NCBI GenBank assembly: GCA_017532425.1 | Contig: JAFXJH010000019.1 | Location: forward strand, 1,029-65,028 | DNA from: Clostridia bacterium | GTDB taxonomy: Bacteria; Bacillota; Clostridia; Oscillospirales; CAG-272 | Direction of reading: 5' to 3' | Length of the DNA stretch: 64,000 nucleotides | Shown here: positions 1 through 64,000 of the stretch, one piece after another | Position numbering within the stretch: the first letter of the stretch is position 1 | Layout of the letters: each line of letters starts with the position of its first letter | The notes under the pieces: generated by a model | The model's database searches: none | What the model was told of the DNA's origin: nothing | Seen by the model: only the letters and a program-made list of their open reading frames with translations | Program-made: the position numbers and the translations under genes

Positions 1-1
1 T

Positions 2-2695
2 TTTACGCACACCGAGCATACAGCGGGTGAAATTTTCCCGGAAATCAAGGCAAGCTGTATGCAAGAAGGAAAGAAAGAATATTCGATATGTACGGTATGT
101 AGCGAATTTATATACAATAACGGCGGAGTGTGGACGTTAATAACCGAAGCAGAGCTTATAATTCCGAAGGATATGCAAAATCACCTTGATAAAAAAGAAG
201 ATATTCAGTGGACGTATAACGAAAGCACCCATCAAAAAATATGTCAATGCGGCACGACCCTTGCATCGGAAAATCATAGTATAGACCCGAATGCGCTCGA
301 GGGTACGTGCAATATTTGTAATTATACCAAAGTGCATATTTGCAACGATTTTACAAGAATTTATGCCGTAGAGGGCAACTGTATTACAAAGGGTACTGTT
401 GAGCATTATAAATGTAATGATTGCGGTAAACTATGCATCAGAAGCGGCAACGCATATATTGAAAAAAGCAGAGCAGACCTTGAGACCGAGATAAACGCAA
501 ATAACCATATTGATTCTGAGGAAACTCTCGAGTGGACGCACGATGACAGTAAGCACTATAAAATCTGCCGTTGCGGTAAGATATTTTCGTCTGCAAAGCA
601 CGATATATCACAGAGCGCACTTGAGGGGAAGTGCTCTGTGTGCAATTACTCTAAAACTCACATATGCACGTACACAGAGATTCCCGAAAAATCTGCAAGC
701 TGTATTTCTAAAGGCGAAAAGGCTCACTATAAGTGTGAGTTGTGCAAAAAGCTCTATATAAAAAGCGGAAATGAGTATCTTGAAACGGATGCAGCCTCAC
801 TCGTGATCGAAAAAGATCTTTCAAATCACGTTGATTCTGCCGATACTCTTGATTGGACTTACGATGCAAACGTACATAAAAAGGTCTGTCGATGTAAGTC
901 GATCCTTGTCTCAGAATCACACGATATAGATTCTGACGCGCTCGATGGTATTTGCTCGATTTGCGGATACACTAAAAATCACATTTGCGAGTACACGAAG
1001 ATTGCAAAGAAATCGCCAAATTGTATCGATTTCGGCGAGAAAGAGCATTACAGATGCAACGCTTGCGGAAAGCTTTATGTAAAAGCAAACGACGAATACG
1101 TAGAGACCACAAGATCCGAGCTCGTGCTTCCGAAAGACCCAACAAATCATATAGATACGATAGCATCACTGACGTGGGTATTCGATGACAGCGGTCACAG
1201 AAAGGTCTGCCGATGCGGTACTGTGCGCGAATCGAGCGGACATTCGATAAGAAACGCACTCGAAGGTGAGTGTACCACCTGCGGATACGTCAGAGTTCAC
1301 AGCTGCACGTATACCGAGATCCCCGAAATTCCCGCAAACTGTATGGAAAATGGAGTGAAATCCCACTACAGATGTGATGCCTGCGAGAAGCTTTACGTAA
1401 AATACGATGAAGCGTATATCGAAACCGATAAGAATCAGCTCGTAATCGAAAAAGATCTTTCAAATCACGTTGATTCTGCCGATACTCTTGATTGGACTCT
1501 CGATGCAAACGCGCACCAAAAGGTCTGCCGATGTAAGTCGATTCTTGTCTCAGAATCACACGATATAGATTCTGACGCGCTTGAAGGCATCTGCTCGGTA
1601 TGCGGATACACTAAAAAACACACTTGCGACTATACGAAGATTGCGAAAAAATCGCCAAATTGTATCGATTTCGGTGAAAAAGAGCATTACAAGTGCAACG
1701 CTTGCGGAAAGCTTTATGTAAAAGCAAACGACGAATACATAGAGACCACAAGATCCGAGCTCGTGCTTCCGAAAGATCCGACAAGTCATATAGACACGAT
1801 AGCATCTCTGCCGTGGACGTTTGATGACAGCGGTCACAGAAAGGTCTGCCGTTGCGGAGTTGTGCGCGAGTCAAGCGGACATTCGATAAGAAATGCTCTC
1901 GAGGGTGAATGCACCACCTGCGGATACGTCAGAGTCCACACTTGTACGTATACAGAGATCCCCGAAACGCCCGCAAGCTGTATGACGAAGGGCGAAATAG
2001 CACACTATATATGCGTTTCCTGCAAAAATCTCTATATAAAGAGCGGAAATAAGTACTTGCTGACCGATAAGTCATCTCTCGTGATCGCAAAGGATCCGGA
2101 TAGCCATATAGACGTCGCAGACGATATTCAGTGGTCCTATGACAAAAGTACTCACAGTAAGCTTTGCAGATGCGGAGTTAAGCTTGTAGATGAAAATCAT
2201 AATTTCAGCAAGGATAAATGCACGGTGTGCGGATACGAAAGAGAGCATATTTGTACTTATATCTTTGTAAATGCCTCGGGCGGTGGCTGTTTGTCGGAGA
2301 GTATCAAGGCGCATTATAAATGCGATGATTGCGGAAAGCTATATCTGAAAAGTGACGGTATTTACATAGAGACAGCTCTTTCCGATATTACTTTCGTGAC
2401 AGAGCACTCTCTTAAAAAGCATTACGCGGACAAGGATCACGGAGCGTACTGGGAATGTAAAGATTGCGGACTTATTTTCTCTGACGAAAGAGGAGAAAAT
2501 ATACTGTCCGAGATACCGAAGATCGAAGAAGATACGGAAAAAGATATCCTAAAGGATGATGCTGAAGATAACAGAGTGGACAAGACAAAAGATAACAGTA
2601 TTCTTCTGTACGTCATACTCTTCTGCCTTATCGCTATAATAATACTGCTTGCGGTCTTGATAATACAAAACAGAAAACGCTTTGCAAAAGGATAA
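2..2695 (+). CDS. Cys/His-rich modular repeat protein with C-terminal TM anchor; 5' end lies outside the window
   Basis: The frame is open from nt 2. The 19 codons before the first Met (FTHTEHTAGEIFPEIKASC) already fit the module consensus, so the ORF-track start at 59 is internal. There are eight tandem ~107-aa modules with conserved H-x-C..C..HY-x-C-x2-C..NH..W..H-x-K-x-C-x-C..H..C-x2-C. The C-terminus has a hydrophobic helix ILLYVILFCLIAIIILLAVLII followed by QNRKRFAKG. Confidence 0.7.
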   Translation, partial: FTHTEHTAGEIFPEIKASCMQEGKKEYSICTVCSEFIYNNGGVWTLITEAELIIPKDMQNHLDKKEDIQWTYNESTHQKICQCGTTLASENHSIDPNALEGTCNICNYTKVHICNDFTRIYAVEGNCITKGTVEHYKCNDCGKLCIRSGNAYIEKSRADLETEINANNHIDSEETLEWTHDDSKHYKICRCGKIFSSAKHDISQSALEGKCSVCNYSKTHICTYTEIPEKSASCISKGEKAHYKCELCKKLYIKSGNEYLETDAASLVIEKDLSNHVDSADTLDWTYDANVHKKVCRCKSILVSESHDIDSDALDGICSICGYTKNHICEYTKIAKKSPNCIDFGEKEHYRCNACGKLYVKANDEYVETTRSELVLPKDPTNHIDTIASLTWVFDDSGHRKVCRCGTVRESSGHSIRNALEGECTTCGYVRVHSCTYTEIPEIPANCMENGVKSHYRCDACEKLYVKYDEAYIETDKNQLVIEKDLSNHVDSADTLDWTLDANAHQKVCRCKSILVSESHDIDSDALEGICSVCGYTKKHTCDYTKIAKKSPNCIDFGEKEHYKCNACGKLYVKANDEYIETTRSELVLPKDPTSHIDTIASLPWTFDDSGHRKVCRCGVVRESSGHSIRNALEGECTTCGYVRVHTCTYTEIPETPASCMTKGEIAHYICVSCKNLYIKSGNKYLLTDKSSLVIAKDPDSHIDVADDIQWSYDKSTHSKLCRCGVKLVDENHNFSKDKCTVCGYEREHICTYIFVNASGGGCLSESIKAHYKCDDCGKLYLKSDGIYIETALSDITFVTEHSLKKHYADKDHGAYWECKDCGLIFSDERGENILSEIPKIEEDTEKDILKDDAEDNRVDKTKDNSILLYVILFCLIAIIILLAVLIIQNRKRFAKG

Positions 2696-2737
2696 TATCT
2701 GCGCATTTTTGCTATGATTTTTAAAAAGACCACAGCT

Positions 2738-2777
2738 TTTCGGGAGGCTTTCAAAAAGAGCTTCCCGAAATTTTTTG
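2738..2777 (+). terminator. Rho-independent terminator after the Cys-rich gene
   Basis: TTTCGGGAGGCT (2738-2749), a 9-nt loop, then AGCTTCCCGAAA (2759-2770). This gives a 12-bp stem with one G-U pair, followed by TTTTTT. Confidence 0.7.
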
Positions 2778-2825
2778 TTCGCATAAAATTCATAAAAAAA
2801 GAAGCTAAATTTCACTTGCCCGTTA

Positions 2826-2854
2826 TTGCAATAAGAAATAAAGTGTGATATAAT
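2826..2854 (+). promoter_or_regulatory. sigma-A type promoter for the 962-aa orphan gene
   Basis: TTGCAA (2826-2831), 17-nt spacer, TATAAT (2849-2854), with an upstream TG (gtgaTATAAT). Confidence 0.6.
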
Positions 2855-2896
2855 TTTAATAATACGAAACGCTTGGAAAGGAGGCGCGGTCAATTT

Positions 2897-5785
2897 ATGA
2901 AATTAAAACAGCTTATCTGCTTTTCGTGGAATGAAGAGGATAAAGTAAAAGGCTTTCATGTTTTTGCGCAAAGCAAGGGAATAGACGAGCGCGATATATA
3001 CGCGATAGCATCCCGCCTTGCATATCGCCCGTCGGATAATCTTACCTCCGAAACGGTCAAAAATCTTGCTGAAACGTCAAGACTTCTCGGATATCCGAAA
3101 AAAGGCGATAACGGACTTCATTTTGCGGTACAGCGCGAAATAGATTCGACATTCCCTACAGACTGCGCGTTCTTTACACTTCCGTCGGGTCTGCTTTGCT
3201 GTGCAAAGGTTACTTATTGCGGCGTCGATTATCGACTTAACGTATGGGGAAACTATATAATTCACGCGTATATCTTCTCGTATGACCCTAAAATATCCCC
3301 TGCGTCGATACTGCTCTCACAGAAATTCAAAACGCACCTCACGGCAGATGATCTCAAACCGTCAAGAACACAGCCGTATATTCCCGAAATAGAGATAACA
3401 GAGCCGCTCTCTAACGTAGATGCACTTGCGAAGCTTGTAAAAGCAAGAGGCGCGGGTACTCTTTCAAGAATTCTTGACTGCGTTTTTGCCGCAGTAAGAA
3501 GAGATATGGACATATATATAAACGCGCCCGAAAAGGATATCCTCTTCTGGATGCTTGCCTGCGAAACTCTGCTTCCGCACGATATAACGATGCTCCTTTC
3601 CTTCTCGACCTGTCGCTTTTCTCAGGAGGATGGCTCACCATTCAGAATAAAGCATATAATTTCAAAGCTCGGAAGTCATTATGCGTACAAGCTTTCGTCT
3701 TCCGATAACACGCATATATCTATCGACCCCAAAAACGCGATATTCTCGGATAGCGCAAGTAAGCTTCAGCTTTCGGGACTTATCACCTGCTTGCTTCTTA
3801 CTGCACCCGAGGAAATAGAGGTCATACGCTCGCTTATAGGTACTTACGTAAAGACGCACGGTGTAATCGATTCGGACGAGATATGTCTGATATATCGCCT
3901 TGCGCGTACAGATATATACGACGGAATATCCGAAATAGAGCTGTGCGAGACCTTAAAGGACGTCGTTCTTCGCTCGTTCGGATACGATACGGTCGATAAG
4001 GTGATCGAAAAATATCTCGCCACGACGGCGGACGGATCTTTTAAAATAAAGCTCTACGGTCATCTTGCGGCATATCATTCGCGCCCCGAGCAGATAATGA
4101 CGAATATGTTTTACCGTATAATGCGCGAGCTTTCGGACGGTAGGATGACGGCTGCAGAGGCGCTTGATAAGCTCTTTGAAGAGCCGTTTGGAAAAGAAAC
4201 GGTAAAATATATTATAGATACCCTTGACACAAGATACGAGCTCTTTGAGTTCGGAATGTCTGAGGGAACTACAAGAAGCTTTATATATAAGCTGCTTTTC
4301 TCGGGATTTTACGATCTCAAGGAAGAGGGCTCCGCCGATATGCTCATAAGGCTTATACCGGCGGCTGTGAAATATGAATCGGAAAGAGATAACAGCGTTC
4401 CCGAATGTATCACAGAGCTTATCGCGGTGGTTGAATTTGACGAGAGTATATACCGCAGAGTCATATACGGATACTATGATTATTGCCGCTCGGATCTTAA
4501 AGAATTTGTGGGATGGTGCGGACTTATAACTCTTCTTTTCGAGCAGGGAAGAAAGCTCAATTCGGAGGCGGGGATCACCACCTTTATAATAAGAGAGCTT
4601 GAACACGGAAGCCTGCTTGAATATATGAAGACGGGAAGCGAAGAGACGGTGACCGTGCTCACCCTTCTTTCGATGCTTCGCAGATGCGGTGCGCTGTCCG
4701 AAAAGGCTCACGCGAATTTTATATACGATAAATTCAGAGATTTTCTCAGATATTCTGCTGATTGCGACGTGATCTCTCTTGTTATAGACGGTCTGAAAAA
4801 CGAAAATGAAAGACTTGTGGAGGCTCTTTCGCAGTATTCCGGGGCGGATAAGGGTCTTGCGCTTGAGGTTTATAAAAACAAGGTCAGCCGTACACGCTCG
4901 GCAGACAAAAATCTGCTCAGTGCGATGCACGAAAGCGATATACGATATATAGGCGAGTCAATAGTGTCGGCGCGCATAACCTCTTGGGAGAGCTTTATTT
5001 CTTACCTTAAGGATTGGTACGTAAACGGAAAATACAATAAATGCTTCCAGAGAGCGTTCCAAAGAGCATTTTCCGACTGCCTTGAAAATGAAAGCTGGTA
5101 CTTTATAAACGAAGTGTTCTCTATCTGCAAGAGTAGATTTTCGACGTCCGAAAGGGGAGATCTCGATCTTCTGATAAAGATCCTCGATACCAATATCGGC
5201 TCGTATATCGGTAAGGAAACAAATCTTCTTCAGCTGCTTTCGGATATAAAGAAGCTGAGCGGAAGCCTGCCCACGGCATTGGAGCTTGTTATCGAAACAG
5301 AGCTGACACTTATAGGAAAGAGCGATATTTTTCTCCCCGTGTCGATAAGCTTTGTTCAGACGGCAAGCGACACCTTGAAAAATACGTACGTCAAGGTGTA
5401 CGGTACACGCCTTGTAGACCTTTGCGTGGGAGCATCGGACAGCGAAACGATATCCTCGGCTGTATGGCTCGTCGTTCTTGCATCTGACGGAAATACCTTT
5501 GCAAATATCGTGAAATATATCTCGCGCCTTGCGAGCGGATCGGTCAGAATAATACTCGGAAGAGTAATTTCCGCAGGTCTTATAGATGAAGATAAGATAA
5601 AAGTCGAGAATATGATACTCTCTCTGTCGAGGACAATGAAAACGTCAGATTATCTGATGCTTCGAAAGAACGTTTCCTCAAAGCATCAGAATATAAAATA
5701 CGATATAATTTTCGACAGAGTAGAGGAAAGCTTCGGAATTATAGCAAAGCGAAAGCTTGCGCTGATGCGTAAGGATCATAAATGA
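2897..5785 (+). CDS. Large uncharacterised protein (962 aa); the N-terminal ~130 aa resemble a GAP1-N-type domain and the rest looks helical
   Basis: ATG at 2897 is preceded by GGAAAGGAGG (2875-2884); the ORF-track start at 2873 is a TTG inside that RBS. N-terminus: MKLKQLICFSW..KGFHVFAQSKGI..FPTDCAFFTLPSG..YCGVDYRLNVWGNYIIHAYIF. No P-loop, HExxH, DEAD or other catalytic motif was recognised by eye. Confidence 0.6.
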   Translation: MKLKQLICFSWNEEDKVKGFHVFAQSKGIDERDIYAIASRLAYRPSDNLTSETVKNLAETSRLLGYPKKGDNGLHFAVQREIDSTFPTDCAFFTLPSGLLCCAKVTYCGVDYRLNVWGNYIIHAYIFSYDPKISPASILLSQKFKTHLTADDLKPSRTQPYIPEIEITEPLSNVDALAKLVKARGAGTLSRILDCVFAAVRRDMDIYINAPEKDILFWMLACETLLPHDITMLLSFSTCRFSQEDGSPFRIKHIISKLGSHYAYKLSSSDNTHISIDPKNAIFSDSASKLQLSGLITCLLLTAPEEIEVIRSLIGTYVKTHGVIDSDEICLIYRLARTDIYDGISEIELCETLKDVVLRSFGYDTVDKVIEKYLATTADGSFKIKLYGHLAAYHSRPEQIMTNMFYRIMRELSDGRMTAAEALDKLFEEPFGKETVKYIIDTLDTRYELFEFGMSEGTTRSFIYKLLFSGFYDLKEEGSADMLIRLIPAAVKYESERDNSVPECITELIAVVEFDESIYRRVIYGYYDYCRSDLKEFVGWCGLITLLFEQGRKLNSEAGITTFIIRELEHGSLLEYMKTGSEETVTVLTLLSMLRRCGALSEKAHANFIYDKFRDFLRYSADCDVISLVIDGLKNENERLVEALSQYSGADKGLALEVYKNKVSRTRSADKNLLSAMHESDIRYIGESIVSARITSWESFISYLKDWYVNGKYNKCFQRAFQRAFSDCLENESWYFINEVFSICKSRFSTSERGDLDLLIKILDTNIGSYIGKETNLLQLLSDIKKLSGSLPTALELVIETELTLIGKSDIFLPVSISFVQTASDTLKNTYVKVYGTRLVDLCVGASDSETISSAVWLVVLASDGNTFANIVKYISRLASGSVRIILGRVISAGLIDEDKIKVENMILSLSRTMKTSDYLMLRKNVSSKHQNIKYDIIFDRVEESFGIIAKRKLALMRKDHK

Positions 5786-5811
5786 CATAAAACGAAAGGA
5801 TAAAATATAAA

Positions 5812-6531
5812 ATGGACGTTTCTAAAATCAAGGTAATAGCCTTTGACCTCGACGGTACCATAACACAGCATAAAACTCCGCCGATCCCCGAAAACCGTGA
5901 GGCACTTGAGCGCCTTGCAAAAAAGTATAAGCTTCTGATGGTAGGCGCTGGACAGGTCAGACGTATATTTAATCAGCTTGAAGGATTTCCTATCGATATA
6001 ATCGGAAATTACGGTCTTCAGTACGGAGAATATGACGCAGAGCTCAAGGATATAAAGATAATAAGAGATGAGAAGTTTGAGTGCGACCGCGAAAAGGTAG
6101 ATGCAAAGATAACCTTTTTCCGTGAAAAATACGGATTTACGAAATTCGCGGGAGAAAATACAGAGTTTCATCCGTCGGGCTGCGTGACCTTCCCGATACT
6201 CGGAACAAAGGCCGATCCCGCAGATAAGCTTGCATTTGACCCCGACCGCTCAAAGCGACGTAAAATATACGGCGAGGTGTGCGAGGCATTTTCTGACTAC
6301 TGTGTTTTCGTGGGAGGCTCTTCCTCCTTTGATATGGCACCGAAGCCATATAATAAATATTACGCGCTTGATCTTTATTGCAAAGAAAAGGGATTTTCGC
6401 ACGATGAGGTTGTCTTCGTCGGCGATGATTACGGTCTCGGCGGAAATGATGAATCGGTATATCTGTCCGATTTTGAATTCATCAAGGTCGATGACTACAG
6501 GGATTTTGCCAAGATCGTTTCTGTGCTTTAA
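5812..6531 (+). CDS. HAD-superfamily (IIB/Cof-like) phosphatase
   Basis: Motif I is FDLDGTIT near the N-terminus. Motif IV-like VFVGDDYGLGGNDESV is near the C-terminus. RBS AAAGGA is upstream. Confidence 0.75.
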   Translation: MDVSKIKVIAFDLDGTITQHKTPPIPENREALERLAKKYKLLMVGAGQVRRIFNQLEGFPIDIIGNYGLQYGEYDAELKDIKIIRDEKFECDREKVDAKITFFREKYGFTKFAGENTEFHPSGCVTFPILGTKADPADKLAFDPDRSKRRKIYGEVCEAFSDYCVFVGGSSSFDMAPKPYNKYYALDLYCKEKGFSHDEVVFVGDDYGLGGNDESVYLSDFEFIKVDDYRDFAKIVSVL

Positions 6532-6540
6532 AAATAATAA

Positions 6541-6572
6541 AAAGACTGTTGCTTTGAGGCAACAGTCTTTTT
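6541..6572. terminator. Bidirectional terminator between the HAD gene (+) and aspS (-)
   Basis: AAAGACTGTTGC, loop tttgag, GCAACAGTCTTT. The 12-bp stem is flanked by A-runs and T-runs on both sides. Confidence 0.8.
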
Positions 6573-6585
6573 GTTATAGGTTATT

Positions 6586-8364
6586 TTATTCCTTAACAAT
6601 AGCAATACCGAGGTCGCGGTAAGCCTGCTCGTCTGCGGGAGCGGGGCACTGCGACATGGGCTCGGAAGCGTTCTGTACCTTCGGGAAGGCAACAACGTCG
6701 CGAAGGCTTTCTGCACCCGACATTACCATTGTAAGACGGTCAAGACCCATACCCGAGCCACCGTGAGGCGGAGCACCATACTTGTAAGCGTCAACGAGGA
6801 ATCCGAACTTTGCGGCGATCTCTTCCTTCGTGAGTCCGAGAGCGTCAAACATCTTCTCCTGAAGCTTCCAGTCGGTGATTCTGATAGATCCCGAAAGGAG
6901 CTCGACTCCGTTGAGTACGAGGTCATATGCCTTTGCACGGACTGCGCCCGGATCGCTTTCGAGAAGGGGCAGACATTCTTCCATAGGCATCGTGAAGGGG
7001 TGATGCATAGCATCCCAGTGCTGTGTCTCTTCGTTCCATTCGAAGAAGGGGAATTCTGTGATCCATACGAAATTGAACTTGTCGGGAATCATAGAAAGCT
7101 GCTTTGCGATCTTGAGACGGAGCGCGCCGAGTACGGGAAGTACTACGCGGTTAGCGTCTGCAACGATAAGAGCAACGTCGCCGCGACGGCAGTCGATACT
7201 CTCCATGATAGCGTTAAGTGTTTCGGGAGAAATGAACTTTGCAAAGGAGCAGTTGGGTGTCTCGTCAACGAATCTGATGTATGCAAGACCCTTTGCGCCG
7301 ATACCCTTTGCGTGCTCTGTGAGCTTGTCGATCTCTTTTCTCGAAAGGGTAGAAGCACCGCCCTTGACAACGATAGCGCGAACGCTTCCGCCGTTATTAA
7401 CAGCACCCTCAAATACTCCGAATCCCGAAGCAGCTACAATATTCGAAATATCCTGTATCTCCATACCGAAGCGTGTGTCGGGCTTGTCAGATCCGTAGCG
7501 CGACATAGCTTCCGCATAGGTCATACGGGGGAGAGGAAGCTCGAGCTTTACACCGAGTATTTCATCGAAAAGCTTTGCCATAAGACCTTCGTTTATGTTC
7601 ATTACGTCTTCCTGCGTTGCGAAAGACATTTCAAAGTCGATCTGTGTGAATTCGGGCTGACGGTCTGCACGAAGGTCCTCGTCACGGAAGCAACGTGCAA
7701 TCTGAATGTATCTGTCATATCCCGCGATCATAAGAAGCTGCTTGTAGATCTGGGGAGACTGAGGAAGCGCGTAAACGCATCCCTTGTGGATACGCGAGGG
7801 AACGAGATAGTCGCGTGCGCCCTCGGGAGTAGCCTTTATCATCATAGGTGTTTCGATTTCTGTGAAGTTGTTCGAATAGAAGTACTGACGCGCGATGCGA
7901 GTGATCTCGTTACGCATAAAAATGTTCTTCTGAAGCGCGGGACGGCGAAGGTCGAGATAACGGTACTTGAGCGCGATCTCTTCACCTGCATTGTAGTTTT
8001 CACCGATCTCGAAGGGAAGGGTGTCAGCCTCGGAAAGAACCTTCATAGAGGTAACGAAAATTTCGATCTCGCCGGTGGGAATGTTCTTGTTTACCGAAGA
8101 ACGTGCTCTTACGCTTCCTTTTGCGGAAAGAACGTACTCGCTGCGGCAGGTGAACGCCTTCTCAAAAACTTCCTTGTCTGTAGCATCGTCGAATGCGAGC
8201 TGAACTATACCGCTCTTGTCGCGAAGGTCGATGAAGATAAGGCTTCCAAGGTCGCGGCGGCGCTGTATCCAACCGCAGACGGTAACCTCTTTGCCTATAT
8301 CAGAGGTGCGGAGCTCTCCGCAATATACTGTTCTTTTGTCATCTTTTGTAAAAAATTCTGCCAA
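6586..8364 (-). CDS. aspS: Aspartate--tRNA ligase
   Basis: 592 aa. OB-fold N-terminus (VTVCGWIQRRRDLGSLIFIDLRDKSGIVQL). Class II motifs FRDEDLRADRQPEFTQID and GGSGMGLDRL. Confidence 0.95.
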   Translation of the reverse strand: MAEFFTKDDKRTVYCGELRTSDIGKEVTVCGWIQRRRDLGSLIFIDLRDKSGIVQLAFDDATDKEVFEKAFTCRSEYVLSAKGSVRARSSVNKNIPTGEIEIFVTSMKVLSEADTLPFEIGENYNAGEEIALKYRYLDLRRPALQKNIFMRNEITRIARQYFYSNNFTEIETPMMIKATPEGARDYLVPSRIHKGCVYALPQSPQIYKQLLMIAGYDRYIQIARCFRDEDLRADRQPEFTQIDFEMSFATQEDVMNINEGLMAKLFDEILGVKLELPLPRMTYAEAMSRYGSDKPDTRFGMEIQDISNIVAASGFGVFEGAVNNGGSVRAIVVKGGASTLSRKEIDKLTEHAKGIGAKGLAYIRFVDETPNCSFAKFISPETLNAIMESIDCRRGDVALIVADANRVVLPVLGALRLKIAKQLSMIPDKFNFVWITEFPFFEWNEETQHWDAMHHPFTMPMEECLPLLESDPGAVRAKAYDLVLNGVELLSGSIRITDWKLQEKMFDALGLTKEEIAAKFGFLVDAYKYGAPPHGGSGMGLDRLTMVMSGAESLRDVVAFPKVQNASEPMSQCPAPADEQAYRDLGIAIVKE

Positions 8365-8394
8365 AATATATCACTCCAAACGATTAATTATTTT

Positions 8395-9630
8395 TTAGTT
8401 AAAGAATTCTACGATCTTGTCGATCTCGATCTCATTTTGTGAGCTGTCAGCCATACTGCGAAGCTGCGCGCGTCCGCATTCAAGCTCGCTGTCACCGATG
8501 ATGACAGTGTATTTGGCGCCGATCTTGTCGGCGTACTTCATCTGTGCCTTGAGAGAGCGTCCGACGAGGTCGCACTCTGCGTAAACGCCCTTGTCGCGAA
8601 GCTTGGATGCAAGTCCCGAAGCCTTTACGGCAGCGGCCTCGCCCATAGATGCGATGTAAACGGCGGGACTGTTGTCAATTTCGGGCACCTTTGCGGCAGG
8701 AAGAAGACGGGAGATACCCATACCGAAGCCGCACGCGGGAGTTGCGGGACCGTCAAGCTCGCTTACAAGTCCGTCGTAGCGTCCGCCGCCGCAGATGGTC
8801 GACTGCGCTCCGATAGAGCCGCAGACAAATTCAAATACGGTGCGTGAATAGTAGTCAAGACCGCGCACGATAGAGGTGTCAATCGTATATTCGATCCCCT
8901 TTTCCTTAAGGCAACTTTCGAGAAGATCCATGTGAGCTTTACAGTCGTCGCAGAGATAGTCGATAGTCTTGGGAGCGTTTTCCGCAAACTTTTTGCATAT
9001 CTCGCTCTTGCAGTCGAGGATTCTCATAGGATTAGTCTCAAGACGTGTCTTGCAGGTGTCACAGAGCTCGTCACGGCAGGAAGAGAAATATTCTCTGAGT
9101 GCGCTTCTGTGACCGCCGCGGCAACTTGGGCATCCGATAGAGTTTATTCTGAGCGAAACATCCTCGATTCCGAGATTTTTGATTATAGAATTTGCAAGCG
9201 AGATGATATCAGCATCGGCTGCTGCGGAAGCACTTCCGAAAAGCTCAACGCCGAACTGCTCGAATTCGCGGAAGCGTCCTGCCTGAGGCGCCTCGTGTCT
9301 GAAGCAGTTAATTATATAGTAAAGCTTGATCGGCATTGTATCCGAGAATTTCTTGTTTTCGATGAGAGCGCGTGCTACGCCTGCAGTTCCTTCGGGACGG
9401 AGGGTAAGCGATTCGCCGCTTCTGTCCGTGAAGGTATACATTTCCTTTTGAACAACGTCGGTAGTGTTTCCGACGCCGCGCGAGAAGAGCTCGGTAGCCT
9501 CAAACGTAGGGAAACGAATTTCACCGAAGCCGTACTTTGCCGCAGTTTTTCTGCAGACAGATTCAACGTACTGCCATTTTCCCGTCGCATCGGGAAAAAT
9601 GTCGAGAGTACCTTTTTGTTTTCTTATCAT
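8395..9630 (-). CDS. hisS: Histidine--tRNA ligase
   Basis: 411 aa. Contains GTLDIFP, VQKEMYTFTDRSGESLTLRPEGTAGVAR and GGGRYDGL. It lies directly upstream of aspS, the classic hisS-aspS pairing. Confidence 0.95.
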   Translation of the reverse strand: MIRKQKGTLDIFPDATGKWQYVESVCRKTAAKYGFGEIRFPTFEATELFSRGVGNTTDVVQKEMYTFTDRSGESLTLRPEGTAGVARALIENKKFSDTMPIKLYYIINCFRHEAPQAGRFREFEQFGVELFGSASAAADADIISLANSIIKNLGIEDVSLRINSIGCPSCRGGHRSALREYFSSCRDELCDTCKTRLETNPMRILDCKSEICKKFAENAPKTIDYLCDDCKAHMDLLESCLKEKGIEYTIDTSIVRGLDYYSRTVFEFVCGSIGAQSTICGGGRYDGLVSELDGPATPACGFGMGISRLLPAAKVPEIDNSPAVYIASMGEAAAVKASGLASKLRDKGVYAECDLVGRSLKAQMKYADKIGAKYTVIIGDSELECGRAQLRSMADSSQNEIEIDKIVEFFN

Positions 9631-9728
9631 GGGATTATTTTACTGTCCTTTCGGTTTATATAGTTGAGTTTTATGAAAAAATCAAGTGTATTTTCGCGGT
9701 ATTACCGATTAAAATACATATTCATATT

Positions 9729-9757
9729 ATTATAACAGAAAAGAGAACGCTTTTCAA
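9729..9757 (-). promoter_or_regulatory. sigma-A type promoter of hisS-aspS
   Basis: On the minus strand: TTGAAA (9757-9752), 17-nt spacer, TATAAT (9734-9729). This leaves a ~95-nt leader. Confidence 0.6.
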
Positions 9758-9779
9758 CAGTTTTTGTAAAAAAATAAAG

Positions 9780-10502
9780 CTAATTATCGCACTTTTTGCG
9801 CGTATTTATCTCACAAACGTGTAAAGTATCGCCGTTTACCGTAAAGCGCACGTCAAAACAGGAGTATTCAAAGCCGTAAATACGCTCGGGGTCGCTGTGA
9901 TAGGCGGGCCGAGGGTCACCGGCAAGTGCTTCGGTGAGGGCGTCTTGCTTGTCTTCGGGAATAAGCGCAAGAAGCTCGCTCGGAAAATCTACCTTGAGAA
10001 AATAATCCTTGGTCTGCGCTGTGAATCCGTCGGATGCATTCTCGCAGACGTCAACGTAGGGAAGGTAGGGCTTGATGTCGTATATCGGACTTTTGTCCAT
10101 AATATCCGCGCCCGAAACGATCAAAACGAGTCCGTCGGCAGTCTTTTCTATCCCTTCGAGCTTGACGCAGGTGAGACCGAGCGGATTTGGTCTGTAGGGC
10201 GCGCGGGTCGCAAAAACTCCCATACGCGTGTTGCCGCCGAGACGGGGAGGACGTACGGTAGGTGACCATTTTTCGCCGTACACCTCTGAAAATCCCCAAA
10301 TCAGCCAGAGATGAGAGTATCCCTCAATGCCGCGTAAAAGGTCGGGATTTTTGTAGTCGGGCTCGAAAACTATTTTTGATATCAGAGATGCGGAAAGTCC
10401 GCTCTGACGAGGAAGTCCGAATTTGGTGGGAAAATCGTTACGTATGCGTGCGACAGCCTTCAAGGTAAGGTCGAGGTCGGATGATTTTTCTCTTTCTTTC
10501 AT
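9780..10502 (-). CDS. trmO: tRNA (t6A37-N6)-methyltransferase TrmO (TsaA/YaeB family)
   Basis: Contains FGLPRQSGL, IEGYSHLWLIWGF and RPPRLGGNTRMGVFATRAPYRPNPLGLT. Confidence 0.8.
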   Translation of the reverse strand: MKEREKSSDLDLTLKAVARIRNDFPTKFGLPRQSGLSASLISKIVFEPDYKNPDLLRGIEGYSHLWLIWGFSEVYGEKWSPTVRPPRLGGNTRMGVFATRAPYRPNPLGLTCVKLEGIEKTADGLVLIVSGADIMDKSPIYDIKPYLPYVDVCENASDGFTAQTKDYFLKVDFPSELLALIPEDKQDALTEALAGDPRPAYHSDPERIYGFEYSCFDVRFTVNGDTLHVCEINTRKKCDN

Positions 10503-10529
10503 AAAGCTCTCCTTGTGTAAAAAAAGTGT

Positions 10530-11327
10530 TTACTCTGCCTGATCGTGTCTTACCGCGCTGCTTCGGTAATCGGCGGGCGTCATTCCGGTGTAAGAGAGGA
10601 AGACACGGTTGAAATTTCGTATGCTCTGAAATCCGCTTTCAAGAGCTATGCTTGCAATACTGTCAGAGGTGTTTATAAGACGCTCCTTGGCGTTGTCTAT
10701 GCGGTAAAGATTTATGTACTTGCGAACATTTATCTTTACGTTCATACTGAATACCCTTGACAGATAATGAGGCTCGTATCCGAGCTCCTGCGCCATATTG
10801 ACAAGAGATATTTCTTCCTTGTATCTTTCGGAAATATAGCCGAGCATCCTGTGTATAAGCTCAGATCCCTCCTTTTTTGCCGAAACGAATTCGCTTTTTT
10901 CGTAGAAATCATTGCAAACGGCATAAAGCACGGCTTTTATTGCAAGAGGCGAACGCTTTTCTTTTTTTATACAGTATTCAATATAAAAATTTTTTACGTT
11001 TTCGTCGCAGTCGAAAATAGGGCAGACTGCATTTTTGCCGTGGATCAGCTTTGCAAAGAGGGGCACGTTGTCCTGCGAAAATACGTGTACGATAACACGG
11101 GTGTGACCGATGCTTTCGTATGAATGTATCATATTCGACAGCACGATCGCCATCTGACCGCGTTTTACGCTATATTCTTTGCTTTCTATTGTGAGGAGCA
11201 GCTCTCCTTCCTCCACGTATACAAGCTCGATGTCTCTGTGAAAATGGATAACGTAGCTAAAATCGCTGTATATCCGTATATCGTTGTTTGTAATTCCGCC
11301 CGAATTGTCTGTCTGGTATAAGATCAC
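10530..11327 (-). CDS. AraC-family transcriptional regulator (cupin sensor plus HTH)
   Basis: The C-terminal AraC HTH pair is MAQELGYEPHYLSRVF ... IASIALESGFQSIRNFNRVFLSYTGMTPADYR. The gene is divergent from the GRE1 operon. Confidence 0.9.
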   Translation of the reverse strand: MILYQTDNSGGITNNDIRIYSDFSYVIHFHRDIELVYVEEGELLLTIESKEYSVKRGQMAIVLSNMIHSYESIGHTRVIVHVFSQDNVPLFAKLIHGKNAVCPIFDCDENVKNFYIEYCIKKEKRSPLAIKAVLYAVCNDFYEKSEFVSAKKEGSELIHRMLGYISERYKEEISLVNMAQELGYEPHYLSRVFSMNVKINVRKYINLYRIDNAKERLINTSDSIASIALESGFQSIRNFNRVFLSYTGMTPADYRSSAVRHDQAE

Positions 11328-11584
11328 GATAATACCCCCGAAAGGTAAGAAGTGTAAAAAGATAATTTTTGTCTATTATTATATATTTTTTTGCTTTAAT
11401 TGTCAAGCACTTTTCTGTATAATGTAACTGATGGCAAATATGTCCGAAGCTGTAATAAAATAAGTATTTTACAGCATAATATAATAATTTTCTACTTAAA
11501 TTAGCTGTTCTTGTGCTATAATTAAAGTGAAAAGTCTTTTATTTCGTTTTGTACGCACCTTTGTGCGGAATATGAGGTGATTTT

Positions 11585-13546
11585 ATGTCGGATCTTAGAG
11601 AATTCTTACTAAACAAAAAGCATCACGCTTACAGAAAGCGTCTGCCCGAGACCTTGGCAGAAGAATATAAGAAGGCAGGTCTTGGCGACAGAGAGCGTAT
11701 GACCCGCCGCTTTGAGTATCTCATAAGCGAGGAAACTCCCGTGATACTTGAGGGCGAAAAGATCGTGTTTATAAGAACGGTAGAGAATATTCCAAACTGC
11801 TTTACCGAGGATGAATTTGACGAAATGCGTGAAAAATATTTTCTTCACGAGCTTGGATATATGTCCAATTTTTCGCCCGACTATGAGAGTGTTATAAAAA
11901 ACGGTCTGCTTTGGGTAAGAGATAAGGGAGACTCCTATCTTGCGCGTGAGATGGATGCGCTTATCGGACTTGTCGACAGATACCGCGAGGAAGCGCTCAG
12001 AATAGGACGCGACGACGTTGCAAGCGTACTTGAAAGAGTATCGAGATACGGTGCGCGCACATTTAGAGAGGCACTTCAGCTTTTCAGAATAATACACTTT
12101 GCGCTCTGGCTTGAAGGAAACTATCATAATACCTGCGGCAGATTCGATAAGTATATGTACCCCTATCTTAAGTCCGACCTTGACGCGGGAATTCTTGACG
12201 AAAACGAAGCACTTGAGCTTCTCGTCGACTTCTTCCTCTCGTTTAATAAGGACAGCGATACTTACGTCGGCGTACAGCAGGGCGATAACGGACAGAGTAT
12301 GGTGCTCGGCGGAATTGACAGCGAAGGAAACGAGACCTTTAATCTCCTTTCAAAGCTCTGCCTTGAGGCAAGCCGCAGAAATCTTCTCATCGACCCGAAG
12401 ATCAATCTGCGCGTTTCAAAAAATACTCCCGACGAGGTCTTCGAGCTCGGAAGCGAGCTGACAAAGGCAGGACTCGGATTACCTCAGTATTCAAACGACG
12501 ACGTAGTTATAGACGGTCTTGTAAAACTCGGCTATTCTCTTGAGGATGCACGCGACTACGCAGTTGCCGCTTGCTGGGAGTTCATAATCCCGAAATACGG
12601 CTTCGACGTGGCAAATATAGGCGCGCTCTCCTTCCCGAAGGTGATAGACCTTGCACTCCATACGGATAAAAAATTCGAAAGCTACGCAGATTTTGAAAAT
12701 ACCGTGTTTGAAAAGATACAGGAAGAATGTGACCGCATATGCGATGGCATAAAGAGCCTTTATTTCATACCGTCACCGATACTTATGAGTATGCTTGAGC
12801 CAAAATATCACAATTTCGGTTTGCACGGAACGGGAATAGCGACCGCGGCTGACTCTCTTGCGGCTATTGAAAAATATGTGTTCAGTGATAAAAAGCTTAC
12901 TTTTGATGAGCTGAAAACTGCGGTAGATAATGATTTTGAGGGCGACCCCGAGCTTCTTCATATGCTCAGATACGATTCTCCGAAAATGGGACAGAATCGC
13001 CCCGAGGCAGACGAAAAAGCAGTAAAGCTTCTCGCAAAATTTGCGGAAAGCCTCAAAGGAAAGAAAAACTGCGAGGGCGGAATATTCCGCGCGGGAACGG
13101 GCTCGGCAATGTTCTACCTTTGGCACGCCGCTGAAATAGGCGCATCTCCCGACGGAAGAAGAAAGGGCGAGCCCTTCGGAACAAACTTCTCGCCCAGCCT
13201 TTTCGCACGTATAGACGGTCCCTTCTCGCTGATATCCTCTTTTACAAAGCCCGAGCTTAAAGACGCAATAAACGGCGGCCCTCTGACGGTCGAGTTTGCT
13301 TCTTCGATGTTTTCGGACAGCGAGAGCGTTAAAAAGGTGGCAATGCTTGTGAAAGCCTTTATCGGAATGGGCGGACATCAGATACAGCTCAATACCGTAA
13401 ACCTCGACGTGCTTCGCGACGCGCAGGAAAATCCCGAGCTTCACAGACAGCTTGTCGTGCGTATCTGGGGATGGAGCGCATATTTCGTCGAGCTCGACCG
13501 AGAGTTCCAAAATCACGTTATGAAGCGTAAGGAGTATAGCCTGTGA
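11585..13546 (+). CDS. Glycyl radical enzyme (PFL2/dehydratase-like clade), short form (653 aa), unknown substrate
   Basis: C-terminal glycine-radical segment is QLVVRIWGWSAYFVEL. Candidate Cys loop is YAVAACWEF (C-x-E). ASPDGRRKGEPFGTNFSP and GGHQIQLNTV are typical of GRE barrels. RBS GAGGTGA is upstream. Confidence 0.85.
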   Translation: MSDLREFLLNKKHHAYRKRLPETLAEEYKKAGLGDRERMTRRFEYLISEETPVILEGEKIVFIRTVENIPNCFTEDEFDEMREKYFLHELGYMSNFSPDYESVIKNGLLWVRDKGDSYLAREMDALIGLVDRYREEALRIGRDDVASVLERVSRYGARTFREALQLFRIIHFALWLEGNYHNTCGRFDKYMYPYLKSDLDAGILDENEALELLVDFFLSFNKDSDTYVGVQQGDNGQSMVLGGIDSEGNETFNLLSKLCLEASRRNLLIDPKINLRVSKNTPDEVFELGSELTKAGLGLPQYSNDDVVIDGLVKLGYSLEDARDYAVAACWEFIIPKYGFDVANIGALSFPKVIDLALHTDKKFESYADFENTVFEKIQEECDRICDGIKSLYFIPSPILMSMLEPKYHNFGLHGTGIATAADSLAAIEKYVFSDKKLTFDELKTAVDNDFEGDPELLHMLRYDSPKMGQNRPEADEKAVKLLAKFAESLKGKKNCEGGIFRAGTGSAMFYLWHAAEIGASPDGRRKGEPFGTNFSPSLFARIDGPFSLISSFTKPELKDAINGGPLTVEFASSMFSDSESVKKVAMLVKAFIGMGGHQIQLNTVNLDVLRDAQENPELHRQLVVRIWGWSAYFVELDREFQNHVMKRKEYSL

Positions 13547-14322
13547 ACGGAAAAATATTCGATATAAAGGAATTTTCCGTGCATGACGGACCGGGCGGAC
13601 GAATAACAGTCTTTCTTAAAGGCTGTCCGCTGAAATGTCTGTGGTGTCATAACCCCGAAGGTCAGTCGCTTGAAAGCGAGCTTATGGTAAAGAGATCCTT
13701 TTGTAAGGGATGCGGAGCCTGCGTGAGAAATAAAGAAAGCGAGACCTATAAAAAATACGGCAGAGACGTTAGCGCTTGCCCCGAAAACCTTATATCGGTG
13801 GTCGGAAAAGAGTATACGCCGAGCGAGCTTGCCGATAAGATAATATCGTATAAGCCTCTGCTCGATGCGATGGGCGGCGGAGTTACCTTCAGCGGCGGCG
13901 AGCCTCTTATGCAGTACGAATTTTTGTCGGAGTGTGCAGATATTTTGCGCGAAAACGGCGTGCATATCGCACTTGAAACCTGCGGATTTGCAAAAAGCAA
14001 GGTCTTTACAGAGATACTTGCCAAGGTAGACTACGTGATGTACGATATAAAAATAATGGATAGCGAAAAGCATAAGCTCTATACCGGCTGTCCGAATGAG
14101 ATAATTCTGCAAAACGCAGAGCTTCTCAAAAAGAGCGGCGTTCCGTTTGTTTTCCGTACACCAATGATTCCCAATATCACGGATACACGTGATAATCTTG
14201 AAAGAATAGAAGAATTCACCAAAGGCTTCAGCTGGGAAAAGATACCGTATAATGAGCTTGCAGGAGCGAAATATCCGCATCTTGACAGAACTTATTCGCT
14301 TGAGATAAGCGAGAAAATATAA
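13543..14322 (+). CDS. Glycyl-radical enzyme activating protein (radical SAM)
   Basis: Contains SVHDGPGGRITVFLKGCPLKCLWCHNPE (CxxxCxxC) plus an extra Cys cluster CKGCGACV..ACPE. The GTG start overlaps the GRE1 stop codon (GTGA). Confidence 0.9.
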   Translation: MNGKIFDIKEFSVHDGPGGRITVFLKGCPLKCLWCHNPEGQSLESELMVKRSFCKGCGACVRNKESETYKKYGRDVSACPENLISVVGKEYTPSELADKIISYKPLLDAMGGGVTFSGGEPLMQYEFLSECADILRENGVHIALETCGFAKSKVFTEILAKVDYVMYDIKIMDSEKHKLYTGCPNEIILQNAELLKKSGVPFVFRTPMIPNITDTRDNLERIEEFTKGFSWEKIPYNELAGAKYPHLDRTYSLEISEKI

Positions 14323-14350
14323 TTTGAGATTAACGAAAGGACTTGAAACT

Positions 14351-15814
14351 ATGAAAAAAGTATATCTTGTAATACCCGAAAAAATAGGAAGAATAGCTCC
14401 CGAGGTCTACGGACATTTCTCCGAGCATATCGGCGGAGTGTTTTATGACGGAGTTTACGTAGGCAAGGATTCGGACGTGCCCAATATACGCGGCTTCCGT
14501 AAGGAGATAATAGAAAAGCTCAGAGATATAGCGCCTCCTGTGCTTCGTTGGCCGGGCGGATGCTACGCAGAGGTTTACCGCTGGCGCGACGGTATCGGTG
14601 AAAACCGTCCGACACGTCCGAGCTGGTGGACAAGAGACGACGGAAGATACGAGTCCAACGAGGTAGGAACTCACGAATTTATGGATTTCTGTGAGCTTAT
14701 TGGCGCAAAGCCTTATTTTGCAATGAACGTTACGTCGATAACTCCTATGGATGCACGTGATTGGATGGACTACTGCCTCTCACCGAAGGGAAGCACGACA
14801 CTTGCTCTCGAGCGTGAAAAGAACGGTCATCCGGAACCATTCGATATCCCTTATTGGGGCGTAGGAAACGAAAACTGGGGTGGCGGCGGTCATATGACTC
14901 CAGATTACTATGCTCTTGAATACCGTAAATTCTCAACGATAATGTATAATACGGTTCCCCGCGGACAGCACGTTGATCTTATCGCAGGCGGAGCTAACGG
15001 CGGCGATATCAGATGGACGGATGCGCTCGTAAAGGGACTTGAAAACTGCGGTGCTCCCGTGCACGGAATGTCCTTCCATTACTACTGCGGTAAAGCAGGC
15101 GACCCCGTGAACTTCACAGAGGATGAATGGTATCAGCTTCTCGACAGATCCGAGGTTATGGAAGAGCTGATTGTACGCCACTATGCAGGCGCGCAGGCTA
15201 AGAAGATGGAAGGCAAGCTGAAGCTCGTTATCGACGAGTGGGGATGCTGGCATCCCGACGGATCGGGCCCGAGCAAGGGATATAACCTCTTCGAGCAGCA
15301 GTCCACAATGCGCGACGCTATGGTATCCGCGCTTACTCTCAATATTTTCAACAATCATTGCGAAAAGATCAAGATGGCAAACGTTGCACAGCTTTGTAAT
15401 AATCTGCACGCGCTCTTCCTTGCAGGCGGAGAAAACTGCATAACCACGCCTACCTATCACGTCTTCAAGATGTATAAGGAGCATCAGGGCGCAGACGCAG
15501 TAAGATGCGTTACCGAAAATAACAGCGATCGCAGAAGCGCGATATCTGTTTCGGCATCCGAAAAGAACGGCTATCTGACAGTTACACTTGCAAACCGCAG
15601 CTGCACAGAGGACGCAGAGATCAGCCTCGAAGCACTCGGCGCAAGCGTTGAGGCAAATGCAAAGGCAATGCTTCTTGCAGAGGACGATATGCACGCGCAT
15701 AATACCTTTGAGGATCCCGAAAGAGTAACGATCAAGGAACTCGACGTTGACGTTTCAAAGCCGATAACTCTTCCCAAGGCGGGAATTATGAGCATTTCAA
15801 TTAAGCTTGCATAA
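14351..15814 (+). CDS. abfA: GH51 alpha-L-arabinofuranosidase
   Basis: Contains IAPEVYGHFSEHIGG, LRWPGGCYAEVYRWRDGIG and WGVGNENWG. ATG at 14351 follows GAAAGGA; the ORF-track TTG at 14324 lacks an RBS. Confidence 0.85.
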   Translation: MKKVYLVIPEKIGRIAPEVYGHFSEHIGGVFYDGVYVGKDSDVPNIRGFRKEIIEKLRDIAPPVLRWPGGCYAEVYRWRDGIGENRPTRPSWWTRDDGRYESNEVGTHEFMDFCELIGAKPYFAMNVTSITPMDARDWMDYCLSPKGSTTLALEREKNGHPEPFDIPYWGVGNENWGGGGHMTPDYYALEYRKFSTIMYNTVPRGQHVDLIAGGANGGDIRWTDALVKGLENCGAPVHGMSFHYYCGKAGDPVNFTEDEWYQLLDRSEVMEELIVRHYAGAQAKKMEGKLKLVIDEWGCWHPDGSGPSKGYNLFEQQSTMRDAMVSALTLNIFNNHCEKIKMANVAQLCNNLHALFLAGGENCITTPTYHVFKMYKEHQGADAVRCVTENNSDRRSAISVSASEKNGYLTVTLANRSCTEDAEISLEALGASVEANAKAMLLAEDDMHAHNTFEDPERVTIKELDVDVSKPITLPKAGIMSISIKLA

Positions 15815-15824
15815 AAATCACATT

Positions 15825-15853
15825 AACCGAACCGTGTTTTTTACGGTTCGGTT
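15825..15853 (+). terminator. Stem-loop after abfA (probable terminator, weak U-tract)
   Basis: AACCGAACCGT, loop gtttttt, ACGGTTCGGTT gives an 11-bp stem. The downstream T-run is only partial. Confidence 0.45.
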
Positions 15854-15951
15854 ATAAGTGTTTTATAAAGGATAATATAAAATGACTGATAATATGAAAA
15901 TGATCGCAATAGTTTATCACAAGAATGCGGGAGAAAATTTTCCGGGAATAA

Positions 15952-16197
15952 ACTCGCTGTTCTCGGAAAGAGCGAGGCGCTCCCGACCTGTTTGTAAGCT
16001 TTGATTACGGAGAAAGCTACGTTTCTTTACCTAATCCAGTATCATATCAGTTTAATAATACCTGCAGATGCGGGTATAGTCCGATGCTTATGTTTTCCCC
16101 GGACGGTAAGACGCTTTATTATTTTAACAATCCTCTTAGTGAGAGCGAGTCTTCAAGAGAAAAAATAGTTATGATCCGCATAAAAATTATAGAGTAA
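15952..16197 (+). pseudogene. 3'-terminal remnant of a paralog of the downstream BNR-propeller gene
   Basis: Nt 15985-16197 translate to DLFVSFDYGESYVSLPNPVSYQFNNTCRCGYSPMLMFSPDGKTLYYFNNP..IVMIRIKIIE*. This aligns with the last ~70 aa of the 16215..17882 product (DMFVSFDYGGTYIGIDNPIDYTITSENRCGYSPGLFFSSDGKTLYYVNNP..IAFRRIEIIE*). There is no matching N-terminal body upstream, and the frame is closed at 15949-15951. Confidence 0.7.
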
Positions 16198-16214
16198 AGG
16201 AGAGTAATAGAAAA

Positions 16215-17882
16215 ATGAAAAAAATCAAGTCTGTTCTCGCACTGCTGTGCGCCTTGCTTTTAATGGTGTCATGCTGTGTAAGCTGCGGCGGAGAAAAAGA
16301 CGAGATCAAAGGCTTTGATATAAGCTCTTATACCGTAGTTCGCCCGAGCAGAGCATCAAGGGATCTTATATCGCATACTATAACCTTCAAAAATATGATA
16401 AAAACGAGTATAGGTATAGAGCTCTCGGTAAAGGAGGACTGGATACCGCCTACACAGACACTCGATGAATCGGAAAATGAGATTCTTGTCGGTGGGACTA
16501 ACAGAACAGCTACGGCAAACGCTAAGGCTAAGCTTGATGCAAGTGACGACAAAAACGCGTTTATCATCGAGATTGTCGGTAATAAGATAGTTATCCTCGG
16601 AAAAACAGACAAGATAACCGTACACGCGCTGAAATATTTCCTCGTTAATTTTGTGAGAACCTCAAAGCAGGAAGGCAAAGTGGCGATTGACGAAAATTAC
16701 AGTCAGATATCGATTGCAGATACAGAAACGGTACTGTTCGATAATTTCGTTCAGTTTAAGATGAGCGATATCGTTTCGATATACGAGCCCGAAAGCAAGT
16801 GGTCGCTTACCACCTATCAGTATCCGAAGATCATTCAGCTTCAGTACCAGGAAAAAGAAGAGAACAACGGAATTCTTTTTTCGATACTGAATTCGAGCGA
16901 GCATTTTTACCGACTTTTCAGAAGCTATGATAACGGAGACAACTGGAAACAGGTAACACAGATATACGATAAAATCAATAAAGGTGTACGCGGCGGTCGA
17001 ATGGGTACTCTGTATGAGCTTCCCGTCGATATAGGTGAATTTAAAAAGGGAACTTTGATCCTTGCGGGTACGTCGAGTGCACTGGACACGCATCCGGAAA
17101 AAACTGCGATAGTTCTTTATTACAGCACCGATCTCGGTGAAAACTGGAAAGCCTACCAGAGCATAGATTTCGCCAAAGGACGCACAAACGGTGAAGGTAT
17201 ATGGGAGCCATTCCTTATTTATGAAGAGGAAACAGAGCGCATATACTGCTTCTATTCGGACGATTCCGACCCCGAGCATGATCAGAAGCTGGTATATAAA
17301 TATACGACAGACTTTAAGAACTGGATAGGCGCAGACGGAAAAACAGGTTCTGACGCAGACCCGTGCGAGGCTGTTGCCTGTGATGATCCCAAGCTTCGTC
17401 CGGGAATGATATCTATCGCCAAAATGGGTAACGGAGAATATATAATGACCTATGAAATGGTAGGTCTTAAAATGAATCCTACCTACGCTAAGCGCACAAA
17501 GCGCCTTGACAATTGGGGGGATGTTTCAGATTACGGAACGCTCGTACAGTCAACAGACGGAGTAATATTCGGCTCATCACCTTGGTGTGCATGGAGCCCT
17601 GTCGGAGGAGAATGCGGTACACTTATAGTAGTCGGTAAGCACCGCACGGATAAGCTGGAGGATAAGACCGCGCCCGATATGTTCGTAAGCTTTGACTACG
17701 GTGGGACTTATATAGGTATAGATAACCCGATAGACTATACGATAACCAGTGAAAACCGTTGCGGTTACAGCCCCGGACTTTTCTTCTCGTCTGACGGCAA
17801 GACTCTCTATTACGTGAATAATCCGAACTACGGACCGGGAAATGAATATATTGCTTTCAGAAGAATAGAGATAATCGAATAA
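16215..17882 (+). CDS. Lipoprotein with BNR/Asp-box beta-propeller (sialidase-fold glycosidase-like)
   Basis: Signal peptide plus lipobox MKKIKSVLALLCALLLMVSC. Asp-boxes SYDNGDNW, STDLGENW, SFDYGGTY and SSDGKTLY. RBS AAAGGAGAG is upstream. Confidence 0.7.
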   Translation: MKKIKSVLALLCALLLMVSCCVSCGGEKDEIKGFDISSYTVVRPSRASRDLISHTITFKNMIKTSIGIELSVKEDWIPPTQTLDESENEILVGGTNRTATANAKAKLDASDDKNAFIIEIVGNKIVILGKTDKITVHALKYFLVNFVRTSKQEGKVAIDENYSQISIADTETVLFDNFVQFKMSDIVSIYEPESKWSLTTYQYPKIIQLQYQEKEENNGILFSILNSSEHFYRLFRSYDNGDNWKQVTQIYDKINKGVRGGRMGTLYELPVDIGEFKKGTLILAGTSSALDTHPEKTAIVLYYSTDLGENWKAYQSIDFAKGRTNGEGIWEPFLIYEEETERIYCFYSDDSDPEHDQKLVYKYTTDFKNWIGADGKTGSDADPCEAVACDDPKLRPGMISIAKMGNGEYIMTYEMVGLKMNPTYAKRTKRLDNWGDVSDYGTLVQSTDGVIFGSSPWCAWSPVGGECGTLIVVGKHRTDKLEDKTAPDMFVSFDYGGTYIGIDNPIDYTITSENRCGYSPGLFFSSDGKTLYYVNNPNYGPGNEYIAFRRIEIIE

Positions 17883-17888
17883 AATAAA

Positions 17889-17929
17889 ATACCTTCAGCT
17901 ATATGAAACAGTAAAGCTGAAGGTATTTT
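17889..17929. terminator. Bidirectional terminator between the BNR gene (+) and the histidine kinase (-)
   Basis: ATACCTTCAGCT, 14-nt loop, AGCTGAAGGTAT gives a 12-bp stem flanked by A-runs and T-runs. Confidence 0.75.
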
Positions 17930-17931
17930 GA

Positions 17932-19599
17932 TTAAAATATAACACTTACGGTCGTTCCTTCTCCGAGCTTGCTTTGAAGCTTTATCTCGGCACTATGAAG
18001 CATAACGCCGTGCTTGACTATAGAAAGTCCGAGCCCGGTGCCGCCCGTTTCCTTGGAGTGACTCTTGTCTACTCTGTAAAAACGCTCGAAGACGCGAGCC
18101 TGATCTTCCTCGGCGATTCCTATGCCGGTGTCGGCAACAGAAAGCACGGGGCGCATATCGTCACTATAGAGCCTTATTTTAACGCTTCCGCCGGGACGAT
18201 TGTAGGTGAGTGCGTTGTCGGCAAGGTTGAATATTATCTCGTAAAGCACGGGTCTGATTCCGTTTACGAGGATCTCCTCGCCTTCAAATGAGAGATCGAC
18301 ACCAAGCCTTTCGGCTTTTTCGGACAGCCTTTCGGTAACGGAAGTGCAAAGCTCAAGCAGGTTTACCTTTTCAAACTCTGCCATAAGATTTTTTTCGTCA
18401 AGGCGGGAAAGCTTTATTATGTCCTCAATAAGAGTAAGAAGACGGGATGCTTCCGAATGTATCTGCTCTGCAAAGGTTGGAACGTCCTCGCTTCGCGCGA
18501 CTCCGTTTGAGATTATTTCCGCGTAGCCGAGTATCGTTGTAAGAGGGGTCTTGAGCTCGTGCGAAACGTTTGCCGAAAATTCACGGCGCATTCCCTCAGC
18601 TTGCTCGGACGACGTGACGTCAAGAATGAGAAGAACTACAGAATATTCACCGTAAAGATTGGTGACCGGTGTTGCTGTAAGTCGGTATATCTTTCCGGGA
18701 CGGGATATGTTTCCGATAGTACGGCTTCCGTTAAATGCGTTTTTCAGAATGTTTATTACGTCATCACTGCCGATAAGATCGGTATACAGAGCTCCGCGCT
18801 CGATCGAGAGAATGCTTCGTGCACTTTTGTTTGCCGAAAGTATAACGCCGTCAGAGGAAAGAACGACGATCCCTTCACTCATATTGGCAGTAATGCTGTC
18901 AAATTCCGACCTCCGACGGGTAAGCTCTTCCATGCGGTCGGCTATTTCGGAATTCTTTTTTTCAATGCTGCGAAGCATAGGTGTGAGCTCTTCGTATGTG
19001 TGATTGGACATTGGATTGTCGAAATTGAGGTTGCGAAGAGGATTGCTGAGCGATTTCGAGAGTATTATGGCGATTAAAAATGAGATAAGCGCCAAGATGG
19101 CGGCGATGGGAACGGTAATTATAGCCGCATTTGCAAAAGCTCCGAGACCGTTTGCCACAGAGGTCGCAAGTCGGAGAATGTTTCCGCTTTCAAGACGGAT
19201 AGCGTAGTAATACGTCTCGTTTCCTATCGTATCAGAAGCGCGCGTAGCTTCGCCTCTGCCGTTCGAAATGGCGCCCTCAAATTCGGGGCGGTCGGCATGA
19301 TTGCCCATTTCTGAAGGGGAAGCAAAGTTGTCGTAAAGAACCTCACCGTCCCTGGAAATAAGAGTTATTCTGTGCTCGCTCGGCTTGCCTATGCGCTCGA
19401 GAAAAACGAAAGTGTCTTCGCCGTATGAATCTATTTCGTTGACAGCCTTTGAAAGATATTCTGCCTGATAGCGTATTTCCTCGATAACGTCGCTGTGTGA
19501 ATCTGCGTACGTTATGCCGGTTATAACCAGTACTGATATTATCAAAGTGCAGAGAGAGGGGATAAGTATGCTCCAAAAGGTCTTTTTTCGCATTTTCAT
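17932..19599 (-). CDS. Sensor histidine kinase, PhoR-like (2 TM, PAS, HisKA, HATPase)
   Basis: H-box SHELKTPLTTILGYAEII. N/G boxes NLADNALTYN and DTGIGI..GGTGLGLSIV. Two N-terminal TM segments. Confidence 0.85.
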   Translation of the reverse strand: MKMRKKTFWSILIPSLCTLIISVLVITGITYADSHSDVIEEIRYQAEYLSKAVNEIDSYGEDTFVFLERIGKPSEHRITLISRDGEVLYDNFASPSEMGNHADRPEFEGAISNGRGEATRASDTIGNETYYYAIRLESGNILRLATSVANGLGAFANAAIITVPIAAILALISFLIAIILSKSLSNPLRNLNFDNPMSNHTYEELTPMLRSIEKKNSEIADRMEELTRRRSEFDSITANMSEGIVVLSSDGVILSANKSARSILSIERGALYTDLIGSDDVINILKNAFNGSRTIGNISRPGKIYRLTATPVTNLYGEYSVVLLILDVTSSEQAEGMRREFSANVSHELKTPLTTILGYAEIISNGVARSEDVPTFAEQIHSEASRLLTLIEDIIKLSRLDEKNLMAEFEKVNLLELCTSVTERLSEKAERLGVDLSFEGEEILVNGIRPVLYEIIFNLADNALTYNRPGGSVKIRLYSDDMRPVLSVADTGIGIAEEDQARVFERFYRVDKSHSKETGGTGLGLSIVKHGVMLHSAEIKLQSKLGEGTTVSVIF

Positions 19600-19636
19600 T
19601 CTCCTTTTGCTTTGTTAGCTTTGTTTTTATATACTT

Positions 19637-19665
19637 AAACCACCGACAAGTGTCGGTGGTTTTTT
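19637..19665. terminator. Strong stem-loop between the response-regulator and kinase genes
   Basis: ACCACCGAC, loop aagt, GTCGGTGGT (9 bp). It is flanked by AAA on one side and TTTTT on the other. The perfect U-tract is on the plus strand, while both flanking genes are on the minus strand. Confidence 0.4.
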
Positions 19666-19666
19666 C

Positions 19667-20341
19667 TTAGCTTTTGTCTATTATCCGATAACCTACACCG
19701 CGTACGGTCTCAATAAGGTCGCCTGCGCTTCCAAGCTTTGAGCGGAGCGTTCTGATATGTACGTCGACCGTTCGGGTCTCACCGTCGAAATCGTATCCCC
19801 ATATTTTCTCAAGGATAAGATCGCGCGTGAGCACGGTGCCCCTGCTTGTCATAAGCATTTTAAGCAGCTCAAACTCCTTGAGTGTGAGAAGCACCTGAAC
19901 AGAGTCTACGGTAACAACGTGACTTTTGACGTTTAGGCTTATTCCCGATATCGAATATTCGTCGGATTCCGAAGAATTGGAGCTGCGGCGCAAAACCGCT
20001 TTTATTCGCGATATCATTTCCATTATGCCGAACGGCTTGGTTATGTAATCGTCTGCACCGTAGTCAAGCCCTATGATCTTGTCGTATTCGGTGTTCTTGG
20101 CGGTAACCATTATTACGGGAATGTTTTTGATAGAAGGAGTATTTCTGATCTTTTTCAGTATTTCGATGCCGTCTTCGCCGGGCATCATTATGTCAAGAAG
20201 AATAAGCTCGGGAACTCTTTTTTCGATTGCGTCGAGAAGAGCTTTTCCGTTGCTGAAGCCCTCAGCATCGAATCCTGTGTTTTTCAGGGTGTATATGACA
20301 AGATCGCGTATGCCCTTGTCATCTTCCGCATAATAGATCAT
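19667..20341 (-). CDS. OmpR/PhoB-family response regulator
   Basis: Receiver domain (LILLDIMMPGEDG, VIMVTAK) plus winged-helix domain (LTLKEFELLKML..VDVHIRTLRSKL..IETVRGVGYR). Confidence 0.9.
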   Translation of the reverse strand: MIYYAEDDKGIRDLVIYTLKNTGFDAEGFSNGKALLDAIEKRVPELILLDIMMPGEDGIEILKKIRNTPSIKNIPVIMVTAKNTEYDKIIGLDYGADDYITKPFGIMEMISRIKAVLRRSSNSSESDEYSISGISLNVKSHVVTVDSVQVLLTLKEFELLKMLMTSRGTVLTRDLILEKIWGYDFDGETRTVDVHIRTLRSKLGSAGDLIETVRGVGYRIIDKS

Positions 20342-20389
20342 ATTTTACTCCTTTCTCATAATTTCAGTATAGATCTTAAAGCTTTGATG

Positions 20390-22153
20390 TCAGTTTGCTT
20401 CCTTGATGGAATACTTGTTTCTGTACTCGGTGTACTTGATTCTGAAGTAGTTGTTGTCACCTGATTTTACAGCTTGCAGATACTCGTGAGAATCGAAGTT
20501 CATAGAAGCAACGTCGATTATCGAAACCGCAACGTTGGAGCAGTGGTCGGATACACGTTCGATATTGTTAAGGAAATCGGCAAGAACGAAGCCGTATTCT
20601 ATTGTGCACTGACCCTTCTGCAAACGCATAATGTGATTTGCACGAACCTCTGCGATGATGTCGTCGATAACCTCTTCAAGAGGCTCGATCTGGGTAGCGC
20701 ACTCAACGCTGTCCTCGGTGAATGCCTTGAGAGTGAGTGAAAGTATATCACGAATAGCTTCCTTGAGCACGGAAAGCTCGCGCTTTGCTGTGGGAGAGAA
20801 GTCGATCTTCTTTTCGTGGATCTCTTTTGCAACGTCTGCAAGATTTACAGCGTGGTCTCCGATACGCTCAAAGTCGCCGATACAGTGGAGAAGCTGTGCG
20901 GCACGTTGGCTGTCCGCATCGGATATGCTCTTACCAGAGAGCTTTACGATGTAGGATCCGAGCTTGTCCTCATATCTGTCGAGCACGTCTTCCTTAAGAA
21001 GAATATCGTCGGCACCGTCGGAAGAATATTTGTCGGTGAGCGCTACAGAGGAGATAAGAGTTTCAACCGATATTTCAGCCATCTTGCTTGTGGCGTTCTG
21101 ACATTCGGAAAGCGCAAACGAGGGAGTAGCGAGAAGTCTTTCGTCGATAAGAACCTCTTCAACCTTGTTTTCTTCTCCGCGAACGACCTTTTCGGCGATC
21201 TTGATAAGAAGCTTCGAGAAGGGAAGAAGGATGACAGTTACAGATACGTTGAACAAGCTGTGGAATATAGCAATTCCGAGCTCGTTGATAGGAGCATCGA
21301 GGATGGGCGCGCGGAAAATGAGATCGGCGATATAATAAGCGATAAGATAAACGACAGTACCGATTATATTAAAGGAAATGTGAAGAACGGAAACACGCTT
21401 TGCGTTCTTGTTTACACCGATACTCGAGATAAGAGAGGTTACACAAGTACCGATATTCTGTCCGAGGATGATCGGAATAGCCATTCCAAATGTAACGTTT
21501 CCCGAGCCTGCGAGAGTTATAAGAATACCTACAGAAGCGGCAGAGCTCTGAATTATACCGGTGAACGCCGTGCTGATAAGTACGGCAACAATGGGGTTCT
21601 TGAAAACAGAGAGGAACTGGTCGAAGTTGTCAAGCTCGGTAAGAGGCTTCATCGCGTCGCTCATAAGGGACATACCTGTCATAAGAACAGAGAATCCGAC
21701 GAGGATCATACCGATATCTTTTGTCTTCTGCTTTTTGGAAGCCATTATCATAAGAATACCTATGAAAGCGGCGATGGGAGCGAACGAAGAAGGCTTGAGA
21801 AGGTCGATAAATATGTTTCCGCCTTCAAGACCGACAAGTGAGAGAAGCCAAGCGGTAAGGGTCGTACCGATGTTTGAACCCATAATAACGCTTACAGTCT
21901 GCTGGAACTGCATAACGCCCGAGTTTACAAGACCTACGAGCATAACAGTCAGAGCGGATGAGGACTGTATAGCTACGGTTATACCCGCACCGAGAGCAAG
22001 TCCCTTGAAAATATTTGAAGTCATTTTACCGAGGGCGCGTTCAAGACTGCCACCCGTCATTTTTTCAAGTCCCGAGGACATTATAGTCATACCGTAAAGG
22101 AAGAACGCAACGCCGCCGAGAAGGCCTATTATAGCAAAAATAACAGTTTCCAT
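20390..22153 (-). CDS. Na+/phosphate cotransporter (NptA-like) fused to PhoU-like domains
   Basis: METVIFAIIGLLGGVAFFLYGM.. is the NaPi-II N-terminus. The C-terminal ~220 aa are helical and PhoU-like (IGDFERIGDHAVN, LNNIERVSDHCSN). ATG at 22153 follows AGGTAGGAAA; the ORF-track TTG at 22228 has no RBS. Confidence 0.8.
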   Translation of the reverse strand: METVIFAIIGLLGGVAFFLYGMTIMSSGLEKMTGGSLERALGKMTSNIFKGLALGAGITVAIQSSSALTVMLVGLVNSGVMQFQQTVSVIMGSNIGTTLTAWLLSLVGLEGGNIFIDLLKPSSFAPIAAFIGILMIMASKKQKTKDIGMILVGFSVLMTGMSLMSDAMKPLTELDNFDQFLSVFKNPIVAVLISTAFTGIIQSSAASVGILITLAGSGNVTFGMAIPIILGQNIGTCVTSLISSIGVNKNAKRVSVLHISFNIIGTVVYLIAYYIADLIFRAPILDAPINELGIAIFHSLFNVSVTVILLPFSKLLIKIAEKVVRGEENKVEEVLIDERLLATPSFALSECQNATSKMAEISVETLISSVALTDKYSSDGADDILLKEDVLDRYEDKLGSYIVKLSGKSISDADSQRAAQLLHCIGDFERIGDHAVNLADVAKEIHEKKIDFSPTAKRELSVLKEAIRDILSLTLKAFTEDSVECATQIEPLEEVIDDIIAEVRANHIMRLQKGQCTIEYGFVLADFLNNIERVSDHCSNVAVSIIDVASMNFDSHEYLQAVKSGDNNYFRIKYTEYRNKYSIKEAN

Positions 22154-22211
22154 AATTTTCCTACCTATAAATTTGAATTTAAAATAATCCATTACAATTT
22201 TATAAAAAAAA

Positions 22212-22252
22212 TGTGAACGTGTGCTCAAATTGCAGTTAAATCTAAGTTAAAT
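22212..22252 (-). promoter_or_regulatory. Candidate Pho-box-like direct repeats upstream of the Na/Pi transporter
   Basis: On the minus strand, ATTTAACT occurs twice with 11-bp phasing (22252-22245 and 22241-22234), followed by TTCACA (22217-22212) and a TATAAA. This periodicity is typical for OmpR/PhoB-family sites. Confidence 0.3.
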
Positions 22253-22426
22253 ATTTATTGCCGAAAAATGAACAAAGATGACGAAAATTGTTAAAACAGG
22301 CAAAAACGACGACTTGTTTCGCATTTTGGAAAAATATTGTTTGAGATGTATAAAATATCCTGAAAGCGGCTATTTTAAATATGATAAAATTACGCGGTAT
22401 TTCCGTTTGTATGAAAGGTGTTTGAT

Positions 22427-22579
22427 ATGGAAAAAATGAAAAAAGCAATGGAAAAAAAGGAAATGAAAATTCTTCTCTCCGTGGTGCTGGCTGTAGTTGC
22501 CGTAAGCGTTATGATGTGTACATTTAAGCTTGTCAGCCGTAAGAAAAAGCGTAAAAAGCTCGCGCAGGGAGAAATGTAA
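22427..22579 (+). CDS. Possible 50-aa single-pass membrane peptide
   Basis: MEKMKKAMEKKEMKILLSVVLAVVAVSVMMCTFKLVSRKKKRKKLAQGEM. GAAAGGTG lies 6 nt upstream of the ATG. The ORF is below the ORF-track size cutoff. Confidence 0.35.
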   Translation: MEKMKKAMEKKEMKILLSVVLAVVAVSVMMCTFKLVSRKKKRKKLAQGEM

Positions 22580-22597
22580 GAGAATTTTCAAACAAAA

Positions 22598-22958
22598 CAC
22601 CGTCATATCAAACGATACGACGGTGCGTAGGAAGACAAAATATTTTAGAAAATCCGGTAGCCAAGGAAAGGGGATTGGAGTCTGAGGAAAGGGGAAAAAC
22701 TTCGGCGTTTGAGATGGTTTTTCCCTTTCCTCAGTCAAACAGAACGATTTTGTCTGCATTTTACACCGTCATATCAAACGATATGACGGTACGTACGGAA
22801 GACAAAATATTTTAGAAAATCCGGTAGCCAAGGAATGGGGGTAGGAGTCTGAGAAAAGGGAAAAAACTTCGGCATTTGAGATGGTTTTTCCCATTCCTCA
22901 GTCAAACAGAACGATTTTGTCTACATTTTATACCGTCATATCAAACGATATGACGGTA
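22598..22958. repeat. 166-167-nt structured tandem repeat (2 full units plus a third copy of the leading hairpin)
   Basis: The hairpin ACCGTCATAT-caaacg-ATATGACGGT occurs at 22598-22625, 22765-22790 and 22931-22958. Each unit also has a closing stem AGACAAAAT/ATTTTGTCT and internal GGGAAAAAC/GTTTTTCCC hairpins. Confidence 0.85.
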
Positions 22959-22965
22959 TTTTACT

Positions 22966-23778
22966 TTAATTTTTGTTGAGAATCGATTTTATATCTTCAA
23001 AATCGGCATCGCTTACAAGAGCCTCGTCGCCGAGAGTGTACTCACGTCCGAGCATCTCGTACTTGTGAAGTCCGAGCTCGTGATATTTCAGCGCTTCTAT
23101 CTTTTCGATATTCGGGAATCGGTCAAGAAATTCTTTTATCTGCATAACGTCCTCTTTGCTTGCATTAAAGGTGTTGACAACAGGAATTCTTACCCAAATC
23201 TTTGCACCGCACTGATAGAGCCTCTCAAAATTCTCAAGGATAGTGCGGTTAGACATACCCGTGAATTTTTTGTGTTGCTCGTCATTCAGCGTTTTGATAT
23301 CGTAAAGAAATAGGGAAGCGTAGGGAATAAGCTTTTCGATGTTCGAAAATTCAACCGCACCGCAGGTATCGATAGCGACCGAAATACCGTGCTCTGCAAG
23401 CTTTTTCGTGCATTCGAGGATAAAATCGCTTTGAAGCAGACATTCTCCGCCCGAGAATGTCACTCCGCCTGTGTCCGAGAAAAAGTCGGCATCAGCAAGC
23501 AAAAGCTTCACAAGAGCGTCAGATGTGTACTCCTTGCCGTATGCGACAAGCGCGCCCGCGGGGCATACCTCTGCACCGTCAACTCTGCTTTTGTCCGCAC
23601 AGCTTTTGCAGGAAATGCATTTTCTCGGATCATACATAACGGACGTATCGCGAGTCAGACCCTCGGGATTCTGACACCACGCGCATCTCAGAGGGCATCC
23701 CTTCATAAATACCGTGGTGCGTACACCCGGTCCGTCGTGTAACGAGCATCTTTGAATGTTAAAAACTCTACCTGTCAT
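22966..23778 (-). CDS. Glycyl-radical enzyme activating protein (radical SAM)
   Basis: Contains SLHDGPGVRTTVFMKGCPLRCAWCQNPE plus the ferredoxin-like cluster CISCKSCADK..CPAGAL. Confidence 0.9.
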   Translation of the reverse strand: MTGRVFNIQRCSLHDGPGVRTTVFMKGCPLRCAWCQNPEGLTRDTSVMYDPRKCISCKSCADKSRVDGAEVCPAGALVAYGKEYTSDALVKLLLADADFFSDTGGVTFSGGECLLQSDFILECTKKLAEHGISVAIDTCGAVEFSNIEKLIPYASLFLYDIKTLNDEQHKKFTGMSNRTILENFERLYQCGAKIWVRIPVVNTFNASKEDVMQIKEFLDRFPNIEKIEALKYHELGLHKYEMLGREYTLGDEALVSDADFEDIKSILNKN

Positions 23779-23785
23779 AGCTTTA

Positions 23786-24736
23786 TCAGAAGTTTGCGTA
23801 TGTCAGCTTCCTCAGGATCTCCTCGTCGAGAACATATTCGGACATAAGGAGGTTTTCTTTGAGGTGATCGATGTTGGAGGAAGAGAAGAGCGGAACGATG
23901 GTAGGACGGTTCGGGAGTCTGTCAGAGCCGATAAGCCAAGCGAGAACGAGAGCGGAGGGTGCAAGACCGAGCTCCTTTGCGCTGTCAAGAAGAACGTTAA
24001 GACGTTCGTCTATCTGATACTTTCCGGGCATTCTCGCGATATTATCATATCCGCCGCCTGCAAGACAGGAGTAGGGAACGAGAGGTATATTGTTTTCTGC
24101 AAGATAGTGAAGTCTTTCTTCGGTGGCGTTTACGTTATAGGTGTAATTGAGCTTTGCTCCGCCTTTTGTGTAAAGATAGGTGTAGCAGGGCTGGTTTACC
24201 GTGAAATCAGCAAAGCCGTTCTTTTCGGCGATATGCTTTGCTTCGCACATACGCCATGTATAATAGTTGCTCGCACCGATAGCGCGTACCTTGCCCTTCT
24301 TTATAAGCTTATCAAAAGCCTCCATCGTTTCTTCGATGGGAGTGTTCATATCGTCGCTGTGAGCGTAGTAGAGGTCGATATAATCTGTTCCGAGCTTGCG
24401 AAGACTTTCGTCGCACCAGTACTCGATCTGCTTTGCGGAAAGTCCCGCGCCCTCGCCGTGACGGTCAAAGCCGACCTTTGTAGCGATAACGAGCTTGTCG
24501 CGTCCGCCTCTTTCCTTCAGCCATTTACCGAGCAGAGTTTCGCTCTCGTCGCCCGATGCACCCGGCCACCAGTGTGCATAGTTGTTGGATGTGTCGAGGA
24601 AGTTTCCTCCCATATCTACGAAAAGATCAAGCTGCTCGAAAGAATCCTTTTCGCTTGTTTTAGTGCCGAACATCATAGTTCCGAGACACATATTGCTGAC
24701 TTCAAGTCCTGCGCGTTCAAATTTTACTTTTTTCAT
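23786..24736 (-). CDS. Aldo/keto reductase family oxidoreductase
   Basis: Contains LGTMMFG, FLDTSNNY, IATKVG, IDLYYAHSDD and VRAIGASNY, which carry the AKR D-Y-K-H tetrad positions. Confidence 0.85.
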   Translation of the reverse strand: MKKVKFERAGLEVSNMCLGTMMFGTKTSEKDSFEQLDLFVDMGGNFLDTSNNYAHWWPGASGDESETLLGKWLKERGGRDKLVIATKVGFDRHGEGAGLSAKQIEYWCDESLRKLGTDYIDLYYAHSDDMNTPIEETMEAFDKLIKKGKVRAIGASNYYTWRMCEAKHIAEKNGFADFTVNQPCYTYLYTKGGAKLNYTYNVNATEERLHYLAENNIPLVPYSCLAGGGYDNIARMPGKYQIDERLNVLLDSAKELGLAPSALVLAWLIGSDRLPNRPTIVPLFSSSNIDHLKENLLMSEYVLDEEILRKLTYANF

Positions 24737-24763
24737 TTTTGTACCTGCCTTTCCTGAGGTTAT

Positions 24764-24793
24764 GAAGCTTTGAGGCGAAGGTCACAAAGCTTC
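24764..24793 (-). other. Intercistronic stem-loop between GRE2 and the AKR gene
   Basis: GAAGCTTTG (24764-24772) pairs with CAAAGCTTC (24785-24793): 9 bp with a 12-nt loop and no U-tract. Confidence 0.4.
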
Positions 24794-24809
24794 TGCCATT
24801 GTTTTATTT

Positions 24810-26996
24810 TCAGAATGTATTTCTTGAGATGAGATCGTCCTGTGCCTTTTTGCACATATCGACGAATACTGCGCTGTATCCGGTTACGCGTACCATAAGA
24901 TCGCGGTACATATCCGGTTTTTTCTGTGCGTCGAGCAGAAGCTCCTTGTCTACAGAGCTGAGCTGTATCTGAAGTCCGCCCTTTTCAAAATATACCGCAA
25001 TAATGTGAGAAAGATTTTCGAGTCCTGCTTCGCCATCGAAATTTCTGGGCTGTATCGTTACGTTAAGAGCGCCCGAAGCAAACTGATCGAAGGGGATATT
25101 TGAAATAGAGGAGAGCATAGCCGTGATACCGTTCTTTGCCGCGCCGACAGAGGGCTGACAGTTCTGACAGATGGGATCGCCTATGCGTCTTCCGTCGGGA
25201 GTTGCGGGAATGACCTCGCCGCGAGGAATGTGCCACGTGTCGTTCTCCGTGCAGAAGCGGAGCTTGAGGAAGGACGGGCGGTCCTTTGACGCATCCTTGC
25301 AGGCGTTTACTATAGCTTTGGTAAGCTCTCTTGCATAGTAGGATGAGGTGTCGTGACCGTCCCCCATCTTCGGAGAGTTCTTGCAAAGCGCTAAAAGAAC
25401 TTGGTCGTTTTCAAAGTTCGTGTCACACGCTGTGAATATTCTTTCGGCAGAGATATTCTTTTCGTTTATGAGATAATCCACAGCAGATGCTATATCTATC
25501 ATAGTGCCTATGCCGCCGAAGGGAACGACAAGGTTGGTGTTCTGAAAATACAGACCGCCTCTTGAAATGTTTTCAAAAGTAAAGCAGGAGCAGAATCTCA
25601 GCTGATTCGGATTAAAGTAGGGTTCCTTCAGCGTGGATTTCGAAATAAGCTCGGAGAATTTACCGAAGAACGTGTCGTAAATAGACTTCAACATTCCCTC
25701 TCGTGAGAACTCGCGTCCGTTTTCAAAGCTTGCACGGATAGCCTCCATAAGGGTGGGAATAAGACAGCGTTCAACACCGTAGTAGAATACATGATAGTTG
25801 GGAGCGTCCTTCGCGGGGATCGTCGGCCAGTTGCATCCGTAAAACTCGTGCGAGAGCGCATCGTATTCGCTTTCACCGAAGCTTTTGTACATTTCGCAAA
25901 CGCTGATGTCGTTGTAGACCATGATAGAGCCGCTTGCGCGCATCTTCGAAACGAGGGTCTTCCATACGTCGGCGTGATCCTTTGCAAAATCTCTTGTGTA
26001 ACGGAAAACGATGACCGGATTTTTGTATTTCGGATGTATGCGCTCGACCATAAGCTCTGTAAGACCGTTGCATACCGTCTTCTTGGTTTCAGGGTCAGTA
26101 CCCGAAAGAATAAGATACTGCGGAGCGTCGTAGCAGAGGATTCTGTGCCATCCCGTGCAGTTGGGAGAGTTTTCGCGGTTTGATATCTGATGCTCTCCGC
26201 GTCCCATAATGAGGTTGTTCTTGGCGTAGAATTCTTCTATAAGAAGGGCAGCCGTTTCTCTGTCTATACTGCCTTCGGAAAGCTCTTTTTCATATATCTT
26301 GTTCATAAAAAGATCGAGTCTTCCGAGCGCAAGAGTCGGGTTTGGTGAAATGTAGGCGCAGAATATAAATTCAATCGACCATACGAGCTGAAAAGCGGCG
26401 TGCAGAGTTTGCGGAGCGCCGGAAGCTGCCTCTCTGCAGGCTTTTGCCGAATCAAGCAGACCTTTTGCCTCGGCGGCTTCTGCGGAGCGCTCGATAAAGC
26501 AGATGATAGATTCGTATATCATTATTGCGCCGCGCAGGAAGCTGCATTTTTCCTCACAGCCCTGCTCGGTGTATATTTTAAGAGACTTTTCTGCCTCTGC
26601 CTTGAGGGCGGGAAGACCCTTTTCTATTATATCCTTCCAGAGGAATGACTGATGTCCTGCGTCGAAAAAGAATTTCGGAATACCCTCGTTTTTCATAAGA
26701 GGGGTTATATATTTTTCGCGGAAAGCCTTTTCCTCATCCTCATTAAAGGACTCCTCAACCATACGTCCGATAAGAATATCGTTTTCGCTGACAGGAATCG
26801 AAACTCGCGATAAAAACGCCTTGAGCGCGTTGCCGAGCTTGAGAGGCTGATTTTCAATATCCTTTACCTCCTCGCATATCTCGCTCCAAAGGCGGACACG
26901 CTCGGATGAATAGGTTACTACAGGCTTTTTTGTAAGGGCATAGATAGCCTCTTTTTGCATATTTTCTCTTAAAAAATCAAAGTTTTCTCTGTTCAT
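24810..26996 (-). CDS. Glycyl radical enzyme (PFL2-like), 728 aa, unknown substrate
   Basis: Glycine-radical segment DLMVRVTGYSAVFVDM. Contains ATPDGRRIGDP and GGLQIQLSSV. Candidate Cys loop EFYGCNWPT. ATG at 26996 follows AAGGAGA; the ORF-track start at 27092 adds 32 implausible residues. Confidence 0.85.
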   Translation of the reverse strand: MNRENFDFLRENMQKEAIYALTKKPVVTYSSERVRLWSEICEEVKDIENQPLKLGNALKAFLSRVSIPVSENDILIGRMVEESFNEDEEKAFREKYITPLMKNEGIPKFFFDAGHQSFLWKDIIEKGLPALKAEAEKSLKIYTEQGCEEKCSFLRGAIMIYESIICFIERSAEAAEAKGLLDSAKACREAASGAPQTLHAAFQLVWSIEFIFCAYISPNPTLALGRLDLFMNKIYEKELSEGSIDRETAALLIEEFYAKNNLIMGRGEHQISNRENSPNCTGWHRILCYDAPQYLILSGTDPETKKTVCNGLTELMVERIHPKYKNPVIVFRYTRDFAKDHADVWKTLVSKMRASGSIMVYNDISVCEMYKSFGESEYDALSHEFYGCNWPTIPAKDAPNYHVFYYGVERCLIPTLMEAIRASFENGREFSREGMLKSIYDTFFGKFSELISKSTLKEPYFNPNQLRFCSCFTFENISRGGLYFQNTNLVVPFGGIGTMIDIASAVDYLINEKNISAERIFTACDTNFENDQVLLALCKNSPKMGDGHDTSSYYARELTKAIVNACKDASKDRPSFLKLRFCTENDTWHIPRGEVIPATPDGRRIGDPICQNCQPSVGAAKNGITAMLSSISNIPFDQFASGALNVTIQPRNFDGEAGLENLSHIIAVYFEKGGLQIQLSSVDKELLLDAQKKPDMYRDLMVRVTGYSAVFVDMCKKAQDDLISRNTF

Positions 26997-27259
26997 AGTA
27001 TGATCTCCTTGCATAGAGAATATGGGCATAGGTGTGATAGATAAAGACACTTTACACCCATTTAAGTATACCACATAAAAAATAAAAGTCAATTATCTGC
27101 AAAAATATTTAAAAAATTTTTCACTACATAAAAGTATATCTTAAACTTAATAAAATTGACTTGATTTTTTTATAAATATAGGTTATATTTTATATATAGA
27201 ATGTCTGCGTATACGTTTTGGCAGATATTATAAACGTTTTTGAAAGAGATCTGATACAA

Positions 27260-28639
27260 ATGTTGAAACTTTTCAGAAAAAATAAAGCATTTTGCAAGGC
27301 TGATAAGCTGACCTATGGCCTTCCGATAGAGAAGAATTTTTCTCCGAAGGGAATATACCTTTCCGTGTCAGAGACCTGCGTGTCTGTCGGTGAAGAGGTC
27401 GGCATAGGCTCGCTTGTCGGTAAGAATTCGGACGGAGCGTCCGTGTGCTCGGGTATTTCGGGAAAAATATCTGAGATCAAAAAGATATCCGATAGCAAGT
27501 ACGGCGTAAATATAGAAAACGATCTTGCAAAAAGACAAGGCGAATATCTCCGTCCCTTCGGCGAGGAAAACAATATAAGGGTTACCGATATCACACCCGA
27601 AATGCTGATAAGCGTTATGAAAAAGGCGTCGGTAAAAACTCGTGGACATCAGATATCGGCAAACGATCGCACGGTATTTCAGAGAATTGAGGATTCGTTT
27701 GGAAAAGCAAGACAGATAGTGATAAACTGCGTTGGCGGCGAGCCTTACGACAGCTCTTTTAAGCGCATTATGCTTGAAAACGCATCTGACGTAATAAACG
27801 GTATGAAGCTCGTTATGGCGGTTATGAAGATAGGAGAGGGCGTTCTTCTTCTCGACTCGGAGAGCAGTGAATGTGCAAATACGCTTTCGTCGATGCTTGC
27901 CCCAAAAGACAATATAAAGGTCGTTCTTGCAGATATGGCTTATCCCACGGATAACGAGCATAACGTGATATACACACTCACGTCGATAGAGATTTCGCGC
28001 AAAAGAAGCGCAGAGCGTGTTGGGTGCGTGGTATTTGATCTGCATGAGATACTTGCCGTTGCAAGAGCTTTTATTTACGGCGAGGTCGAGACCTGCGAAA
28101 TAATCACAGTATCGGGAGACGCGCTTTCAAAGCCGATGAATCTGAAGGTTCCTTACGGAACGAAAATATCCGAAATAGCCGACTACTGCGGAGTGAATAA
28201 GGATATCGACGTCAAGATTATCGCAGGCGGAGTCTTGCGCGGCAAAGAGGTCGGCACAGAGGATGTTTTTGAAGTCGGAATGTCACCTTTGGTATTACTG
28301 AACGCAAAAAAGATACCTTCATTTAACGGTGTGAGATGTATGAGATGCGGCTCGTGTATGCGCGCCTGCCCGATGCTTCTTATGCCTATGTATCTCAGCC
28401 TTTCGGGATTTTCGGGTGTCAAAGCATTCGGAAAAATGTTTGATATAAGCGCGTGCACCGAGTGCGGAGTCTGTCAGTACGTTTGCCCCGCGGGAATACC
28501 GATACTGAAGAATATACGCAGGATGAAGGACACCTTGCTGCCCGATACGGCAGATGAAAATGATAAAACTGCAGAAAATAAGCCCGAAAAAGAAGAAAAT
28601 AGCGAAAAATCGCAGGACGTCGGAGGTGACAAGCAATGA
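27260..28639 (+). CDS. RnfC-like protein (barrel-sandwich N-terminus, SLBB-like middle, 2x[4Fe-4S] ferredoxin C-terminus)
   Basis: Contains CMRCGSCMRACP and CTECGVCQYVCPAGIP, plus INCVGGEPYDSS (compare INGAECEPY in RnfC). ATG at 27260 follows GAAAGAG; the alternative TTG at 27218 has no RBS. Confidence 0.65.
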   Translation: MLKLFRKNKAFCKADKLTYGLPIEKNFSPKGIYLSVSETCVSVGEEVGIGSLVGKNSDGASVCSGISGKISEIKKISDSKYGVNIENDLAKRQGEYLRPFGEENNIRVTDITPEMLISVMKKASVKTRGHQISANDRTVFQRIEDSFGKARQIVINCVGGEPYDSSFKRIMLENASDVINGMKLVMAVMKIGEGVLLLDSESSECANTLSSMLAPKDNIKVVLADMAYPTDNEHNVIYTLTSIEISRKRSAERVGCVVFDLHEILAVARAFIYGEVETCEIITVSGDALSKPMNLKVPYGTKISEIADYCGVNKDIDVKIIAGGVLRGKEVGTEDVFEVGMSPLVLLNAKKIPSFNGVRCMRCGSCMRACPMLLMPMYLSLSGFSGVKAFGKMFDISACTECGVCQYVCPAGIPILKNIRRMKDTLLPDTADENDKTAENKPEKEENSEKSQDVGGDKQ

Positions 28640-29580
28640 CTAAAAAGGAATACGTTGTATGCCCTCCGTATGCCTCGAGCAGAGGCGACATAAGAGACCT
28701 TGACGTTTTGGTGGCTCTTATTCCTATCGTCGCTTGGGCGGTCTTTATGTTTGGCTGGAGCTCGATGCTTTTCGTTGCTGTCGGCGTAGCATCAAGCGTC
28801 GTCTTTGAGATGGTCGTCGAGCTTTTTCTGTTTAAGAAAATAGGATACGGAGTTGTGAACGCGGCTCTTACAGGACTTCTGATATCGCTGTCCGTGTCTC
28901 CGAATGCACCGGTATGGCTTCCCGTGCTCGGAAGCGCGGTGGCAATATTCGTCGCAAAATATCAGTTTGTCGTGCTCGCGGAGTACGGAAGCTTTTTCTC
29001 GCCTGCGGCTCTCGGTATGCTTATATGCGGAGTTTATCCCGAAAACGAGCATGCTTTCGTGGACGGTCTGCGAAACGCACTTTATCCCGAGGACGGAATG
29101 CTTAACGTATTTCTCGGTAATACCGAGGGAGCTCTCGGCACGGTATCCGCACTTTTGCTCGCATTTGCGGCAATATATCTCTTGCTCAGAGGAGCACTTT
29201 CATTTAAAACGGTGCTGTCCGCACTTGTCGTTATGTCAGCAATGTCACTTATGATCGTTCCTGCGTGGACTACGTTTTCCGATAATATGATATATCAGAT
29301 CATAGGCGGAGGATTTTTGTTCTATCTCGTGTTTGCGGCAGGTGACCGTATGGGCTCTCCCGTTACCGAAATGGGTAAGCTTGTCTACGGCGCGGGATTT
29401 GCGGCCCTCGTATTCGTTTTTCGATTCTATACAGACCTTCCCGCGTGTGAAGCTATGAGTGCGGTAATAATGAGTATACTTACTCCCGTGATTGATTTGT
29501 ATACAAGACAGTCACCCTTCGGCGGAGTTGTGCGCACCGCGAAACCAGAGAATGACACGCCTGCAAAATCAAAGAAATAA
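28636..29580 (+). CDS. RnfD/NqrB-like polytopic membrane protein
   Basis: Contains NTEGALGTVSALLLAFAAIYLLLRG and FAAGDRMGSPVTEMGK (compare GSLGE.SAL...L.R and ATD.VTSP in RnfD). The ATGA start/stop overlaps the RnfC-like gene. Confidence 0.6.
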   Translation: MTKKEYVVCPPYASSRGDIRDLDVLVALIPIVAWAVFMFGWSSMLFVAVGVASSVVFEMVVELFLFKKIGYGVVNAALTGLLISLSVSPNAPVWLPVLGSAVAIFVAKYQFVVLAEYGSFFSPAALGMLICGVYPENEHAFVDGLRNALYPEDGMLNVFLGNTEGALGTVSALLLAFAAIYLLLRGALSFKTVLSALVVMSAMSLMIVPAWTTFSDNMIYQIIGGGFLFYLVFAAGDRMGSPVTEMGKLVYGAGFAALVFVFRFYTDLPACEAMSAVIMSILTPVIDLYTRQSPFGGVVRTAKPENDTPAKSKK

Positions 29581-29620
29581 GCAGAAATTACCGTAAATCA
29601 TCAGAAAGGCATAATTCTCT

Positions 29621-30561
29621 ATGAAAAGTCCGTTTCCTTATTCCGATTCGAATAAGAGATATTATACGTACGATTATTTTTTGAGAAAAAAGTTCGGACA
29701 AAGGTTTTTAAGGTCACGCTCGACGCGGGATTTACCTGCCCGAATATAGACGGAAGTAAGGGAAGAGGAGGGTGCACCTACTGCTCCTCGAGAGGCAGCG
29801 GAGATTTCGCGGCTTCTGCCTCGCTTTCTATAGAAGAACAGTATAATACGGTCAGAGCTGTAATGGACAAAAAATGGGAGGGCGGTCTGTGTATCCCCTA
29901 TTTTCAGGCTCATACAAATACGTATGCTCCGACCTGCGTGCTCAGAGAAAAGTTTGAGCAGACACTAAAGCTTCCCGATGCCGTAGGACTCGATATCGCG
30001 ACACGCGCCGATTGTCTCTCGGACGAAACGGTTGAATATCTCCGTGAGCTTCACGAGAGGACCTTTCTGACAGTCGAGCTCGGACTTCAGACTGTGCACG
30101 ACGTCACGGCTGAAAAAATAAACAGATGCCATACGTACGAGGAATTTCTTAAAGGCTATGAGAAGCTGAAAGGACTTAACGTGTGCGTTCATATAATCAA
30201 CGGTCTGCCGGGTGAAACTCACGAAATGATGCTCGATACGGCAAGAGAGCTTGCACGCATAAGACCCTTTATGCTGAAGATACACCTGCTTCATATCATA
30301 GCGGGTACAAAAATGGCAGAGCAGTATCTTGCGCACGAGTTTGAGCTTCCTACGCTTGAAGAGTACGTAGAGATGGTGTGCGATCAGCTTGAAATACTTC
30401 CCGAGGATACCGTTATAGCACGCGTTACGGGCGACGGAGCTCCCGATACCCTCGTTGCTCCGCTGTGGAGCAAGAAGAAATTTGTGGTTATGAACGAGAT
30501 AGATAAGGAGCTTTTGCGCCGAAATAGTATGCAAGGATCCAAATATTTCCAAAAAACTTGA
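29621..30561 (+). pseudogene. TIGR01212-family radical SAM gene (YhcC/YtqA-like) interrupted by a 1-nt frameshift
   Basis: From ATG 29621: MKSPFPYSDSNKRYYTYDYFLRKKFGQ. After the A-run at 29700-29702 the homologous sequence continues in another frame: KVFKVTLDAGFTCPNIDGSKGRGGCTYC... This joins the ORF-track 29863..30561 product. The first frame stops at 29747-29749. Confidence 0.7.
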
Positions 30562-30622
30562 CTTTGTGCGTAAAAGCCTACGAAAAAAATTGATTTTTTT
30601 GTTAAAAATATAATAAAAACTA

Positions 30623-30651
30623 TTGCATATCGAAAATAAATAGTATATAAT
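30623..30651 (+). promoter_or_regulatory. sigma-A type promoter of the EF-G paralog
   Basis: TTGCAT (30623-30628), 17-nt spacer, TATAAT (30646-30651). Confidence 0.6.
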
Positions 30652-30742
30652 TACATTATGCTGTTTAATGTGCAGCTTGCGGATGATCTGGTCCGCTTAC
30701 TATATATTTATATTTAATCCACGGTAAAGGAGAACTTCACAG

Positions 30743-32806
30743 ATGGCACAATTCACAACCAAACAAATAAGAAACGTATGCTTTATGGGTCACGGAGGAA
30801 GCGGAAAGACTTCCATAGTTGAGGCAATGCTCTATTTTACAGGAACATCAGATCGCCTCGGAAAGGTTCCCGACGGAAATACCGTATCAGACTTTGATGC
30901 AGAAGAAATCAAGCGTGGTTTCTCGATCTATACATCTATTGAAAACGTAATTTGGAAAAATACCAAGATAAATATCCTCGATACACCCGGATTCCTTAAC
31001 TTCGAGGGTGAGGTTCACAGCGCACTTCGCGTTGCTGACGCGGCTATTATTGCCGTTGACGCAAAGTCGGGTATTGAAGTAGGTACAGAGCTTGCTTGGG
31101 AAAGAGCAAAGGCAGCAAAGCTTCCTACAGCATTCTTCGTAAATAAGTATGACGATCCCGATGCACATTTCCATAACGTATTTGATTCGCTTTCCGAAAG
31201 TTTCGGTAAGGCTATTTGCCCCGTGCTTATTCCCGCTTATGAAAAGGGCTCGTTCATCAACCTTCTCGACCTTAAGAAGTACGTATACGACGGCACAACA
31301 GGTAAGCGTACAGAGGGTGAGATCAACCCCGAATATAAGAACAGAGTTGAAACATACCGCGATAAGCTGATGGAAGCTGTTTCGGTAACAGACGAAGAGC
31401 TTATGATGAAATATCTCGAGGGCGAGGAGATCACCAAGGAAGAGGCTGCAAACGCACTTCACGAGGGTATTATTTCGGGTGAGATCGTTCCTGTATTCAG
31501 CGGTAGTGCTGCTAAGCTTTGGGGTATCGACCTCGTTATGGATATCATCGCGGATTCCTTCCCGAGACATACAGCAAAGAAGACAGAAGCACTTGCAGAC
31601 GGCGACGAGATAGAGATCACCACAGAGGGCGGAGCTTCTCTCTACGTATTCAAGACCTCGGTTGACCAGTTCGGAAGAACAACCTACTTCAAGGTTATGA
31701 ACGGTGAGCTCAGAAGCGGCGATACACTCCGTAACCTCGCTACAGATACAGATGAAAAATTCCTCCACTTCTCTACAGTTAACGGTAAGAAGCAGACAGA
31801 GGTCGAATCTCTCTCATGCGGAGATATCGGTGCTATTACCAAGCTTGTAAACACCAATACTTGCGATACACTCGCAGTATCTGCAAAGACAGCATATGCT
31901 CCCGCAGTATATCCTGTTCCCGTATATACAGTAGCAGTTTCTCCCAAGGCTAAGGGCGATGAAGATAAGATCGTTCAGGGTATTCAGAAGATCATGGACG
32001 AGGATAAGACAGTACATTTCGAGAGCGATCCCGAAACACGTCAGCTCCTTCTCAGCACAATGGGTGATATGCAGGTGGACGTTGTTCTTTCCAAGGTTAA
32101 GGCTCGCGGCGGTCCCGCAGCAGAGCTTTCCGTTCCTAAGATCGCATACAGAGAAACGATCAAGGGTAAGGCAGACGTTCAGGGTAAGCATAAGAAGCAG
32201 TCGGGCGGACACGGTCAGTACGGCGACGTAAAGATCAGATTCTCGCAGGGCGAAGATGAAGGACTTACCTTCACAACAAGCGTTGTAGGCGGATCGGTTC
32301 CGAAGAACTTCTTCCCCGCAATCGAAAAAGGACTTCAGGAAGCAATGCAGAAGGGTGTTCTTGCAGGATATCCCGTAGTAAACCTTGCAGCAGACCTTTA
32401 TGACGGTTCTTACCACGACGTTGACTCGAACGAGCTTTCCTTTAAGATGGCAGCTTCCATCGCATATAAGACAGGTCTGCCCCTTGCAAAGCCCGTACTT
32501 CTCGAGCCTATCGGTGAGCTCAACGTAACAATTCCCGAGGCAATGGTTGGTGACGTTATGGGTGATATCAACGGTAAGCGTCGCGGTGCGGTTCTCGGTA
32601 TGAATCCTTCTCAGGCAAGACCGGGATATACAACTATCGATGCAGAAGTTCCGAAGGCAGAAATGACAGACTACGCTATCGCACTTCTCGCTATCACACA
32701 GGGTAGAGGAAGCTTTGTTTACAACGTAACACGTTACGATGAAGTTCCTTCCAATATAGCACAGAAAGTAATCGCAGAAGCAAAGGAAGCTTCGGAAGAT
32801 AAGTAA
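30743..32806 (+). CDS. Elongation factor G family GTPase (EF-G paralog)
   Basis: 687 aa. G1 is GHGGSGKTS and G3 is DTPGF. EF-G domains II-V are recognisable (HKKQSGGHGQYGDV, GGSVPKNFFPAIEKG). RBS AAAGGAGAA is upstream. The gene is not embedded in an rpsL-rpsG-fusA-tuf context. Confidence 0.85.
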   Translation: MAQFTTKQIRNVCFMGHGGSGKTSIVEAMLYFTGTSDRLGKVPDGNTVSDFDAEEIKRGFSIYTSIENVIWKNTKINILDTPGFLNFEGEVHSALRVADAAIIAVDAKSGIEVGTELAWERAKAAKLPTAFFVNKYDDPDAHFHNVFDSLSESFGKAICPVLIPAYEKGSFINLLDLKKYVYDGTTGKRTEGEINPEYKNRVETYRDKLMEAVSVTDEELMMKYLEGEEITKEEAANALHEGIISGEIVPVFSGSAAKLWGIDLVMDIIADSFPRHTAKKTEALADGDEIEITTEGGASLYVFKTSVDQFGRTTYFKVMNGELRSGDTLRNLATDTDEKFLHFSTVNGKKQTEVESLSCGDIGAITKLVNTNTCDTLAVSAKTAYAPAVYPVPVYTVAVSPKAKGDEDKIVQGIQKIMDEDKTVHFESDPETRQLLLSTMGDMQVDVVLSKVKARGGPAAELSVPKIAYRETIKGKADVQGKHKKQSGGHGQYGDVKIRFSQGEDEGLTFTTSVVGGSVPKNFFPAIEKGLQEAMQKGVLAGYPVVNLAADLYDGSYHDVDSNELSFKMAASIAYKTGLPLAKPVLLEPIGELNVTIPEAMVGDVMGDINGKRRGAVLGMNPSQARPGYTTIDAEVPKAEMTDYAIALLAITQGRGSFVYNVTRYDEVPSNIAQKVIAEAKEASEDK

Positions 32807-32812
32807 AACTCA

Positions 32813-32846
32813 AAGCGAAGCGGTTTCTGCCGCTTCGCTTGATTTT
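32813..32846 (+). terminator. Rho-independent terminator after the EF-G paralog
   Basis: AAGCGAAGCGG, loop tttctg, CCGCTTCGCTT, then GATTTT. Confidence 0.8.
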
Positions 32847-32876
32847 ATATAATAATTGATGAAAGGATGTTCGATT

Positions 32877-33785
32877 ATGGATTCAAACGGATTTAATAAC
32901 GAGCCGATCAATAAGCAGCAAAGCGAAAATACAGATTTTTTTTCAAACGGAGCATATGATGAGCCGACAGTACCCGATAAGGGCGCGATATTTGCGGAAA
33001 AGATAAGAGCTATGTTCAGATCAAATGCATATCTTACGGCAACTATTGCATATACGGTTATGGCAAGCGCATCTCTGATATGGGGAAATCTTGATGTTTT
33101 TGCGGTGCTTTTCACAGTAGGAATGTGGATAGCGTATACTGCAGCGGCAAAGGGTGCACCTCTCAAGGAAATGAAATTTCTTTCGGGCGTGCTGAAGGCG
33201 TACTATATTCTTACAATTGTAGGAATAGTTTGCATGATAGTTTCGGGCGTGATATGTATGATATGCGGCCCTATGGTGATAAACTATGAAAAAGAAGTCT
33301 TGGATGCTTTAAAGATCATCGAAACAGACTTCGGCGGATCATTTTATTTTACTTGGGGCAGTGAGGTAACCTACTTTACGGCGGAAGAGCTTGCCGCAAA
33401 GGTTTTTGAGCTTTTCGGTCTGACGCTTTCAACCGCACTCGGAATAATTCTGATAATTCTCGGAGTTGTTCTTGTAATTTCCGCAGTTGTTTTGATACTT
33501 ATGAATGAGTTTTTCGTTCATAAGCTCAGTAAGCAGTTTGTAAAGGCAATAGCTGCTCTGACACTGAATACAGATGCAGAGCTCTGCTTCAAGACGGTAA
33601 GAGTCTTTGCTACTGTGCTCGGTGTTCTGACCGCTATTTCGGCGGCATCGGCAATAGCAAGCTTTGATATGATCTTCCTTGCAAGCGAGGGTGCTTATGC
33701 CGTAGCATATTTCGCAATAGCCTCGGCACTCAAAGAACCGCAGGAGCAGACTGCGACCTCAAGCACCGCAGAGCCGATGCTCTGA
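32877..33785 (+). CDS. Polytopic membrane protein, unknown function
   Basis: ATG at 32877 follows GAAAGGA. There are at least 5 hydrophobic segments and no recognised motif. Confidence 0.6.
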   Translation: MDSNGFNNEPINKQQSENTDFFSNGAYDEPTVPDKGAIFAEKIRAMFRSNAYLTATIAYTVMASASLIWGNLDVFAVLFTVGMWIAYTAAAKGAPLKEMKFLSGVLKAYYILTIVGIVCMIVSGVICMICGPMVINYEKEVLDALKIIETDFGGSFYFTWGSEVTYFTAEELAAKVFELFGLTLSTALGIILIILGVVLVISAVVLILMNEFFVHKLSKQFVKAIAALTLNTDAELCFKTVRVFATVLGVLTAISAASAIASFDMIFLASEGAYAVAYFAIASALKEPQEQTATSSTAEPML

Positions 33786-33803
33786 GTGTGAAAATTTAAC
33801 GTT

Positions 33804-33838
33804 AAAACGTCCGTGTAATTACGGACGTTTTTCTTTTA
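33804..33838 (+). terminator. Rho-independent terminator
   Basis: AAAACGTCCGT, loop gtaatt, ACGGACGTTTT, then TCTTTT. Confidence 0.8.
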
Positions 33839-33869
33839 TAAATAATAAATTTCCGATAATCGGTATTTG

Positions 33870-33898
33870 TCATATAATCCAAAGCGATTTCATATCTA
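33870..33898 (+). promoter_or_regulatory. Candidate sigma-E type promoter of spoIVA
   Basis: TCATATA (33870-33876), 14-nt spacer, CATATCTA (33891-33898). The B. subtilis sigma-E consensus as recalled is ZHATAXX-14-CATACAHT. The -35 box fits fully and the -10 box matches 5 of 8 positions. Confidence 0.3.
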
Positions 33899-33954
33899 TA
33901 TAGCAAATAAATAAAGAAGGCGGCGTAGGTGTACGCCTTGTATGGAGGAAAAAT

Positions 33955-35427
33955 ATGACAAATATTTATCGCGATATTGCTACTCGCACCGGAGGCGATA
34001 TCTACGTTGGCGTTGTGGGACCGGTGCGCACGGGAAAATCTACGTTTATAAAAAGATTTATGGAAACGCTTGTGCTGCCGAATATATCGGACAATTATGA
34101 CAGAGAGCGTGCGAAGGACGAGATGCCTCAGTCGGCGGCCGGCAGGACAGTAATGACGACAGAACCAAAATTTATTCCCGATGAGGCAGTGAAAATATCG
34201 CTTGATGACGTTGCCTCTCTCAGCGTAAAAATGGTGGACTGCGTCGGATATATTGTTTCGGATGCACTTGGTCAGACGGAGGAAGGAAAACCGAGAATGG
34301 TGCTGACGCCTTGGTCAAGTAAGCCTCTGCCGTTCGGCGAAGCGGCGGAAATAGGCACGAAAAAGGTAATAACAGATCATAGCACGATAGGATTTGTAGT
34401 AACTACAGACGGAAGCGTGTGCGATATTCCGCGCTCACAGTATGAGGATGCGGAGCGCAGAGTTGTGAGCGAGCTTCGTCAGATGAATAAGCCGTTTGCC
34501 ATAATCTTAAATTCCGCTCACCCCGAAAGTCCGGAAAGCGAGGCACTTGCACTCGAGATCGAGGCAAGATACGGCGTGCCCGTTGCGCTTGTAAACTGTA
34601 TGACTCTCGACAGCGAGGATATTCGGCATATACTCGAGCTCGTGCTTCTTGAATTTCCGATCTCGGAGATCTCGATAGACCTGCCCGAGTGGACTCTTGC
34701 CCTTGAAAGCGATCATCCGATAATCGATTCTCTCAGAAAGGATATCGTAGACTGCGCGGGAAAAATAAGCAAAATAGGACAGATCAAAAACGCCTTTGCG
34801 AGTCTTGAAGAAAACGATTACGTATTATCGGCGACGGTAAACGATATAGACCTCGGAAACGGAAGGGCGCAGATGGCTATCACACTTGATCCGGAGCTCT
34901 ATTTCAAGGTGATAAGCGAGATGACCGGTCTTGAGATTTCGGATGAGGAAACTCTGATAGATACCTTTAAAAATCTCGCTTCGATCAAAGCGAAATACGA
35001 TAGAATATCTCAGGCACTCAGCGATGCCGAAAGTAAGGGATACGGCATAATAGTGCCAGAGATCGAGGATATGCACCTTGAAGAGCCGAAGCTTGTAAAG
35101 CATTCAGGTGGATACGGCGTGCGACTTAAAGCAAGCGCTCCGTCGATACATATGATAAAAGCAACGCTCGAGACCGAAATAAATCCGGTAGTCGGAAGTG
35201 AGCAGCAGAGCGAGGATCTTATAAAATATCTGCTCAGCGAGTTTGACGAGGACCCGACGAAGATATGGGGAACGAACCTTTTCGGAAAGACTCTGCACGA
35301 GCTTGTGAACGAGGGACTGCTTGCAAAGCTTGCAAACGTGCCCGATAATGCACGCGAAAAGCTGTCCGAAACGCTTAGCCGCATTGTAAACGAGGGAAGC
35401 GGCGGACTTATATGTATAATTCTTTAA
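33955..35427 (+). CDS. spoIVA: Stage IV sporulation protein A (spore coat morphogenetic ATPase)
   Basis: Contains IYRDIATRTGGDIYVGVVGPVRTGKSTFIKRFME and MPQSAAGRTVMTTEPKFIP, with the C-terminal GGLICII. Confidence 0.95.
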   Translation: MTNIYRDIATRTGGDIYVGVVGPVRTGKSTFIKRFMETLVLPNISDNYDRERAKDEMPQSAAGRTVMTTEPKFIPDEAVKISLDDVASLSVKMVDCVGYIVSDALGQTEEGKPRMVLTPWSSKPLPFGEAAEIGTKKVITDHSTIGFVVTTDGSVCDIPRSQYEDAERRVVSELRQMNKPFAIILNSAHPESPESEALALEIEARYGVPVALVNCMTLDSEDIRHILELVLLEFPISEISIDLPEWTLALESDHPIIDSLRKDIVDCAGKISKIGQIKNAFASLEENDYVLSATVNDIDLGNGRAQMAITLDPELYFKVISEMTGLEISDEETLIDTFKNLASIKAKYDRISQALSDAESKGYGIIVPEIEDMHLEEPKLVKHSGGYGVRLKASAPSIHMIKATLETEINPVVGSEQQSEDLIKYLLSEFDEDPTKIWGTNLFGKTLHELVNEGLLAKLANVPDNAREKLSETLSRIVNEGSGGLICIIL

Positions 35428-35449
35428 AGAGGTCTGCGGTAAAGTAAAT

Positions 35450-35728
35450 ATGGGAAAATGCTCTTTTTATGACCTTCGCGAAAAGGAAGTCGTGAATATT
35501 TGCGACGGAAGGCGCTTCGGATACGTGTGCGATATGGAAATAGATACGATATGCGGATCGATATGCGCGCTGATCGTTCCGGGAGAGTTTAAATTTTTCG
35601 GATTCTCAAGGTGTAACGACTACGTCATTCCGTGGGAATGTGTCGAGCAGATAGGCGGGGATATCATTCTCGTAAGGGTAGTGAATCTTATTCCGAGAGA
35701 AAAAAACGGTAGGAAAAAGAAAAATTAA
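35450..35728 (+). CDS. YlmC/YmxH-family sporulation protein (PRC barrel)
   Basis: 92 aa. Contains DLREKEVVNICDGRRFGYVCDMEID..G.I.ALIVPG. Confidence 0.8.
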   Translation: MGKCSFYDLREKEVVNICDGRRFGYVCDMEIDTICGSICALIVPGEFKFFGFSRCNDYVIPWECVEQIGGDIILVRVVNLIPREKNGRKKKN

Positions 35729-35769
35729 AACGGCATTGCCGAGATGCGGGGACTGCGTCCTGACCGTAA

Positions 35770-36567
35770 TTAATTGCGAGAGTCTATGGATTTTTTATAG
35801 TCTCTCGGACTAACACCAAACTCCTTTTTAAACATATGGCTCAGATAATGCTCGTTACAAAATCCCAGAGTCTGAGCTATTTCGTATAGAGTTATGTTGG
35901 GGTAATCGTTTAAATATTGCTTTGTGCATTTTAATTTATGATGCAAGATGTACTGATGCATCGGCATACCGTACGTCTCTTTGAAAATATTTTCAACAGT
36001 TCTCTGACAGAGATGAAAATGCGAAGCGATCTCCTTGTTTGTTTGGCTACCGTTTGTGTAAAGAATATAATCCCTGATCTGACTTGCAAGAGTTGGCTTA
36101 TCGACGCTTGATGAGATACGGCTTAGTTCATACAGTAGTGTATTTACGTAAGACGTTGCAAGTGTAGAATCGCCCTTGAGCTGTGTGAGTCCCTGAAAGA
36201 GCGTTCTGATGTGAGGAGCGCTTCCTGCGTTTATCAAATGGTCTAAAGTAACGTATTCCGATGCGCCTGAGTTGTCAATGTCTCTGCCGTCGCCTGCTTC
36301 TGGATAGATATGAAAATAGATTATTTTAGTGTTTGGTGAACACGGGGTGACGCCGCGATGCGTTATGTTGGCGGGAAGAAAAACAATGTCGTTTTTCTTC
36401 AAAGGTATGACCTTGTTTTGCAAAGATACACACCACTCCCCCTCAAGCATATAGAAAAAATCGTGAACGTCAAGATTTCTTGTATCGTGAATGTGGGGTG
36501 CTTTAAACTGAAGCTGATTCGCTCGCTGAAGTTTTCTTGTGTTGGTTACCGAAAGTATATATGACAT
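35770..36567 (-). CDS. AraC-family transcriptional regulator
   Basis: Cupin-like N-terminus. C-terminal HTH is IASHFHLCQRTVENIFKE..IAQTLGFCNEHYLSHMFKKEFGVSPRDY. The gene is divergent from the GH127 gene. Confidence 0.9.
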   Translation of the reverse strand: MSYILSVTNTRKLQRANQLQFKAPHIHDTRNLDVHDFFYMLEGEWCVSLQNKVIPLKKNDIVFLPANITHRGVTPCSPNTKIIYFHIYPEAGDGRDIDNSGASEYVTLDHLINAGSAPHIRTLFQGLTQLKGDSTLATSYVNTLLYELSRISSSVDKPTLASQIRDYILYTNGSQTNKEIASHFHLCQRTVENIFKETYGMPMHQYILHHKLKCTKQYLNDYPNITLYEIAQTLGFCNEHYLSHMFKKEFGVSPRDYKKSIDSRN

Positions 36568-36667
36568 ACAAAGTAGCTGCTCCTTCTTGTTTTCTTTATT
36601 ATATATGTTTTCTTTTGTTTCGTCAATATATTTGCGCTTTTACGTATATTAAATACGCTTTTATTAA

Positions 36668-36696
36668 TAGACAAAATAAGAATGCATTGATATAAT
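36668..36696 (+). promoter_or_regulatory. sigma-A type promoter of the GH127 gene
   Basis: TAGACA (36668-36673), 17-nt spacer, TATAAT (36691-36696), preceded by TGA (extended -10). Confidence 0.5.
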
Positions 36697-36746
36697 ATGC
36701 GTATACGAAAGTTGTTCGATCGTTATAACAGAAACAATAAGGATGG

Positions 36747-38660
36747 ATGCTCAATATGTTAAAAAAATTCAGACATACAGAAGGACTTCTGGCAAGATAC
36801 GCAAGGCTTGTCTGTGACACCGTTGTTCCGTATCAGGAAAGAGCGATCAGAGATGAGATAGAGGGGGTAGTTCCCAGCTATGCTATTGAGAATTTTAAAA
36901 ATGCTGCCATTCTCAATAAGACGGGCGTAAAGCCTGCCGGCGGTGATCATAAAGGCTGCGTATTTCAAGATAGTGACGTTGCAAAATGGATAGAGGCAGC
37001 GGCATATTCTCTTTCGGTTAAGCCGGATGCCGAGCTTGAAAAACGCCTGGATGAGGTGTGCGAGCTTATAGGAGAGGCGCAGGAGGCTGATGGATATCTC
37101 GATACTCACTTTACGCTTAACAGACCAAAAGAGAAGTTTACCGAACTTGTAGGCGGTCACGAGCTCTACTGCTCAGGTCATATGATAGAAGCGGCCGTTG
37201 CACTTTACGAGATCACAGGAAAGAAAAAACTGCTTGACACCGTATGTAAAAACGCAGATATGCTCTACCGTGTTTTTGTTACAGAGGGTCGTGAGGGATA
37301 TCCGGGGCATCCCGAAATAGAGCTTGCTCTTTTGAGACTTTGGCGCGTGACGAATGAAGATCGATATATGGAGCTTGCAAAGCATTTTATTGATATTCGC
37401 GGAATCGATACGGATTTCTTTAATAAGGAGTACCGTCGCCTGGGTATCAATATTATATACGACAATCACTATTCTCAGTGCCACGCACCTGTAAGACAGC
37501 AAAGTGACGCCGTGGGACACGCGGTAAGGGCGGCATATCTTTATACAGCAATGGCAGATCTTGCAGCTATTACAGACGATAAGGAGCTTGAAGATGCTTG
37601 CTTCAGACTGTTTGAGAGTATTGAAAAGCGTCGTATGTATATTACAGGCGGAATAGGCTCCTCCTATCACGGAGAAGCATTTACAGCTGATTACGATCTT
37701 CCGAGCGATACTGCATATACAGAGACCTGCGCTTCTATCGCTTTGATATTCTTTGCTTCCAAGCTGCTCAAGCTCAGACGTGAAGGAAGAATAGCAGACG
37801 TAATGGAACGAGCTTTGTATAACACCGTTCTTGCAGGAATAGAGCTTGACGGAAAAAAGTTTTTCTACGTAAATCCTCTTGAGGTGCTTCCCGGAATTTC
37901 GGGTAATATACCTACGCACAGACATGCGCTTCCACAAAGACCGGGATGGTACGGTTGCGCTTGCTGTCCGCCCAATACCGCACGTTTGATTGGATCTGTT
38001 GCAAATTATGCGTGGGATGAGCAGGACGGGATACTTTATTCTAATTTGTTTGCATCCGGAGAGCTTACGCTTTCAAACGTTACTCTCGAGGTGGAGACAG
38101 ATTATCCGTTTGGGGATACTGTGAAATACAAGGTAAAAAAAGGAAGTACAAAGCTTGCTATCCATATTCCCGCTTTTACTTTGAAGAATTATTCGGTATC
38201 TGCGCACGGCGAACTTAAAAGCGGATATTACTATCTTGAAGTAAATGAAGGCGACGAGGTTACAGTTAAAGTAGAAATGATTCCTCGACTTTACCGTTCG
38301 AATACAAGAGTGGCATCTAACAGCGGCAAGGCTGCGGTAATGGTAGGACCTGTCGTTTACTGTGCCGAAGAGAAGGATAACGGAGACGTTCTTGGATTTT
38401 CATTCAGAAGCTCTGCCGAGCTTAAGCTGAATAAAGAAACTCCTGAGCAGATCGGAGGATTTTACTCCGAGGCCAGCGATCTTGGAGCGGTATATACGGT
38501 TACGGCAGAGGGTCAACAAACGGTTATGGATAACGCAAGTGATCTGTATTTTACAGACGAATACCGTAAGGAAGAAAAAACACTTAAACTGATTCCGTAC
38601 TTTATGTGGGGAAATCGCGGACTTAATCAAATGAGAGTCTGGATGCCTGTGGAATTGTAA
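36747..38660 (+). CDS. GH127 (DUF1680) beta-L-arabinofuranosidase-like
   Basis: Contains QDSDVAKWIEAAAYSL and ELYCSGHMIEAAVALYEITG, plus the conserved Cys cluster GWYGCACCPPNTARL. The start could be 36747 or the ATG at 36756. Confidence 0.8.
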   Translation: MLNMLKKFRHTEGLLARYARLVCDTVVPYQERAIRDEIEGVVPSYAIENFKNAAILNKTGVKPAGGDHKGCVFQDSDVAKWIEAAAYSLSVKPDAELEKRLDEVCELIGEAQEADGYLDTHFTLNRPKEKFTELVGGHELYCSGHMIEAAVALYEITGKKKLLDTVCKNADMLYRVFVTEGREGYPGHPEIELALLRLWRVTNEDRYMELAKHFIDIRGIDTDFFNKEYRRLGINIIYDNHYSQCHAPVRQQSDAVGHAVRAAYLYTAMADLAAITDDKELEDACFRLFESIEKRRMYITGGIGSSYHGEAFTADYDLPSDTAYTETCASIALIFFASKLLKLRREGRIADVMERALYNTVLAGIELDGKKFFYVNPLEVLPGISGNIPTHRHALPQRPGWYGCACCPPNTARLIGSVANYAWDEQDGILYSNLFASGELTLSNVTLEVETDYPFGDTVKYKVKKGSTKLAIHIPAFTLKNYSVSAHGELKSGYYYLEVNEGDEVTVKVEMIPRLYRSNTRVASNSGKAAVMVGPVVYCAEEKDNGDVLGFSFRSSAELKLNKETPEQIGGFYSEASDLGAVYTVTAEGQQTVMDNASDLYFTDEYRKEEKTLKLIPYFMWGNRGLNQMRVWMPVEL

Positions 38661-38685
38661 AAATATTTGCATAATATTGTTTAGT

Positions 38686-38712
38686 AAAAAGCACTGCAGA
38701 GCAGTGCTTTTT
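38686..38712 (+). terminator. Rho-independent terminator after the GH127 gene
   Basis: AAAAAGCACTGC, loop aga, GCAGTGCTTTTT. Confidence 0.8.
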
Positions 38713-38751
38713 GCGTCTTATATTATATGCCGACTTTTTATCACATTTTTA

Positions 38752-38780
38752 TTTACAAAAGGAAAAAACTGTGATATAAT
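38752..38780 (+). promoter_or_regulatory. sigma-A type promoter
   Basis: TTTACA (38752-38757), 17-nt spacer, TATAAT (38775-38780), with extended TG (tgtgaTATAAT). Confidence 0.6.
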
Positions 38781-38856
38781 CAAAATACAAGCAAATAATA
38801 TTTGAATTTATATGAAAGGACAGCTTCGATTTAAAAAACGAAGCACGGTGATAACA

Positions 38857-40782
38857 ATGAGATACAGACCCGTTGCCGTTCCGCTTGTAACAGTTGACCC
38901 ATTTTTCTCGATCTGGTCGTGTGACGACGCTCTTTACGGAGGACCCACACAGCACTGGTCGGGTAAGCTCTGCCCGATAACCGCAGGAATTCTCGTAGGC
39001 GGAGAATTCGTTTCCATGGGAGCGTTCGAGCCTAATGGAAGAGCGATCAAGCGCCGCGCATATCAGACAGGCCTTAAGATCACTCCCACAAGCTCGATAT
39101 ACGAGTTTGAAAACGAGCTTGCAAAGGTTACTCTTACCTTTACGACTCCTCTCCTTCTTAACAGACTCGATATAATGACACGCCCCGTAAGCTACGTGGC
39201 GTATAAGATAGAGAGCAAGACTCAGAGACCGATAAGATTCGTGTTCGGTGTAAGCTCACGCGCGTGCGTAGATAACATAGGACAGAGCGTTTCCTTCAGC
39301 CGTACAAAATGCTCGGTAAGATGCGGAAATACATGTCAGACCCCTCTTGCACAGTCGGGCGATAACGTAATGATAGACTGGGGATATCTCCATATCTGCG
39401 ATAAGACCGCAATGCCCGGAAAGATAGCAGCTCAGAACAGAATCGAGGCATATCCGATAAACCGTACCTACGACGCTTTTAATGAAGAGCCCTACCTTAT
39501 GGTAATAAAGGACGAGCAGGAAGGCGTAGTTACTCTCGGATACGACGAGATCAAGCCTATCGAATATTTCGGCGATCAGCTTGATGAATATTATACCAAG
39601 TATTTTGACAGCTTTGAGGATATGCTCCTTGCAGCACATAATCAGTATTCCGAGATCAAGGCGCTTTGCGATGAGTTTGACGCATCTCTTACGGCAGAGA
39701 CCTCCGCACTCAGCGAGGATTACGAAAAGATAACCTCTCTCGCATACCGTCAGGCGATTGCGGCACATAAGCTCGTTGAGGATACAGAGGGCAATATCAT
39801 CTTCCTTTCCAAGGAAGACGACTCCAACGGATGTATAGGCACGCTTGACGTTACATATCCGTCGATCCCGCTCTTCCTTAAGTATAACCCCGAGCTTGTA
39901 AAGGGTATGCTCAGACCTATCATAAAGTATGCTAAATCGGACGTCTGGACCTTCGATTTCACACCTCACGACGTAGGACAGTATCCGCTTGCAAACGGTC
40001 AGGTATACGGAACTTATCCCTTCAAGATCTGGGATATTGATTCTTACAGAATCTACGGAAAACTCGCATTCGAAAAGCAGATGCCTATCGAGGAAGCGGG
40101 AAATATGCTCCTTTGCCTTGCGGCAGTAAAGAAATATTCGGGCGGAGATCAGAGTCTTTTCGATGCCGATAAGGAGATCATGAAGCAGTGGACTGATTAT
40201 CTCGTAAAATACGGCTACGATCCCGAAAATCAGCTCTGCACGGACGACTTTGCAGGACATCTCGCAAGAAACTGCAACCTCAGCGTTAAGGCTATACTCG
40301 GTATCGCGGCATACGCATCTCTTTCGGGCGACGATTCCTATATGGATATCGCAAGAGAGTACGCAAAGAAATGGGAGATCGATGCAAAGGCATCTCACGG
40401 CGCTACACGCCTGACCTTCGACGGCGAGGATACCTGGAGTCTTAAATATAATATCGTTTGGGACGACCTTCTCGGATATAACCTCTTCTCCGATGAGGTA
40501 AAGAAGGCTGAGATAGAGCTCTATAAGACGAAGTTCAACCGCTACGGCGTTCCGCTTGACAGTAGAGCTGACTTCACAAAGATCGACTGGCTTATGTGGG
40601 CAACATGCATACATAAGGATAAGGAATTCTTTGACGAGGTATGCGCAAGCATGATGAGAATGATAAACGAGACGGTAGACAGAGTTCCGCTTACCGACTG
40701 GTACTTTACAAGCACAGCGGCATTCCGCGCGTTCAGAAACAGAAGTGTAGTCGGCGGACTTTTCATAAATCTTCTTGACTGA
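38857..40782 (+). CDS. DUF4965/DUF1793 (glutaminase A-like) family protein, probable glycoside hydrolase
   Basis: The N-terminus MRYRPVAVPLVTVDPFFSIWSCDD..HWSGK is characteristic of this family as recalled. The start is 38857 (weak GGTGA RBS) or 38812 (no RBS). Confidence 0.6.
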   Translation: MRYRPVAVPLVTVDPFFSIWSCDDALYGGPTQHWSGKLCPITAGILVGGEFVSMGAFEPNGRAIKRRAYQTGLKITPTSSIYEFENELAKVTLTFTTPLLLNRLDIMTRPVSYVAYKIESKTQRPIRFVFGVSSRACVDNIGQSVSFSRTKCSVRCGNTCQTPLAQSGDNVMIDWGYLHICDKTAMPGKIAAQNRIEAYPINRTYDAFNEEPYLMVIKDEQEGVVTLGYDEIKPIEYFGDQLDEYYTKYFDSFEDMLLAAHNQYSEIKALCDEFDASLTAETSALSEDYEKITSLAYRQAIAAHKLVEDTEGNIIFLSKEDDSNGCIGTLDVTYPSIPLFLKYNPELVKGMLRPIIKYAKSDVWTFDFTPHDVGQYPLANGQVYGTYPFKIWDIDSYRIYGKLAFEKQMPIEEAGNMLLCLAAVKKYSGGDQSLFDADKEIMKQWTDYLVKYGYDPENQLCTDDFAGHLARNCNLSVKAILGIAAYASLSGDDSYMDIAREYAKKWEIDAKASHGATRLTFDGEDTWSLKYNIVWDDLLGYNLFSDEVKKAEIELYKTKFNRYGVPLDSRADFTKIDWLMWATCIHKDKEFFDEVCASMMRMINETVDRVPLTDWYFTSTAAFRAFRNRSVVGGLFINLLD

Positions 40783-40805
40783 CGTAATTAAATAATATAA
40801 AATAC

Positions 40806-40832
40806 AAAAACCGCAGAACTTCTGCGGTTTTT
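40806..40832. terminator. Bidirectional terminator
   Basis: AAAAA-CCGCAGA, loop act, TCTGCGG-TTTTT. Confidence 0.8.
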
Positions 40833-40856
40833 GTTGTTTTGATAAGCAAATTGTAA

Positions 40857-41261
40857 TTATTTTTTGTCAGATGTTTCTAAGAATTTCTTTGCTTCTTCAA
40901 GTATTGCCTTAATCACTCCGGCTACTCCACCGAAAGTAGGAGATAACCCGTCCGGAAAAGCTGTTATAAATCCAAAAATATCGGAAACGGTAATAGCCAA
41001 TCCGCCAATTAAGAAGAACCAAATGAAAAATTTTATCTGTTCGTAAGATGCGTTATTTCCTATTCCTTTGAACAATAATTTCGTGAAAAAGTATATTACA
41101 AAGAAAAAAATCGGCACAAGAACAAGGACGGTTATTCTGTCAACACCTTCTCTGTAGATTAACGTTAGTGTTCCGAATATAATAAAAAGAAGTACGTAAA
41201 TAACAAAAATAAGGTATCTCTTTTCAACTAACTTTTTAAGCATTTTTTTCCTCCGTTTCAA
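40857..41261 (-). CDS. Small membrane protein (3-4 TM), unknown function
   Basis: 134 aa with hydrophobic segments. It starts 6 nt downstream of the GH43 gene, and its codon usage is AT-rich relative to neighbours. Confidence 0.5.
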   Translation of the reverse strand: MKRRKKMLKKLVEKRYLIFVIYVLLFIIFGTLTLIYREGVDRITVLVLVPIFFFVIYFFTKLLFKGIGNNASYEQIKFFIWFFLIGGLAITVSDIFGFITAFPDGLSPTFGGVAGVIKAILEEAKKFLETSDKK

Positions 41262-41267
41262 ATGTTA

Positions 41268-42473
41268 TTAATTCTTCAGCTTAATAACATCGCCTGTCGT
41301 ATCTACCTCGATGCAATATACGTTCTTCTGCTTGATAGGTCCGTGGAAGGTTATCATAAGTCTTCCGTCAGCATCTCTGAACATAAATCCGTGTCCTCCG
41401 TCGCGTCCGTAGCGATAGTCGCCGATTCCGCGTGCAAATACGCATTCCTCCTGCTGTACCCAAGGACCAAGGATGCCGTTATCAGAGTATGCAACGCCGA
41501 TGCAGTATTCTCCCGAGATCCAACCCGACCAGATCATAGCAAGCTTTCCGCTTTCGAAACGGTGGACAAAAGGACCGTCGGTTACGTTGTTCTTGGGATT
41601 CCAAGGAGCATCGTTTGCATAGAAGAGCGTTGTTATCTCGCCCTCGAATGCGGTGAGGTCGTCGGTCAGACGGCAAGCGCACATGCTTCCGATGTGATCG
41701 GGCATAGAGGTCCATTCGTGAACGAATACCATCCAGGGATCGCCGTTTTCGTCAACGTAAAGCGTGTTGTCAATGCAGTCCCAATCGGAGGGCGTGAGAT
41801 GACCGTTTGTTATAAGCTCGTACTTTCCGTCGGGCTTGTCACAGCGGAATATAGCGCATCCGCGGTGTCCGCTCTTTTCCGAGAAATAGGTTGCGAAAAT
41901 ATAGAATTTGCCCTTGTATTCCCAAATTTCGGGCGCCCAGTAATGGCTTATTCCGTCGAATGCGGGGTTTGTACACTCCTGCGCGTTGAAGGCGTGTATC
42001 GGCTCGCCCCAATCGTACATATTGTCGCTTACGTATATCTCGTATCCGTTATTGGCATTACCGCCGTGATATGTGCAGACGAAGCTGCAGAGATAATATT
42101 TTCCGTCGTGACAAAGAATGCTCGGGTCACTCGTTATCATAACCTTTGTGTCGATATGGAGATCTTCAAGATAGGGCGTTTCTCCCATATGGCTGCGGAT
42201 AAGACGCTGTGCGGCATAGTAGAGAGTTTCAAGATTTCCCGCGATAAGAGTAACGCTTTCCTTTTCGCAGGAAACGTCAATGCTGTAGCTCTTGAATTCA
42301 AGAGAAGAGTCGACCGCGAGAGTGATAGAGGGACAGCCTGCGTCCTCGGTATCCTCGAGCGAAATACTGTATTTTTTGAGAACAGCCTCGCGTATGATAT
42401 CTGCGATCTCTTTTGTTTCCTCGCTGGAAACGATCTTGAGCGAAGCAATCGGTAAAAGCTTGTTGTTTTTCAT
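41268..42473 (-). CDS. GH43-family glycoside hydrolase (arabinofuranosidase/xylosidase-like) with an extra ~100-aa N-terminal domain
   Basis: Contains SDPSILCHDGKYYL, YWAPEIWEYKGKFYIFATY, DCIDNTLYVDENGDPWMVF and VTDGPFV. Confidence 0.75.
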   Translation of the reverse strand: MKNNKLLPIASLKIVSSEETKEIADIIREAVLKKYSISLEDTEDAGCPSITLAVDSSLEFKSYSIDVSCEKESVTLIAGNLETLYYAAQRLIRSHMGETPYLEDLHIDTKVMITSDPSILCHDGKYYLCSFVCTYHGGNANNGYEIYVSDNMYDWGEPIHAFNAQECTNPAFDGISHYWAPEIWEYKGKFYIFATYFSEKSGHRGCAIFRCDKPDGKYELITNGHLTPSDWDCIDNTLYVDENGDPWMVFVHEWTSMPDHIGSMCACRLTDDLTAFEGEITTLFYANDAPWNPKNNVTDGPFVHRFESGKLAMIWSGWISGEYCIGVAYSDNGILGPWVQQEECVFARGIGDYRYGRDGGHGFMFRDADGRLMITFHGPIKQKNVYCIEVDTTGDVIKLKN

Positions 42474-42651
42474 AATAAAGCAGTTCCTTTCTTTGTTATG
42501 TATTTATATAGTATCATAAGCTTACTACATAATTCAAGAAAAAATTTAATTAAAAAACGACATTTATTAATCTTTGGAAGATCTTACTCGCCCTCTTTAT
42601 ATCATATAAAAGGGCTGTTGTCAATATAAATTGGAAATTTAAGAAAAAGTC

Positions 42652-42695
42652 TTGACAAATCGACTTAAACTGTATATAATCGAAATATACAGTTT
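42652..42695 (+). promoter_or_regulatory. Consensus sigma-A promoter overlapped by a perfect 11-bp inverted repeat (candidate YtrA-type operator)
   Basis: TTGACA (42652-42657), 17-nt spacer, TATAAT (42675-42680). The inverted repeat AAACTGTATAT-aatcgaa-ATATACAGTTT spans 42667-42695. Confidence 0.7.
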
Positions 42696-42711
42696 TAACA
42701 GAGGTGATGAC

Positions 42712-43089
42712 GTGAATATCTTAATAGACAATAAAAGCGGAGAGCCGATATATAATCAGATATATAATCAGATAAAAAATCAGATAATAGGCGGAGACCT
42801 CAAAGAAAACGAGATGCTTCCGTCGATAAGAGGTCTTGCAAAGGATCTTCGGATAAGCTTTATCACGACCAAGCGTGCGTACGATGAGCTTGAAAAGGAA
42901 GGCTTTATTTATACGCTTCCCGCAAAGGGATGCTACGTTGCACCAAAAAACGTGGAGCTTCTGCGCGAGGAAAATCTCAAAAAGATAGAGGGGCATATCG
43001 AAGAGATATCAAGGCTTGCGGCATCCTGCAATCTGAAAAGAGAGGATATTATTGAAATGATCAATTTCTGTATGGAGGAAGAAGAATGA
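42712..43089 (+). CDS. GntR-family (YtrA subfamily) transcriptional regulator
   Basis: The GTG at 42712 follows AGAGGTGA. Contains PIYNQIYNQIKNQIIGGDLKENEMLPSIRGLAKDLRISFITTKRAYDELEKEGFI. Confidence 0.85.
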   Translation: MNILIDNKSGEPIYNQIYNQIKNQIIGGDLKENEMLPSIRGLAKDLRISFITTKRAYDELEKEGFIYTLPAKGCYVAPKNVELLREENLKKIEGHIEEISRLAASCNLKREDIIEMINFCMEEEE

Positions 43090-43922
43090 ATGCACTTGAA
43101 CTGAATAACGTAAGCAGATCCTTTACGGGATTTTGTCTTGATAATATAGATCTGACCTTGCCAAGCGGATGTATAATGGGGCTTGTGGGCGAAAACGGAG
43201 CAGGGAAAAGCACGACGATAAAGCTGATTCTGAATATGCTTCATAAGGATAGCGGTACGATCACCATACTCGGACGGGATAACGGCGAAAATATAAGGCT
43301 TATCAAGGAAGACGTTGGCGTTGTGATGGACGATGTCGGAATTCCCGAATGTCTTACGGCAAAGCAGGTCGGTAAGGTGATGAAGCATACCTTCCGAAAT
43401 TGGGATCAGAATGAATACGTAAGACTGCTTGAAAAGCTCTCTCTGCCCGACAATAAGCCGTTCGGGGAGTTTTCGCGCGGTATGAGAATGAAGCTCGGAA
43501 TAGCTGTTGCTATGTCACACGGAGCAAAGCTTCTTCTTCTCGATGAGCCGACAAGCGGACTCGACCCGGTGGTGCGCGACGAGGTGGTCGAAATGTTCTA
43601 CGATTTTACAAGGGATGAGGAGCATTCTATACTGATATCCTCTCACATCGTAAGCGACCTTGAAAAGCTTTGCGATTATATCGCGTTTTTGCATAAAGGA
43701 AAGCTTCTTCTTTGCGAGGAAAAGGACAAACTGCTTTCCGAATACGGGATAATACACTGTACTCCGGAGCAGCTTTGCGAGGTGGGAGAAATAAAGTATA
43801 AAAAAGAAACACCTTACGGCGTGGAGGTCATAGTTTTGCGCGAAAAAGCTTCGGATAAATTCAAAATAAGTCCGATAAGCATAGAAGAGCTCTTTGTTTT
43901 TATGGTAAAGGAGGCGAGATAA
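43086..43922 (+). CDS. ABC transporter ATP-binding protein
   Basis: Walker A GENGAGKST, signature FSRGMRMKL and Walker B LLLLDEPTSGLD. The start overlaps the GntR stop codon. Confidence 0.9.
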   Translation: MNALELNNVSRSFTGFCLDNIDLTLPSGCIMGLVGENGAGKSTTIKLILNMLHKDSGTITILGRDNGENIRLIKEDVGVVMDDVGIPECLTAKQVGKVMKHTFRNWDQNEYVRLLEKLSLPDNKPFGEFSRGMRMKLGIAVAMSHGAKLLLLDEPTSGLDPVVRDEVVEMFYDFTRDEEHSILISSHIVSDLEKLCDYIAFLHKGKLLLCEEKDKLLSEYGIIHCTPEQLCEVGEIKYKKETPYGVEVIVLREKASDKFKISPISIEELFVFMVKEAR

Positions 43923-44549
43923 ATGAGGGGGCTTATAATCAAGGATCTGTATATGGCAAAGAAATATTGCAGAAATTCGCTTATCTTAAACGTTATTTTT
44001 ATAGCGATATCCCTTGTGGGTAACTCGAATCTGTTTTTCATATTTTATCCGTGTATGATATGCGGAATGATCCCGATAACACTTCTTGCATATGATGAGA
44101 AAAGCAAATGGCTGCAGTACAGCGCGACTATGCCTTATACAAGAGCACAGATAGTCAGCGGAAAATATATTATCGGTCTTGTCGGTCAGGTCGCTATGAT
44201 AATAATCACGGGAGTGGCACAAGCAGTACGAATGAATGTGCAGGGAAGCTTTATTTTCAAGGAATATCTCGTTCTTATGATGCTTTTACTTATAATGTCA
44301 TTTGTTTCATCATCAATGTGTCTTCCATTTATGTTCAAGCTCGGTGTTGAAAAGGGAAGAGCGGCTTACTATGGTATGATAGGTCTTGTGTGCGCGGGAA
44401 GCGTGGTCTCGTCGGCCTATCTGCTCAAGGACGCGATCGAGACTCTTGAAATAAACAGCGTTTTGCCGATACTTTGCCTTGTTTCGATAGGAATATATGC
44501 TCTTTCGTGGTATCTGTCGATAGTATTTTATAAGAAAAGGGAATTGTAA
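43923..44549 (+). CDS. ABC-2 type transporter permease
   Basis: The MRGLIIKDLY N-terminus is typical of ABC-2 permeases in YtrA-type operons. Six hydrophobic segments. Confidence 0.75.
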   Translation: MRGLIIKDLYMAKKYCRNSLILNVIFIAISLVGNSNLFFIFYPCMICGMIPITLLAYDEKSKWLQYSATMPYTRAQIVSGKYIIGLVGQVAMIIITGVAQAVRMNVQGSFIFKEYLVLMMLLLIMSFVSSSMCLPFMFKLGVEKGRAAYYGMIGLVCAGSVVSSAYLLKDAIETLEINSVLPILCLVSIGIYALSWYLSIVFYKKREL

Positions 44550-44575
44550 TTTCGGGTTATAGGAGATAAGATAAA

Positions 44576-45232
44576 ATGATAGAAATTGACAGTTGGATAA
44601 ATGACTTTTTGAAGGTGCTGAAATATACTTTTGAAAATCGCATATGGTTTGTCGGACTTCAGGGAAGCTACGGACGCGGCGAAGCGACTGACGCAAGCGA
44701 TATCGATGTTGTAGTAATACTCAATGAGCTTTCGACTGCCGATATCAAAACGTATAGTGCTATGCTTGATACTTTGCCGCACAGAGAGTTTGTTTGCGGA
44801 TTTCTTTCGGGTAAAAATGAGCTTCTGAGCTGGGAACCCTCCGACCTGTTTCAGTTTTATTATGACACAACACCGATTGTAGGCAGTCTTGATGAACTTT
44901 TACTGATGATTAATAACGAGGCACTTGATAGGGCAGTAAAGATAGGTGTATGTAATATTTATCACGGATGTGTACATAATATGGTACACGAAAAGAGCGA
45001 GGATGTCCTGAAAGGACTGTATAAAGCGGCTTCCTTTGTCCTGCAGGCTACTACTTTTAAACAGACGGGAAGATATATAAAGCACCAAAGTGGACTGCTT
45101 AAAACACTTTCGGAAGAAGATAAGGTTATAATTGATACATTTTTGAGTTTGAAGAACGACCGAATGAAAGATTTTGATAAAATGTCAGAGATTCTCTTCA
45201 CTTGGACTAAAAAACAGATCGAAAAAATATGA
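44576..45232 (+). CDS. Pol-beta-fold nucleotidyltransferase (KNTase/ANT-like, with helical C-terminal domain)
   Basis: GLQGSYGRGEATDASDIDVVVIL carries the G-S..D-x-D motif. Confidence 0.7.
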   Translation: MIEIDSWINDFLKVLKYTFENRIWFVGLQGSYGRGEATDASDIDVVVILNELSTADIKTYSAMLDTLPHREFVCGFLSGKNELLSWEPSDLFQFYYDTTPIVGSLDELLLMINNEALDRAVKIGVCNIYHGCVHNMVHEKSEDVLKGLYKAASFVLQATTFKQTGRYIKHQSGLLKTLSEEDKVIIDTFLSLKNDRMKDFDKMSEILFTWTKKQIEKI

Positions 45233-45248
45233 TCTTATATAAAAAAAT

Positions 45249-45291
45249 AAACACAGGTATATCTTATAAACGGATATACCTGTGTTTGTTT
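45249..45291. terminator. Bidirectional terminator
   Basis: AAACACAGGTATATC, 9-nt loop, GATATACCTGTGTTT gives a 15-bp stem. Confidence 0.85.
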
Positions 45292-45305
45292 ATCAAGAAT
45301 ATTTA

Positions 45306-46529
45306 TTATTTTTCATACTTTACCGCATCAGCCATGATCCTAGCGAGAAGCGATGCTATCTTGTCCATATCGTTTGCCGAGATGAACTCAAATCTCGAAT
45401 GAAAATTGTTTCCGCCCGTACAAAGATTCGGGCAGGGAAGACCCATATAGGAAAGACGCGCGCCGTCTGTGCCCCCTCTTATCGGAACGGCGATCGGAGT
45501 GATGCCGAGCTCGGTCATAGCCTCTTTTGCGCGGTCGATGATGTACATGCAGGGCTCGATCATCTTCTTCATATTGTAGTAAGAATCGGCGATAGTTACC
45601 TTTACGGTGCCGTCTGTGTACTTTTGGTTCAGAATATCTGCGGCTTTTTCAAAATCCTGCTTCTTCTGCGCGAATTTTTCCTCATCGTGGTCGCGGATTA
45701 TATAGGTGAGAGTTGCCTTTTCGGTCTCTCCTGCGATGTCGATAAGATGATGGAAGCCCTCGTATCCTTCGGTGGTTTCGGGAAGCTCGTCAGCGGGAAG
45801 AAGAGCGTCGAATTCGCAGGCTACGTGAGAAGCGTTTATCATTTTTCCCTTGGCAGTGCCGGGGTGAATGGAAAGTCCGACTATCTCAACGAGCGCGGAT
45901 GCCGCGTTGAAGTTTTCGTATTCGATCTCTCCGAGAGCACCGCCGTCAACCGTGTAGGCGTAATCTGCGGCGAATCTTTCTACGTCGAAAAGGTCTGCGC
46001 CGCGTCCGATCTCCTCGTCGGGAGTAAATCCTATCTTGATATCTCCGTGAGGAATGTCGTTTTTGATAACGTACTCGACAGCGCTCATTATCTCGGCGAT
46101 TCCCGCCTTGTCGTCTGCGCCGAGCAGAGTAGTTCCGTCGGTTACGATGAGGTCGTGACCGATATAATTACTGAGATATGGATAATCGGCACCTCTCAGA
46201 TATATTCCCTTTTCCTCGTTAAGAAGAACGTCCTCACCGGTATATTTCACAAGTCTTGCCTTGATATTCTCGTCGGAGGCCGCAGAGGAAGTGTCCATAT
46301 GCGCGATAAATCCTATCGTCGGACAGCTCTTTTCGCAGTTTTTGGGAAGGGTCGCGTAAACGTATCCGTGACTATCCATAGAGGCATCGTCAAGTCCGAG
46401 CGCTTTAAGCTCACTTACAAGATATTCTCCGAGTATCTTCTGCTTTGCAGTAGATGGTACGGTTTCGGACGTCTCGTCTGACATAGTCGGAAAAGAAACG
46501 TATTTTAAAAATCTGTTGTAGGTTTCCAT
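45306..46529 (-). CDS. pepT: Peptidase T (M20B tripeptide aminopeptidase)
   Basis: Contains RFLKYVSFPTMSDE, IGFIAHMDTS, LLGADDKAGIAEI and FTPDEEIGRGA. Confidence 0.9.
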   Translation of the reverse strand: METYNRFLKYVSFPTMSDETSETVPSTAKQKILGEYLVSELKALGLDDASMDSHGYVYATLPKNCEKSCPTIGFIAHMDTSSAASDENIKARLVKYTGEDVLLNEEKGIYLRGADYPYLSNYIGHDLIVTDGTTLLGADDKAGIAEIMSAVEYVIKNDIPHGDIKIGFTPDEEIGRGADLFDVERFAADYAYTVDGGALGEIEYENFNAASALVEIVGLSIHPGTAKGKMINASHVACEFDALLPADELPETTEGYEGFHHLIDIAGETEKATLTYIIRDHDEEKFAQKKQDFEKAADILNQKYTDGTVKVTIADSYYNMKKMIEPCMYIIDRAKEAMTELGITPIAVPIRGGTDGARLSYMGLPCPNLCTGGNNFHSRFEFISANDMDKIASLLARIMADAVKYEK

Positions 46530-46552
46530 ATTAAAGTCCCTTTAAAATTCGT

Positions 46553-47548
46553 TTATTTGCGGATCTCGGTAAGCACGGCGTGTACGGCAAGTCTTCCGTC
46601 GTCGTTGAAGCCGTTTGTACACGTGCTGAGAGTGAGTATTTTGTCTTCGCCGTTAAACTTGAAGGTGTAGTTGTATACAGCCTTGAGCGATGATTTGTAC
46701 GCCTTTTTTGCCCATTCAACGAATTCGTTGTCGCTTGAAAAATGCATACGGGTATACGGATTGTACGTGCTCGTTTCGTAAGCGGAAAATACGGTATATA
46801 CGCGGATACCTTCGTCGGTATATATGTATATGTATCTGTTTGCTCTGAAGAATGATCCGCTCTTGAATTTTGCAAGCTGTGCGAACATTTCTCCCGAAGC
46901 CATATTGTGACCGTACAAGACTGTATTCTGGTCAGACCAGTCGCTCGCGTTTCTGTAGTCTGCGAAGATCGATCCCGATTTGAGATAGGTTCCCGTGATA
47001 GAATGGTTGAGGTAGTAATCGTTGTCCTCGGTCTGAACTATCGGATAATCTATTACCGTGCCGGGAATGGATATCCAGCCGATAACGTCGGGATTTGTTT
47101 CGCGAAGGCTTTTAAGCTTTGCGCGAAGGAGTATAAGCGTTTCGGATACCTCGTTGTCGGAAGGACCTACATCTATTTCAGGAATAGTCGGAGTACCGAA
47201 GATCTCGGTCGTGCCGCCGTGAAAGTTCTTGTTCGACTTCGAAACGGCGGGGTCGGTCATAAGAAGGATATCTCCCATATTGGTGGAAAGATTACTGTAT
47301 ATATCTCCTGCCTCCTTGTATCCGCGCATACTTGTAACGACCTCGGACACGCAAAGCAAAAGGATAGATATAAGCACTATCATAACGACCGTTTTGATCA
47401 TATAAGACGAGATCGGAGGAATTTTCCTGGGCAGCTTGGGAGCTATCTCGCTTGTTGACAGAGAAGTGAGCGAATCCATAAAAATATGATCGTTTTTTTC
47501 ACCGCCGTTCATAGTGCCGTTTTTTTCTTCGTTTTGAGAATTTTTCAA
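46553..47548 (-). CDS. srtB: Class B sortase with N-terminal TM anchor
   Basis: Contains YLNHS, NTVLYGHNM and LTLSTC, plus a late Arg (RLAVHAV). The TTG start follows GGAAAGGAGG. Confidence 0.8.
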   Translation of the reverse strand: MKNSQNEEKNGTMNGGEKNDHIFMDSLTSLSTSEIAPKLPRKIPPISSYMIKTVVMIVLISILLLCVSEVVTSMRGYKEAGDIYSNLSTNMGDILLMTDPAVSKSNKNFHGGTTEIFGTPTIPEIDVGPSDNEVSETLILLRAKLKSLRETNPDVIGWISIPGTVIDYPIVQTEDNDYYLNHSITGTYLKSGSIFADYRNASDWSDQNTVLYGHNMASGEMFAQLAKFKSGSFFRANRYIYIYTDEGIRVYTVFSAYETSTYNPYTRMHFSSDNEFVEWAKKAYKSSLKAVYNYTFKFNGEDKILTLSTCTNGFNDDGRLAVHAVLTEIRK

Positions 47549-47669
47549 GATAATATCCTCCTTTCCGTATATACAAATGTACTGTACGAGTATATTATAC
47601 GACTATTTATAGACATCTTCAATCCGTATTTATTAAATAAGTGTAAATTTCGTTTGAAAATAGCTTGTA

Positions 47670-50492
47670 TTATTTGGATAACAGCTTTTTGAGGTAATGA
47701 CCGGTGTAAGAGTCCTCGCACATAGCGACCTCCTCGGGAGTACCGGTCGCAACAATTCTGCCTCCTCTGTCGCCGCCCTCGGGTCCGAGGTCGATTATAT
47801 AATCGGCTGTCTTTATCATATCGAGATTGTGCTCGATAACAACGACCGTGTTGCCTGCATCGGCAAGGCGGCTGAGCATCGAGATAAGATTTTTAACGTC
47901 GGCAGAGTGCAGACCGGTGGTAGGCTCGTCGAGAATATATATCGTTCTTCCCGTGCTGCGCTTGGAGAGCTCGTCCGCAAGCTTGACACGCTGTGCTTCG
48001 CCTCCCGAAAGGGTGGTCGAGGACTGACCTATCTTGATATATCCGAGACCTACGTCGTAAAGCGTGCGCAGTCTGCGGTAAAGCTTGGGATGACTTTCAA
48101 AGAAATACATACCCTCCTCGACAGTCATATCAAGCACGTCGGCGATGCTCTTGCCCTTGTATTTTACCTCAAGCGTCTCACGGTTGTAGCGCTTTCCGTG
48201 ACATTCCTCGCAAACGACGTAAACGTCGGGCAAAAAGTGCATTTCAATGCACTTTACTCCGTCACCCTCGCACTTTTCACAGCGTCCGCCCTTTAAGTTA
48301 AATGAGAAGCGGTTTGACTTGTAGCCGCGCTGCTTTGCCTCGGGCAGGGATGCAAAGAGCTCTCTGATATCGGTGAAAAGCCCGACGTAGGTCGCGGGAT
48401 TGGAACGAGGTGTTCTTCCTATAGGACTTTGGTCGATGGATATTACCTTGTCAAGCTCCTCTACACCCTCGATGGCATCGTGCTTTCCGGGTGTAGTATA
48501 CGCTCTGTTGAGCGTGTGAGAGAGCGATTCCTTGAGTATCGAGTTTATAAGCGAGCTTTTTCCGCTTCCCGATACACCGGTAACGCAAACCATTTTGCCG
48601 AGAGGAATGGTGACGTCGATGTTTTTGAGATTGTTTTCGCGAGCACCCTTTATGGTGATGAATTTTCCGTTGCCCGCTCTGCGCACCTCGGGAATCTCTA
48701 TTTTTTGTCTTCCCGAAAGATACGCACCTGTGATAGATTCCTCGGAATTCTTGATATCTTCAGGAGTACCGCTTGCTACGACGTATCCGCCGTGAATACC
48801 AGCACCCGGTCCGATATCTACGATAAAGTCGGCGTTTTCCATAGTTTCCTCGTCGTGCTCGACAACGATGACAGTATTGCCGACGTCGCGCAGACGCTTG
48901 AGCGTTTCGATAAGCTTGGAGTTGTCGCGCTGATGCAGACCGATAGACGGCTCGTCAAGCACGTACATAACGCCGACAAGCGAGCTTCCTATCTGAGTTG
49001 CAAGACGTATTCTCTGTGCCTCTCCGCCCGAAAGCGTGCCCGAAGAGCGCGAAAGGGTGAGATAATCGAGTCCGACCGACACAAGGAAGGTAAGACGCGC
49101 GGTAATTTCTTTGATTATTTCCTTTGAGATTATTTTTTCGGTCTCGTCAAAGTCGATATTCTTTACAAATTCAAGAGCTTCGGAGATAGGCATAGAGCAG
49201 AATCCGAAAATGTTCTTGTTTCCGACGGTAACGCTGTTTATTTCATCGTTAAGACGTGAACCGCCGCATTTTTCACAGATAATGTCCTCGGTGAATTCTC
49301 CGTAATATTCCGAGCCCCACTGACGTATTCTGTTTTCAAGCATAGGGATAAGTCCGTCGAAGGTTATAGTCTGCTGAGAAACACGCTTGTCAAAAACTCT
49401 GCGTACCGTGTAAAGGTTGTCGTTGTCTCCGTAAAGAAGAACATTCATCGCCTCGTCCGAATATTTGTAGAGCGGGGTATCGAGAGTAAAGCCGTGCTTT
49501 TCGCCGACAGCGGCAAAAAGCGGTCCGTTCCAGGTGTCGTCGTCAAGACTCTTGAAGCCGTTGACCATTATTGCGCCCTGACGCAGAGACAGATTCTTAT
49601 TGGGCATGATCTTTGCCTGACTTATGACCGTTTTTACGCCGAGACCGGAGCATTCGGGACAAGCACCGAGAGGATTGTTGAATGAGAACATTCTCGGCTC
49701 AAGCTCGCCGAAGGATATTCCGTGCTCCTCGCAGGCAAAATTAAGCGAAAAGGAAAGTATCTTGTCTTCTTCGGAGGGCAGAAGTATCTCGAGGTCGCCT
49801 CCCGCGAGATTCAGCGCCGTTTCAACCGAGTCGGCAAGACGGGAGCGTATGTCGGGACGGATCACAAGACGGTCGATAACGATCTCGATGGTGTGCATCT
49901 TGTTTTTGTCGAGAATGATATCCTCGGAAAGGTCTCTGACCTCGCCGTTTATGCGTGCGCGCACGTATCCGAGCTTCTTGGCATCGTCAAGTATCTTTAT
50001 GTGCGTGCCCTTTTTTCTTCTTACCATAGGGGCGAGGACCATGAACTTTGTTCCCTCGGGCATAGAGGATATGCGGTCGAGGATTCCGTCGAGAGTCTGC
50101 TTGCGGATCTCTTTGCCGCATACGGGACAGTGCGGTACACCAACACGGGCATAAAGCAGACGAAGGTAATCGTATATTTCCGTTACCGTGCCGACAGTCG
50201 AGCGCGGGTTTTTAGAGGTCGTTTTCTGGTCTATTGAGATAGACGGCGACAGACCCTCGATGAGGTCGACGTCAGGCTTGTCTATCTGACCGAGAAACTG
50301 TCTTGCATATGACGAGAGCGATTCTACAAACTTGCGGTGTCCCTCTGCATAGAGCGTGTCAAATGCAAGCGAGGATTTTCCCGATCCCGAAAGTCCGGTG
50401 AAAACGATAAGCTTGTCTCTCGGAATGTCGAGCGATATATTTTTGAGGTTGTTTTCTCTTGCACCCCGTATTACTATCTTTTTGTTATCCAT
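47670..50492 (-). CDS. uvrA: Excinuclease ABC subunit A
   Basis: 940 aa. Contains [44 protein letters not shown], a second Walker [11 protein letters not shown], and zinc-finger Cys pairs. Confidence 0.97.
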
Positions 50493-50534
50493 TTTTTAGT
50501 ATCCTTTTTTGTAAATATCTCATAGGTTAAGCGC

Positions 50535-52511
50535 TTACTGCTTTTCGAGTGCTCTTATGCGGTCGCGGTATACGGCGGCAGTTTCAAAGTCGAGCTTCGA
50601 AGCAGCCTCGCGCATAAGCTTTTCAAGCTCGGCAACAGAGTATTTTTCTCCGCTGTCCCGCTTTGACTTTTTCGTATCTGCACCACGCTTTGTCTGTGTG
50701 CGCGAATCTCCGAAGTCGATAAGCTCGCGAATGTCCTTTTTGATAGTCTTCGGAATTATTCCGTTTGCCTTGTTGTACGCGTCCTGTTTTTCGCGGCGGC
50801 GCTTGGTTTCGTCTATCGCAACGCGCATAGAACGCGTTATCTTGTCGGCGTACATTATGACCCTTCCGTCTGCGTTTCGCGCGGCACGTCCGATAGTCTG
50901 TATAAGAGAGGTCTCTCCGCGCAGAAATCCTTCCTTGTCGGCGTCAAGTATAGCGACAAGCGATACCTCGGGAATGTCGAGACCCTCGCGGAGCAGGTTT
51001 ACACCCACGAGCACGTCGAAAACACCGAGACGCAGATCGCGTATGATCTCTGTACGCTCGACCGTGTCGATGTTGTGGTGAATGTACTTTACCTTGATAA
51101 GATTCATAGTGAAATATTCGGTAAGGTCCTCTGCCATCTTCTTTGTAAGCGTGGTTACAAGGACGCGCTCGCCCTTTTCGGCTCTTATGCGTATCTCGCC
51201 CATAAGATCGTCTATCTGACCCTCGGCGGGGCGCACCTCTACCACGGGATCAAGAAGTCCGGTCGGTCTTACGAGCTGTTCAACGATTTGCTCGGACTGC
51301 CCCTTCTCATAATCGCTCGGAGTGGCTGAAACGTAGATCACCTGATTAAGCTTGTCGGCAAATTCGTCGAATTTCAGCGGTCTGTTGTCATACGCCGACG
51401 GCAGACGGAATCCATATTCGACAAGATTGGTCTTTCTCGCACGGTCGCCGCCACTCATTCCGTGAATCTGCGGTATGGAAACGTGAGATTCGTCTATGAA
51501 AAGCAGAAAATCCTTTGGAAAATAGTCAAGCAGAGTATAGGGCGTAGAGCCGGGCTCACGACCTGCGAAAATACGCGAATAGTTTTCGATACCCGAGCAG
51601 AATCCGACTTCGCGGAGCATCTCGAGATCGTATCTCGTGCGCTCCTCGATCCTCTGAGCCTCAATAAGCTTGTTCTGCGACTTGAAAAACTCAACGCGCT
51701 CTTCCATTTCTATCTCGATCTGCTTCAGCGCTCTTTCACGAGTTTCGTCCGAAACGGCGTAGTGCGTGGCGGGATAGATGGTAGTGTATCCGAGTGTGCG
51801 GATAAGCTCACCCGTTACTGTGTTTATTTCGCTGATACGGTCTATTTCGTCACCGAAAAACTCGACTCGCACCGCCTTTTTGTCACTTGCGGCAGGAAGC
51901 ACCTCGACAGTATCTCCGCGCACTCTGAATTTGTCACGCTCAAGACCGATATCGTTTCTTTCGTAATTCATTGAGATAAGCTTCGATATTAATTCCTCGC
52001 GCGACATCTCTGCACCTTGGCGAAGAGATATCATCTGCGAAAGATATTCTCTCGGGTCACCGAGCGAATATATGCAGGAAACGCTCGCGATTATTATGAC
52101 GTCGCGTCGCTCAAAAAGTGAGGTAGTCGCGCTGTGACGTAGGCGGTCTATCTCGTCGTTTACCGCGCTGTCCTTTTCAATGTATATATCCTTGCCCGGA
52201 ATGTAAGCCTCGGGCTGATAGTAGTCATAGTAGGAAACGAAGAACTCAACCGCATTTTCGGGGAAAAACTCACGGAATTCCGAGCAAAGCTGTGCGGCAA
52301 GAGTCTTGTTATGAGAAAGTATAAGTGTGGGCTTGTTTACGTTTGCGATAATATTCGCCATAGTAAAGGTCTTACCCGAGCCGGTAACGCCGAGAAGGGT
52401 CTGCTTTTTCATTCCCGCATTTACACCTGCGCTGAGAAGCTCGATAGCTTCGGGCTGGTCGCCGGTCGGCTTGAACGGTGAAACCAATTTGAATTTGTTC
52501 TGTTTTTCCAC
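50535..52511 (-). CDS. uvrB: Excinuclease ABC subunit B
   Basis: 658 aa. Contains [20 protein letters not shown] and a C-terminal UVR domain ([13 protein letters not shown]). The GTG start follows GAAAGGAAG. Confidence 0.97.
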
Positions 52512-52607
52512 GTTGAAACTTCCTTTCTCATATATATTAACACGCGTTTCACGGTCGCGCGGAGCTGTGAAAAAACACAGAATCCGTGAAATTTGTCAAA
52601 CTATAAT

Positions 52608-52636
52608 ATTATATCACACATTTTTAAAAATTTAAA
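52608..52636 (-). promoter_or_regulatory. Candidate extended -10 promoter for uvrB
   Basis: On the minus strand: TTTAAA (52636-52631), 17-nt spacer, tgtgTGaTATAAT (-10 at 52613-52608). Confidence 0.4.
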
Positions 52637-52704
52637 TAGCAAAAGGTATTATTTTTTTATAAAAGAAGAGAATACTTGATTTTTTTATTATGTTTTAAAA
52701 ACTA

Positions 52705-52733
52705 TTGACTTTTATCGGTAAAAATGATATATT
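52705..52733 (+). promoter_or_regulatory. sigma-A type promoter of the nucleoside hydrolase gene
   Basis: TTGACT (52705-52710), 17-nt spacer, TATATT (52728-52733), with TGa upstream. The -10 box overlaps the ORF-track ATG at 52724, which argues for the downstream start. Confidence 0.55.
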
Positions 52734-52780
52734 CATTTTCAGAGAGAATATCTCGTAATACATATAGTGAGGTAATAACT

Positions 52781-53698
52781 ATGACAAGCGAACAGTTTAT
52801 GAAAAATCTCAACGTTCCCGAAGGAAAGGTGGACGTAATACTCGATACCGATGCTTATAACGAAATTGACGACCAGTTTGCAATAGCGTATATGCTTCGC
52901 TCGGATGATAAAATAAATGTAAAAGCAATATGTGCGGCTCCCTTTTTCAATGCACTTTCTACCTCTCCCGAGGACGGTATGGAAAAAAGCTATAACGAAA
53001 TACTTAAAATACTCAAATTCGCAGGACACGAGGAGCTTTGCGAAAACACTTACAGAGGAAGCCGCGGCTATCTCGTTGACGAAAAAACTCCTCAGCCCTC
53101 GGACGCGGCAAATAAGATAGTTGAGATAGCAAACGGATATACGGCTGAAAAGCCTCTGTACGTTGTAGCTATCGGAGCTATAACAAATGTGGCTTCCGCA
53201 CTTATTATGGATCCCTCGATCAAGGAAAAGATGGTAGTCGTATGGCTCGGCGGACACGCAACGAGCTGGATACATAACAGAGAATTCAATCTCTTCCAGG
53301 ATGTCGCGGCTGCAAGAATAATTTTCGGATGCGGCGTGCCCTTCGTACAGCTACCCTGTATGGGCGTTGTAAGCGAATTCAGAATAAGCCGCCCCGAGCT
53401 TGAATACTGGCTTGTTGATAAGAATCCGCTTGCAGATTATCTCGCAAGAAATACCATCAAAGCGGCAGAATCGTATGCGGCAGGCAAGCCCTGGACGCGC
53501 GTTATATGGGACGTTACCGCAGTTGCGTGGCTTCTCAACGATAAGAACAGATTTATGAACTCGGTAATAGAGCACGCGCCTATTCCCGAATACGACCATC
53601 AGTATGCAAAGAGAGCGGACCGTCATTTCTACCGCTACGTAAACGAAATAAAGAGAGATGCTCTTATGGAGGATCTTATCAAAAAGCTGCTTAAGTAA
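52781..53698 (+). CDS. Nucleoside hydrolase (IUNH family)
   Basis: VILDTDAYNEIDDQFAIAYML carries the DxDxxxDD motif. ATG at 52781 follows GTGAGGTA. Confidence 0.8.
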   Translation: MTSEQFMKNLNVPEGKVDVILDTDAYNEIDDQFAIAYMLRSDDKINVKAICAAPFFNALSTSPEDGMEKSYNEILKILKFAGHEELCENTYRGSRGYLVDEKTPQPSDAANKIVEIANGYTAEKPLYVVAIGAITNVASALIMDPSIKEKMVVVWLGGHATSWIHNREFNLFQDVAAARIIFGCGVPFVQLPCMGVVSEFRISRPELEYWLVDKNPLADYLARNTIKAAESYAAGKPWTRVIWDVTAVAWLLNDKNRFMNSVIEHAPIPEYDHQYAKRADRHFYRYVNEIKRDALMEDLIKKLLK

Positions 53699-53744
53699 GA
53701 TTTTTACCAAAACCGTGGATCACGGCTTGTGAAAGGAGATAACT

Positions 53745-54524
53745 ATGGGAAGAATGCTCGGAGCTTTCGATTCGGATAATGACAACGATCGTCCCGATCT
53801 TAATAAATGCCCCGATTGCGGATGCTTTTTCGCGCAGGACAACTGTCCTCTTTGCGGAAAGCTTTGCCCCGAGGAAATGAGAGCGGGCAACCGCAAGGCT
53901 GTAAAGGCAAAGAAAAAAAGAGGCGGATATTCTTCGGGCAGGGTGACCTTTGTCGAGTGGTATCACAGCTGGTGGTTTATCATTCTTATGATGCTCGTTA
54001 TGCCTATCGTGGGTATAATCCTGCTTATCACAAGTCCGCATAAAAAATCGCTCAAGATAGCCCTTATCGCGGTAGCCGTTCTTATAGCTATGCTTCCGAC
54101 GATACTGTTCGCAGTGTACGGCTTTTTGCTTAGTACCTTTGACAGTCCGATCGATACGTCAAAAAGCAGGGAAGAATATATCGAAGCGTGCCAAAGCGTG
54201 GACGCAGAGGAATATTACCGTATGGCGGATACTTATACGGGAAAATTCGTTTCGATAACCCTGAAGATCAAGGAAAAATTCACGGACGGCGATGCTTACA
54301 CGGGTGATAAGTACACTACGCATTACCTTTGCACGGATACGGACGGAAAAGAACTTCGCTTCATAATAAGAGACTGTATTCAGGACGGCTCGCAGAACTT
54401 TATCGCAGGCGACGTTATAACCGTTTACGGCGAGGGTGCGGGAAATTATTCGGTTTACGATGAAAATTACGATCTCCGTAGCGCTCCCGGAATCTTCGTG
54501 GCGTACGTTAAGATCGTGGAATGA
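53745..54524 (+). CDS. Zinc-ribbon membrane protein, unknown function
   Basis: N-terminal CPDCGCFFAQDNCPLCGKLCP, then two TM helices, then an ~130-aa extracytoplasmic domain. Confidence 0.6.
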   Translation: MGRMLGAFDSDNDNDRPDLNKCPDCGCFFAQDNCPLCGKLCPEEMRAGNRKAVKAKKKRGGYSSGRVTFVEWYHSWWFIILMMLVMPIVGIILLITSPHKKSLKIALIAVAVLIAMLPTILFAVYGFLLSTFDSPIDTSKSREEYIEACQSVDAEEYYRMADTYTGKFVSITLKIKEKFTDGDAYTGDKYTTHYLCTDTDGKELRFIIRDCIQDGSQNFIAGDVITVYGEGAGNYSVYDENYDLRSAPGIFVAYVKIVE

Positions 54525-54534
54525 ATTAAGTAAC

Positions 54535-54569
54535 AAAAAACTCTTGGAAACTGTCTTCCAAGAGTTTTT
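54535..54569. terminator. Rho-independent terminator
   Basis: AAAAAA-CTCTTGGAA, loop actgtc, TTCCAAGAG-TTTTT. Confidence 0.8.
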
Positions 54570-54573
54570 CTTT

Positions 54574-54866
54574 GTCGGAAACCCTTTTTTCAAAAAGGGT
54601 TTCCGACACCTTCCCAAAAACTTTACTGAAAAAGAAAGAAGAGACTTTTTTTAAGAAAAGTTTTTGGAGTTCCAAGAACCTTTTTTCAAAAAGCTCCTTT
54701 GCGTTTTTTGCAAAGTTTTTTGGGGAAGATAATCCCCTCTCACCTGCTTCGCAGGAGCTCTCCTGAAGGGAGAGCCTTCAAGTTTTTATTTTCAGCAAAG
54801 TTTTTGGAGTTCCAAGAACCTTTTTTCAAAAAGGTTCTTGGCAGGATCCAAGGACAGAGTCCTTGG
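54574..54866. repeat. Hairpin-module repeat cluster, locus A
   Basis: Perfect hairpins at 54574-54607 (16 bp), 54812-54841 (14 bp) and 54848-54866 (8 bp). An exact 37-nt repeat occurs at 54657-54693 and 54797-54833. Linkers at 54614-54633 and 54789-54807 are inverted copies of each other. Confidence 0.85.
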
Positions 54867-54868
54867 CG

Positions 54869-55963
54869 TTACTTCAGAATTTCAAGTAAGATCTTTGCAG
54901 CTTCGCGCATAGTGAGCTCGCCGTCGGAAATGCCTGATACGCTTATCGATTCCTTGCAGATATACGAAGCCATTTCGAGCGCCTTGGCAGAGGTGAGAAT
55001 ATCGATCTCAGAGTCGGATATTTCGCCGAAAACAGAGATAACGTCGTTCTCGTCGTCGGGAAGAGAAAGTCCGGCGGCAGCCATAGCCATTATGGCAAAT
55101 TCGTCATAGGAAACAGCCTTATCGGGCTCAAAATAGCTGTATTTTCCGATAGTTTTTCCGACGTAGATGCCCTTGTCGGCAAGGAGAAGAGCATCGTATT
55201 TGAATTCGCTTCCGAGGTCAACGTAGCTGATGGTGGGCGCTTTTTTTACGTCAAGCGATACGCTTATGATATCGGACGCGTTGCCGTAGCAGTCGGTCAC
55301 AATATAGGAAAAAGAATCCTCGCCCACGGCGTTTTTGTCGGGAGTATAGACAAATTTTCCGCTTGACGGATCATCGAGAGTGAGCTTCCCGTGAGAGGGG
55401 CGAGATACGATAGAAAAGGTGACGCTGTCGCCGTCGGGGTCGCGCGCGGAGAGATAGTCAATGCGGTCAATTCCCGCGTAGGCGGATACCACCTTCGAGG
55501 ATGCGCTCGGCGCAAAGTTGAGAGTGTCGGTGAATTTTATCGTGCAATCGATAACACGGGGATATCCCGAGGAGATGCATCCGAAAACGAAGGAGGCATC
55601 GTCTACAGACTCGCTTGCAGGGATAAATACCAGCTTTGAGAGCTTGCTTCGGGGGATTATCTGATTTGCAAGGACGGGCACTTTGCCGAGCATAAGCTTT
55701 CCGTCGGCAGAATCGGGAAGAATAAGGATAGTTATGCTGGCAAGACGGGAGCTGCCGATACATTCTTCAAATTCGTCGGTGTCAAAGCTTACTCGGCTTC
55801 CGCGCATGCCGTTTTTGGTGAAGACCGTGTTTTGCGCAAGATTGTCAATAGCGGGTGAAAGACTTTCCTTGGCGTGAGCGGCACACGGGATGATGAGAGC
55901 GCTGAAAATAAGCGAGATAAAAATAATTGAGGTCAGAATTTTGAATAAACGGGATTTTTTCAT
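54869..55963 (-). CDS. Secreted protein with cadherin-like/Ig-like domain and a possible SLH-like C-terminus
   Basis: Signal peptide MKKSRLFKILTSIIFISLIFSALIIPCAAHA. Contains DPDGDSVTFSIVSRPSHGKLTLDDPSSGKFVYTPDKNAVGEDSFSYIVTD. The C-terminal FEPDKAVSYDEFAIMAMAAAGL resembles an SLH motif. Confidence 0.6.
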   Translation of the reverse strand: MKKSRLFKILTSIIFISLIFSALIIPCAAHAKESLSPAIDNLAQNTVFTKNGMRGSRVSFDTDEFEECIGSSRLASITILILPDSADGKLMLGKVPVLANQIIPRSKLSKLVFIPASESVDDASFVFGCISSGYPRVIDCTIKFTDTLNFAPSASSKVVSAYAGIDRIDYLSARDPDGDSVTFSIVSRPSHGKLTLDDPSSGKFVYTPDKNAVGEDSFSYIVTDCYGNASDIISVSLDVKKAPTISYVDLGSEFKYDALLLADKGIYVGKTIGKYSYFEPDKAVSYDEFAIMAMAAAGLSLPDDENDVISVFGEISDSEIDILTSAKALEMASYICKESISVSGISDGELTMREAAKILLEILK

Positions 55964-56147
55964 TTTAAATATTCCTTTCTTTTGGTACTGAAATAATTAT
56001 TGGCAAAATAAGTGAGAAATATTCCCGTGAAGTATAGAAGAAAATATAAATTTGCGGTAAAATAGGGTGTGAGGTTTTTATAAGATAGGTTGTGTAATAA
56101 GTGAAGGACACTTTAATAAAAGCTTTTTGGGGAAAGGAGAGATATCA

Positions 56148-56708
56148 ATGGATAACGGTGCAAGTAGCTACCGCCGTTTCCGTGAAGATGGTGACGAAAG
56201 CGGACTTGAAGAAATAATACGCGATTATAGGGACGGACTTGTCTTTTATCTTAAAAGTATCGTGGGAAATATACACGAAGCGGAGGAGCTTGCAGAGGAT
56301 ACCTTCGTTTTGCTCGGCACGAAAAAGCCGAGAGATAAGGAAATAGGATCTTTTAAGACCTGGCTGTATACGATAGGAAGAAATATCGCTATAAATCATA
56401 TAAGGCGGAAAAAGCGCACGGACACTCTGCCTATTGATGATCTGCCCACACTTGTAAGTGAGGAAAAAGACCTTGAAAAGGCGTATATCAGAGAGGAAAG
56501 AAAGATAAGCGTACATAAAGCGCTGAAAAAACTGAAAACCGAATATCACGAGGTCATATGGCTTGTGTATTTTGAGGGTATGAGTATTAAAGAGACAGCG
56601 GCGATAATGAAAAAATCGGTGCACAATATAGAAACACTTGTTTACCGTGCACGAAAATCGCTGAGATCAGAGCTTGAAAAGGAGGGCTTTGTTTATGAAG
56701 AGCTATGA
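56148..56708 (+). CDS. ECF-type RNA polymerase sigma factor
   Basis: Region 2 is HEAEELAEDTFVLL..FKTWLYTIGRNIAINHIRR. Region 4 is VIWLVYFEGMSIKETAAIMKKSVHNIETLVYRARKSL. ATG at 56148 follows AAAGGAGAG. Confidence 0.85.
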   Translation: MDNGASSYRRFREDGDESGLEEIIRDYRDGLVFYLKSIVGNIHEAEELAEDTFVLLGTKKPRDKEIGSFKTWLYTIGRNIAINHIRRKKRTDTLPIDDLPTLVSEEKDLEKAYIREERKISVHKALKKLKTEYHEVIWLVYFEGMSIKETAAIMKKSVHNIETLVYRARKSLRSELEKEGFVYEEL

Positions 56709-57732
56709 TGAAACAATAAGCGCGGTGCTTGACCGCATAAGAGAAAACAATATCGAAAACCAGCGCAAAAGGAAGATGGCACTAAAGCTGATAACTTCGC
56801 TCGGTTGCTTGTGCCTCGTTGTGGCTGTTTGTGTGGGAGTGTGGAATATTGATTTCTCCGCACTTACGGGGGATGAAAAAACACCTGTGGATGAAAACAT
56901 ACCTAAAGAAGATGTTTTCCTGCTCAGTAACGGATTGTCACCGTCAGAAGACAAGTTGGTCGGATTTTCTATACCTGCAAGCGATTACGGCATAGCCCGT
57001 GCGGCGCACTCGGAAAATATAGTGTTTAGCGAATTAAAGAACAAAGTAAAAACTCCGTTTAAAGGAGCGGGCACTTTTGTTTATCGACATACCGAATGTG
57101 AATATAGAACTATTGGTTCAAAAGAATACGGAGATTTTTACAGTTCTTTTGACATATATATCGAAGAAGAAACTGGAGCTAGAGTTGAGTATTTGCACGG
57201 CACAAATATCATAACGGCTTATAGAAAAGGTAATATAGAAAGACCGCGGGGAGGCGCAACCATTGATGAGAAGCGAGCAAAACAAGCAGCAAAAGAACTT
57301 GTTTTGAAAATAATGACCGAAAAAGAATTTTCCGAATATGATGAAGGAGTATTTTCACCGTATGCCGGAAGCGGTCTGTACGCTGTTCTCTACACACGCT
57401 ACATTAATGGATATGCGACTGATGACAGCATAAATGTAGTTGTAACTCCGGACGGAGAAGCTGTAATGTATAACGGACGTTATGTTGGCAAATATGATAC
57501 TCTTGAATCAAAGCTTACGAAAGAAAAGCTTGATGCAGCTAACGAAAAGCTCAGAACAAAAATAGAAGAAATGAATTTGAAAAATTTGTCTATGGGAATT
57601 TCCCGTATTTTAACGACTATAACAGGTGAAGTTTTTATTAGGATCCCGATAGAATACGATGGTTCAAAAGAACCTCCCGCTGACGTTGTGGTTAGCAAAG
57701 CGACTGCATATGTGTATATAAGTGTAAATTAA
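56695..57732 (+). CDS. Putative anti-sigma factor (single TM, large extracytoplasmic domain)
   Basis: Overlaps the sigma-factor stop codon by 14 nt. It has a short cytoplasmic N-terminus and the TM segment LKLITSLGCLCLVVAVCVGVW. Confidence 0.55.
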   Translation: MKSYDETISAVLDRIRENNIENQRKRKMALKLITSLGCLCLVVAVCVGVWNIDFSALTGDEKTPVDENIPKEDVFLLSNGLSPSEDKLVGFSIPASDYGIARAAHSENIVFSELKNKVKTPFKGAGTFVYRHTECEYRTIGSKEYGDFYSSFDIYIEEETGARVEYLHGTNIITAYRKGNIERPRGGATIDEKRAKQAAKELVLKIMTEKEFSEYDEGVFSPYAGSGLYAVLYTRYINGYATDDSINVVVTPDGEAVMYNGRYVGKYDTLESKLTKEKLDAANEKLRTKIEEMNLKNLSMGISRILTTITGEVFIRIPIEYDGSKEPPADVVVSKATAYVYISVN

Positions 57733-57746
57733 TTTTAATACCCCAC

Positions 57747-57773
57747 CCCCGCGCTACCCGCGCGGGGATTTTT
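57747..57773 (+). terminator. Rho-independent terminator
   Basis: CCCCGCGC, loop taccc, GCGCGGGG, then ATTTTT. Confidence 0.8.
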
Positions 57774-57827
57774 CTGCTCAATCACCAATTTTCTGAATCA
57801 AAAAAACACAAAATTAATAAAAAAGTC

Positions 57828-57856
57828 TTGTAATCGCAAAAGAAGCGTGATATAAT
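57828..57856 (+). promoter_or_regulatory. sigma-A type promoter of ilvE
   Basis: TTGTAA (57828-57833), 17-nt spacer, TATAAT (57851-57856), with extended TG (gtgaTATAAT). Confidence 0.6.
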
Positions 57857-57918
57857 AATTATAATTTTGGATACTTATAGTCGTTTTGCCTTGAGCAGGG
57901 CAAACACAGGAGGTTTTT

Positions 57919-58989
57919 ATGCTTAACATAAGATACGAATACACAACAGAAAAAAAGGTTAAACCCGATTACTCCAAGCTTGGATTTGGTAAGTATTTTA
58001 CAGACCACATGTTTATGATGGATTATACAGAGGGTCAGGGCTGGCACGATGCACGTATAGTTCCTTTCCAGAACCTCTCGCTTTCTCCCGCAACCGCAGT
58101 TTTCCACTACGCGCAGGAAATGTTCGAGGGTCTTAAGGCTTATAAGACAGCAGACGGAAAGATTCAGCTCTTCAGACCTCAGAAGAATATCGAAAGACTT
58201 AACAACACAAACAGACGTATGTGTATCCCCGAGATCGATCCCGATGACGTTCTTCAGGCTATCAAGGCTGTAGTTAAGACGGACGAGGACTGGATCCCCG
58301 AGGAAGAGGGCAAGTCGCTCTATATCAGACCCTTCATTATCGCAACGGACGCTATGCTCGGTGTTCACCCCTCTCATAGCTATCTCTTCTGCATTATTCT
58401 TTCTCCCGTCGGTGCGTACTACGCAACGGGTATCAACCCCGTTAAGATCTACGTTGAGCCCGAATACGTTCGCGCTGTAAAGGGCGGTACGGGATTTGCA
58501 AAGGTCGGCGGTAACTACGCGGCTTCTCTTAAGGGTCAGGAAGTAGCTGAAAAGCTCGGATACGCACAGGTGCTCTGGCTTGACGGTATTCACCATAAGT
58601 ATATAGACGAGGTCGGCGCTATGAACGTCTTCTTCGTTATAGACGGTGAGATCATTACTCCCACACTTGAAAACGGAAATATCCTTCCCGGCGTTACACG
58701 TGACTCGGCTATTCAGCTCCTCAGAAGCTGGGGATATAAGGTAAGCGAAAGACTCCTCTCGATCGATGAGATCCGCGAGGCTGCCGATAACGGCAAGCTC
58801 GACGAGGCTTTCGGTACGGGTACAGCCGCAGTTATCTCTCCTATCGGCGAGCTTAACGAGGCAGGCAAGGTTATGATAATCAACGAAGGCAAGATCGGAC
58901 CGATCTCCCAGCGTCTTTATAATAATCTCACAGGTATTCAGTGGGGTACGGTTGAAGACACAATGGGCTGGACGGTTGCAGTTGACTGA
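57919..58989 (+). CDS. ilvE: Branched-chain amino acid aminotransferase
   Basis: 356 aa, class IV aminotransferase. Contains FTDHMF, FHYAQEMFEGLKAY, GGTGFAKVGGNYA and GVTRDS. Confidence 0.9.
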   Translation: MLNIRYEYTTEKKVKPDYSKLGFGKYFTDHMFMMDYTEGQGWHDARIVPFQNLSLSPATAVFHYAQEMFEGLKAYKTADGKIQLFRPQKNIERLNNTNRRMCIPEIDPDDVLQAIKAVVKTDEDWIPEEEGKSLYIRPFIIATDAMLGVHPSHSYLFCIILSPVGAYYATGINPVKIYVEPEYVRAVKGGTGFAKVGGNYAASLKGQEVAEKLGYAQVLWLDGIHHKYIDEVGAMNVFFVIDGEIITPTLENGNILPGVTRDSAIQLLRSWGYKVSERLLSIDEIREAADNGKLDEAFGTGTAAVISPIGELNEAGKVMIINEGKIGPISQRLYNNLTGIQWGTVEDTMGWTVAVD

Positions 58990-59006
58990 TCTTCGGATTT
59001 TGAATT

Positions 59007-59936
59007 ATGAAGCTTGATATCGGCAAAGAATTTGACGGTATGACCGTGCGCGATTTTCTGACACACGAGCTTCAGCTTTCGCGCAGGTGTATTTCTTCGC
59101 TGAAAAATCACGAAAAGGGAATGGTTCTTAACGGTGACAGAGTTACCGTAAGAGCCCTTCTCTCAAGCGGTGACATTTTGGAGCTCGCTCTTGAGGACGA
59201 AAGCGAGGATATCACCGAGCTGACTCCGGTGAATATACCGATAGAGGTTATATACGAGGATGAAGCCGTGACCGTGGTTAATAAGCCCGCGGGAATGCCG
59301 ACGATACTTTCTCACGGTCATTACGAGGATACTCTGGCAAACGCGCTTGCGTACAGATACCGCGGCAGAGGCTTCGTTATGCGTGCTGTCAACCGACTTG
59401 ACAGAGATACGAGCGGAATATGCCTTGTGGCAAACAGCCGCAGAAGCGCGTATATTCTCTGCGAGCAGATGAAGAGCAGAGAAATGACGAAAAAGTATAT
59501 AGCTCTGCTTGACGGCAGAATAGATGCCGATAATTCAGAAAAGATAATAAAAAACTATATAAAACGTAAAGAAGGAAGCACGATGATGCGCGAAGTTACC
59601 CTTGACCCAAGCGGCGGGGATATTGCCGAAACGCATTATCGCCTTTTTGCGCAGAGCAAAAAATACAGCGCTGTGATAGCAGAGCCGAAAACGGGCAGAA
59701 CTCATCAGCTTCGCGTGCATTTTTCGCATATGGGATATCCGATAGTCGGTGATACTATGTACGGAGAGAAAAGCGAGCTGATAGACCGTCAGGCGCTTCA
59801 CGCCTTTGAGCTGACATTTACTCATCCCTATACGAAGGAAAAAATGACGTTTCGCGCGCCTCTTCCCGAGGATATGCTCGCCGTTATGCGGGACGTTGAG
59901 ATGGATATCGATCTCGCGGAGCTTAAAGCAGAGTGA
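59007..59936 (+). CDS. RluA-family pseudouridine synthase (S4 domain plus catalytic domain)
   Basis: Contains VNRLDRDTSGICLVA and HQLRVHFSHMGYPIVGDTMYG. Confidence 0.9.
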   Translation: MKLDIGKEFDGMTVRDFLTHELQLSRRCISSLKNHEKGMVLNGDRVTVRALLSSGDILELALEDESEDITELTPVNIPIEVIYEDEAVTVVNKPAGMPTILSHGHYEDTLANALAYRYRGRGFVMRAVNRLDRDTSGICLVANSRRSAYILCEQMKSREMTKKYIALLDGRIDADNSEKIIKNYIKRKEGSTMMREVTLDPSGGDIAETHYRLFAQSKKYSAVIAEPKTGRTHQLRVHFSHMGYPIVGDTMYGEKSELIDRQALHAFELTFTHPYTKEKMTFRAPLPEDMLAVMRDVEMDIDLAELKAE

Positions 59937-59980
59937 CGCTTGCAAGCGCTGAAATATCTGTTTGTGAAAGGAATTACCAG

Positions 59981-61174
59981 ATGTCCGAAGAAAAGATAAA
60001 CGACTATCCGAATATAACCGAATGTGAAAATATTTCGGATGAAAACACAGAAGGCGCAAAAAAAGTCAAAAGGAGCTTTCGCGAAGCTTTTTTTAAGTTT
60101 TGTCCGCTTGCTTGCGTAGTCTTTTTCGCTTTGGGCATAATTTCCTTTGCCGTTCATATGATAGCTGTGGCATCCCCCGATTTTGCCGACTTTATTACGA
60201 AATACGTGGCATCGGGCGTGAGATTTACGCTTGCAAAGCTTACCGGATGGATACCATTTTCACTTGCGGAAATGATAATAATAATTCTTCCGCTTATTCT
60301 CGTGGCTCTGATAGTGATCGGCATAAAAGTAGTAAGATCGAATAAAAAGTATGCCTATTCTCGATATATCTGCACGCTTCTTTCGATAATCGTGACCTTT
60401 TACTCGCTTTTCGTCTTCACCCTCGGTACGGGATATCAGGGCAGAACGCTTTATGAAAAGCTGGGCGTTGAGAAGCCGAAATACGAGGATTCCTCCGATC
60501 TTCTCGCGCTTTGCGAATATCTCCGCGATAACGCTAAGGAATGTGCGAAGGATATAACCTTTAATGAGCTCACGGGCTCGGTAATGCCTTATTCGCGCGA
60601 TGAGCTTAACGATCTTTTGAACGATGCCTGCATAAAAGCAGCAGAAAAATACGATTTTATTTCCCCGCTCAGATCAAATTTTAAGCACGTGATACTGAGT
60701 CACTATATGACGTATACTCACATTTCGGGAGTATATACCTACTATACGGGCGAATCGAATATAAATACGAATTTCCCCGATTATACTCTTCCGTATACCG
60801 CGGCGCACGAGATGGCGCATCAACGCGGCATAGCTCCGGAAAACGAAGCTAATTTCGTTGCTTATCTGATATGTATGGAAAGCGATGATAATTATATCAG
60901 ATACAGCGCGTATCTTAATTTGCTCGAATACGTTCAGTCGACTCTTTATAAAGCCGACAAGAGCGCGTACAGCGCATTCTCCTTTACGCTCGGAGAAGAG
61001 ATATATCTCGAATTCCGCGCATATAACGCATTTTTTGACGAATACCGCCAAAACGTAGTTGCGAACGTGAGCCAGGCGGTAAACGATACCTACCTCAAGG
61101 CGCAGGGACAGTCCGCAGGAACGATAAGCTATTCGCTCGTCGTCGGACTCGCCATCGCATATCTCGATTATTGA
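59981..61174 (+). CDS. DUF3810-like membrane zinc-metallopeptidase-like protein
   Basis: HExxH is present in YTAAHEMAHQRGIAPENEANF, with N-terminal TM segments. ATG at 59981 follows GAAAGGA. Confidence 0.65.
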   Translation: MSEEKINDYPNITECENISDENTEGAKKVKRSFREAFFKFCPLACVVFFALGIISFAVHMIAVASPDFADFITKYVASGVRFTLAKLTGWIPFSLAEMIIIILPLILVALIVIGIKVVRSNKKYAYSRYICTLLSIIVTFYSLFVFTLGTGYQGRTLYEKLGVEKPKYEDSSDLLALCEYLRDNAKECAKDITFNELTGSVMPYSRDELNDLLNDACIKAAEKYDFISPLRSNFKHVILSHYMTYTHISGVYTYYTGESNINTNFPDYTLPYTAAHEMAHQRGIAPENEANFVAYLICMESDDNYIRYSAYLNLLEYVQSTLYKADKSAYSAFSFTLGEEIYLEFRAYNAFFDEYRQNVVANVSQAVNDTYLKAQGQSAGTISYSLVVGLAIAYLDY

Positions 61175-61256
61175 AAACAAGTGCCGAAATGACATAAAAG
61201 CCTCGTCGGCATATTATAATATTGATTTAACAACTGTCAAAAGGAATGATCATATA

Positions 61257-62543
61257 ATGGAAAAGATAGTTATTAACGGCTCAAGGCCGCTTAACGGTGA
61301 AATTGAAATAGGCGGAATGAAAAACGGAGCACTTCCGATAATATTCGCCGCACTCCTTGTAACGAAGGGTGTTTCTGTTATAGAAAATCTGCCCGCTGTC
61401 AAGGACATCGATCTTTCTCTTGAAATAATAGAAAGCCTCGGTGCAAAGGTAGACCGCATAGATAAGCATACCGCAAGAATAGACGCAACGTCGGTAAAGG
61501 TGTCCGAGCCTCCGGCATCTCTTGTGAGAAAGATGAGAGCATCCTATTATCTTCTCGGAGCAGAGCTCGGAAGATTCGGTGAGGCTGTCGTTCAGTATCC
61601 GGGCGGATGCGATTTCGGCGGACGTCCGATAGACAGACATATCAAGGGCTTCGAAACCCTCGGTGCAACGGTTACGGAAACCTTCTCTGAAAGCGGAAAA
61701 TGCGTAAGAGCTGTGACCGAGGGCGGTGTTGTCGGAGCAAACGTCTTCTTTGATGACGTTTCGGTCGGTGCAACCATAAACGTAATGCTCGCCGCGGTTA
61801 CCGCCAAGGGTCTTACAATAATTGAAAACGCTGCAAGAGAGCCTCACGTTGTTGACCTTGCAAACTTCCTCAATACCTGCGGCGCAAAGGTAATGGGCGC
61901 GGGTACTCCCACTATAAAGATAACCGGAGTCGATAAAAACGAGCTCCACGGATGTACATATACGGTCGTTCCCGATATGATAGAGGCGGGCACTTATATG
62001 GTGGCAGCCGCCGCAACGGGTGGAAGCGTACTCATAAAGAACGTTATCCCGAAGCACCTTGAAGCAACCTCTACAAAGCTCGCCGAGATGGGCGTTAAGA
62101 TAGTGGAAAATGACGACAGCGTCGAGGTCAGCGTTCCGTCGGGACTTAACGCAACCAATATCAAGACTCTTCCGTATCCGGGTATCCCGACCGATATGCA
62201 GCCTCAGTTCTGCGTGCTTATGTGCGTTGCAAACGGTGTAAGTAAGCTCGTAGAGGGTGTTTTCGACAACAGATTCCAGTACGTCGATCAGCTCAGAAAT
62301 ATGGGTGCTTCCATCGAAGTAAACGGTCGCGTGGCTACTATAAGCGGCGGATCGCCTCTTTACGGCGCAGCTGTCAATGCATCCGACCTCAGAGCGGGCG
62401 CGGCTATGATAATCGCGGGACTTGCCGCTAACGGAAAGACAGAAATTGAAAATATCAATTATATTAACCGCGGTTATGAGGATATAGTTGAAAAGCTTTC
62501 GGCTGTCGGAGCAGATATCGCTCTTGTAAACGTAGAAGACTAA
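61257..62543 (+). CDS. murA: UDP-N-acetylglucosamine 1-carboxyvinyltransferase
   Basis: 428 aa. Contains GGMKNGALPIIFAALL, active-site loop YPGGCDFGGRPIDRH, and PYPGIPTDMQPQF. Confidence 0.95.
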   Translation: MEKIVINGSRPLNGEIEIGGMKNGALPIIFAALLVTKGVSVIENLPAVKDIDLSLEIIESLGAKVDRIDKHTARIDATSVKVSEPPASLVRKMRASYYLLGAELGRFGEAVVQYPGGCDFGGRPIDRHIKGFETLGATVTETFSESGKCVRAVTEGGVVGANVFFDDVSVGATINVMLAAVTAKGLTIIENAAREPHVVDLANFLNTCGAKVMGAGTPTIKITGVDKNELHGCTYTVVPDMIEAGTYMVAAAATGGSVLIKNVIPKHLEATSTKLAEMGVKIVENDDSVEVSVPSGLNATNIKTLPYPGIPTDMQPQFCVLMCVANGVSKLVEGVFDNRFQYVDQLRNMGASIEVNGRVATISGGSPLYGAAVNASDLRAGAAMIIAGLAANGKTEIENINYINRGYEDIVEKLSAVGADIALVNVED

Positions 62544-62572
62544 AAAATCCGGAGCTTGCTCCGGATTTTTTG
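62542..62572 (+). terminator. Rho-independent terminator of murA
   Basis: AAAAAATCCGGAG, loop cttg, CTCCGGATTTTTT. Confidence 0.85.
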
Positions 62573-62576
62573 GCAA

Positions 62577-62863
62577 AGGGAACTTTTTGGAAAAAGTTCC
62601 CTCTGCACACCCTCAAAAACTTTGCTGAAAAGAAGAATTTTAGGGGCGAAATTTATGGGCAGTACCATTAGTTTTTTTCTTTAATAAAGTTTCTTGAAAT
62701 TCCTAGGAACTTTTTGAAAAAAAGTTCCCTCCGGACTCCTTCAAAAGCTTTGCAGAAAAGAAAAAATCATATTGAAGTCTACAAATCGCCCCTTTACTTT
62801 TTGTCTTTCCTTTTGAGAAAAGTTTTTGAAGTTCTTAGAAACTTTTTACAAAAAGTTTCTAAG
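62577..62863. repeat. Hairpin-module repeat cluster, locus B
   Basis: Hairpins at 62577-62602 (12 bp), ~62704-62731 (imperfect) and 62834-62863 (14 bp). The linkers are homologous to those of locus A. Confidence 0.85.
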
Positions 62864-62987
62864 CGGGATCCAAGGGCAGAGCCCTTGGCGGGATTCAAGG
62901 GCAGAGCCCTTGGCGGGATTCAAGGGCAGAGCCCTTGGCGGGATTCAAGGGCAGAGTCCTTGGTGGGTTTCAGGGCAGAGCCCTGAG
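62864..62987 (+). repeat. 25-nt tandem hairpin array (4 full units plus 1 degenerate unit)
   Basis: The unit cgggatTCAAGGGCagaGCCCTTGg occurs at 62864, 62889, 62914 and 62939. A degenerate unit spans 62964-62987. The array ends 2 nt before the GAAAGGA RBS of the next gene. Confidence 0.9.
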
Positions 62988-62998
62988 AAAGGATAAAA

Positions 62999-63958
62999 AT
63001 GAGAACACTTACGGTTAATAAAAACGATGCGGGACAGAGGCTGGATAAATTTCTGTCGAAGGCAGTGCCGACGCTTCCGGGATCGCTGATGTATAAGCTC
63101 ATAAGAACGAAGAAGATAAAGGTCAACAGAAAGCGCACGGAGCATACCTATTTTCTGTGCGAGGGCGATACGGTCGAGCTGTTCATTAAAGAAGAATTTT
63201 TTGAAAATACGGTAGAAACGAGCGCGCTGAAGCTGACACCGCATATAGATATAATATACGAAGACGAAAATATAATGCTCTGCGATAAAAGAGCAGGGAT
63301 GATAGTTCATTCGGACGATAAAGAGAGCACGAATACGCTGATATCGCATATTACGGCGTATCTCTATCAGAAGGGCGAATACGATCCGAATAAAGAAAAC
63401 TCGTTTGCGCCCGCACTGTGTAACAGAATAGACAGAAATACGGGCGGAATAGTTATAGCGGCAAAAAACGCGCAGACCCTTCGTATAATGAACGAAAAGA
63501 TAAAGAACAGAGAACTTAAAAAGAAATATCTTGCCGCGGTTCACGGGATTTTCAAGGAAAAAGAAGGACTTCTGAAGGGATACCTTATAAAAGATCAGAA
63601 AACCAATACGGTAAAGGTATTTGAAGTACAGCCGAAATTCGGCGATGCGAAGAAGATAGTTACGGGATACCGCGTTGTTGCCGAAAAAAACGGTCTTTCG
63701 CTGCTTGAGGTCGACCTCATAACGGGACGTACTCATCAGATAAGAGCTCATATGTCATCGATAGGACATCCGCTGCTTGGCGATGGAAAATACGGCGTAA
63801 ACAGAGAGGATAAGCAGAGCGGATATAAATATCAGGCACTTTATTCGTATTGCCTTGAATTTTGCTTTACGGGTGACTCGGGAATACTTGAATATCTGAA
63901 TGAAAGGAAATTCGAAATAAATGAAGACAAGATCTGGTTTTGCAGAGAATTTCAGTAA
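62999..63958 (+). CDS. RluA-family pseudouridine synthase (S4 domain plus catalytic domain)
   Basis: Contains CNRIDRNTGGIVIAAK and HQIRAHMSSIGHPLLGDGKYG. Confidence 0.9.
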   Translation: MRTLTVNKNDAGQRLDKFLSKAVPTLPGSLMYKLIRTKKIKVNRKRTEHTYFLCEGDTVELFIKEEFFENTVETSALKLTPHIDIIYEDENIMLCDKRAGMIVHSDDKESTNTLISHITAYLYQKGEYDPNKENSFAPALCNRIDRNTGGIVIAAKNAQTLRIMNEKIKNRELKKKYLAAVHGIFKEKEGLLKGYLIKDQKTNTVKVFEVQPKFGDAKKIVTGYRVVAEKNGLSLLEVDLITGRTHQIRAHMSSIGHPLLGDGKYGVNREDKQSGYKYQALYSYCLEFCFTGDSGILEYLNERKFEINEDKIWFCREFQ

Positions 63959-64000
63959 GCTTTGCGAGAAAAAAGCCTTTCTGCTGCTGATTTTGGCGCT

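Follow-up and report, generated by a model that had tools for sequence, protein, structure and literature searches.

A cofactor-depleted RnfC-like/RnfD-like gene pair from Clostridia as a candidate two-subunit derivative of the Rnf complex

Relatives of Rnf and the gene pair

The Rnf and Nqr complexes are usually treated as fixed six-subunit machines. Among the RnfC-derived proteins, RnfC2 of the A. woodii methylene-THF reductase is an electron-transfer subunit acting outside Rnf, and PduS is a soluble FMN- and NADH-binding protein that occurs together with shell proteins and lacks an RnfD partner. In Rnf itself, electrons pass from the FMN of RnfG to that of RnfD, via riboflavin to the clusters of RnfC, and then via FMN to NAD+ (PMC9588780, PMC12174285). 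The N- and C-terminal ends of RnfD grip RnfC, and Asn124, Glu185 and Asp248 of the C. tetanomorphum RnfD have been assigned to the Na+/flavin path or site (PMC9588780). In the Na+-NQR, NqrA is a homologue of RnfC that has been stripped of its cofactors, yet persists as a subunit docked on NqrB (PMC12174285, PMC9588780). In the NQR/RNF-like systems, found mainly in Actinobacteria and CPR, the RnfD-like domain and an NqrF-type NAD-binding domain form one fusion protein, accompanied by a flavinylated RnfG/NqrC-like protein and ApbE (Meheust et al. 2021, PMC8238504; Light-lab preprint 10.1101/2024.03.13.584918), while an RnfC-like subunit has been reported for GRE microcompartments (PMC11659671). 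Our literature searches found no report of pairs comprising RnfC and RnfD only.

Such a pair is encoded in the 64-kb stretch of DNA analyzed here (hereinafter the window). The RnfC-like gene (27260..28639, + strand) codes for a 459-aa protein with the RnfC fold, two [4Fe-4S] motifs and a disordered acidic tail, from which the Gly-rich FMN/NADH loop is missing. The RnfD-like gene (28636..29580, + strand) codes for a 314-aa membrane protein with the RnfD fold, devoid of the covalent-FMN loop and with altered Na+/flavin-site residues. The ATG of the latter overlaps the TGA of the former by 4 nt (ATGA, at 28636/28639; CAATGACT), in agreement with the coupling proposed in the first-pass annotation. 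Homologues of the RnfC-like protein start with MLKLF at ATG 27260; TTG 27218, where the listed ORF begins, was rejected as its start because a conserved ribosome-binding region (TTTTGAAAGAGA; 27238..27249, + strand), evident in an upstream alignment across related genomes, sits in the stretch 5′ of ATG 27260.

That only these two Rnf-like genes are present, without rnfG/E/A/B, had also been claimed from a first look at the sequence, and a search of the ORFs of the whole window for FMN_bind/RnfG, Rnf-Nqr/RnfA/E and RnfB-type genes recovered no other Rnf-type gene. ORFs of the rnfG/E/A/B type are likewise absent from 11 related loci, each some 20 kb long; neither these nor the window holds the six-subunit set (rnfCDGEAB) of the Rnf complex. 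Two further elements of the initial description hold: after 40 nt on the same strand, with no terminator-like site in between, comes a TIGR01212 radical SAM gene, and the divergent control region shared with the GRE2 operon, put at about 260 nt, spans 263 nt of intergenic sequence (26996 to 27260). Scanned for Rfam families and tRNAs, the window gave no matches. We posit, with roughly even confidence, that the pair is a lineage-restricted, cofactor-reduced RnfC–RnfD derivative forming a two-subunit membrane iron–sulfur complex that would no longer act as a ferredoxin:NAD+ oxidoreductase or an ion pump.

Retained folds and lost cofactor sites

The profile searches suggested along with the first-pass annotation place the RnfC-like protein in the Rnf orbit at reduced scores: its Pfam Complex1_51K match covers only profile positions 28–149 of 150 (58 bits), NQRA_SLBB falls under the cut-off, Fer4 families are present, and the Pfam search gives no match to RnfC_N. 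Against TIGR01945 (rnfC) it scores 204.4 bits, under the curated cut-off of 245.95. Its AlphaFold2 model (pLDDT 81.5) matches RnfC structures in the PDB by Foldseek with a TM of 0.80 for 8ahx_C and 0.77 for 7zc6_C, with 9eri_C also within 0.77–0.80. Both CxxCxxCxxxCP ferredoxin motifs recognized at the outset are in place (CMRCGSCMRACP, residues 360–371, 28337..28372; CTECGVCQYVCP, residues 399–410, 28454..28489; both + strand), and all eight of their Cys are invariant in a 31-sequence alignment. The nucleotide loop, which had been called replaced, is indeed so: where the C. tetanomorphum RnfC (7zc6_C) reads GIVGMGGATFPTH, the RnfC-like protein reads KTRGHQISANDRTVF (residues 126–140, 27635..27679, + strand) in place of the GxGGAxFP FMN/NADH loop, and in alignments with canonical RnfC the Gly-rich FMN/NAD(H) loop is missing from every RnfC-like protein of the clade. 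The low-complexity acidic tail (D/E at 11 of the final 34 positions, pLDDT <50) is likewise real, though variable within the clade.

The RnfD-like protein passes PF03116 (165 bits against a cut-off of 27.7, as compared to 387 bits for a canonical RnfD, L080), and is under the cut-off of TIGR01946 (120.9 against 207.05 bits). Its AlphaFold2 model (pLDDT 80) finds its best PDB matches in the RnfD subunits 9eri_D and 7zc6_D (Foldseek TM 0.78), and about 9–10 hydrophobic segments are discernible; the 10 helices of the RnfD fold are retained, and its N- and C-terminal ends are conserved. The S/TGAT flavinylation motif could not be found in the initial reading of the sequence, and the reason is a deletion: the xxATPL stretch between FSPAALGML and FLGNTEGALG is gone from this protein and from every clade member. 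Here, the deletion amounts to about 21 residues at FVDGLRNALYP (residues 141–151, 29056..29088, + strand) and takes out the motif with the flavinylated Thr, which reads TTATPL in 7zc6_D. At the positions of the C. tetanomorphum Asn124, Glu185 and Asp248 stand Ser122, Thr169 and Asp237, i.e., two of the three are replaced. The same is seen across the clade: the Asn124 position is Ser in 21 of 22 members as opposed to Asn in 87 of 88 motif-bearing representatives; the Glu185 position is Thr, Lys or Ala in 21 of 22 and Gly in the remaining one, as opposed to Glu in 86 of 88; and the Asp248 position is kept in 21 of 22.

The best sequence and fold matches of the pair are thus the RnfC and RnfD of Rnf (C. 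tetanomorphum 7ZC6, A. woodii 9ERI, A. vinelandii 8AHX), with which it shares the two [4Fe-4S] motifs, the 10-helix RnfD fold with terminal arms and the coupled, adjacent C–D gene order. It differs from them in lacking rnfG/E/A/B, the RnfC FMN/NADH loop and the RnfD covalent-FMN loop, in the replacement of Asn124 and Glu185, and in that both proteins remain under the curated NCBIfam cut-offs. NqrA of the Na+-NQR furnishes a precedent for a cofactor-stripped RnfC; however, NqrA has lost its iron–sulfur clusters too, NqrB keeps its covalent FMN, and NQR is a complete six-subunit complex. The structures also match less well (TM 0.62 to NqrA and 0.64–0.72 to NqrB), and the NCBIfam scores are far under the cut-offs (at most 61 bits for the NqrA models, with cut-offs of at least 321, and 52 bits for the NqrB model, with a cut-off of 350).

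The NQR/RNF-like systems resemble the pair in being partial and Rnf/Nqr-derived, and in having an NqrB/RnfD-like subunit that is also without the flavinylated Thr. In contrast to them, the pair shows no fusion (314 aa, PF03116 only) and no FMN_bind or ApbE nearby, and has an RnfC-like partner instead. With PduS and the GRE microcompartments it has in common an RnfC-type protein with Complex1_51K, SLBB and two [4Fe-4S] elements encoded near a GRE; going by its description, PduS is set apart by the RnfD partner present here, the missing FMN loop and the absence of shell domains nearby. RnfC2 and PrdC (of the proline reductase) are comparable as RnfC-derived electron-transfer subunits used outside the Rnf complex, but both work without an RnfD and with the flavin/NADH site preserved; the RnfC-like protein scores 53.3 bits against the PrdC model TIGR04481, whose cut-off is 490.

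The retained fold and RnfD terminal arms would also suit alternative C′/D′ subunits that modify or inhibit a canonical complex by swapping into it, the latter being encoded by rnfCDGEAB or rnfGEAB at another place in the genome. There are organisms that carry two Rnf operons (PMC4901216). Yet, without the RnfD FMN, Asn124 and Glu185 and the FMN/NADH site of RnfC, the known electron path would be broken at both ends, and no other Rnf gene occurs within the 64 kb; we regard such a substitution as very unlikely. Alternatively, with its redox cofactor sites lost and its membrane fold kept, the RnfD-like protein could have returned to a role as a solute or ion channel, for which the RnfC-like iron–sulfur protein would be a cytoplasmic redox-sensitive lid. 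RnfD and NqrB are structurally related to the Amt/urea transporters (PMC12174285), and the model matches these weakly in Foldseek (TM about 0.4–0.5). Such a channel is distinctly unlikely in our estimate: the Na+-path residues are changed, there are no substrate-related neighbors, and the idea has no precedent.

Distribution, selection and promoter

The pair is found in 11 related uncultured Oscillospiraceae/Eubacteriales genomes, with both ORFs intact in every one of them. MAGs in which it occurs include GCA_015064255.1, GCA_054266115.1, GCA_045580325.1, GCA_054298115.1, GCA_965321055.1 and GCA_045535095.1. A genome scan with the clade alignment, which matched the clade only, returned it from only 5 of 185,579 species representatives. 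When 12 diverse motif-less RnfD-like proteins served as word-index queries, mostly canonical, motif-bearing RnfD were returned, and about a third of the best 150 RnfD-like cluster representatives are without the flavinylation motif. Some isolated loci outside the clade are also of note: L011 carries a distant orphan pair, unrelated to the clade and with no radical SAM neighbor; L012 carries another unrelated pair, with no TIGR01212 gene in its 3.3 kb; and L022 is a partly degraded Rnf cluster, RnfCDEA, without G and B.

Across the related genomes, the protein identity of the pair is 43–77%, as against 80–96% for the neighboring EF-G-like, SpoIVA and TIGR01212 proteins, and its nonsynonymous rate is about 3–10 times that of the neighbors. 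The dN/dS of the pair is 0.09–0.21 versus 0.02–0.09 for neighboring genes, these being rough values as dS is near saturation. The dN/dS of the Na/Pi transporter in two genome pairs was discarded as an alignment artefact. A functionless relic, left from an Rnf operon after the loss of rnfGEAB, would account for this fast evolution and for the disappearance of the catalytic motifs, and partly degraded Rnf clusters such as that of L022 do occur. However, a decaying pair is hard to square with ORFs that stay intact in 11 of 11 genomes over about 45% divergence, with dN/dS values in this range, with the invariance of the eight Cys and many other positions, or with the conservation of the promoter and ribosome-binding region; we consider decay highly improbable. 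Judging from these substitution patterns, the pair is under purifying selection.

Upstream of the RnfC-like gene lies a block of about 45 nt (CTTAATAAAATTGACTTGATTTTTTTATAAATATAGGTTATATT; 27146..27189, + strand), in which a consensus scan finds a sigma-70-like TTGATT-17-TATATT at 27161–27189. This block is almost invariant in the 10 related genomes that were aligned, including those without GRE (L003 and L016), although protein identity in the coding sequence of the pair has fallen to about 45%. As counts of promoter-like and terminator-like sites in the window are not above those in shuffled sequence, it is the cross-genome conservation alone that gives the promoter call its weight; by that measure, the pair has its own conserved putative promoter.

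Neighboring genes and a candidate client

The GRE2 operon (22966..26996, − strand) comprises genes for the GRE (24810–26996), an aldo-keto reductase (23786–24736) and an activase (22966–23778), all on the − strand. It is divergent from the pair, has its own promoter-like site (27092–27065), and is best viewed as a neighbor rather than a required part. By analogy to the RnfC-like PduS of GRE microcompartments, the pair could feed this activase, as RnfC-like subunits have been reported with such compartments (PMC11659671), and GRE2 and the aldo-keto reductase stay beside the pair in 7 of the 11 genomes despite a differing outer flank (Na/Pi transporter versus LysM/GH18). A conserved pairing with the GRE, on which the first-pass annotation had staked part of its proposal, is not what we observe: GRE2 is intact in those 7 of 11 only, decayed to fragments in two (L004 and L015) and absent from two (L003 and L016), and the pair remains intact with all eight Cys where the GRE is fragmentary or absent. 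Moreover, the activase lies outside the GRE cluster in L007 and L010, the two transcription units are back-to-back with separate promoters, that of the pair being kept in the GRE-less genomes, and no microcompartment shell domains are present in the neighboring ORFs. Since 4 of the 11 genomes have lost the GRE or keep only fragments of it, with the pair intact and under a separate conserved promoter, a dependence on GRE is unlikely, and so are GRE2 and its activase as clients; a PduS-like supply of the GRE2 activase is scarcely probable.

Radical SAM enzymes require a one-electron donor, which lends some appeal to the gene on the other side of the pair. This TIGR01212 gene (MnmL/YtqA/YhcC-type; 29621..30561, + strand) begins 40 nt past the TAA of the RnfD-like gene, and the C-terminal 232 aa of its product score 248 bits against an NCBIfam cut-off of 180. 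Its frame is broken by a 1-nt deletion near 29698–29703 (GTTCGG-ACAAAGG, versus GTTCGGACAAAAGG in the intact L001–L003), which is either a sequencing error or the mark of a pseudogene. All 11 genomes have a TIGR01212 gene after the pair, in 10 of them on the same strand after a gap of 21–65 nt. In the window, the gap holds no terminator-like site and the TIGR01212 gene has no separate promoter-like site, the conserved promoter being that 5′ of the RnfC-like gene. The pair might on these grounds serve the downstream MnmL (cmnm5s2U to nm5s2U in tRNA) by donating low-potential electrons specifically to its [4Fe-4S] cluster.

However, the next 5 kb (EF-G-like, membrane protein, SpoIVA) are also common to the 11 genomes; given this wholesale synteny, the adjacency is a single evolutionary event within one narrow clade, and the co-occurrence in 11 of 11 has to be read inside that one block. 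Among 80 TIGR01212 loci fetched from about 36 lineages, 59 from other lineages had at least 1 kb upstream, and none of these has an RnfC/D-like gene there. In L001, an unrelated gene for a 342-aa APH-like protein is inserted between the pair and TIGR01212, and neither the L011 nor the L012 pair has such a gene as a neighbor in the sequence at hand. We found no literature link of Rnf to TIGR01212/MnmL/YhcC: papers on MnmL/YhcC name no such partner, and YtqA of B. subtilis and YhcC of E. coli function without one (bioRxiv 10.1101/2023.12.21.572861, 10.64898/2026.05.18.725915). All told, a dedicated supply of MnmL seems rather unlikely.

Returning to the two-subunit iron–sulfur complex that we favor, its RnfC-like and RnfD-like subunits would dock as RnfC and RnfD do; the 4-nt gene overlap and the conserved terminal ends of the RnfD-like protein support complex formation. 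The two clusters would provide the sole entry and exit for electrons, and the retained Asp237, equivalent to Asp248 of C. tetanomorphum, could conceivably hold a flavin non-covalently. With electrons moving via the two clusters only, the complex might be a membrane-tethered ferredoxin-like relay or a redox sensor. It may be co-transcribed with the downstream MnmL, its only consistently linked candidate client, and would operate independently of the adjoining glycyl radical enzyme. Among the points that stand against this complex, there is no evident electron input with the FMN/NADH site gone, and the fast nonsynonymous rate, as estimated from the alignments, fits relaxed constraint. The membrane-linked module feeding a radical SAM enzyme or activase, as envisaged in the first-pass annotation, is thus retained in part: the Rnf-derived iron–sulfur module without flavin or nucleotide sites stands, GRE2 is unlikely as its client, and the adjacency to MnmL counts as one event.

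More speculatively, RnfCD pairs without cofactor sites could constitute a recurrent, hitherto undescribed class of two-subunit membrane iron–sulfur complexes that arose more than once from Rnf (the clade, L011, L012 and the RnfCDEA cluster of L022) and, in this clade, were recruited as a dedicated membrane-bound reductant for an anaerobic MnmL; we rate this combined proposal as unlikely. That other degraded Rnf-derived clusters occur suggests, nonetheless, that the pair is not a one-off.

At this locus, the RnfC–RnfD output half of the machine persists alone, without flavin and NADH sites, apparently under purifying selection and with a conserved putative promoter. Automatic annotation labels the two proteins ‘RnfC’ and ‘RnfD’, and metabolic reconstructions would accordingly assign Rnf wrongly to these uncultured gut Clostridia. 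Were a client such as a radical SAM enzyme to be defined, the pair would represent a new membrane-based way to supply or sense low-potential electrons, as well as a natural experiment on which residues of Rnf are needed for pumping.

The RnfC-like/RnfD-like pair and its family relationships

An RnfC-like gene (27260–28639, +; 459 aa) and an RnfD-like gene (28636–29580, +; 314 aa) overlap by an ATGA on the same strand and are followed, 40 nt past the RnfD-like stop, by a TIGR01212 radical SAM gene starting at 29621 on that strand; scanning the window revealed no terminator-like site in the 40-nt gap. Upstream, across a 263-nt intergenic region, lies the divergent gene for a glycyl radical enzyme, GRE2 (24810–26996, −), succeeded by genes for an aldo-keto reductase and then an activase. 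This layout agrees in coordinates, ATGA overlap, gap and divergent GRE2 with the first-pass annotation.

Alignments and structural models identify the products as RnfC and RnfD family members that model with the fold of their relatives and have lost the FMN/NADH loop, the covalent-FMN loop and two Na+/flavin residues. In the HMM searches that the first-pass annotation had proposed, the best families of the RnfC-like protein are those of RnfC, with TIGR01945 reaching 204 bits, under the curated cut-off of 246. Among Pfam models, Complex1_51K is matched from profile position 28 onward only, SLBB is sub-threshold and RnfC_N is not matched, as compared to 160, 105 and 37 bits for Complex1_51K, RnfC_N and SLBB, respectively, in the canonical RnfC of L080, one of the TIGR01212 loci described below. 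The FMN/NADH loop GIVGMGGATFPTH of Clostridium tetanomorphum RnfC (7zc6_C) aligns with KTRGHQISANDRTVF in the RnfC-like protein, and the loop is missing in all 10 aligned RnfC homologues of the clade (the close homologues of the pair) while being present in all five canonical RnfCs of the same alignment. Both CxxCxxCxxxCP motifs are present, with eight cysteines invariant in 31 sequences; the earlier claim that the nucleotide loop was lost and both ferredoxin motifs kept is thereby confirmed. The AlphaFold2 model (pLDDT 81.5) gives TM scores of 0.77–0.80 to RnfC chains versus 0.62 to NqrA, with an acidic tail that is disordered in the model and variable across the clade.

The RnfD-like protein passes PF03116 with 165 bits (canonical RnfD, 387) and scores 121 bits against TIGR01946, below its cut-off of 207. 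The S/TGAT flavinylation motif, which the first reading of the sequence could not find, is indeed gone: a deletion of ~21 residues common to the clade takes out xxATPL, where RnfD has the threonine to which FMN is covalently attached. At the Na+/flavin positions assigned in the C. tetanomorphum structure (PMC9588780), Asn124 is replaced by Ser in 21/22 clade members (Asn in 87/88 motif-bearing representatives) and Glu185 by Thr, Lys or Ala, or Gly in one member (Glu in 86/88); Asp248 is retained in 21/22, with the following Tyr changed to Arg. The model (pLDDT 80) has a TM score of 0.78 to RnfD chains. Conservation within the clade extends to both termini, the N- and C-terminal segments with which RnfD holds RnfC in the Rnf complex (PMC9588780).

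Expression signals, selection and distribution

A ~45-nt block (27146–27189) that includes TTGATT-17-TATATT, and the RBS region TTTTGAAAGAGA, are near-invariant across ten aligned related genomes, although the proteins of the pair fall to about 45% identity. The block is retained in genomes without GRE2, and GRE2 has a separate promoter-like site on the opposite strand. Together these observations argue that the pair is an independent transcription unit, its putative promoter being recognized by conservation; its transcripts probably extend into TIGR01212.

Identity to the window is 80–96% for the EF-G-like, SpoIVA and TIGR01212 proteins, as against 45–67% for RnfC-like and 43–77% for RnfD-like. 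Nei–Gojobori dN/dS values for the closer pairs of sequences are 0.13–0.21 for RnfC-like, 0.09–0.17 for RnfD-like and 0.02–0.09 for the neighbours, all rough since dS (about 1–2.4) is near saturation. By these estimates, the pair is fast-evolving yet under purifying selection, which, like the eight cysteines, the gene overlap and the promoter-like block, is evident at the sequence level. A pseudogene pair was rejected on the same values (0.09–0.21), and they make it very improbable that the two genes are a functionless relic.

Homology searches recover a tight clade at 43–99% identity, followed by a drop to about 30% for canonical RnfC/RnfD. Of 4,645 RnfD-family matches obtained by searching 1.84 billion cluster representatives with a profile, only three belong to the clade. 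Scanning a single genome for each of 185,579 species detects it in five, each an uncultured Oscillospiraceae or 'Eubacteriales' MAG; as the scan rests on two peptide patterns, five is a lower bound.

Genomic neighbourhoods and candidate clients

We compared eleven distinct genomes (the window and L001–L005, L007, L010, L015, L016 and L018). The RnfC-like, RnfD-like, TIGR01212, EF-G-like and SpoIVA genes keep the same order in all eleven, with an unannotated membrane-protein gene between the last two wherever gene calls exist. In the window this gene (32856–33785, +) is predicted to encode a membrane protein of 309 aa, for which Pfam returns no match; its position is syntenic in those relatives where gene calls exist or tblastn gives a match, and its rate of evolution equals that of the pair (31–67% identity; dN/dS about 0.17–0.29).

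GRE2 is intact in 7/11 genomes, fragmentary in L004 and L015 and absent from L003 and L016, and the activase lies outside the GRE2 cluster in L007 and L010. The pair is thus independent of GRE2. The co-occurrence expected of a GRE partner fails in 4/11 genomes carrying the pair, and with the promoter-like block kept where GRE2 is missing, it is highly improbable that the pair feeds the GRE activase, one of two clients in the first-pass annotation's proposal of a low-potential electron module. GRE2 itself (728 aa) falls far under every curated GRE equivalog cut-off (best TIGR01774, 206 bits versus 678). In its operon (22966–26996, −), GRE2 always comes with the aldo-keto reductase, and the presence of a reductase suggests that GRE2 is an aldehyde-forming lyase or dehydratase; in some relatives the cluster has no activase, and others retain no more of the GRE than a Gly_radical fragment of 200–230 aa. 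A second GRE system (10530–15814) comprises an AraC-type regulator (10530–11327, −), GRE (11585–13546), activase (13543–14322) and alpha-L-arabinofuranosidase (14324–15814), with GH127, GH43 and GtaA-like glycosidases further downstream (36747–42473).

TIGR01212 proteins are now assigned as MnmL/YtqA/YhcC, which convert cmnm5s2U to nm5s2U in tRNA; neither paper on them mentions an Rnf-like partner (bioRxiv 10.1101/2023.12.21.572861, 10.64898/2026.05.18.725915). This radical SAM enzyme, the other proposed client, is left as the sole candidate, putatively co-transcribed with the pair and downstream of it in 11/11 clade genomes. However, scanning metagenomes with an alignment of TIGR01212 yielded 80 loci at 51–70% identity, which clustering at 90% groups into about 36 lineages (41 loci have at least 2.4 kb upstream), and none of the 59 with at least 1 kb of upstream sequence has an RnfC- or RnfD-like gene there. 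One lineage (L067) keeps the TIGR01212/EF-G-like order with ThiF and DEAD-box helicase genes upstream. The adjacency is hence clade-specific and represents one evolutionary event, leaving it unlikely that the pair is the reductant for MnmL. Nor is tight adjacency obligatory, since L001 has, between its RnfD-like and TIGR01212 genes, an inserted, unrelated gene of 342 aa (10986–12014) whose faint match is of the aminoglycoside-phosphotransferase type. A canonical rnfCDG 2.7 kb downstream of TIGR01212 in L080 alone is taken as coincidence.

In the window's TIGR01212 gene (29621–30561), one nucleotide of a short A run is missing near 29698–29703 (GTTCGG-ACAAAGG versus GTTCGGACAAAAGG in L002), leaving a short 5′ piece and an ORF at 29863–30561. 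The aligned L001–L003 orthologues are intact; the deletion is either a sequencing/assembly error or a strain-specific pseudogene. Elsewhere in the window, two large adjoining ORFs (59–5785, +; 878 and 970 aa), whose sole matches are RYYR-CCHC and GAP1-N2 (GTPase-associated protein 1) domains, may constitute a conflict or defence-type system.

Reduced Rnf systems and possible function

The RNF/NQR review (PMC12174285) and two flavinylation surveys (PMC8238504, 10.1101/2024.03.13.584918) do not describe an RnfC/RnfD-only pair; the architecture is absent from the literature searched, while its origin is ordinary and Rnf-derived. NqrA without cofactors has been described (PMC12174285), and 'NQR/RNF-like' systems fuse an RnfD-like domain, likewise lacking the Thr, to an NqrF-type domain alongside an RnfG-like subunit (PMC8238504, 10.1101/2024.03.13.584918). 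PduS-type RnfC-like subunits occur in GRE microcompartments (PMC11659671), unlike which the window locus has no shell genes.

Two distant, unrelated RnfC-like/RnfD-like pairs without rnfGEAB (L011 10001–12308; L012 277–2569) both lack the Gly-rich loop and flavinylation motif; the former lies in a contig of 452 kb from another kind of organism, whose PEP-CTERM and type IV pilus genes indicate a context that is not Firmicute-like. L022 (8692–12175; also L021 and L023) combines RnfC, a motif-less RnfD, and RnfE-like and RnfA-like proteins, with no RnfG or RnfB; its RnfC has an intact FMN loop and an altered second Cys motif. The protein cluster counts 40 members, on contigs as long as 1.4 Mb, and a PGA_cap gene comes after the Rnf-like genes. 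When the aligned loop is searched by regex, the S/T-G-A-S/T motif is unrecognisable in 53–59 of the best 150 RnfD-family representatives (P0087–P0233 of the profile search), roughly a third, in a list skewed to loop-less sequences because the query profile has no loop. In a crude NJ tree these mostly fall beside the window clade, and many also deviate at the Asn124 or Glu185 positions.

We posit that the two proteins would dock as in Rnf, forming a complex for which the known route of NAD+ reduction and ion pumping is predicted to be closed, and that its two clusters, tethered to the membrane, might serve as a relay or sensor. We give this general reading of a docked, Rnf-derived non-pump roughly even odds. 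That the pair forms a channel with a redox lid is improbable, and that its subunits swap into an Rnf complex, distinctly improbable. Limited to a very narrow lineage, the pair would gain in significance if a wider survey showed such modules to recur and to keep the same partner.

Follow-up and report, generated by a model that had tools for sequence, protein, structure and literature searches.

Locus A and its neighbouring genes

The spacer under study, locus A, lies at positions 54573 to 54866 of the window (the whole 64-kb stretch of DNA that was analysed), between a gene at 53745-54524 and a minus-strand gene at 54869-55963 that encodes a Big_9/cadherin-like protein. The upstream gene is followed by a canonical bidirectional intrinsic terminator at 54536-54569, consisting of an A-run, a 14-bp stem, a 6-nt loop and a T-run, in agreement with an earlier sequence-only reading of the region that had closed this gene with a normal terminator. 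The terminator lies outside the repeat, is conserved in two relatives (L123 and L124) and marks the original end of the spacer. The spacer itself is made up of one design of hairpin, the copies of which share a variable outer stem and an apex of the form C-T5-NN-A5-G, of a linker that occurs as AAAGTTTTTGG and as the complement of this sequence, and of a small triloop hairpin rich in GC.

The first hairpin, H1, occupies 54573-54608 and has a perfect 17-bp stem, a C-T5/A5-G apex and the loop TC; the 16-bp hairpin previously reported at 54574-54607 lies within it. It is followed by a linker hairpin, K (54614-54667), in which CCAAAAACTTTACTGAAAAA (54614-54633) and TTTTTAAGAAAAGTTTTTGG (54648-54667) form 20-nt arms that are 90% complementary and are separated by a 14-nt loop. 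Hairpin H2 (54672-54693, plus strand) is truncated, with the left arm and apex only, and sits inside the first copy of a 37-nt direct repeat (54657-54693) whose second copy is found at 54797-54833; that this string occurs exactly twice, with the right arm lost from the first copy, had been seen in the sequence-only reading and is correct. Next comes a 140-nt block (54694-54833, plus strand) that is not present in the 99%-identical relative L121 or in L122, the boundaries of which float within the 37-nt direct repeat, so that 54657-54796 is an equivalent placement.

Within this stretch there is a terminator-like mini linker hairpin, CTTTGCG-TTTTT-TGCAAAG followed by T6GG (54697-54722, plus strand), and three small unique hairpins in 54722-54780, namely GGGGA..TCCCC (54722-54737), CCTGC-TTC-GCAGG (54743-54755) and one at 54757-54775 or alternatively at 54764-54780. 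A further linker, Lk' TTTTCAGCAAAGTTTTTGG, is found without mismatches on the plus strand at 54789-54807, and is followed by hairpin H3 (54812-54841), which has a perfect 14-bp stem and the loop TC as first reported, and whose orthologous copies have compensated stems with flipped or changed loops. The array closes with the tail hairpin T, CCAAGGAC-AGA-GTCCTTGG (54848-54866, plus strand), an 8-bp triloop hairpin also present as described before, that ends 2 nt from the stop codon of the Big_9 gene. The order is thus hairpin, linker, loop, linker, hairpin, tail, which amounts to two units with their linker ends facing. The inversion of the linker at 54614-54633 as the linker at 54789-54807 was likewise borne out, the 24-nt arms of this inverted pair being 88% complementary.

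Recurrence of the modules at locus B

The modules of locus A reappear at 62577-62984 (locus B), where the sequence-only reading had placed their recurrence (62577-62987), in the form of three hairpins and as many linkers, with 4.9 tandem copies of a 25-nt hairpin. Locus B starts directly after the canonical terminator of a murA-like gene (62542-62571), which again lies outside the repeat and is conserved in the relatives L125-L128. The first hairpin (62577-62602) has a 12-bp stem and the loop GG and is followed by a minus-strand linker, Lk TCAAAAACTTTGCTGAAAA (62613-62631), that pairs with 62810-62829. The middle hairpin (62704-62730) has a 10-bp perfect core at 62706-62728 and the loop GAA; a second minus-strand linker, Lk TCAAAAGCTTTGCAGAAAA, lies at 62741-62759, a plus-strand linker, Lk' TTTTGAGAAAAGTTTTTGA, at 62811-62829, and a last hairpin with a perfect 14-bp stem and the loop AC at 62834-62863. 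The tandem tail hairpin (62863-62984, plus strand), the 25-nt unit of which is GCGGGATTCAAGGGCAGAGCCCTTG, stops 14 nt before the ATG of an rluD-like gene (62999).

Locus B as a whole is a diverged tandem array, with direct repeats of 61-65 nt spaced 128-132 nt apart and 71-79% identical, and folds as a nested palindrome that spans about 225 nt and has the middle hairpin at its centre, with the tail array following. CRISPR arrays consist of near-identical direct repeats of 23-50 nt with unique spacers of similar length. A CRISPR reading of locus B was rejected, as its repeated units are 61-65 nt long and just 71-79% identical and its tail repeats have no spacers between them.

The hairpin pattern of the two loci is far from chance. 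The 64 kb contain 19 perfect hairpins of at least 10 bp, compared with 0-2 in shuffled sequence; five of these have the C-T5-NN-A5-G design and all five lie within loci A and B. There are seven linker copies (up to 3 mismatches) in the two loci against 0.02 expected, and the composite pattern of linker and apex gives five matches against 0.00 expected, with none in 100 shuffles. Folding z-scores are -10.7 for the plus-strand RNA, -9.7 for the minus-strand RNA and -10.9 for DNA. The unit at locus A is about 80% alike to that at locus B, with all of the stem differences compensated.

The basic unit, its covariation and its polarity

The basic unit begins with a linear motif, (TA)AAAGTTTTTG, and a short purine-rich bridge, and continues with a hairpin that has a free but complementary outer stem, the conserved apex C-T5-NN-A5-G and a loop that in most copies is TC. 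In many cases this is followed by a short triloop hairpin, GC-rich and able to form tandem repeats. The orientation of the hairpin relative to the linker is fixed. When the units from both loci and from relatives are aligned, five different stem sequences are found, each of which is perfectly complementary.

The stems covary throughout. In a gapless alignment of 150 hairpins with eight unconstrained stem positions, all eight free positions covary and 95.2% of cells pair, compared with 73.1% in shuffles. Double-sided changes number 546 against 163 expected, a value reached in none of 500 shuffles, and in slid registers 41-74% of cells are paired. Of 143 distinct copies, 109 have TC as the 2-nt loop and 6 have GA. 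Internal single mismatches, counted on the AAAGTTTTTG-bearing strand without favouring wobble pairs, are G.T or T.G in 25 cases and A.C or C.A in 8 (p = 0.005). The excess of wobble pairs and the bias of the loop indicate that one strand is the folding strand. A polarity is also seen in the apex: of 356 perfect hairpins in a 1.28-Mb sample, itself enriched by the search pattern, 198 have a T-run followed by an A-run and 6 show the opposite order.

In spacers between genes of the same direction the strand of the element is sense in 24 cases and antisense in 20, with no preference, and spacers between divergent genes are avoided (6 of 72, compared with 22 of 72 convergent). No orientation bias was seen against local GC skew, used as a proxy for replication direction, with 48 elements on the G-rich side and 41 on the C-rich side (p = 0.5). 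Such a bias is expected for transposition of the IS200/IS605 type, and its absence counts against a mobile repeat.

Two further features were considered and set aside. The linker and the left hairpin arm are complementary in the window copies; an attenuator-type switch between them was rejected as a general feature because the form found in Acetobacteraceae, on inspection, lacks this complementarity. The string TTGATA upstream, which resembles the nick site of an HUH Rep origin, was dropped as a defining feature since it occurs in just 8 of 103 copies.

Orthologous spacers in relatives

A metagenome scan with the Big_9 protein gave one distant relative, and orthologous loci were then reached via protein homologs. 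Homologs of the Big_9/cadherin-like protein give a graded series of such loci. In the more distant members the spacers are short and contain a terminator only. The Big_9-side spacer is 35-67 nt in L125-L127 (62% protein identity) and about 205 nt in L128 (54% protein identity, where the next gene differs), compared with 300 nt at locus A. Between murA and rluD, L125-L128 have 63-108 nt, where the window has 455 nt. No T-apex hairpins were found in the 79 kb of syntenic DNA from these four relatives.

Closer relatives keep the terminator of the window and differ in the stretch from the terminator to the stop codon. In L121 (99% identical) this stretch holds a tail, hairpin, linker, loop, linker and hairpin and is without the 140-nt block, and the conserved hairpin has its 2-nt loop inverted relative to the window. 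L122 (79%) follows the same plan, with stem changes compensated on both arms (CCAAGAACC to CTTAAGAACC); L123 (75%) has a different terminal hairpin, two copies of the tail and linkers separated by a 50-nt loop, and in L124 (73%) the spacer is largely different. Presence of the array is thus lineage-specific and its turnover is rapid, far exceeding that of the flanking genes, and the comparison of the relatives' spacers points to insertion beside a terminator that was already there.

The contigs of L121 and L122 both stop at the centre of the 17-bp perfect palindrome H1, as if the palindrome itself had broken the assembly. The window derives from an uncultured bacterium of the Oscillospiraceae/Ruminococcaceae. 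Among the loci examined its closest relative is L095, with 84% nucleotide identity over rluD. For the MurA product, an exact look-up returned no record.

Distribution across bacteria

The family was searched for in 596 Gb of sequence, with one genome per species, using the pattern AAAGTTTTTG-N(8-24)-CTTTTTNNAAAAAG. As the pattern fixes both linker and apex, family members that have diverged in either fall outside the count, which stands at no fewer than 119 loci from at least six phyla, where our own estimate from base composition is that about 1-10 matches would be expected by chance. The copy count that the sequence-only reading had envisaged for the genome and its relatives was obtained for species-representative genomes and for the window, where two loci of the family and a related third are present; its description of the element as dispersed agrees with the two unlinked loci in the window as well as with the loci in other genomes.

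The listed carriers include many Clostridia of the gut and rumen (Oscillospiraceae, Lachnospiraceae, Christensenellaceae, Ruminococcus, Gemmiger), Selenomonadaceae, isolates of Acetobacteraceae (Acetobacter, Komagataeibacter, Novacetimonas, Gluconobacter, Acidocella), Desulfovibrionaceae, with complete chromosomes among them, and other Thermodesulfobacteriota, as well as Acidobacteriota, Aminicenantes, Verrucomicrobia, Lentisphaerae and a Zipacnadia genome. These copies share features that the pattern does not impose, namely a palindromic stem beyond the apex, a TC-biased loop, a purine-rich bridge and recurrent tails. The tail GCCGCCGGAGGC is found in Desulfovibrionaceae, a Eubacteriales genome, Aminicenantes and Acidobacteriota, and the tail TTTGGGGC...GCCCCAAA in Clostridia and in Acidocella.

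The copies in Acetobacteraceae have a form of their own, a sharply bounded element of about 90 nt in which two units lie tail to tail and are closed by linkers. Both hairpins show compensated changes, and copies are 85-94% identical across genera, with up to two per 8 kb in unrelated flanks. Terminal inverted repeats are clear in this form; in the window, where units are partial or in arrays, no single pair of ends bounds the element. The Acetobacteraceae form is also present, without annotation, on plasmids of Komagataeibacter and Novacetimonas. A further 29 viral or prophage contigs match the pattern, about four of which look like chance, having no palindrome. By BLAST the window element itself had no match among plasmids and one weak match of 42 nt among phages. 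The sequence-only reading had called the element possibly mobile, and this gains indirect support from the empty sites in distant relatives, the fast turnover in close ones and the sharply bounded Acetobacteraceae copies.

Searches for known families, promoters and mobilising genes

Structured intergenic repeats are a known kind of element. A description of this particular family could not be found in Rfam or in the literature searched. At the gathering score no Rfam 15 family matched in the window, the sub-threshold hits being generic hairpin matches, and in 20 element-bearing loci from other phyla one tRNA was detected and nothing that matched the element. Literature searches by sequence strings and keywords returned nothing relevant to this hairpin family. 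These results are consistent with the sequence-only reading, in which no named repeat family was recognised. A survey of REP sequences, in which a GTAG or CGTC tetranucleotide at one end is the defining tag of two large superfamilies (PMC3733652), does not cover this design of hairpin and linker.

There are no sigma-70-like sites in locus A or locus B, and no conserved -10 or -35 in the composition upstream of the elements. When 1026 ORFs of the carrier loci were clustered for a gene that travels with the element, generic families only were recovered, the recurrent clusters being UvrA and ABC ATPases, phage terminase, and Mob_Pre with TnpV on one small mobilisable element. Nor did a co-occurring RAYT or IS200-type transposase, which the sequence-only reading had in view, come to light: tblastn with approximate IS200-like and YafM-like queries for Y1 and RAYT proteins, over 1.2 Mb of carrier loci and the window (small fractions of the genomes), gave nothing below E = 0.3. 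No transposase was found beside the elements within these 1.2 Mb, and neither the flanks nor the comparison of filled with empty sites gave a consistent target-site duplication or insertion junction. That no adjoining transposase, target-site duplication or consistent junction was found counts against a mobile repeat.

A modular hairpin repeat and its possible spread

On balance we lean towards the spacer being a modular, non-autonomous hairpin repeat of the REP/REPIN/BOX/MITE class, which inserts by terminators, grows locally and probably acts or moves in single-stranded form. An inverted pair of units would have entered locus A in the gap that separates the Big_9 stop codon, on the minus strand, from the bidirectional terminator already in place, and the 140-nt block would then have been gained in the lineage of the window by a rearrangement bounded by the 37-nt direct repeats. 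Locus B may have grown in the same manner, through tandem copying, with divergence, of a roughly 130-nt unit and the 25-nt tail. More generally, the element would spread in trans to new terminator-proximal sites through an intermediate that is single-stranded, the folded strand being the one with AAAGTTTTTG. Tandem duplication, together with recombination among its own repeats, would make it longer or shorter. Effects on the host, such as 3'-UTR structure or insulation, would probably be secondary.

That the mobilising mechanism acts on a single folded strand, and that this strand is DNA and not RNA, is inferred and forms the weakest part of the account. It is suggested by the fixed internal polarity of the unit, by a wobble bias on one strand without any orientation bias relative to transcription, and by the prevalence of 2-3-nt loops, including those of GCGAAGC-type mini-hairpins. 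Perfect palindromes with loops of 2-3 nt, mini-hairpins of the GCGAAGC type among them, are more typical of DNA hairpins.

Possibly, and this is put forward tentatively, the elements make up a superfamily of modular hairpin elements that extends to at least six phyla, some plasmids and predicted prophages, with a signature of AAAGTTTTTG, a covarying stem with a C-T5-TC-A5-G apex and a GC triloop hairpin. A signature found across phyla implies either a promiscuous mobile element, with an enzyme that acts on one folded strand, or a host machine common to the carriers that recognises it.

Alternative explanations

Slippage, RNA function, terminators and duplex binding sites each fit part of the data and fail elsewhere. 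The tail copy number of 1, 2 or about 5 depending on the locus, the 37-nt direct repeats that bound the 140-nt indel, the diverged 128-132-nt tandem units of which locus B is made, the existence of nested palindromes and the loop that has flipped between 99%-identical strains would all be accounted for if the spacer were local, non-mobile junk, in which palindromes and tandem repeats arise in place by replication slippage and template switching between A-runs, T-runs and arms. Much of the local variation (tail number, the 140-nt block, the tandem units of about 130 nt) indeed needs only slippage and recombination, which counts against a mobile repeat. Such an origin is nevertheless unlikely, given that AAAGTTTTTG, the TC-biased loop and the tails GCCGCCGGAGGC or TTTGGGGC..GCCCCAAA are found at unlinked loci and in distant phyla, that the Acetobacteraceae copies have sharp boundaries within unrelated flanks, and that sites are empty in relatives despite the presence of the same terminators.

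It is also improbable that the hairpins are functional RNA, whose role in 3'- or 5'-UTRs would be to make mRNA more stable, to stop exonucleases, to halt ribosomes close to the stop codon or to alternate between two folds (a weak terminator-like one and the main hairpin). An action at the RNA level, the other option named in the sequence-only reading, may be compatible with the strand asymmetry, but orientation is unbiased with respect to the flanking genes. One strand does have more wobble pairs than A.C mismatches, the elements are found downstream of genes and rarely between divergent ones, and at locus A the array is placed between a stop codon and its terminator and so would be expected to be transcribed; moreover, an alternative pairing of GTTTTTGG with CCAAGAAC followed by T6 scores as terminator-like. 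However, elements in same-direction spacers are 24 sense to 20 antisense, a single locus contains both orientations, and the perfect palindromes, 2-3-nt loops and GCGAAGC-type mini-hairpins have the look of DNA hairpins. Neither locus A nor locus B has a promoter-like site, and Rfam gives no match.

That the arrays act as extra or substitute intrinsic terminators, insulating convergent or tandem genes from each other with several hairpins, is very doubtful. The sequence-only reading had held that the element is not an ordinary terminator, and this stands: the T-run of the main hairpins lies inside the stem, no U-tract follows the main or the tail hairpins, and a strong canonical terminator already adjoins both loci and is the sole content of the spacers in relatives. 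At locus B terminator-like sites number zero. At locus A they number 6 against 0.9 expected, being small linker hairpins and one alternative fold, the linker hairpins have the layout of A-run, stem and T-run, and in L007 a unit occupies the exact place taken by a canonical terminator in its relative L008. From the locus A scores and this replacement some terminator activity may exist.

Duplex sites bound by a dimeric protein, either DNA-binding or nucleoid, through their palindromic T5-NN-A5 core would fit an apex conserved while the stems vary and a T-then-A polarity that is nearly exclusive and identical on both strands, yet they are extremely unlikely in view of the covariation at eight stem positions, which requires intrastrand pairing and not duplex recognition, the strand asymmetry of mismatches and loop, and the lack of consistent placement with respect to promoters.

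Comparison with known elements

The modular hairpin repeat favoured here can be set beside several known systems. With the RAYT-associated REP, BIME and REPIN sequences of Proteobacteria it shares short extragenic palindromes that have covarying stems and no coding capacity, a position downstream of genes and rarely between divergent ones, a tendency to occur in clusters, and a copy number that differs among close relatives. REP and REPIN sequences number from tens to hundreds in a genome and flank a cognate RAYT (Y1 transposase) gene; the 64 kb of the window contain two loci of the present family and a related third. Its hairpins are intergenic and 23-36 nt long, within the 20-40 nt of the extragenic imperfect palindromes by which REP and REPIN sequences are delimited. 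The inverted doublets of REP and REPIN sequences, which form a longer hairpin, also have a likeness in the order of hairpin, linker, loop, linker and hairpin that is seen in the window, L121 and L117, and in the tail-to-tail units of Acetobacteraceae. Unlike REP sequences, the elements have a tail module that can be repeated in tandem, and no RAYT gene was found with them (1.2 Mb of loci, approximate queries); REP sequences are species-specific, whereas the signature here is common to several phyla. Nor, judging by the alignments and the composition upstream, do they carry the GTAG or CGTC head that tags REP sequences (PMC3733652), the conserved parts being instead the apex and the 5' (TA)AAAGTTTTTG.

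The likeness to the BOX elements of Streptococcus pneumoniae (boxA, boxB and boxC) is one of architecture. BOX elements are modular, with one module that varies in number in tandem, are structured and intergenic, and are not known to have a transposase of their own. The elements described here are likewise modular, with a variable tandem module and strong predicted structure, lie between genes and are without their own transposase. The two differ in that their sequences are apparently unrelated, BOX elements are known from one genus only, and the perfect palindromes with a T5/A5 apex are specific to the elements here. The Acetobacteraceae form, at about 90-115 nt, with terminal inverted repeats, a single long fold and dispersed copies at 85-94% identity, comes closest to MITEs such as Correia/NEMIS, ERIC, RUP and bcr1; in contrast to MITEs, no target-site duplication or parent insertion sequence was found and the window copies are half-units and arrays.

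Intrinsic terminators resemble the elements in being gene-end hairpins with A-runs and T-runs, and the elements adjoin real terminators, but in the elements the T-run and A-run form the top of the stem and not its flanks, so that no U-tract comes after the hairpin. With the PATEs derived from IS200/IS605 and other single-strand elements moved by HUH enzymes there is a likeness in the conserved single-stranded motif before the hairpin and in the preference for one folding strand. The elements here differ from PATEs in being true inverted repeats, in having no replication-strand bias by the GC-skew proxy and in that no Y1 transposase was found.

Significance

Structured intergenic repeats shape genome stability, the fate of mRNA and, as here, the quality of assemblies. 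The elements explain hypervariable spacers and contig breaks in metagenome-assembled genomes from the gut and rumen, and are possible markers of strains. As Komagataeibacter, Acetobacter and Gluconobacter are culturable carriers, they allow laboratory testing. For REP-like elements it would be unusual that Clostridia, acetic acid bacteria and sulfate reducers share one signature, and this would point to a shared mobilising or binding factor that could be searched for by phylogenetic profiling.

A third hairpin-rich array lies in a convergent spacer at window 22597-22958, where it forms 2.2 copies of a 167-nt unit at 93% identity and has a folding z-score of -8.8. The array contains perfect hairpins of the form ACCGTCATATC-AAAC-GATATGACGGT as well as a long hairpin with a purine-rich arm and the apex TTCGGCGTTTGAGATG. 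The TTCGGCGTTTGAGATG apex module is seen again at 1843-1876 of L130, a comparison locus from another genome, within an array that also carries two units of the modular hairpin family. This co-occurrence in a single array suggests that both designs are drawn from one set of modules.

The units of the family are found in more than one arrangement, as they form direct tandem arrays in L006 (54-313) and L130 (1519-1700), repeating every 110 and 121 nt respectively, as well as inverted pairs. On a larger scale, the Bacillota locus L075 has two mutually inverted arrays of related hairpins, of ~1.3 kb (1-1310) and ~0.55 kb (6740-7276), with a repeat period of ~500-580 nt. These flank on both sides a PAS histidine kinase gene and a SNF2-family helicase gene, with no transposase between the two arrays. 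Inversion is also apparent within locus B, the array in the murA-rluD spacer, as its 50-nt inter-linker segments (window 62632-62682 and 62760-62810) have a common motif in inverted form, AGGGGCGAAATTT and AAATCGCCCCTTT, which contributes to the nested palindrome of this locus.

In L125, a relative with 62% protein identity, the orthologous murA-rluD spacer is empty apart from a single AAAGTTTTTTGG linker motif at 5236, without a hairpin, which may be the relic of an older element at that site. Two Oscillospiraceae genomes differ at the end of an orthologous gene: L008 has a canonical terminator (6190-6230), and L007 has a family unit in the same place (2914-2970).

In L121 and L122, the two closest relatives, the contig ends (at 4232 and 4252, respectively) midway through the perfect 17-bp palindrome that forms the first hairpin of locus A, and many other matches also lie at contig ends; such palindromes seem to cause breaks in short-read assemblies.

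In five loci (L035, L045, L111, L143 and L016), one version of the unit is located directly upstream of a Mob_Pre relaxase gene, and a second hairpin, GCAAAACCTGCTTGCAGGTTGC, comes after this unit. Besides the relaxase, the small element that carries this unit codes for TnpV and an AAA_25 protein, and the unit might be part of the transfer origin region of the element.

Follow-up and report, generated by a model that had tools for sequence, protein, structure and literature searches.

Modular palindromic repeats in uncultured Clostridia: a probable REP/BIME-like family whose fold is most likely maintained at the DNA level

Proteobacterial REP-like repeats have been studied in detail, as have the enzymes that mobilise them. 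In REPINs, which consist of two REPs in inverted orientation, compensatory changes are frequent (PMC3116915), and REPs that carry a tag form head-to-head and tail-to-tail dimers as well as clusters (PMC3733652). Neither Firmicutes nor Clostridia is mentioned in the 2013 survey of tagged REPs (PMC3733652). Our own search of the literature returned no description of a REP-like family in Clostridia or of the 14-mer core of the repeats described here. The BOX elements of Streptococcus pneumoniae have a fixed module order (boxA-boxB(n)-boxC), fairly constant sequences and predicted stable stem-loops and no known cognate transposase. The attC sites of integrons, which are recognised as folded single-stranded DNA, carry the core sites R'' and R' (RYYYAAC / GTTRRRY) at the base of the stem.

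The window, by which we mean the whole 64-kb stretch of Clostridia DNA that was analysed, contains two loci, A and B, both intergenic, at which the same short modules recur, and motif scans placed these modules nowhere else in the window. A unit consists of a conserved, AT-rich tag (L) with the core AAAGTTTTTG, often TTTTCAGnAAAGTTTTTG, a linker of 1–14 nt, and a perfect palindrome (H) of 26–36 nt that always has the form arm-CTTTTT-NN-AAAAAG-arm', in which the loop-proximal block is fixed, the outer arms vary freely, and the loop dinucleotide is asymmetric and tracks the side that bears L. The stem foot is neighboured by GAGTT, AGGGTT or GGATT on one side and by CGGGAT, CAGGAT or CGTTC on the other. 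Often there is also a second, GC-rich hairpin (S), whose stems vary yet stay paired (CCAAGGAC, CCAAGGGC, GTAGGGC, CCAGGGAC, GGGGC and TAGGGGT). A unit may stand alone, belong to an inverted doublet (H L+ .. L- H or L- H H L+) or form part of a cluster. They constitute a new family of a known kind of element and not a new RNA gene; with a probability that we put at roughly 60%, they are non-coding, modular palindromic repeats of the REP/BIME kind that are copied as folded DNA by a trans-acting enzyme.

The resemblance to REP, BIME and REPIN sequences extends over several features. Such sequences are extragenic palindromes of approximately 20–40 nt, present many times per genome, which bear a conserved unpaired tag to one side of the stem. 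They, too, may stand alone, in inverted doublets (head-to-head or tail-to-tail) or in mosaic clusters where other short modules are interspersed; they lie at gene 3' ends and beside terminators, vary in their stems in mirrored fashion and are spread unevenly among related genomes. Like them, the Clostridia family has extragenic palindromes in multiple copies and mosaic clusters of mixed orientation, and the inverted doublets that characterise REPINs occur in both of the forms given above, with the stretch 62675–62765 folding as one hairpin. However, the tetranucleotide GTAG or CGTC that marks the foot of the REP stem is absent here; the Clostridia tag is an AT-rich motif of 10–18 nt that lies further out, 1–14 nt from the foot. 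Within the palindrome, it is the loop-proximal T5/A5 block that is conserved, and a single genome of these Clostridia has far more diverse arms than a REPIN population, which centres on a master sequence. Both the tag and the diversity of the arms count against the REP-like reading. The REPIN-RAYT system includes a single-copy Y1 (HUH) transposase gene that has the repeats on either side. No RAYT, other transposase or other candidate enzyme was found for the family by tblastn of approximate IS200, IS608 and RAYT queries against 1.2 Mb of collected DNA, a weak test that speaks neither for nor against such a gene.

Other systems are matched in part. By the description given above, BOX elements are likewise modular intergenic repeats of a Firmicute with one variably tandem module, as S is with its five copies, but the Clostridia family has perfect palindromes with variable arms, and no sequence relationship to BOX is expected. 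MITEs such as Correia, RUP and ERIC have terminal inverted repeats next to a target-site duplication and a parent insertion sequence whose ends are the same. With them the family shares complete elements bounded by inverted tags (62675–62765 in the window and an 82-nt element in L125), a length of approximately 80–130 nt, lack of coding capacity and unrelated flanks. The differences are that most Clostridia copies are half elements and that structural conservation resides in the internal palindromes and not in the termini. No parent insertion sequence was identified. The 82-nt L- H H L+ element occurs in at least three unrelated flanks in viral contigs, and comparison of three flanks shows no target-site duplication. 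Integron attC sites also keep structure while their sequence varies and lie just past gene 3' ends, but the Clostridia units have neither R''/R' core sites at the stem base nor extrahelical bases. An assignment to attC was rejected, as AAC/GTT stands at the loop-proximal end of perfect stems and the neighbours are syntenic housekeeping genes and not cassettes; no integrase was seen.

Locus A lies between the convergent genes 53745..54524 (plus strand) and 54869..55963 (minus strand), and locus B between murA and a gene for an RluA-type pseudouridine synthase that starts at 62999. Each holds three units, oriented -,+,+ (locus A) and -,-,+ (locus B), and forms a mosaic in which L, S and further shared modules stand between the units. 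The six units of the window are divided equally between the strands while the cumulative GC skew climbs over nearly the whole 64 kb, so that there is no replication-strand bias; the nearest relative has two units in 21 kb.

At locus A, a bidirectional terminator hairpin between the convergent genes (54536–54570), which is conserved in the nearest relative (contig L113), lies outside the repeat and is abutted by unit A1 (54573–54632, minus strand, 55.4 bits, z = -5.1). This unit comprises the palindrome TGTCGGAAACCC TTTTTTC AAAAA GGGTTTCCGACA (54573–54608) and a tag in L+ orientation (54615–54632), and with unit A2 it forms an inverted doublet of the type H L+ .. L- H. Unit A2 (54649–54701, plus strand, 55.9 bits) has an L- tag (54649–54666) and a decayed palindrome, CCAAGAACC ... 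CTCCTTTG, with three unpaired positions. It is followed on the plus strand, within 54704–54775, by a degenerate L-like stretch (54704–54721) and two unrelated small hairpins, CCTGC ttc GCAGG (54743–54755) and GCTCTCC tgaa GGAGAGC (54757–54775), the loop of the latter being CACA instead of TGAA in the same-species contig L123. Unit A3 (54789–54866, plus strand, 73.1 bits, z = -6.6) consists of an L- tag (54789–54806), the linker GAGTT, the palindrome CCAAGAACC...GGTTCTTGG (54812–54841) and a hairpin S (54848–54866); a gap of 2 nt separates its end from the stop codon of the minus-strand gene.

At locus B, the canonical intrinsic terminator of murA (62545–62572, plus strand), made up of an A-run, a TCCGGAGC stem with a ttgc loop and a T-run, is again outside the repeat, is the same in L113 and is abutted by the first unit. 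The palindrome of that unit, H-B1 (62577–62602), reads AGGGAAC TTTTT GG AAAAA GTTCCCT and can be extended to 62573–62606 with one G.T/A.C position; its tag, in L+ orientation at 62614–62631 on the plus strand, is CAAAAACTTTGCTGAAAA with 0 mismatches, and the covariance model described below matches 62575–62631 on the minus strand with 64 bits. Within the expanded spacer, Tandem Repeats Finder reports a 13-nt direct repeat in two copies (GAATTTTAGGGGC / GAAATTTATGGGC, 62635–62660, plus strand). The complete L-, H, L+ element at 62675–62765 (44.9 bits) is composed of a degenerate L- (62675–62698), the core of palindrome H-B2 with GGAAC arms (62706–62728) and an L+ with 2 mismatches (62742–62759), and is predicted to fold into a single long hairpin with H at the tip. 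The third unit has the L- tag TTTTGAGAAAAGTTTTTG (62811–62828, plus strand, 1 mismatch) and the palindrome H-B3 (62834–62863), with a covariance-model match of 71.5 bits at 62811–62863. Next to it lies an array of S hairpins, approximately five tandem 25-nt copies of GCGGGATTCAAGGGCAGAGCCCTTG (62863–62987, plus strand; Tandem Repeats Finder period 25, 4.9 copies, 93% matches; fold z = -5.5), in which the last two copies have diverged, one with a G.T pair. The preliminary description gave the first of these copies as the small hairpin and did not list the others or the two palindromes of the same type at 62577–62602 and 62706–62728, which fall in the span that it covered.

That description had set the two loci against each other as copies of the same hairpin modules, and direct reading of the sequence bears out both strings, with the stretch 62811–62890 (unit B) aligned to 54789–54868 (unit A). 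The tags are TTTTCAGCAAAGTTTTTG in unit A and TTTTGAGAAAAGTTTTTG in unit B, and each is followed by a 5-nt linker, a 30-nt perfect palindrome and a 19-nt GC-rich hairpin. The large palindrome is CCAAGAACC-TTTTT-TC-AAAAA-GGTTCTTGG at 54812–54841 and CTTAGAAAC-TTTTT-AC-AAAAA-GTTTCTAAG at 62834–62863, and the three stem differences that had been reported (C-G to T-A, A-T to T-A and C-G to A-T) are all mirrored in the partner arm. The single mirrored change claimed for the small hairpin is present as well, in CCAAGGAC-aga-GTCCTTGG at 54848–54866 compared to CCAAGGGC-aga-GCCCTTGG at 62869–62887, and so is the conserved linker, CAAAAACTTTnCTGAAAA, at 62614–62631 and 54615–54632 and as its reverse complement at 54789–54806 and 62811–62828. 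Were the arms to change independently, three changes in one 9-nt arm would fall on the three partner positions, each with the complementary base, with a probability of approximately 4e-4, the small hairpin left uncounted. The modules are well in excess of expectation in the window, with 6 occurrences of CTTTTTNNAAAAAG against 0.67 expected, 10 of the tag (linker) motif against 0.47 and 17 matches to the small-hairpin motif against 0.82, and the two units fold strongly as single-stranded DNA (z = -5.2 for unit B and -6.6 for unit A).

When genome collections were scanned with the tag, most matches were due to chance, but repeated matches were found in a few MAGs of Oscillospiraceae, Eubacteriales and Clostridia (SIG672, SIG645, SGB_1902, SGB_1465, SGB_6542, SGB_5724 and RGIG6139), where almost every tag precedes a palindrome that has the core in common but differs in its arms. 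The hosts are uncultured Clostridia of gut and rumen. A covariance model built from 20 seed units recovers approximately 46 full units above 44 bits across the collected loci, and a looser pattern adds 29 loci in viral or proviral contigs, which brings the number of distinct units to 55. The viral-contig copies show many new arms, some of them GC-rich (GGGGAGGGG / CCCCTCCCC), together with S hairpins and L- H H L+ doublets; doublets of the type H L+ .. L- H are found at loci L012, L020 and L093 in addition to locus A. The pattern scan returned only four loci from the JGI metagenome collection and zero matches from the plasmid collection and the GenBank phage collection.

The wider alignment allows the covariation first noticed between two units to be measured over the family. 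In the 20 seed units, all 271 of 271 alignment cells of the stem are Watson-Crick, and nine of the 15 pairs change on both sides and none on one side only. Because the seed units had been selected through a perfect-pairing filter, 38 units were also examined that had been located by nothing but the tag and the T-run/A-run core, a choice less subject to bias; they contain 295 Watson-Crick, 5 G.T and 10 other pairs, and their arms extend on average 8 bp past the core. When the 55 distinct units, drawn from viral contigs and from several Clostridia MAGs, are fitted to the structure of the model, 98.6% of 702 cells pair (682 Watson-Crick, 9 G.T, 1 T.G, 2 A.C and 8 others), 188 cells having changed on both sides compared to approximately 10 one-sided G.T changes, and nine of the 13 stem positions use two to four pair types. 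Neither the pairing nor the covariation score observed was attained in any of 500 shuffles, and a shift of the partner by one column lowers pairing to 71–75%. Pairing is thus kept far beyond chance across the family, which means that the copies are not recent duplicates in random drift, the outcome that the preliminary description had named as its own refutation. Its statement that the fold is under selection fares less simply, since pairing is indeed kept but selection is not the sole route to mirrored changes.

Three routes, which do not exclude one another, could keep the arms paired: propagation by a structure-specific enzyme, template switching, and selection on an RNA fold. Mirrored changes are produced by preferential copying of foldable units, as in REPINs (PMC3116915), and by template-switch correction of quasipalindromes (PMC7202029). 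In the mechanism that we propose, the palindromes would extrude as hairpins in single-stranded DNA, where a trans-acting, structure-specific enzyme would recognise hairpin and tag, by analogy with the recognition of REP by RAYT, and copy units into new extragenic sites with a preference for spots beside existing hairpins. Clusters would then enlarge through further insertion and slippage, the latter of which would explain the five tandem S copies. Pairing would persist as only foldable copies propagate and as template switching on quasipalindromes turns a mutation in one arm into a mirrored pair. Read-through from a neighbouring gene would place the hairpins in its 3' untranslated region, as a side effect and not as the reason for their existence.

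The relatives of the window illustrate the turnover of units at orthologous sites. Contigs whose MurA is 85–92% identical at the protein level are perfectly syntenic (uvrA, uvrB, x, Big_9, ilvE-like, rluA-like, DUF3810, murA, rluA-like, lnt), so the same two spacers can be compared. In the window, the murA-rluA spacer is 455 nt long with three units and five S copies, and the spacer of locus A is 344 nt with three units; in the clade L113–L116 (87% nucleotide identity to the window), the corresponding spacers are 106 and 127 nt and hold one unit each. L112 and L117 (81%) retain only degenerate relics in a murA-rluA spacer of approximately 100 nt and the terminator only at locus A, and in L118 (75%) the murA-rluA spacer is reduced to 4 nt, with again the terminator only at locus A. 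The locus B unit of L113 is orthologous to the first unit of the window because terminator and flanks are the same, and the two palindromes differ by three mirrored base-pair changes (AGGGAAC/GTTCCCT compared to AGAAAAC/GTTTTCT, with outer GCA/TGC compared to CCA/TGG). At locus A, the ortholog of unit A3 is present in L113, with shared H arms and with S stems that are different but fully paired. Among the relatives compared there is no clean pair of empty and filled sites with defined ends or target duplications, the spacers that contain no unit being otherwise diverged. Look-up of the 259-aa neighbour protein led to two 1.2-kb contigs of the same species that match locus A nearly base for base, with one hairpin loop differing; exact-sequence look-ups of MurA and the RluA-like protein returned no record.

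A comparison with more distant genomes changes the interpretation of the A/B differences, which had been presented as compensatory swaps between two loci. Units of the window are 87–91% identical to copies in genomes whose genes are too diverged for blastn; with the MAG SIG672, units match at 80–91%, and elsewhere the two share only a 275-nt stretch at 68% identity. Unit A groups with SIG672 locus L083 by its arms (CCAAGAACC) and its linker, GGAG(T/A)T, and unit B groups with SIG672 locus L095 by its arms (CTTAGAAAC), its linker, GAAGTT, and the same free base in the tag. Since SIG672 thus carries both variants with their matching linkers, A and B are two old or horizontally shared subfamilies, and the three swaps separate these subfamilies and did not arise between two loci of this genome.

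The linker does not vary independently of the stem. It is complementary to the 3' arm, i.e., a partial direct copy of the 5' arm, as in the linker/arm combinations gaGGGtt / cttaGGGaac, gGGGGtt / cttaGGGGac, gGAGtt / ccaaGAAcc and gAAGtt / cttaGAAac. The mean energy of the linker-arm duplex is -3.8 kcal/mol, whereas chimeras made by permuting the arms have a mean of -2.15 kcal/mol; 0 of 2000 permutations attained the observed value, in a test uncorrected for shared descent. In the orthologous pair at locus B, the linker has changed alongside the arms (ACCCT in the window and TCTTT in L113). The coupling is unexplained, templated copying being the only mechanism that we can offer. On a more far-reaching view, which we consider unlikely, the repeats would be a third, undescribed superfamily of tagged palindromes, confined to Clostridia and the phages of these bacteria. 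Its stem would co-vary arm with arm and also with the linker, a three-way coupling seen between orthologs too. If it is true, it would imply either guide-like DNA-DNA recognition by a hairpin-specific enzyme or templated copy-correction, and the orientation of the H end toward genes could reflect insertion targeted to gene ends.

Position and orientation relative to genes bear on the proposal that the units are structured RNAs, either cis elements of 3' UTRs (exonuclease barriers, or binding sites for proteins or sRNAs) or small RNA genes, with selection acting on the RNA fold. All units that could be placed are extragenic and adjoin terminators or stop codons (by gene calls for the window and L113 and by rough ORFs for the others), and 30 of 44 are nearest a gene 3' end by rough ORF calls, usually 2–55 nt past the stop codon or just after the terminator. 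Of these 30, 27 turn the H (or S) end toward the gene and the tag away from it, so that an mRNA would read H and then L+; H is likewise on the gene side in 10 of the 14 units that lie closest to a 5' end. This regularity, the strong predicted folds and the strong covariation are what an RNA function would produce, but both orientations are found inside single spacers, and the orientation rule is accounted for by inverted doublets. Doublets of the family are mostly of the type H L+ .. L- H. The most economical view takes as the basic element an inverted doublet that has H at both outer ends and fills the spacer, single units being halves with a decayed partner; a transcription-linked role could also explain the orientation. 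The first murA unit, moreover, sits beyond a canonical terminator, no promoter-like site was found at locus A or locus B, and in relatives whose synteny is identical the corresponding sites hold decayed units or none. Rfam 15 gives 0 matches at the gathering score in the whole window (the best sub-threshold match is PyrR with 41.7 bits compared to a gathering score of 54, and the others are generic hairpin matches) and nothing usable at an E-value threshold on 54450–63100.

The composition of the pairs leads in the same direction. G.T makes up only 1.4% of the stem cells, and RNA helices usually tolerate more. On the strand that runs from L to H, G.T exceeds A.C by 10 to 2 (approximately p = 0.04, with non-independent copies), which hints that one strand matters more and is the sole hint of strand specificity, but the strand with the excess is mostly antisense to the adjacent mRNA. 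The scarcity of wobble pairs, the presence of both orientations in one spacer and the gain or loss of units at orthologous sites thus favour enzymatic propagation and template switching over RNA-fold selection and point to a DNA palindrome. Of the earlier suggestion that an RNA or single-stranded DNA fold is maintained, the maintenance of a fold therefore holds, most likely at the DNA level, and a conserved structured RNA is disfavoured, to the extent that we regard it as distinctly unlikely.

It is also conceivable that the palindromes are passive DNA with no dedicated machinery, spread by recombination, gene conversion and slippage, with template switching to keep the arms perfect. Quasipalindrome correction is an established mutational route (PMC7202029), and several observations agree with it: pairing is strictly Watson-Crick, one-sided changes are lacking in the seed set and few in the large set, the orthologous hairpin of the window and L113 has been altered at three base pairs in concert, the linker co-varies with the arm, and S is tandemly amplified. 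Such processes leave unexplained, however, why the same units of 55–85 nt stand at unrelated sites and in distant genomes at 87–91% identity, and why an invariant tag and the CTTTTT..AAAAAG block accompany arms that vary. We therefore judge it improbable that passive processes account for the family by themselves. A REP/BIME-like family copied by an enzyme would retain template switching as one of the routes by which its arms stay matched.

A function as duplex-DNA sites or insulators for the host, bound by a nucleoid protein, by gyrase as at BIME-2 or by a regulator that reads the tag, or acting as unconventional terminators that protect genes against transcription from outside, is the least probable of the readings that we weighed. 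The tag and the palindrome core are conserved across genera, H ends face genes and L ends face away, and TTTTCAGAAAA in the tag resembles the core of the CodY box. A dimeric DNA-binding protein would conserve the sequence of the arms, though, and not their pairing alone, and the CodY box was rejected as the conserved core, the TTTTCAG half of the tag being unconserved in viral-contig copies and its eighth position being free. As for termination, some alternative pairings followed by T-runs give terminator-like scores at locus A, but locus B has zero terminator-like sites. A hairpin that would instead pair the tag end or linker with the 5' arm is weak and does not covary, its mean of -2.4 kcal/mol being no better than that of permuted chimeras (p = 0.31), and relatives do without units at these sites.

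Among further candidates, intrinsic terminators, in which a T-run comes straight after a G+C-rich stem-loop, were dismissed, with the T-run of the units lying inside the palindrome and followed by CGGGAT or AACCCT, no terminator-like site at locus B and only weak alternative pairings matched at locus A; a CRISPR array, in which unique spacers of similar length stand between direct repeats, was likewise dismissed, given that the S array is head-to-tail with a 25-nt period and has no spacers, and so was pairing of S arms with H arms, which works at locus A only and not at locus B or in L113.

The family also has practical consequences. The strong covariation of the units could pass for that of new structured RNAs in genome scans, and the units break metagenome assemblies, as the same-species contigs L123 and L124 and several MAG contigs end at or inside them. 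Its long AT-rich tag, its dozens of stem variants and its nearly perfect Watson-Crick pairing make it a clean natural data set that can help to tell selection on a DNA fold from template-switch correction, and a search for the mobilising enzyme, if there is one, can begin from it.

The linker that joins the AT-rich tag L to the palindrome H in the repeat units of the L/H/S family is complementary to the 3' arm of the palindrome in all units (e.g., at 54807-54841 and 62829-62863 of the window), and the linker thus repeats part of the 5' arm in direct orientation. The mean energy of the linker/3'-arm duplex is −3.8 kcal/mol, compared with −2.15 kcal/mol in permuted chimeras, and none of 2000 permutations reaches the observed value (in a comparison made without correction for shared descent). 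Between the orthologous units at locus B (the murA-rluA spacer), linker and arm have changed together as well.

In the MAGs SGB_6542 and SIG645, a module tgtaacaaattggggtttgcgaagcaaat lies directly 3' of the 5' arm, replacing the T-run, in two different palindromes (L105, 2201-2250, minus strand; L053, near the unit at 2099, plus strand), and it looks as if another module has been inserted at, or has recombined with, the hairpin tip. Two contigs of a single MAG (L024, 114-167, and L098, 3522-3576) have the unit and the downstream flank (acacatattttcac...) in common and differ in the outer 5' arm, where GTAGGGAAC pairs 2 bases further into the flank and CCAAGGGAAC does not. This difference, of 2 bp only, may reflect variation between strains, with the flank having served as template for a new copy of the arm.

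When the stems of 55 distinct units are aligned (alignment A5) and read on the strand that runs from tag to palindrome, the non-Watson-Crick cells include 10 G.T and 2 A.C. This excess of G.T over A.C hints weakly at a difference between the two strands in folding or mutation. A change confined to a loop is seen in the hairpin GCTCTCC-tgaa-GGAGAGC of the window, whose loop (54764-54767) is CACA on L123, a contig of the same species from another sample, with an identical stem. An ORF of 90 codons that begins with TTG (62714-62986) runs through the array of GC-rich hairpins S at locus B; it consists of the tandem repeat, and it is almost certain that it does not represent a gene.

The tag contains TTTTCAGAAAA (62614-62631, 54789-54806 and other tags), which resembles the CodY-box core (AATTTTCWGAAAATT). 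This motif was rejected as the conserved core of the tag, as the TTTTCAGAAAA half is not conserved in the copies on viral contigs and position 8 of the tag is free.

On a GC-rich viral or proviral contig (L125/L154, 1925-2008), two genes that run in the same direction are separated by a spacer that holds an 82-nt element with the structure AAAAGTTTTTGG-H1-H2-CCAAAAACTTTT. Further loci of this element are L132, L148, L141, L136, L150 and L151; it is found in at least three unrelated flanks, with decayed copies in the close relatives L155 and L156. Elsewhere in the window, a spacer downstream of a small ORF holds a 167-nt tandem repeat (22597-22958; 2.2 copies, 93% identical) with no sequence relationship to the L/H/S family, in which a terminator-like hairpin, ACCGTCATATC aaac GATATGACGGT, is present three times, its copies separated by approximately 140 nt of repeated sequence with a long hairpin of its own.

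The most distant syntenic relative, L118 (75% nucleotide identity), has no units at locus A or locus B. Tag-like motifs are present elsewhere in it (2-60 and 3225-3261), one of them followed by a GGGGC-agc-GCCCC hairpin without the palindrome H. It follows from these motifs in L118 that the L/H/S family, or its relics, predates this group of genomes.

Follow-up and report, generated by a model that had tools for sequence, protein, structure and literature searches.

The tandem array of 25-nt hairpin units that ends at the ribosome-binding site of an rluA gene in this Clostridia genome is most probably the 3′ part of a REP/BIME- or BOX-like intergenic mosaic repeat that has undergone local tandem amplification. 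The element is modular and dispersed, is present at some orthologous sites and absent from others, and differs in copy number among relatives; its stems covary, it lies in either orientation with respect to genes, and it matches no known RNA family. It apparently belongs to a family undescribed so far, and the effect of the array on rluA expression is probably incidental.

The array lies between two genes of the window, by which we mean the whole 64,000-nt stretch of DNA that was analysed. Upstream is a murA-like gene of the UDP-N-acetylglucosamine enolpyruvyl transferase family (61257–62543, plus strand), an ORF whose orthologues carry the Pfam domain PF00275 EPSP_synthase, and downstream, after a 455-nt spacer, is the gene for an RluA-family pseudouridine synthase of 319 amino acids (62999–63958, plus strand; PF00849). 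The murA gene is followed by a terminator-type hairpin (62542–62571, plus strand) consisting of an A run, a perfect 14-bp inverted repeat and a T run, which the initial annotation had recognized and which is kept in most orthologous spacers. A promoter scan of the spacer found no sigma-70-like site at threshold, in agreement with the same annotation. A stop-free ORF of 431 amino acids on the minus strand (61281–62576) runs antisense across all of murA and is slightly longer than it; it is almost certainly not a gene.

The spacer is filled by a mosaic of about 420 nt (62577–62987) with the module order P F~F′ P F~F′ P H H H H H*, and the array is the 3′ end of this mosaic. The array does not stand alone. 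Module P is a palindrome whose centre, CTTTTT-N-AAAAAG, is constant and whose outer arms vary; its three copies lie at 62577–62602 (AGGGAACTTTTTGGAAAAAGTTCCCT), 62704–62730 and 62834–62863 (CTTAGAAACTTTTTACAAAAAGTTTCTAAG). The third copy has a predicted fold of −12.2 kcal/mol (z −6.1) and together with the first H unit makes up a conserved P–H pair. Module F (CCYTCAAAARCTTTGCWGAAAAGAA) pairs with its inverse, F′, to form long imperfect hairpins; F lies at 62603–62637 (CTGCACACCCTCAAAAACTTTGCTGAAAAGAAGAA, from direct and inverted repeat pairs) and 62731–62765, and F′ at 62663–62703 and 62795–62833, as located by repeat search, with all of these modules given on the plus strand. Module H is the 25-nt unit itself, a GCGGGWTC linker followed by a GC-rich 7-bp hairpin.

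Tandem Repeats Finder delimited the array at 62863–62984 (period 25, 4.9 copies, 93% matches, score 209), and a repeat search of the window placed its copies in register, with starts at 62863, 62888, 62913, 62938 and 62963. Both analyses bear out the original description of four near-identical units and one degenerate unit (62863–62987 in all). The four H units (62863–62962, plus strand) have the linker GCGGGATYC and the hairpin CAAGGGC-AGA-GCCCTTG; the 17-nt hairpin core, CAAGGGCAGAGCCCTTG, occurs in the array three times exactly and once with one mismatch, against a chance level of 0.11 matches at up to three mismatches in the shuffled window. A single H unit is predicted to form a 7-bp stem with a 3-nt loop, as had been proposed, at −9.8 kcal/mol as RNA and −6.8 kcal/mol as DNA, and the complementary strand of one unit is predicted to fold at −10.8 kcal/mol. 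Unit 4 (62938–62962, GGGCAGAGTCC) carries the GGGC/GTCC change that had been noted, a C-to-T change giving a G·T pair. The diverged terminal unit, H* (62963–62987, plus strand; GTGGGTTT-CAGGGC-AGA-GCCCTG-AG), is predicted to fold at −13.4 kcal/mol, and its stem is 100% identical across three species-level lineages. The array does run into the ribosome-binding site, as first described; the Shine–Dalgarno sequence GAAAGGA (62987–62993, plus strand), unpaired in the predicted fold, is separated from the ATG at 62999 by 5 nt, and not by the 7 nt originally given.

Three further metagenome assemblies (L001, L002 and L003) carry the array, assembled independently in each, and it is therefore not an assembly artefact. 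The H units are contiguous, with no unique spacers between them, and a CRISPR array was rejected because the direct repeats adjoin one another without spacers; a tRNA-like origin and riboswitch or leader readings were likewise rejected for the array. Searches against Rfam gave best scores far under threshold for the window element (E > 0.7) and nothing overlapping the element in 17 related loci. There is also very little likelihood that the region codes for a small repeat-containing protein, as might be supposed from two ORFs that cross the array (62714–62986 and 62826–62996) and from a 120-amino-acid gene called in L001 (2158–2520). Three frames are open only through the stop-free unit, the gene called in L001 overlaps the rluA start, and copies of this DNA are found in either orientation and also between genes that converge. 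Moreover, unit 2 of L001 has lost 1 nt, which puts the reading frames of the two strains out of step and would give them different peptides. On the strength of this difference in frame, the peptide-coding reading was rejected and the ORFs over the mosaic were taken to be false genes produced by stop-free repeats.

A second mosaic (54573–54866, plus strand), about 8 kb upstream of the first, has the order P, F, F′, P, extra sequence, F′, P and one H. It lies between convergent genes, 53745–54524 on the plus strand and 54869–55963 on the minus strand, with 2 nt left between it and the stop codon of the latter. Its sole H has a doubly changed, compensated stem, GGAC/GTCC, which is also found elsewhere within the family. 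These two loci are what the 64 kb of the source genome contains, so that a high copy number in that genome is an extrapolation. The remaining strong hairpins in the window are only ordinary A/T-flanked terminators. The window also contains an intergenic 167-nt tandem repeat (22597–22958; 2.2 copies, 93% identity, Tandem Repeats Finder score 638), each unit of which is edged by a perfect palindrome of 26–30 nt, ACCGTCATATCAAACGATATGACGGT, unrelated in sequence to P, F or H.

Scanning one genome per species (596 Gb) with an 18-nt H pattern, CAAGGRCAGAGYCCTTGG, returned at least 119 loci. By our own arithmetic about 70 chance matches to this pattern are expected in 596 Gb, and we accordingly discounted, as chance, the matches without the linker (about 30 among those analysed). 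Among the matches listed, most came from gut Clostridia, Ruminococcus, Oscillospiraceae and Eubacteriales metagenome-assembled genomes (MAGs), with the isolate Anaerotruncus sp. MC2020 (loci L025 and L066) in addition, and many lay no more than about 100 nt from the end of a contig, as dispersed repeats typically do. In family loci the 5′ context of the hairpin is (C/G)GGGWTC, and H is usually one of a row of hairpins, the others differing in their stems and sharing the linker and the purine-rich loop. The P–H pair (AAAGTTTT..-P-GC(R)GG(W)TC-H) was found at no fewer than 26 distinct loci in other gut Clostridia MAGs, often where a contig ends; the 26 loci have 19 different outer P stems, every one perfectly paired, and a near-constant TTCA loop. 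Some related MAGs have several hairpin clusters per 8 kb. Searches of JGI metagenome contigs returned no match to two tandem H units and none to the locus junction, sought for further alleles; tandem H arrays appear to be rare. Among plasmids and phages there was no blastn match to the 426-nt mosaic, and literature searches on REP/RAYT in Firmicutes, REP in Clostridia and MITEs in Ruminococcus/Faecalibacterium found no published description of the repeat.

Genomes of the Ruminococcus type have a third covarying hairpin just 3′ of H, T-CGCnnnC-CGCAG-GnnnGCG-AAAYC (L038, L047, L082, L085, L088, L015, L024 and L059), and the family thus holds more modules than the window shows. Another Clostridia MAG (L096, about 3090–3870) has three copies of a unit of about 250 nt, a larger tandem relative of the element, in which each unit comprises two family hairpins, then further conserved hairpins and a T run resembling that of a terminator.

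Similar hairpins also occur outside the gut Clostridia. More than 100 Pf1/Pf4-like Pseudomonas inovirus prophages have the identical 18-nt hairpin, CAAGGGCAGAGCCCTTGG; its foot is GGGATGA, and after it comes GCGGGTTC-CAAGGGG...CCCCTTGG-CCGTCGGAG (1780–1920 in L255, the Pf1-like prophage AY324828.1, and viral loci L135–L254). This hairpin lies inside the annotated C-terminal part of PA0719, which is divergent and of unknown function (PMC12328805); in a single-stranded-DNA phage this stretch may not encode protein at all and may instead be a hairpin region. Sandaracinobacter and Sphingomonas have a composite, GCAGGG..CCCTGC-CGGGTTC-H-CCGCCGGAGGC (that is, GCAGGGAAATCATTTCCCTGC-CGGGTTC-H-CCGCCGGAGGC), which occurs in inverted pairs around 400–550 nt of non-coding, internally repetitive sequence in a MITE- or REPIN-like arrangement (Sandaracinobacter neustonicus L013 1790–2230, L077 5670–6130 and L101 7260–7800; Sphingomonas L010, L046 and L056). 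Small ORFs, as of a possible transposase, were sought between the inverted hairpin clusters, and the sequence there proved to be entirely non-coding. Some Clostridia MAGs, among them high-GC ones, and Desulfobacteraceae MAGs also have the H-CCGCCGGAGGC string (L035, L074, L081 and L109).

The murA–rluA spacer is both filled and empty among relatives. The RluA and MurA proteins of the window had no exact matches, and orthologous DUF3810–murA–rluA–lnt loci were reached through RluA-family homologues. The spacer is 4 nt long and lacks the terminator in L130 (RluA 86% identical to that of the window), is about 65 nt long with only the terminator in L131 (84%), and measures about 110 nt in L129 (85%) and about 95 nt in L005 and L006 (90% and 87%). 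One relative with a 92% identical RluA (L004) has the terminator and one P-F, and a sister species (L127 and L128, also 92%) has P F~F′ P H H*. A further contig, L021, begins within the mosaic and reads F~F′ P H H*. The window has two P-F~F′ units and 4+1 H units (four H and one H*), and L001 (99%) has three P-F~F′ units and again 4+1; L002 and L003, of the same species as the window, also have 4+1 and their contigs break just 5′ of the array.

These spacers separate two parts of an earlier suggestion that the copy number of the array is variable. Between species it is, with 1+1 units in the sister species and 4+1 in the species of the window; within the species 4+1 is found in all four assemblies (of which three come from the same study), and the number that differs is that of the 132-nt P-F~F′ unit (two copies in the window, three in L001). 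By these comparisons, the array expanded recently and in this lineage, where other lineages have retained a short spacer. At the other end of rluA, the start of an lnt-like (apolipoprotein N-acyltransferase) gene, at ATG 63921, is overlapped by rluA over 38 nt (63921–63958), which together with the 4-nt murA–rluA gap of L130 (1496–1501) suggests that murA, rluA and lnt were ancestrally a single operon.

Comparison of the window with L001 indicated that the array changes quickly between strains. Identity is 99.5% for murA, 98.9% for rluA, 97.2% for rluA third codon positions and 94.4% for the array, where five substitutions and one 1-nt deletion have occurred; three of these six changes weaken stems, and stem-breaking changes in the array gather between strains at an approximately neutral rate. 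Between species, the F′-P-H-H*-Shine–Dalgarno segment is 88–91% identical, compared with 63% for rluA third codon positions. Quick change over the short term combined with a consensus kept over the long term is the pattern of a repeat family under concerted evolution or recognition selection.

The G·T pair of unit 4 had been offered as an argument for a role of the plus-strand RNA, as it would be a wobble on that strand and an A·C mismatch on the other. Taken singly, unit 4 is weak evidence: the conspecific strain L001 has a normal unit 4 and other stem lesions, so that the G·T pair is a private transition and not a conserved wobble. Pooled over the family, the argument fared better. In a census of 205 family hairpins anchored on the loop and linker, single stem mismatches read in the linker/loop orientation comprised 21 G·T and 7 A·C (two-sided binomial p of about 0.01, our own calculation). 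An earlier, broader hairpin census had given 33 of each; it was swamped by chance hairpins, and the anchored census was used in its place. The excess points to one strand being constrained while single-stranded, as DNA or RNA, and a purely double-stranded DNA repeat would leave it unexplained.

The orientation of the element to neighbouring genes is mixed. With flanking-gene orientations taken from crude ORF calls, which are sometimes wrong (the murA side was mislabelled through the 431-amino-acid antisense ORF), the gene downstream of H in low-GC loci lay on the same strand in 17 cases and on the opposite strand in 32; for P–H pairs the figures were 8 and 17. In the opposite-strand cases the element adjoins the stop codon of the gene, an arrangement about twice as common as that with a start codon. 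Given these mixed orientations, no one RNA strand is consistently transcribed with the neighbouring gene. Nor did orientation relate to local GC skew (33 versus 25, p = 0.36). The whole spacer folds alike on its two strands (−162.7 and −161.1 kcal/mol, z −7.3 and −9.8), and because the strands are equal, fold energy was dropped as a guide to the functional one.

These observations bear on the initial proposal that the array is a tuning device dedicated to the 62999 gene, a plus-strand RNA leader whose copy number, altered by slippage, would adjust read-through, mRNA stability or translation of rluA. Such a leader would account for an array that stops at an unpaired ribosome-binding site, for a spacer with no consensus promoter, for the difference in H number between species and for the unvarying H* stem, and the excess of G·T over A·C would suit an RNA. 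The layout of a hairpin followed by a Shine–Dalgarno sequence also recurs at other genes (L016, L020, L032, L034 and L036), with L020, from another MAG, having three tandem H units straight before the Shine–Dalgarno sequence and ATG. Nevertheless, the unit number is the same in all four assemblies of the species, stems are broken between strains at about the neutral rate, and both strands fold equally. Further, the same modules lie between convergent genes at 54.6 kb, the family more often abuts opposite-strand stop codons, where the mRNA would contain the complementary strand, and there are relatives (RluA 84–92% identical) in which the spacer, of 4 to about 110 nt, lacks an array. Nothing specific favours a rheostat at this locus and the behaviour of the family argues against one, and we consider the leader improbable. 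Even so, H hairpins adjoining a Shine–Dalgarno sequence at unrelated genes (at L012 as well as the five loci above) and the invariant H* stem leave room for some local function.

The intergenic mosaic repeat that we prefer has its closest likeness in the REP and BIME elements of Enterobacteria and Pseudomonas, which are associated with RAYT (TnpA_REP) transposases. REP-type elements are well studied in Proteobacteria. Common to both are short GC-rich extragenic hairpins behind a conserved single-stranded foot, dispersal between genes, clustering with other short motifs into mosaics, copy number that varies among relatives, and stems that covary while the foot is conserved. The criteria for REPs include an extragenic hairpin with a stem of at least 7 bp and a loop of 2–5 nt (PMC6006769). 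Both window copies are intergenic and those of relatives lie between ORFs, and the 7-bp stem and 3-nt loop of H fall within these limits. By contrast, the guide GT[AG]G expected 0–2 nt 5′ of the hairpin is missing: the linker is GCGGGATYC in the array and GC(R)GG(W)TC in the 26 related loci, and GTGG occurs only in the last unit, by a private change. The foot of H is thus GCGGGWTC and the hosts are Clostridia. Unlike the alternating units of BIMEs, the five H units are direct repeats, head to tail with a 25-nt period, with inverted hairpin clusters occurring in some other genomes, and P hairpins rich in AT, as well as the long inverted repeat F/F′, also belong to the mosaic.

In architecture only, the mosaic also resembles the BOX elements of Streptococcus pneumoniae (boxA-(boxB)n-boxC), modular intergenic elements of a Firmicute in which one short module has a variable tandem number and the outer modules are mutually complementary. 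BOX elements are often found near gene starts and are said to influence neighbouring genes. We saw no sequence similarity to BOX; module sizes and order differ, and the amplified module is terminal here but central in BOX. As in simple-sequence contingency loci, the phase-variable tracts upstream of genes, a tandem repeat stands beside a gene start and its number could shift by slippage; here, however, what is repeated is a structured 25-nt module from a family that is dispersed, and the H number is the same in four assemblies.

MITE-type elements (Correia in Neisseria, bcr1 in Bacillus cereus) and IS200/IS605-derived PATEs are comparable in being non-coding, in their inverted-repeat structure, in having filled and empty sites in relatives and in their co-transcription with neighbours; they differ in that the mosaic has no classic terminal inverted repeats and no recognized target duplication and grows in a modular, tandem way, not by fixed unit lengths. 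A second possibility, to which we give some weight while thinking it doubtful, is that the mosaic is a non-autonomous element of this MITE- or PATE-like kind, with hairpin ends at which an HUH transposase (IS200/IS605 or RAYT-type), specific for single strands and encoded elsewhere, would recognize one DNA strand. The tandem H units would then be by-products of repeated cleavage and rejoining, so that this reading amounts to our preferred explanation plus a mode of spread. F and F′ form long inverted repeats around variable centres, filled and empty sites exist at one locus, and the arrangement, with a covarying hairpin behind a conserved single-stranded linker, follows the logic of REPs and IS200/IS605 ends (PMC6006769). 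Strand-specific tolerance of G·T would suit recognition of one strand, the Sandaracinobacter composite forms the inverted termini of 400–550-nt non-coding elements, and the same hairpin occurs in the single-stranded-DNA Pf inoviruses. Against this, no transposase gene or other mobilizing protein was identified in the available 64 kb of source genome or in 8-kb pieces of the others, a clear target-site duplication and the canonical REP guide are absent, and the balanced orientation to GC skew reported above differs from the bias expected of elements that use the lagging-strand template.

Returning to the mosaic repeat with local tandem amplification, a plausible history can be sketched from these observations. 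The element consists of three hairpin-forming modules in fixed order, F/F′, P and H, and is dispersed in many gut Clostridia as well as in this genome. A recent ancestor would have gained it in the murA–rluA spacer, where it subsequently expanded, H growing from one to four full copies and the 132-nt P-F~F′ unit to two or three, perhaps by slipped-strand mispairing or by unequal recombination between repeats. It accepts either orientation to genes and fills intergenic space to the gene borders. The family consensus would be upheld by a sequence- and structure-specific process, either concerted evolution or recognition of one strand by some protein. Transcription of the element between murA and rluA is most likely passive, in read-through from murA or in the leader transcript of rluA; the last hairpin halts just before the unpaired ribosome-binding site, and any effect on the stability or translation of rluA mRNA would be a by-product.

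Stem covariation, the bias of G·T over A·C and conservation well above that of synonymous sites also underlie a more speculative reading that we regard as rather unlikely, in which the P–H pair is the signature of an undescribed, widespread family of gut Clostridia, one strand of which is read by some protein. The reader of the P–H hairpins may be a RAYT-like HUH enzyme or an RNA-binding factor. If this were true, the H hairpins with a GGGWT foot that are also found in Alphaproteobacteria, Acidobacteria and Pf inoviruses would point to a recognition system shared across phyla, and arrays beside ribosome-binding sites could truly modulate the genes downstream of them and be able to evolve in doing so.

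As far as rluA is concerned, the finding probably matters little. Dispersed hairpin repeats of this kind break metagenome assemblies, as in L002 and L003, which end just 5′ of the array; they spawn false gene calls, such as the 120-amino-acid 'gene' of L001, and can alter the expression of neighbours. Because the number of 132-nt units and of H units varies, the element could serve as a marker for strain typing. The family seems to be common in uncultured gut Clostridia, where recognizing it would improve annotation, and its covarying, strand-biased hairpins offer a tractable route to the protein that maintains the element.
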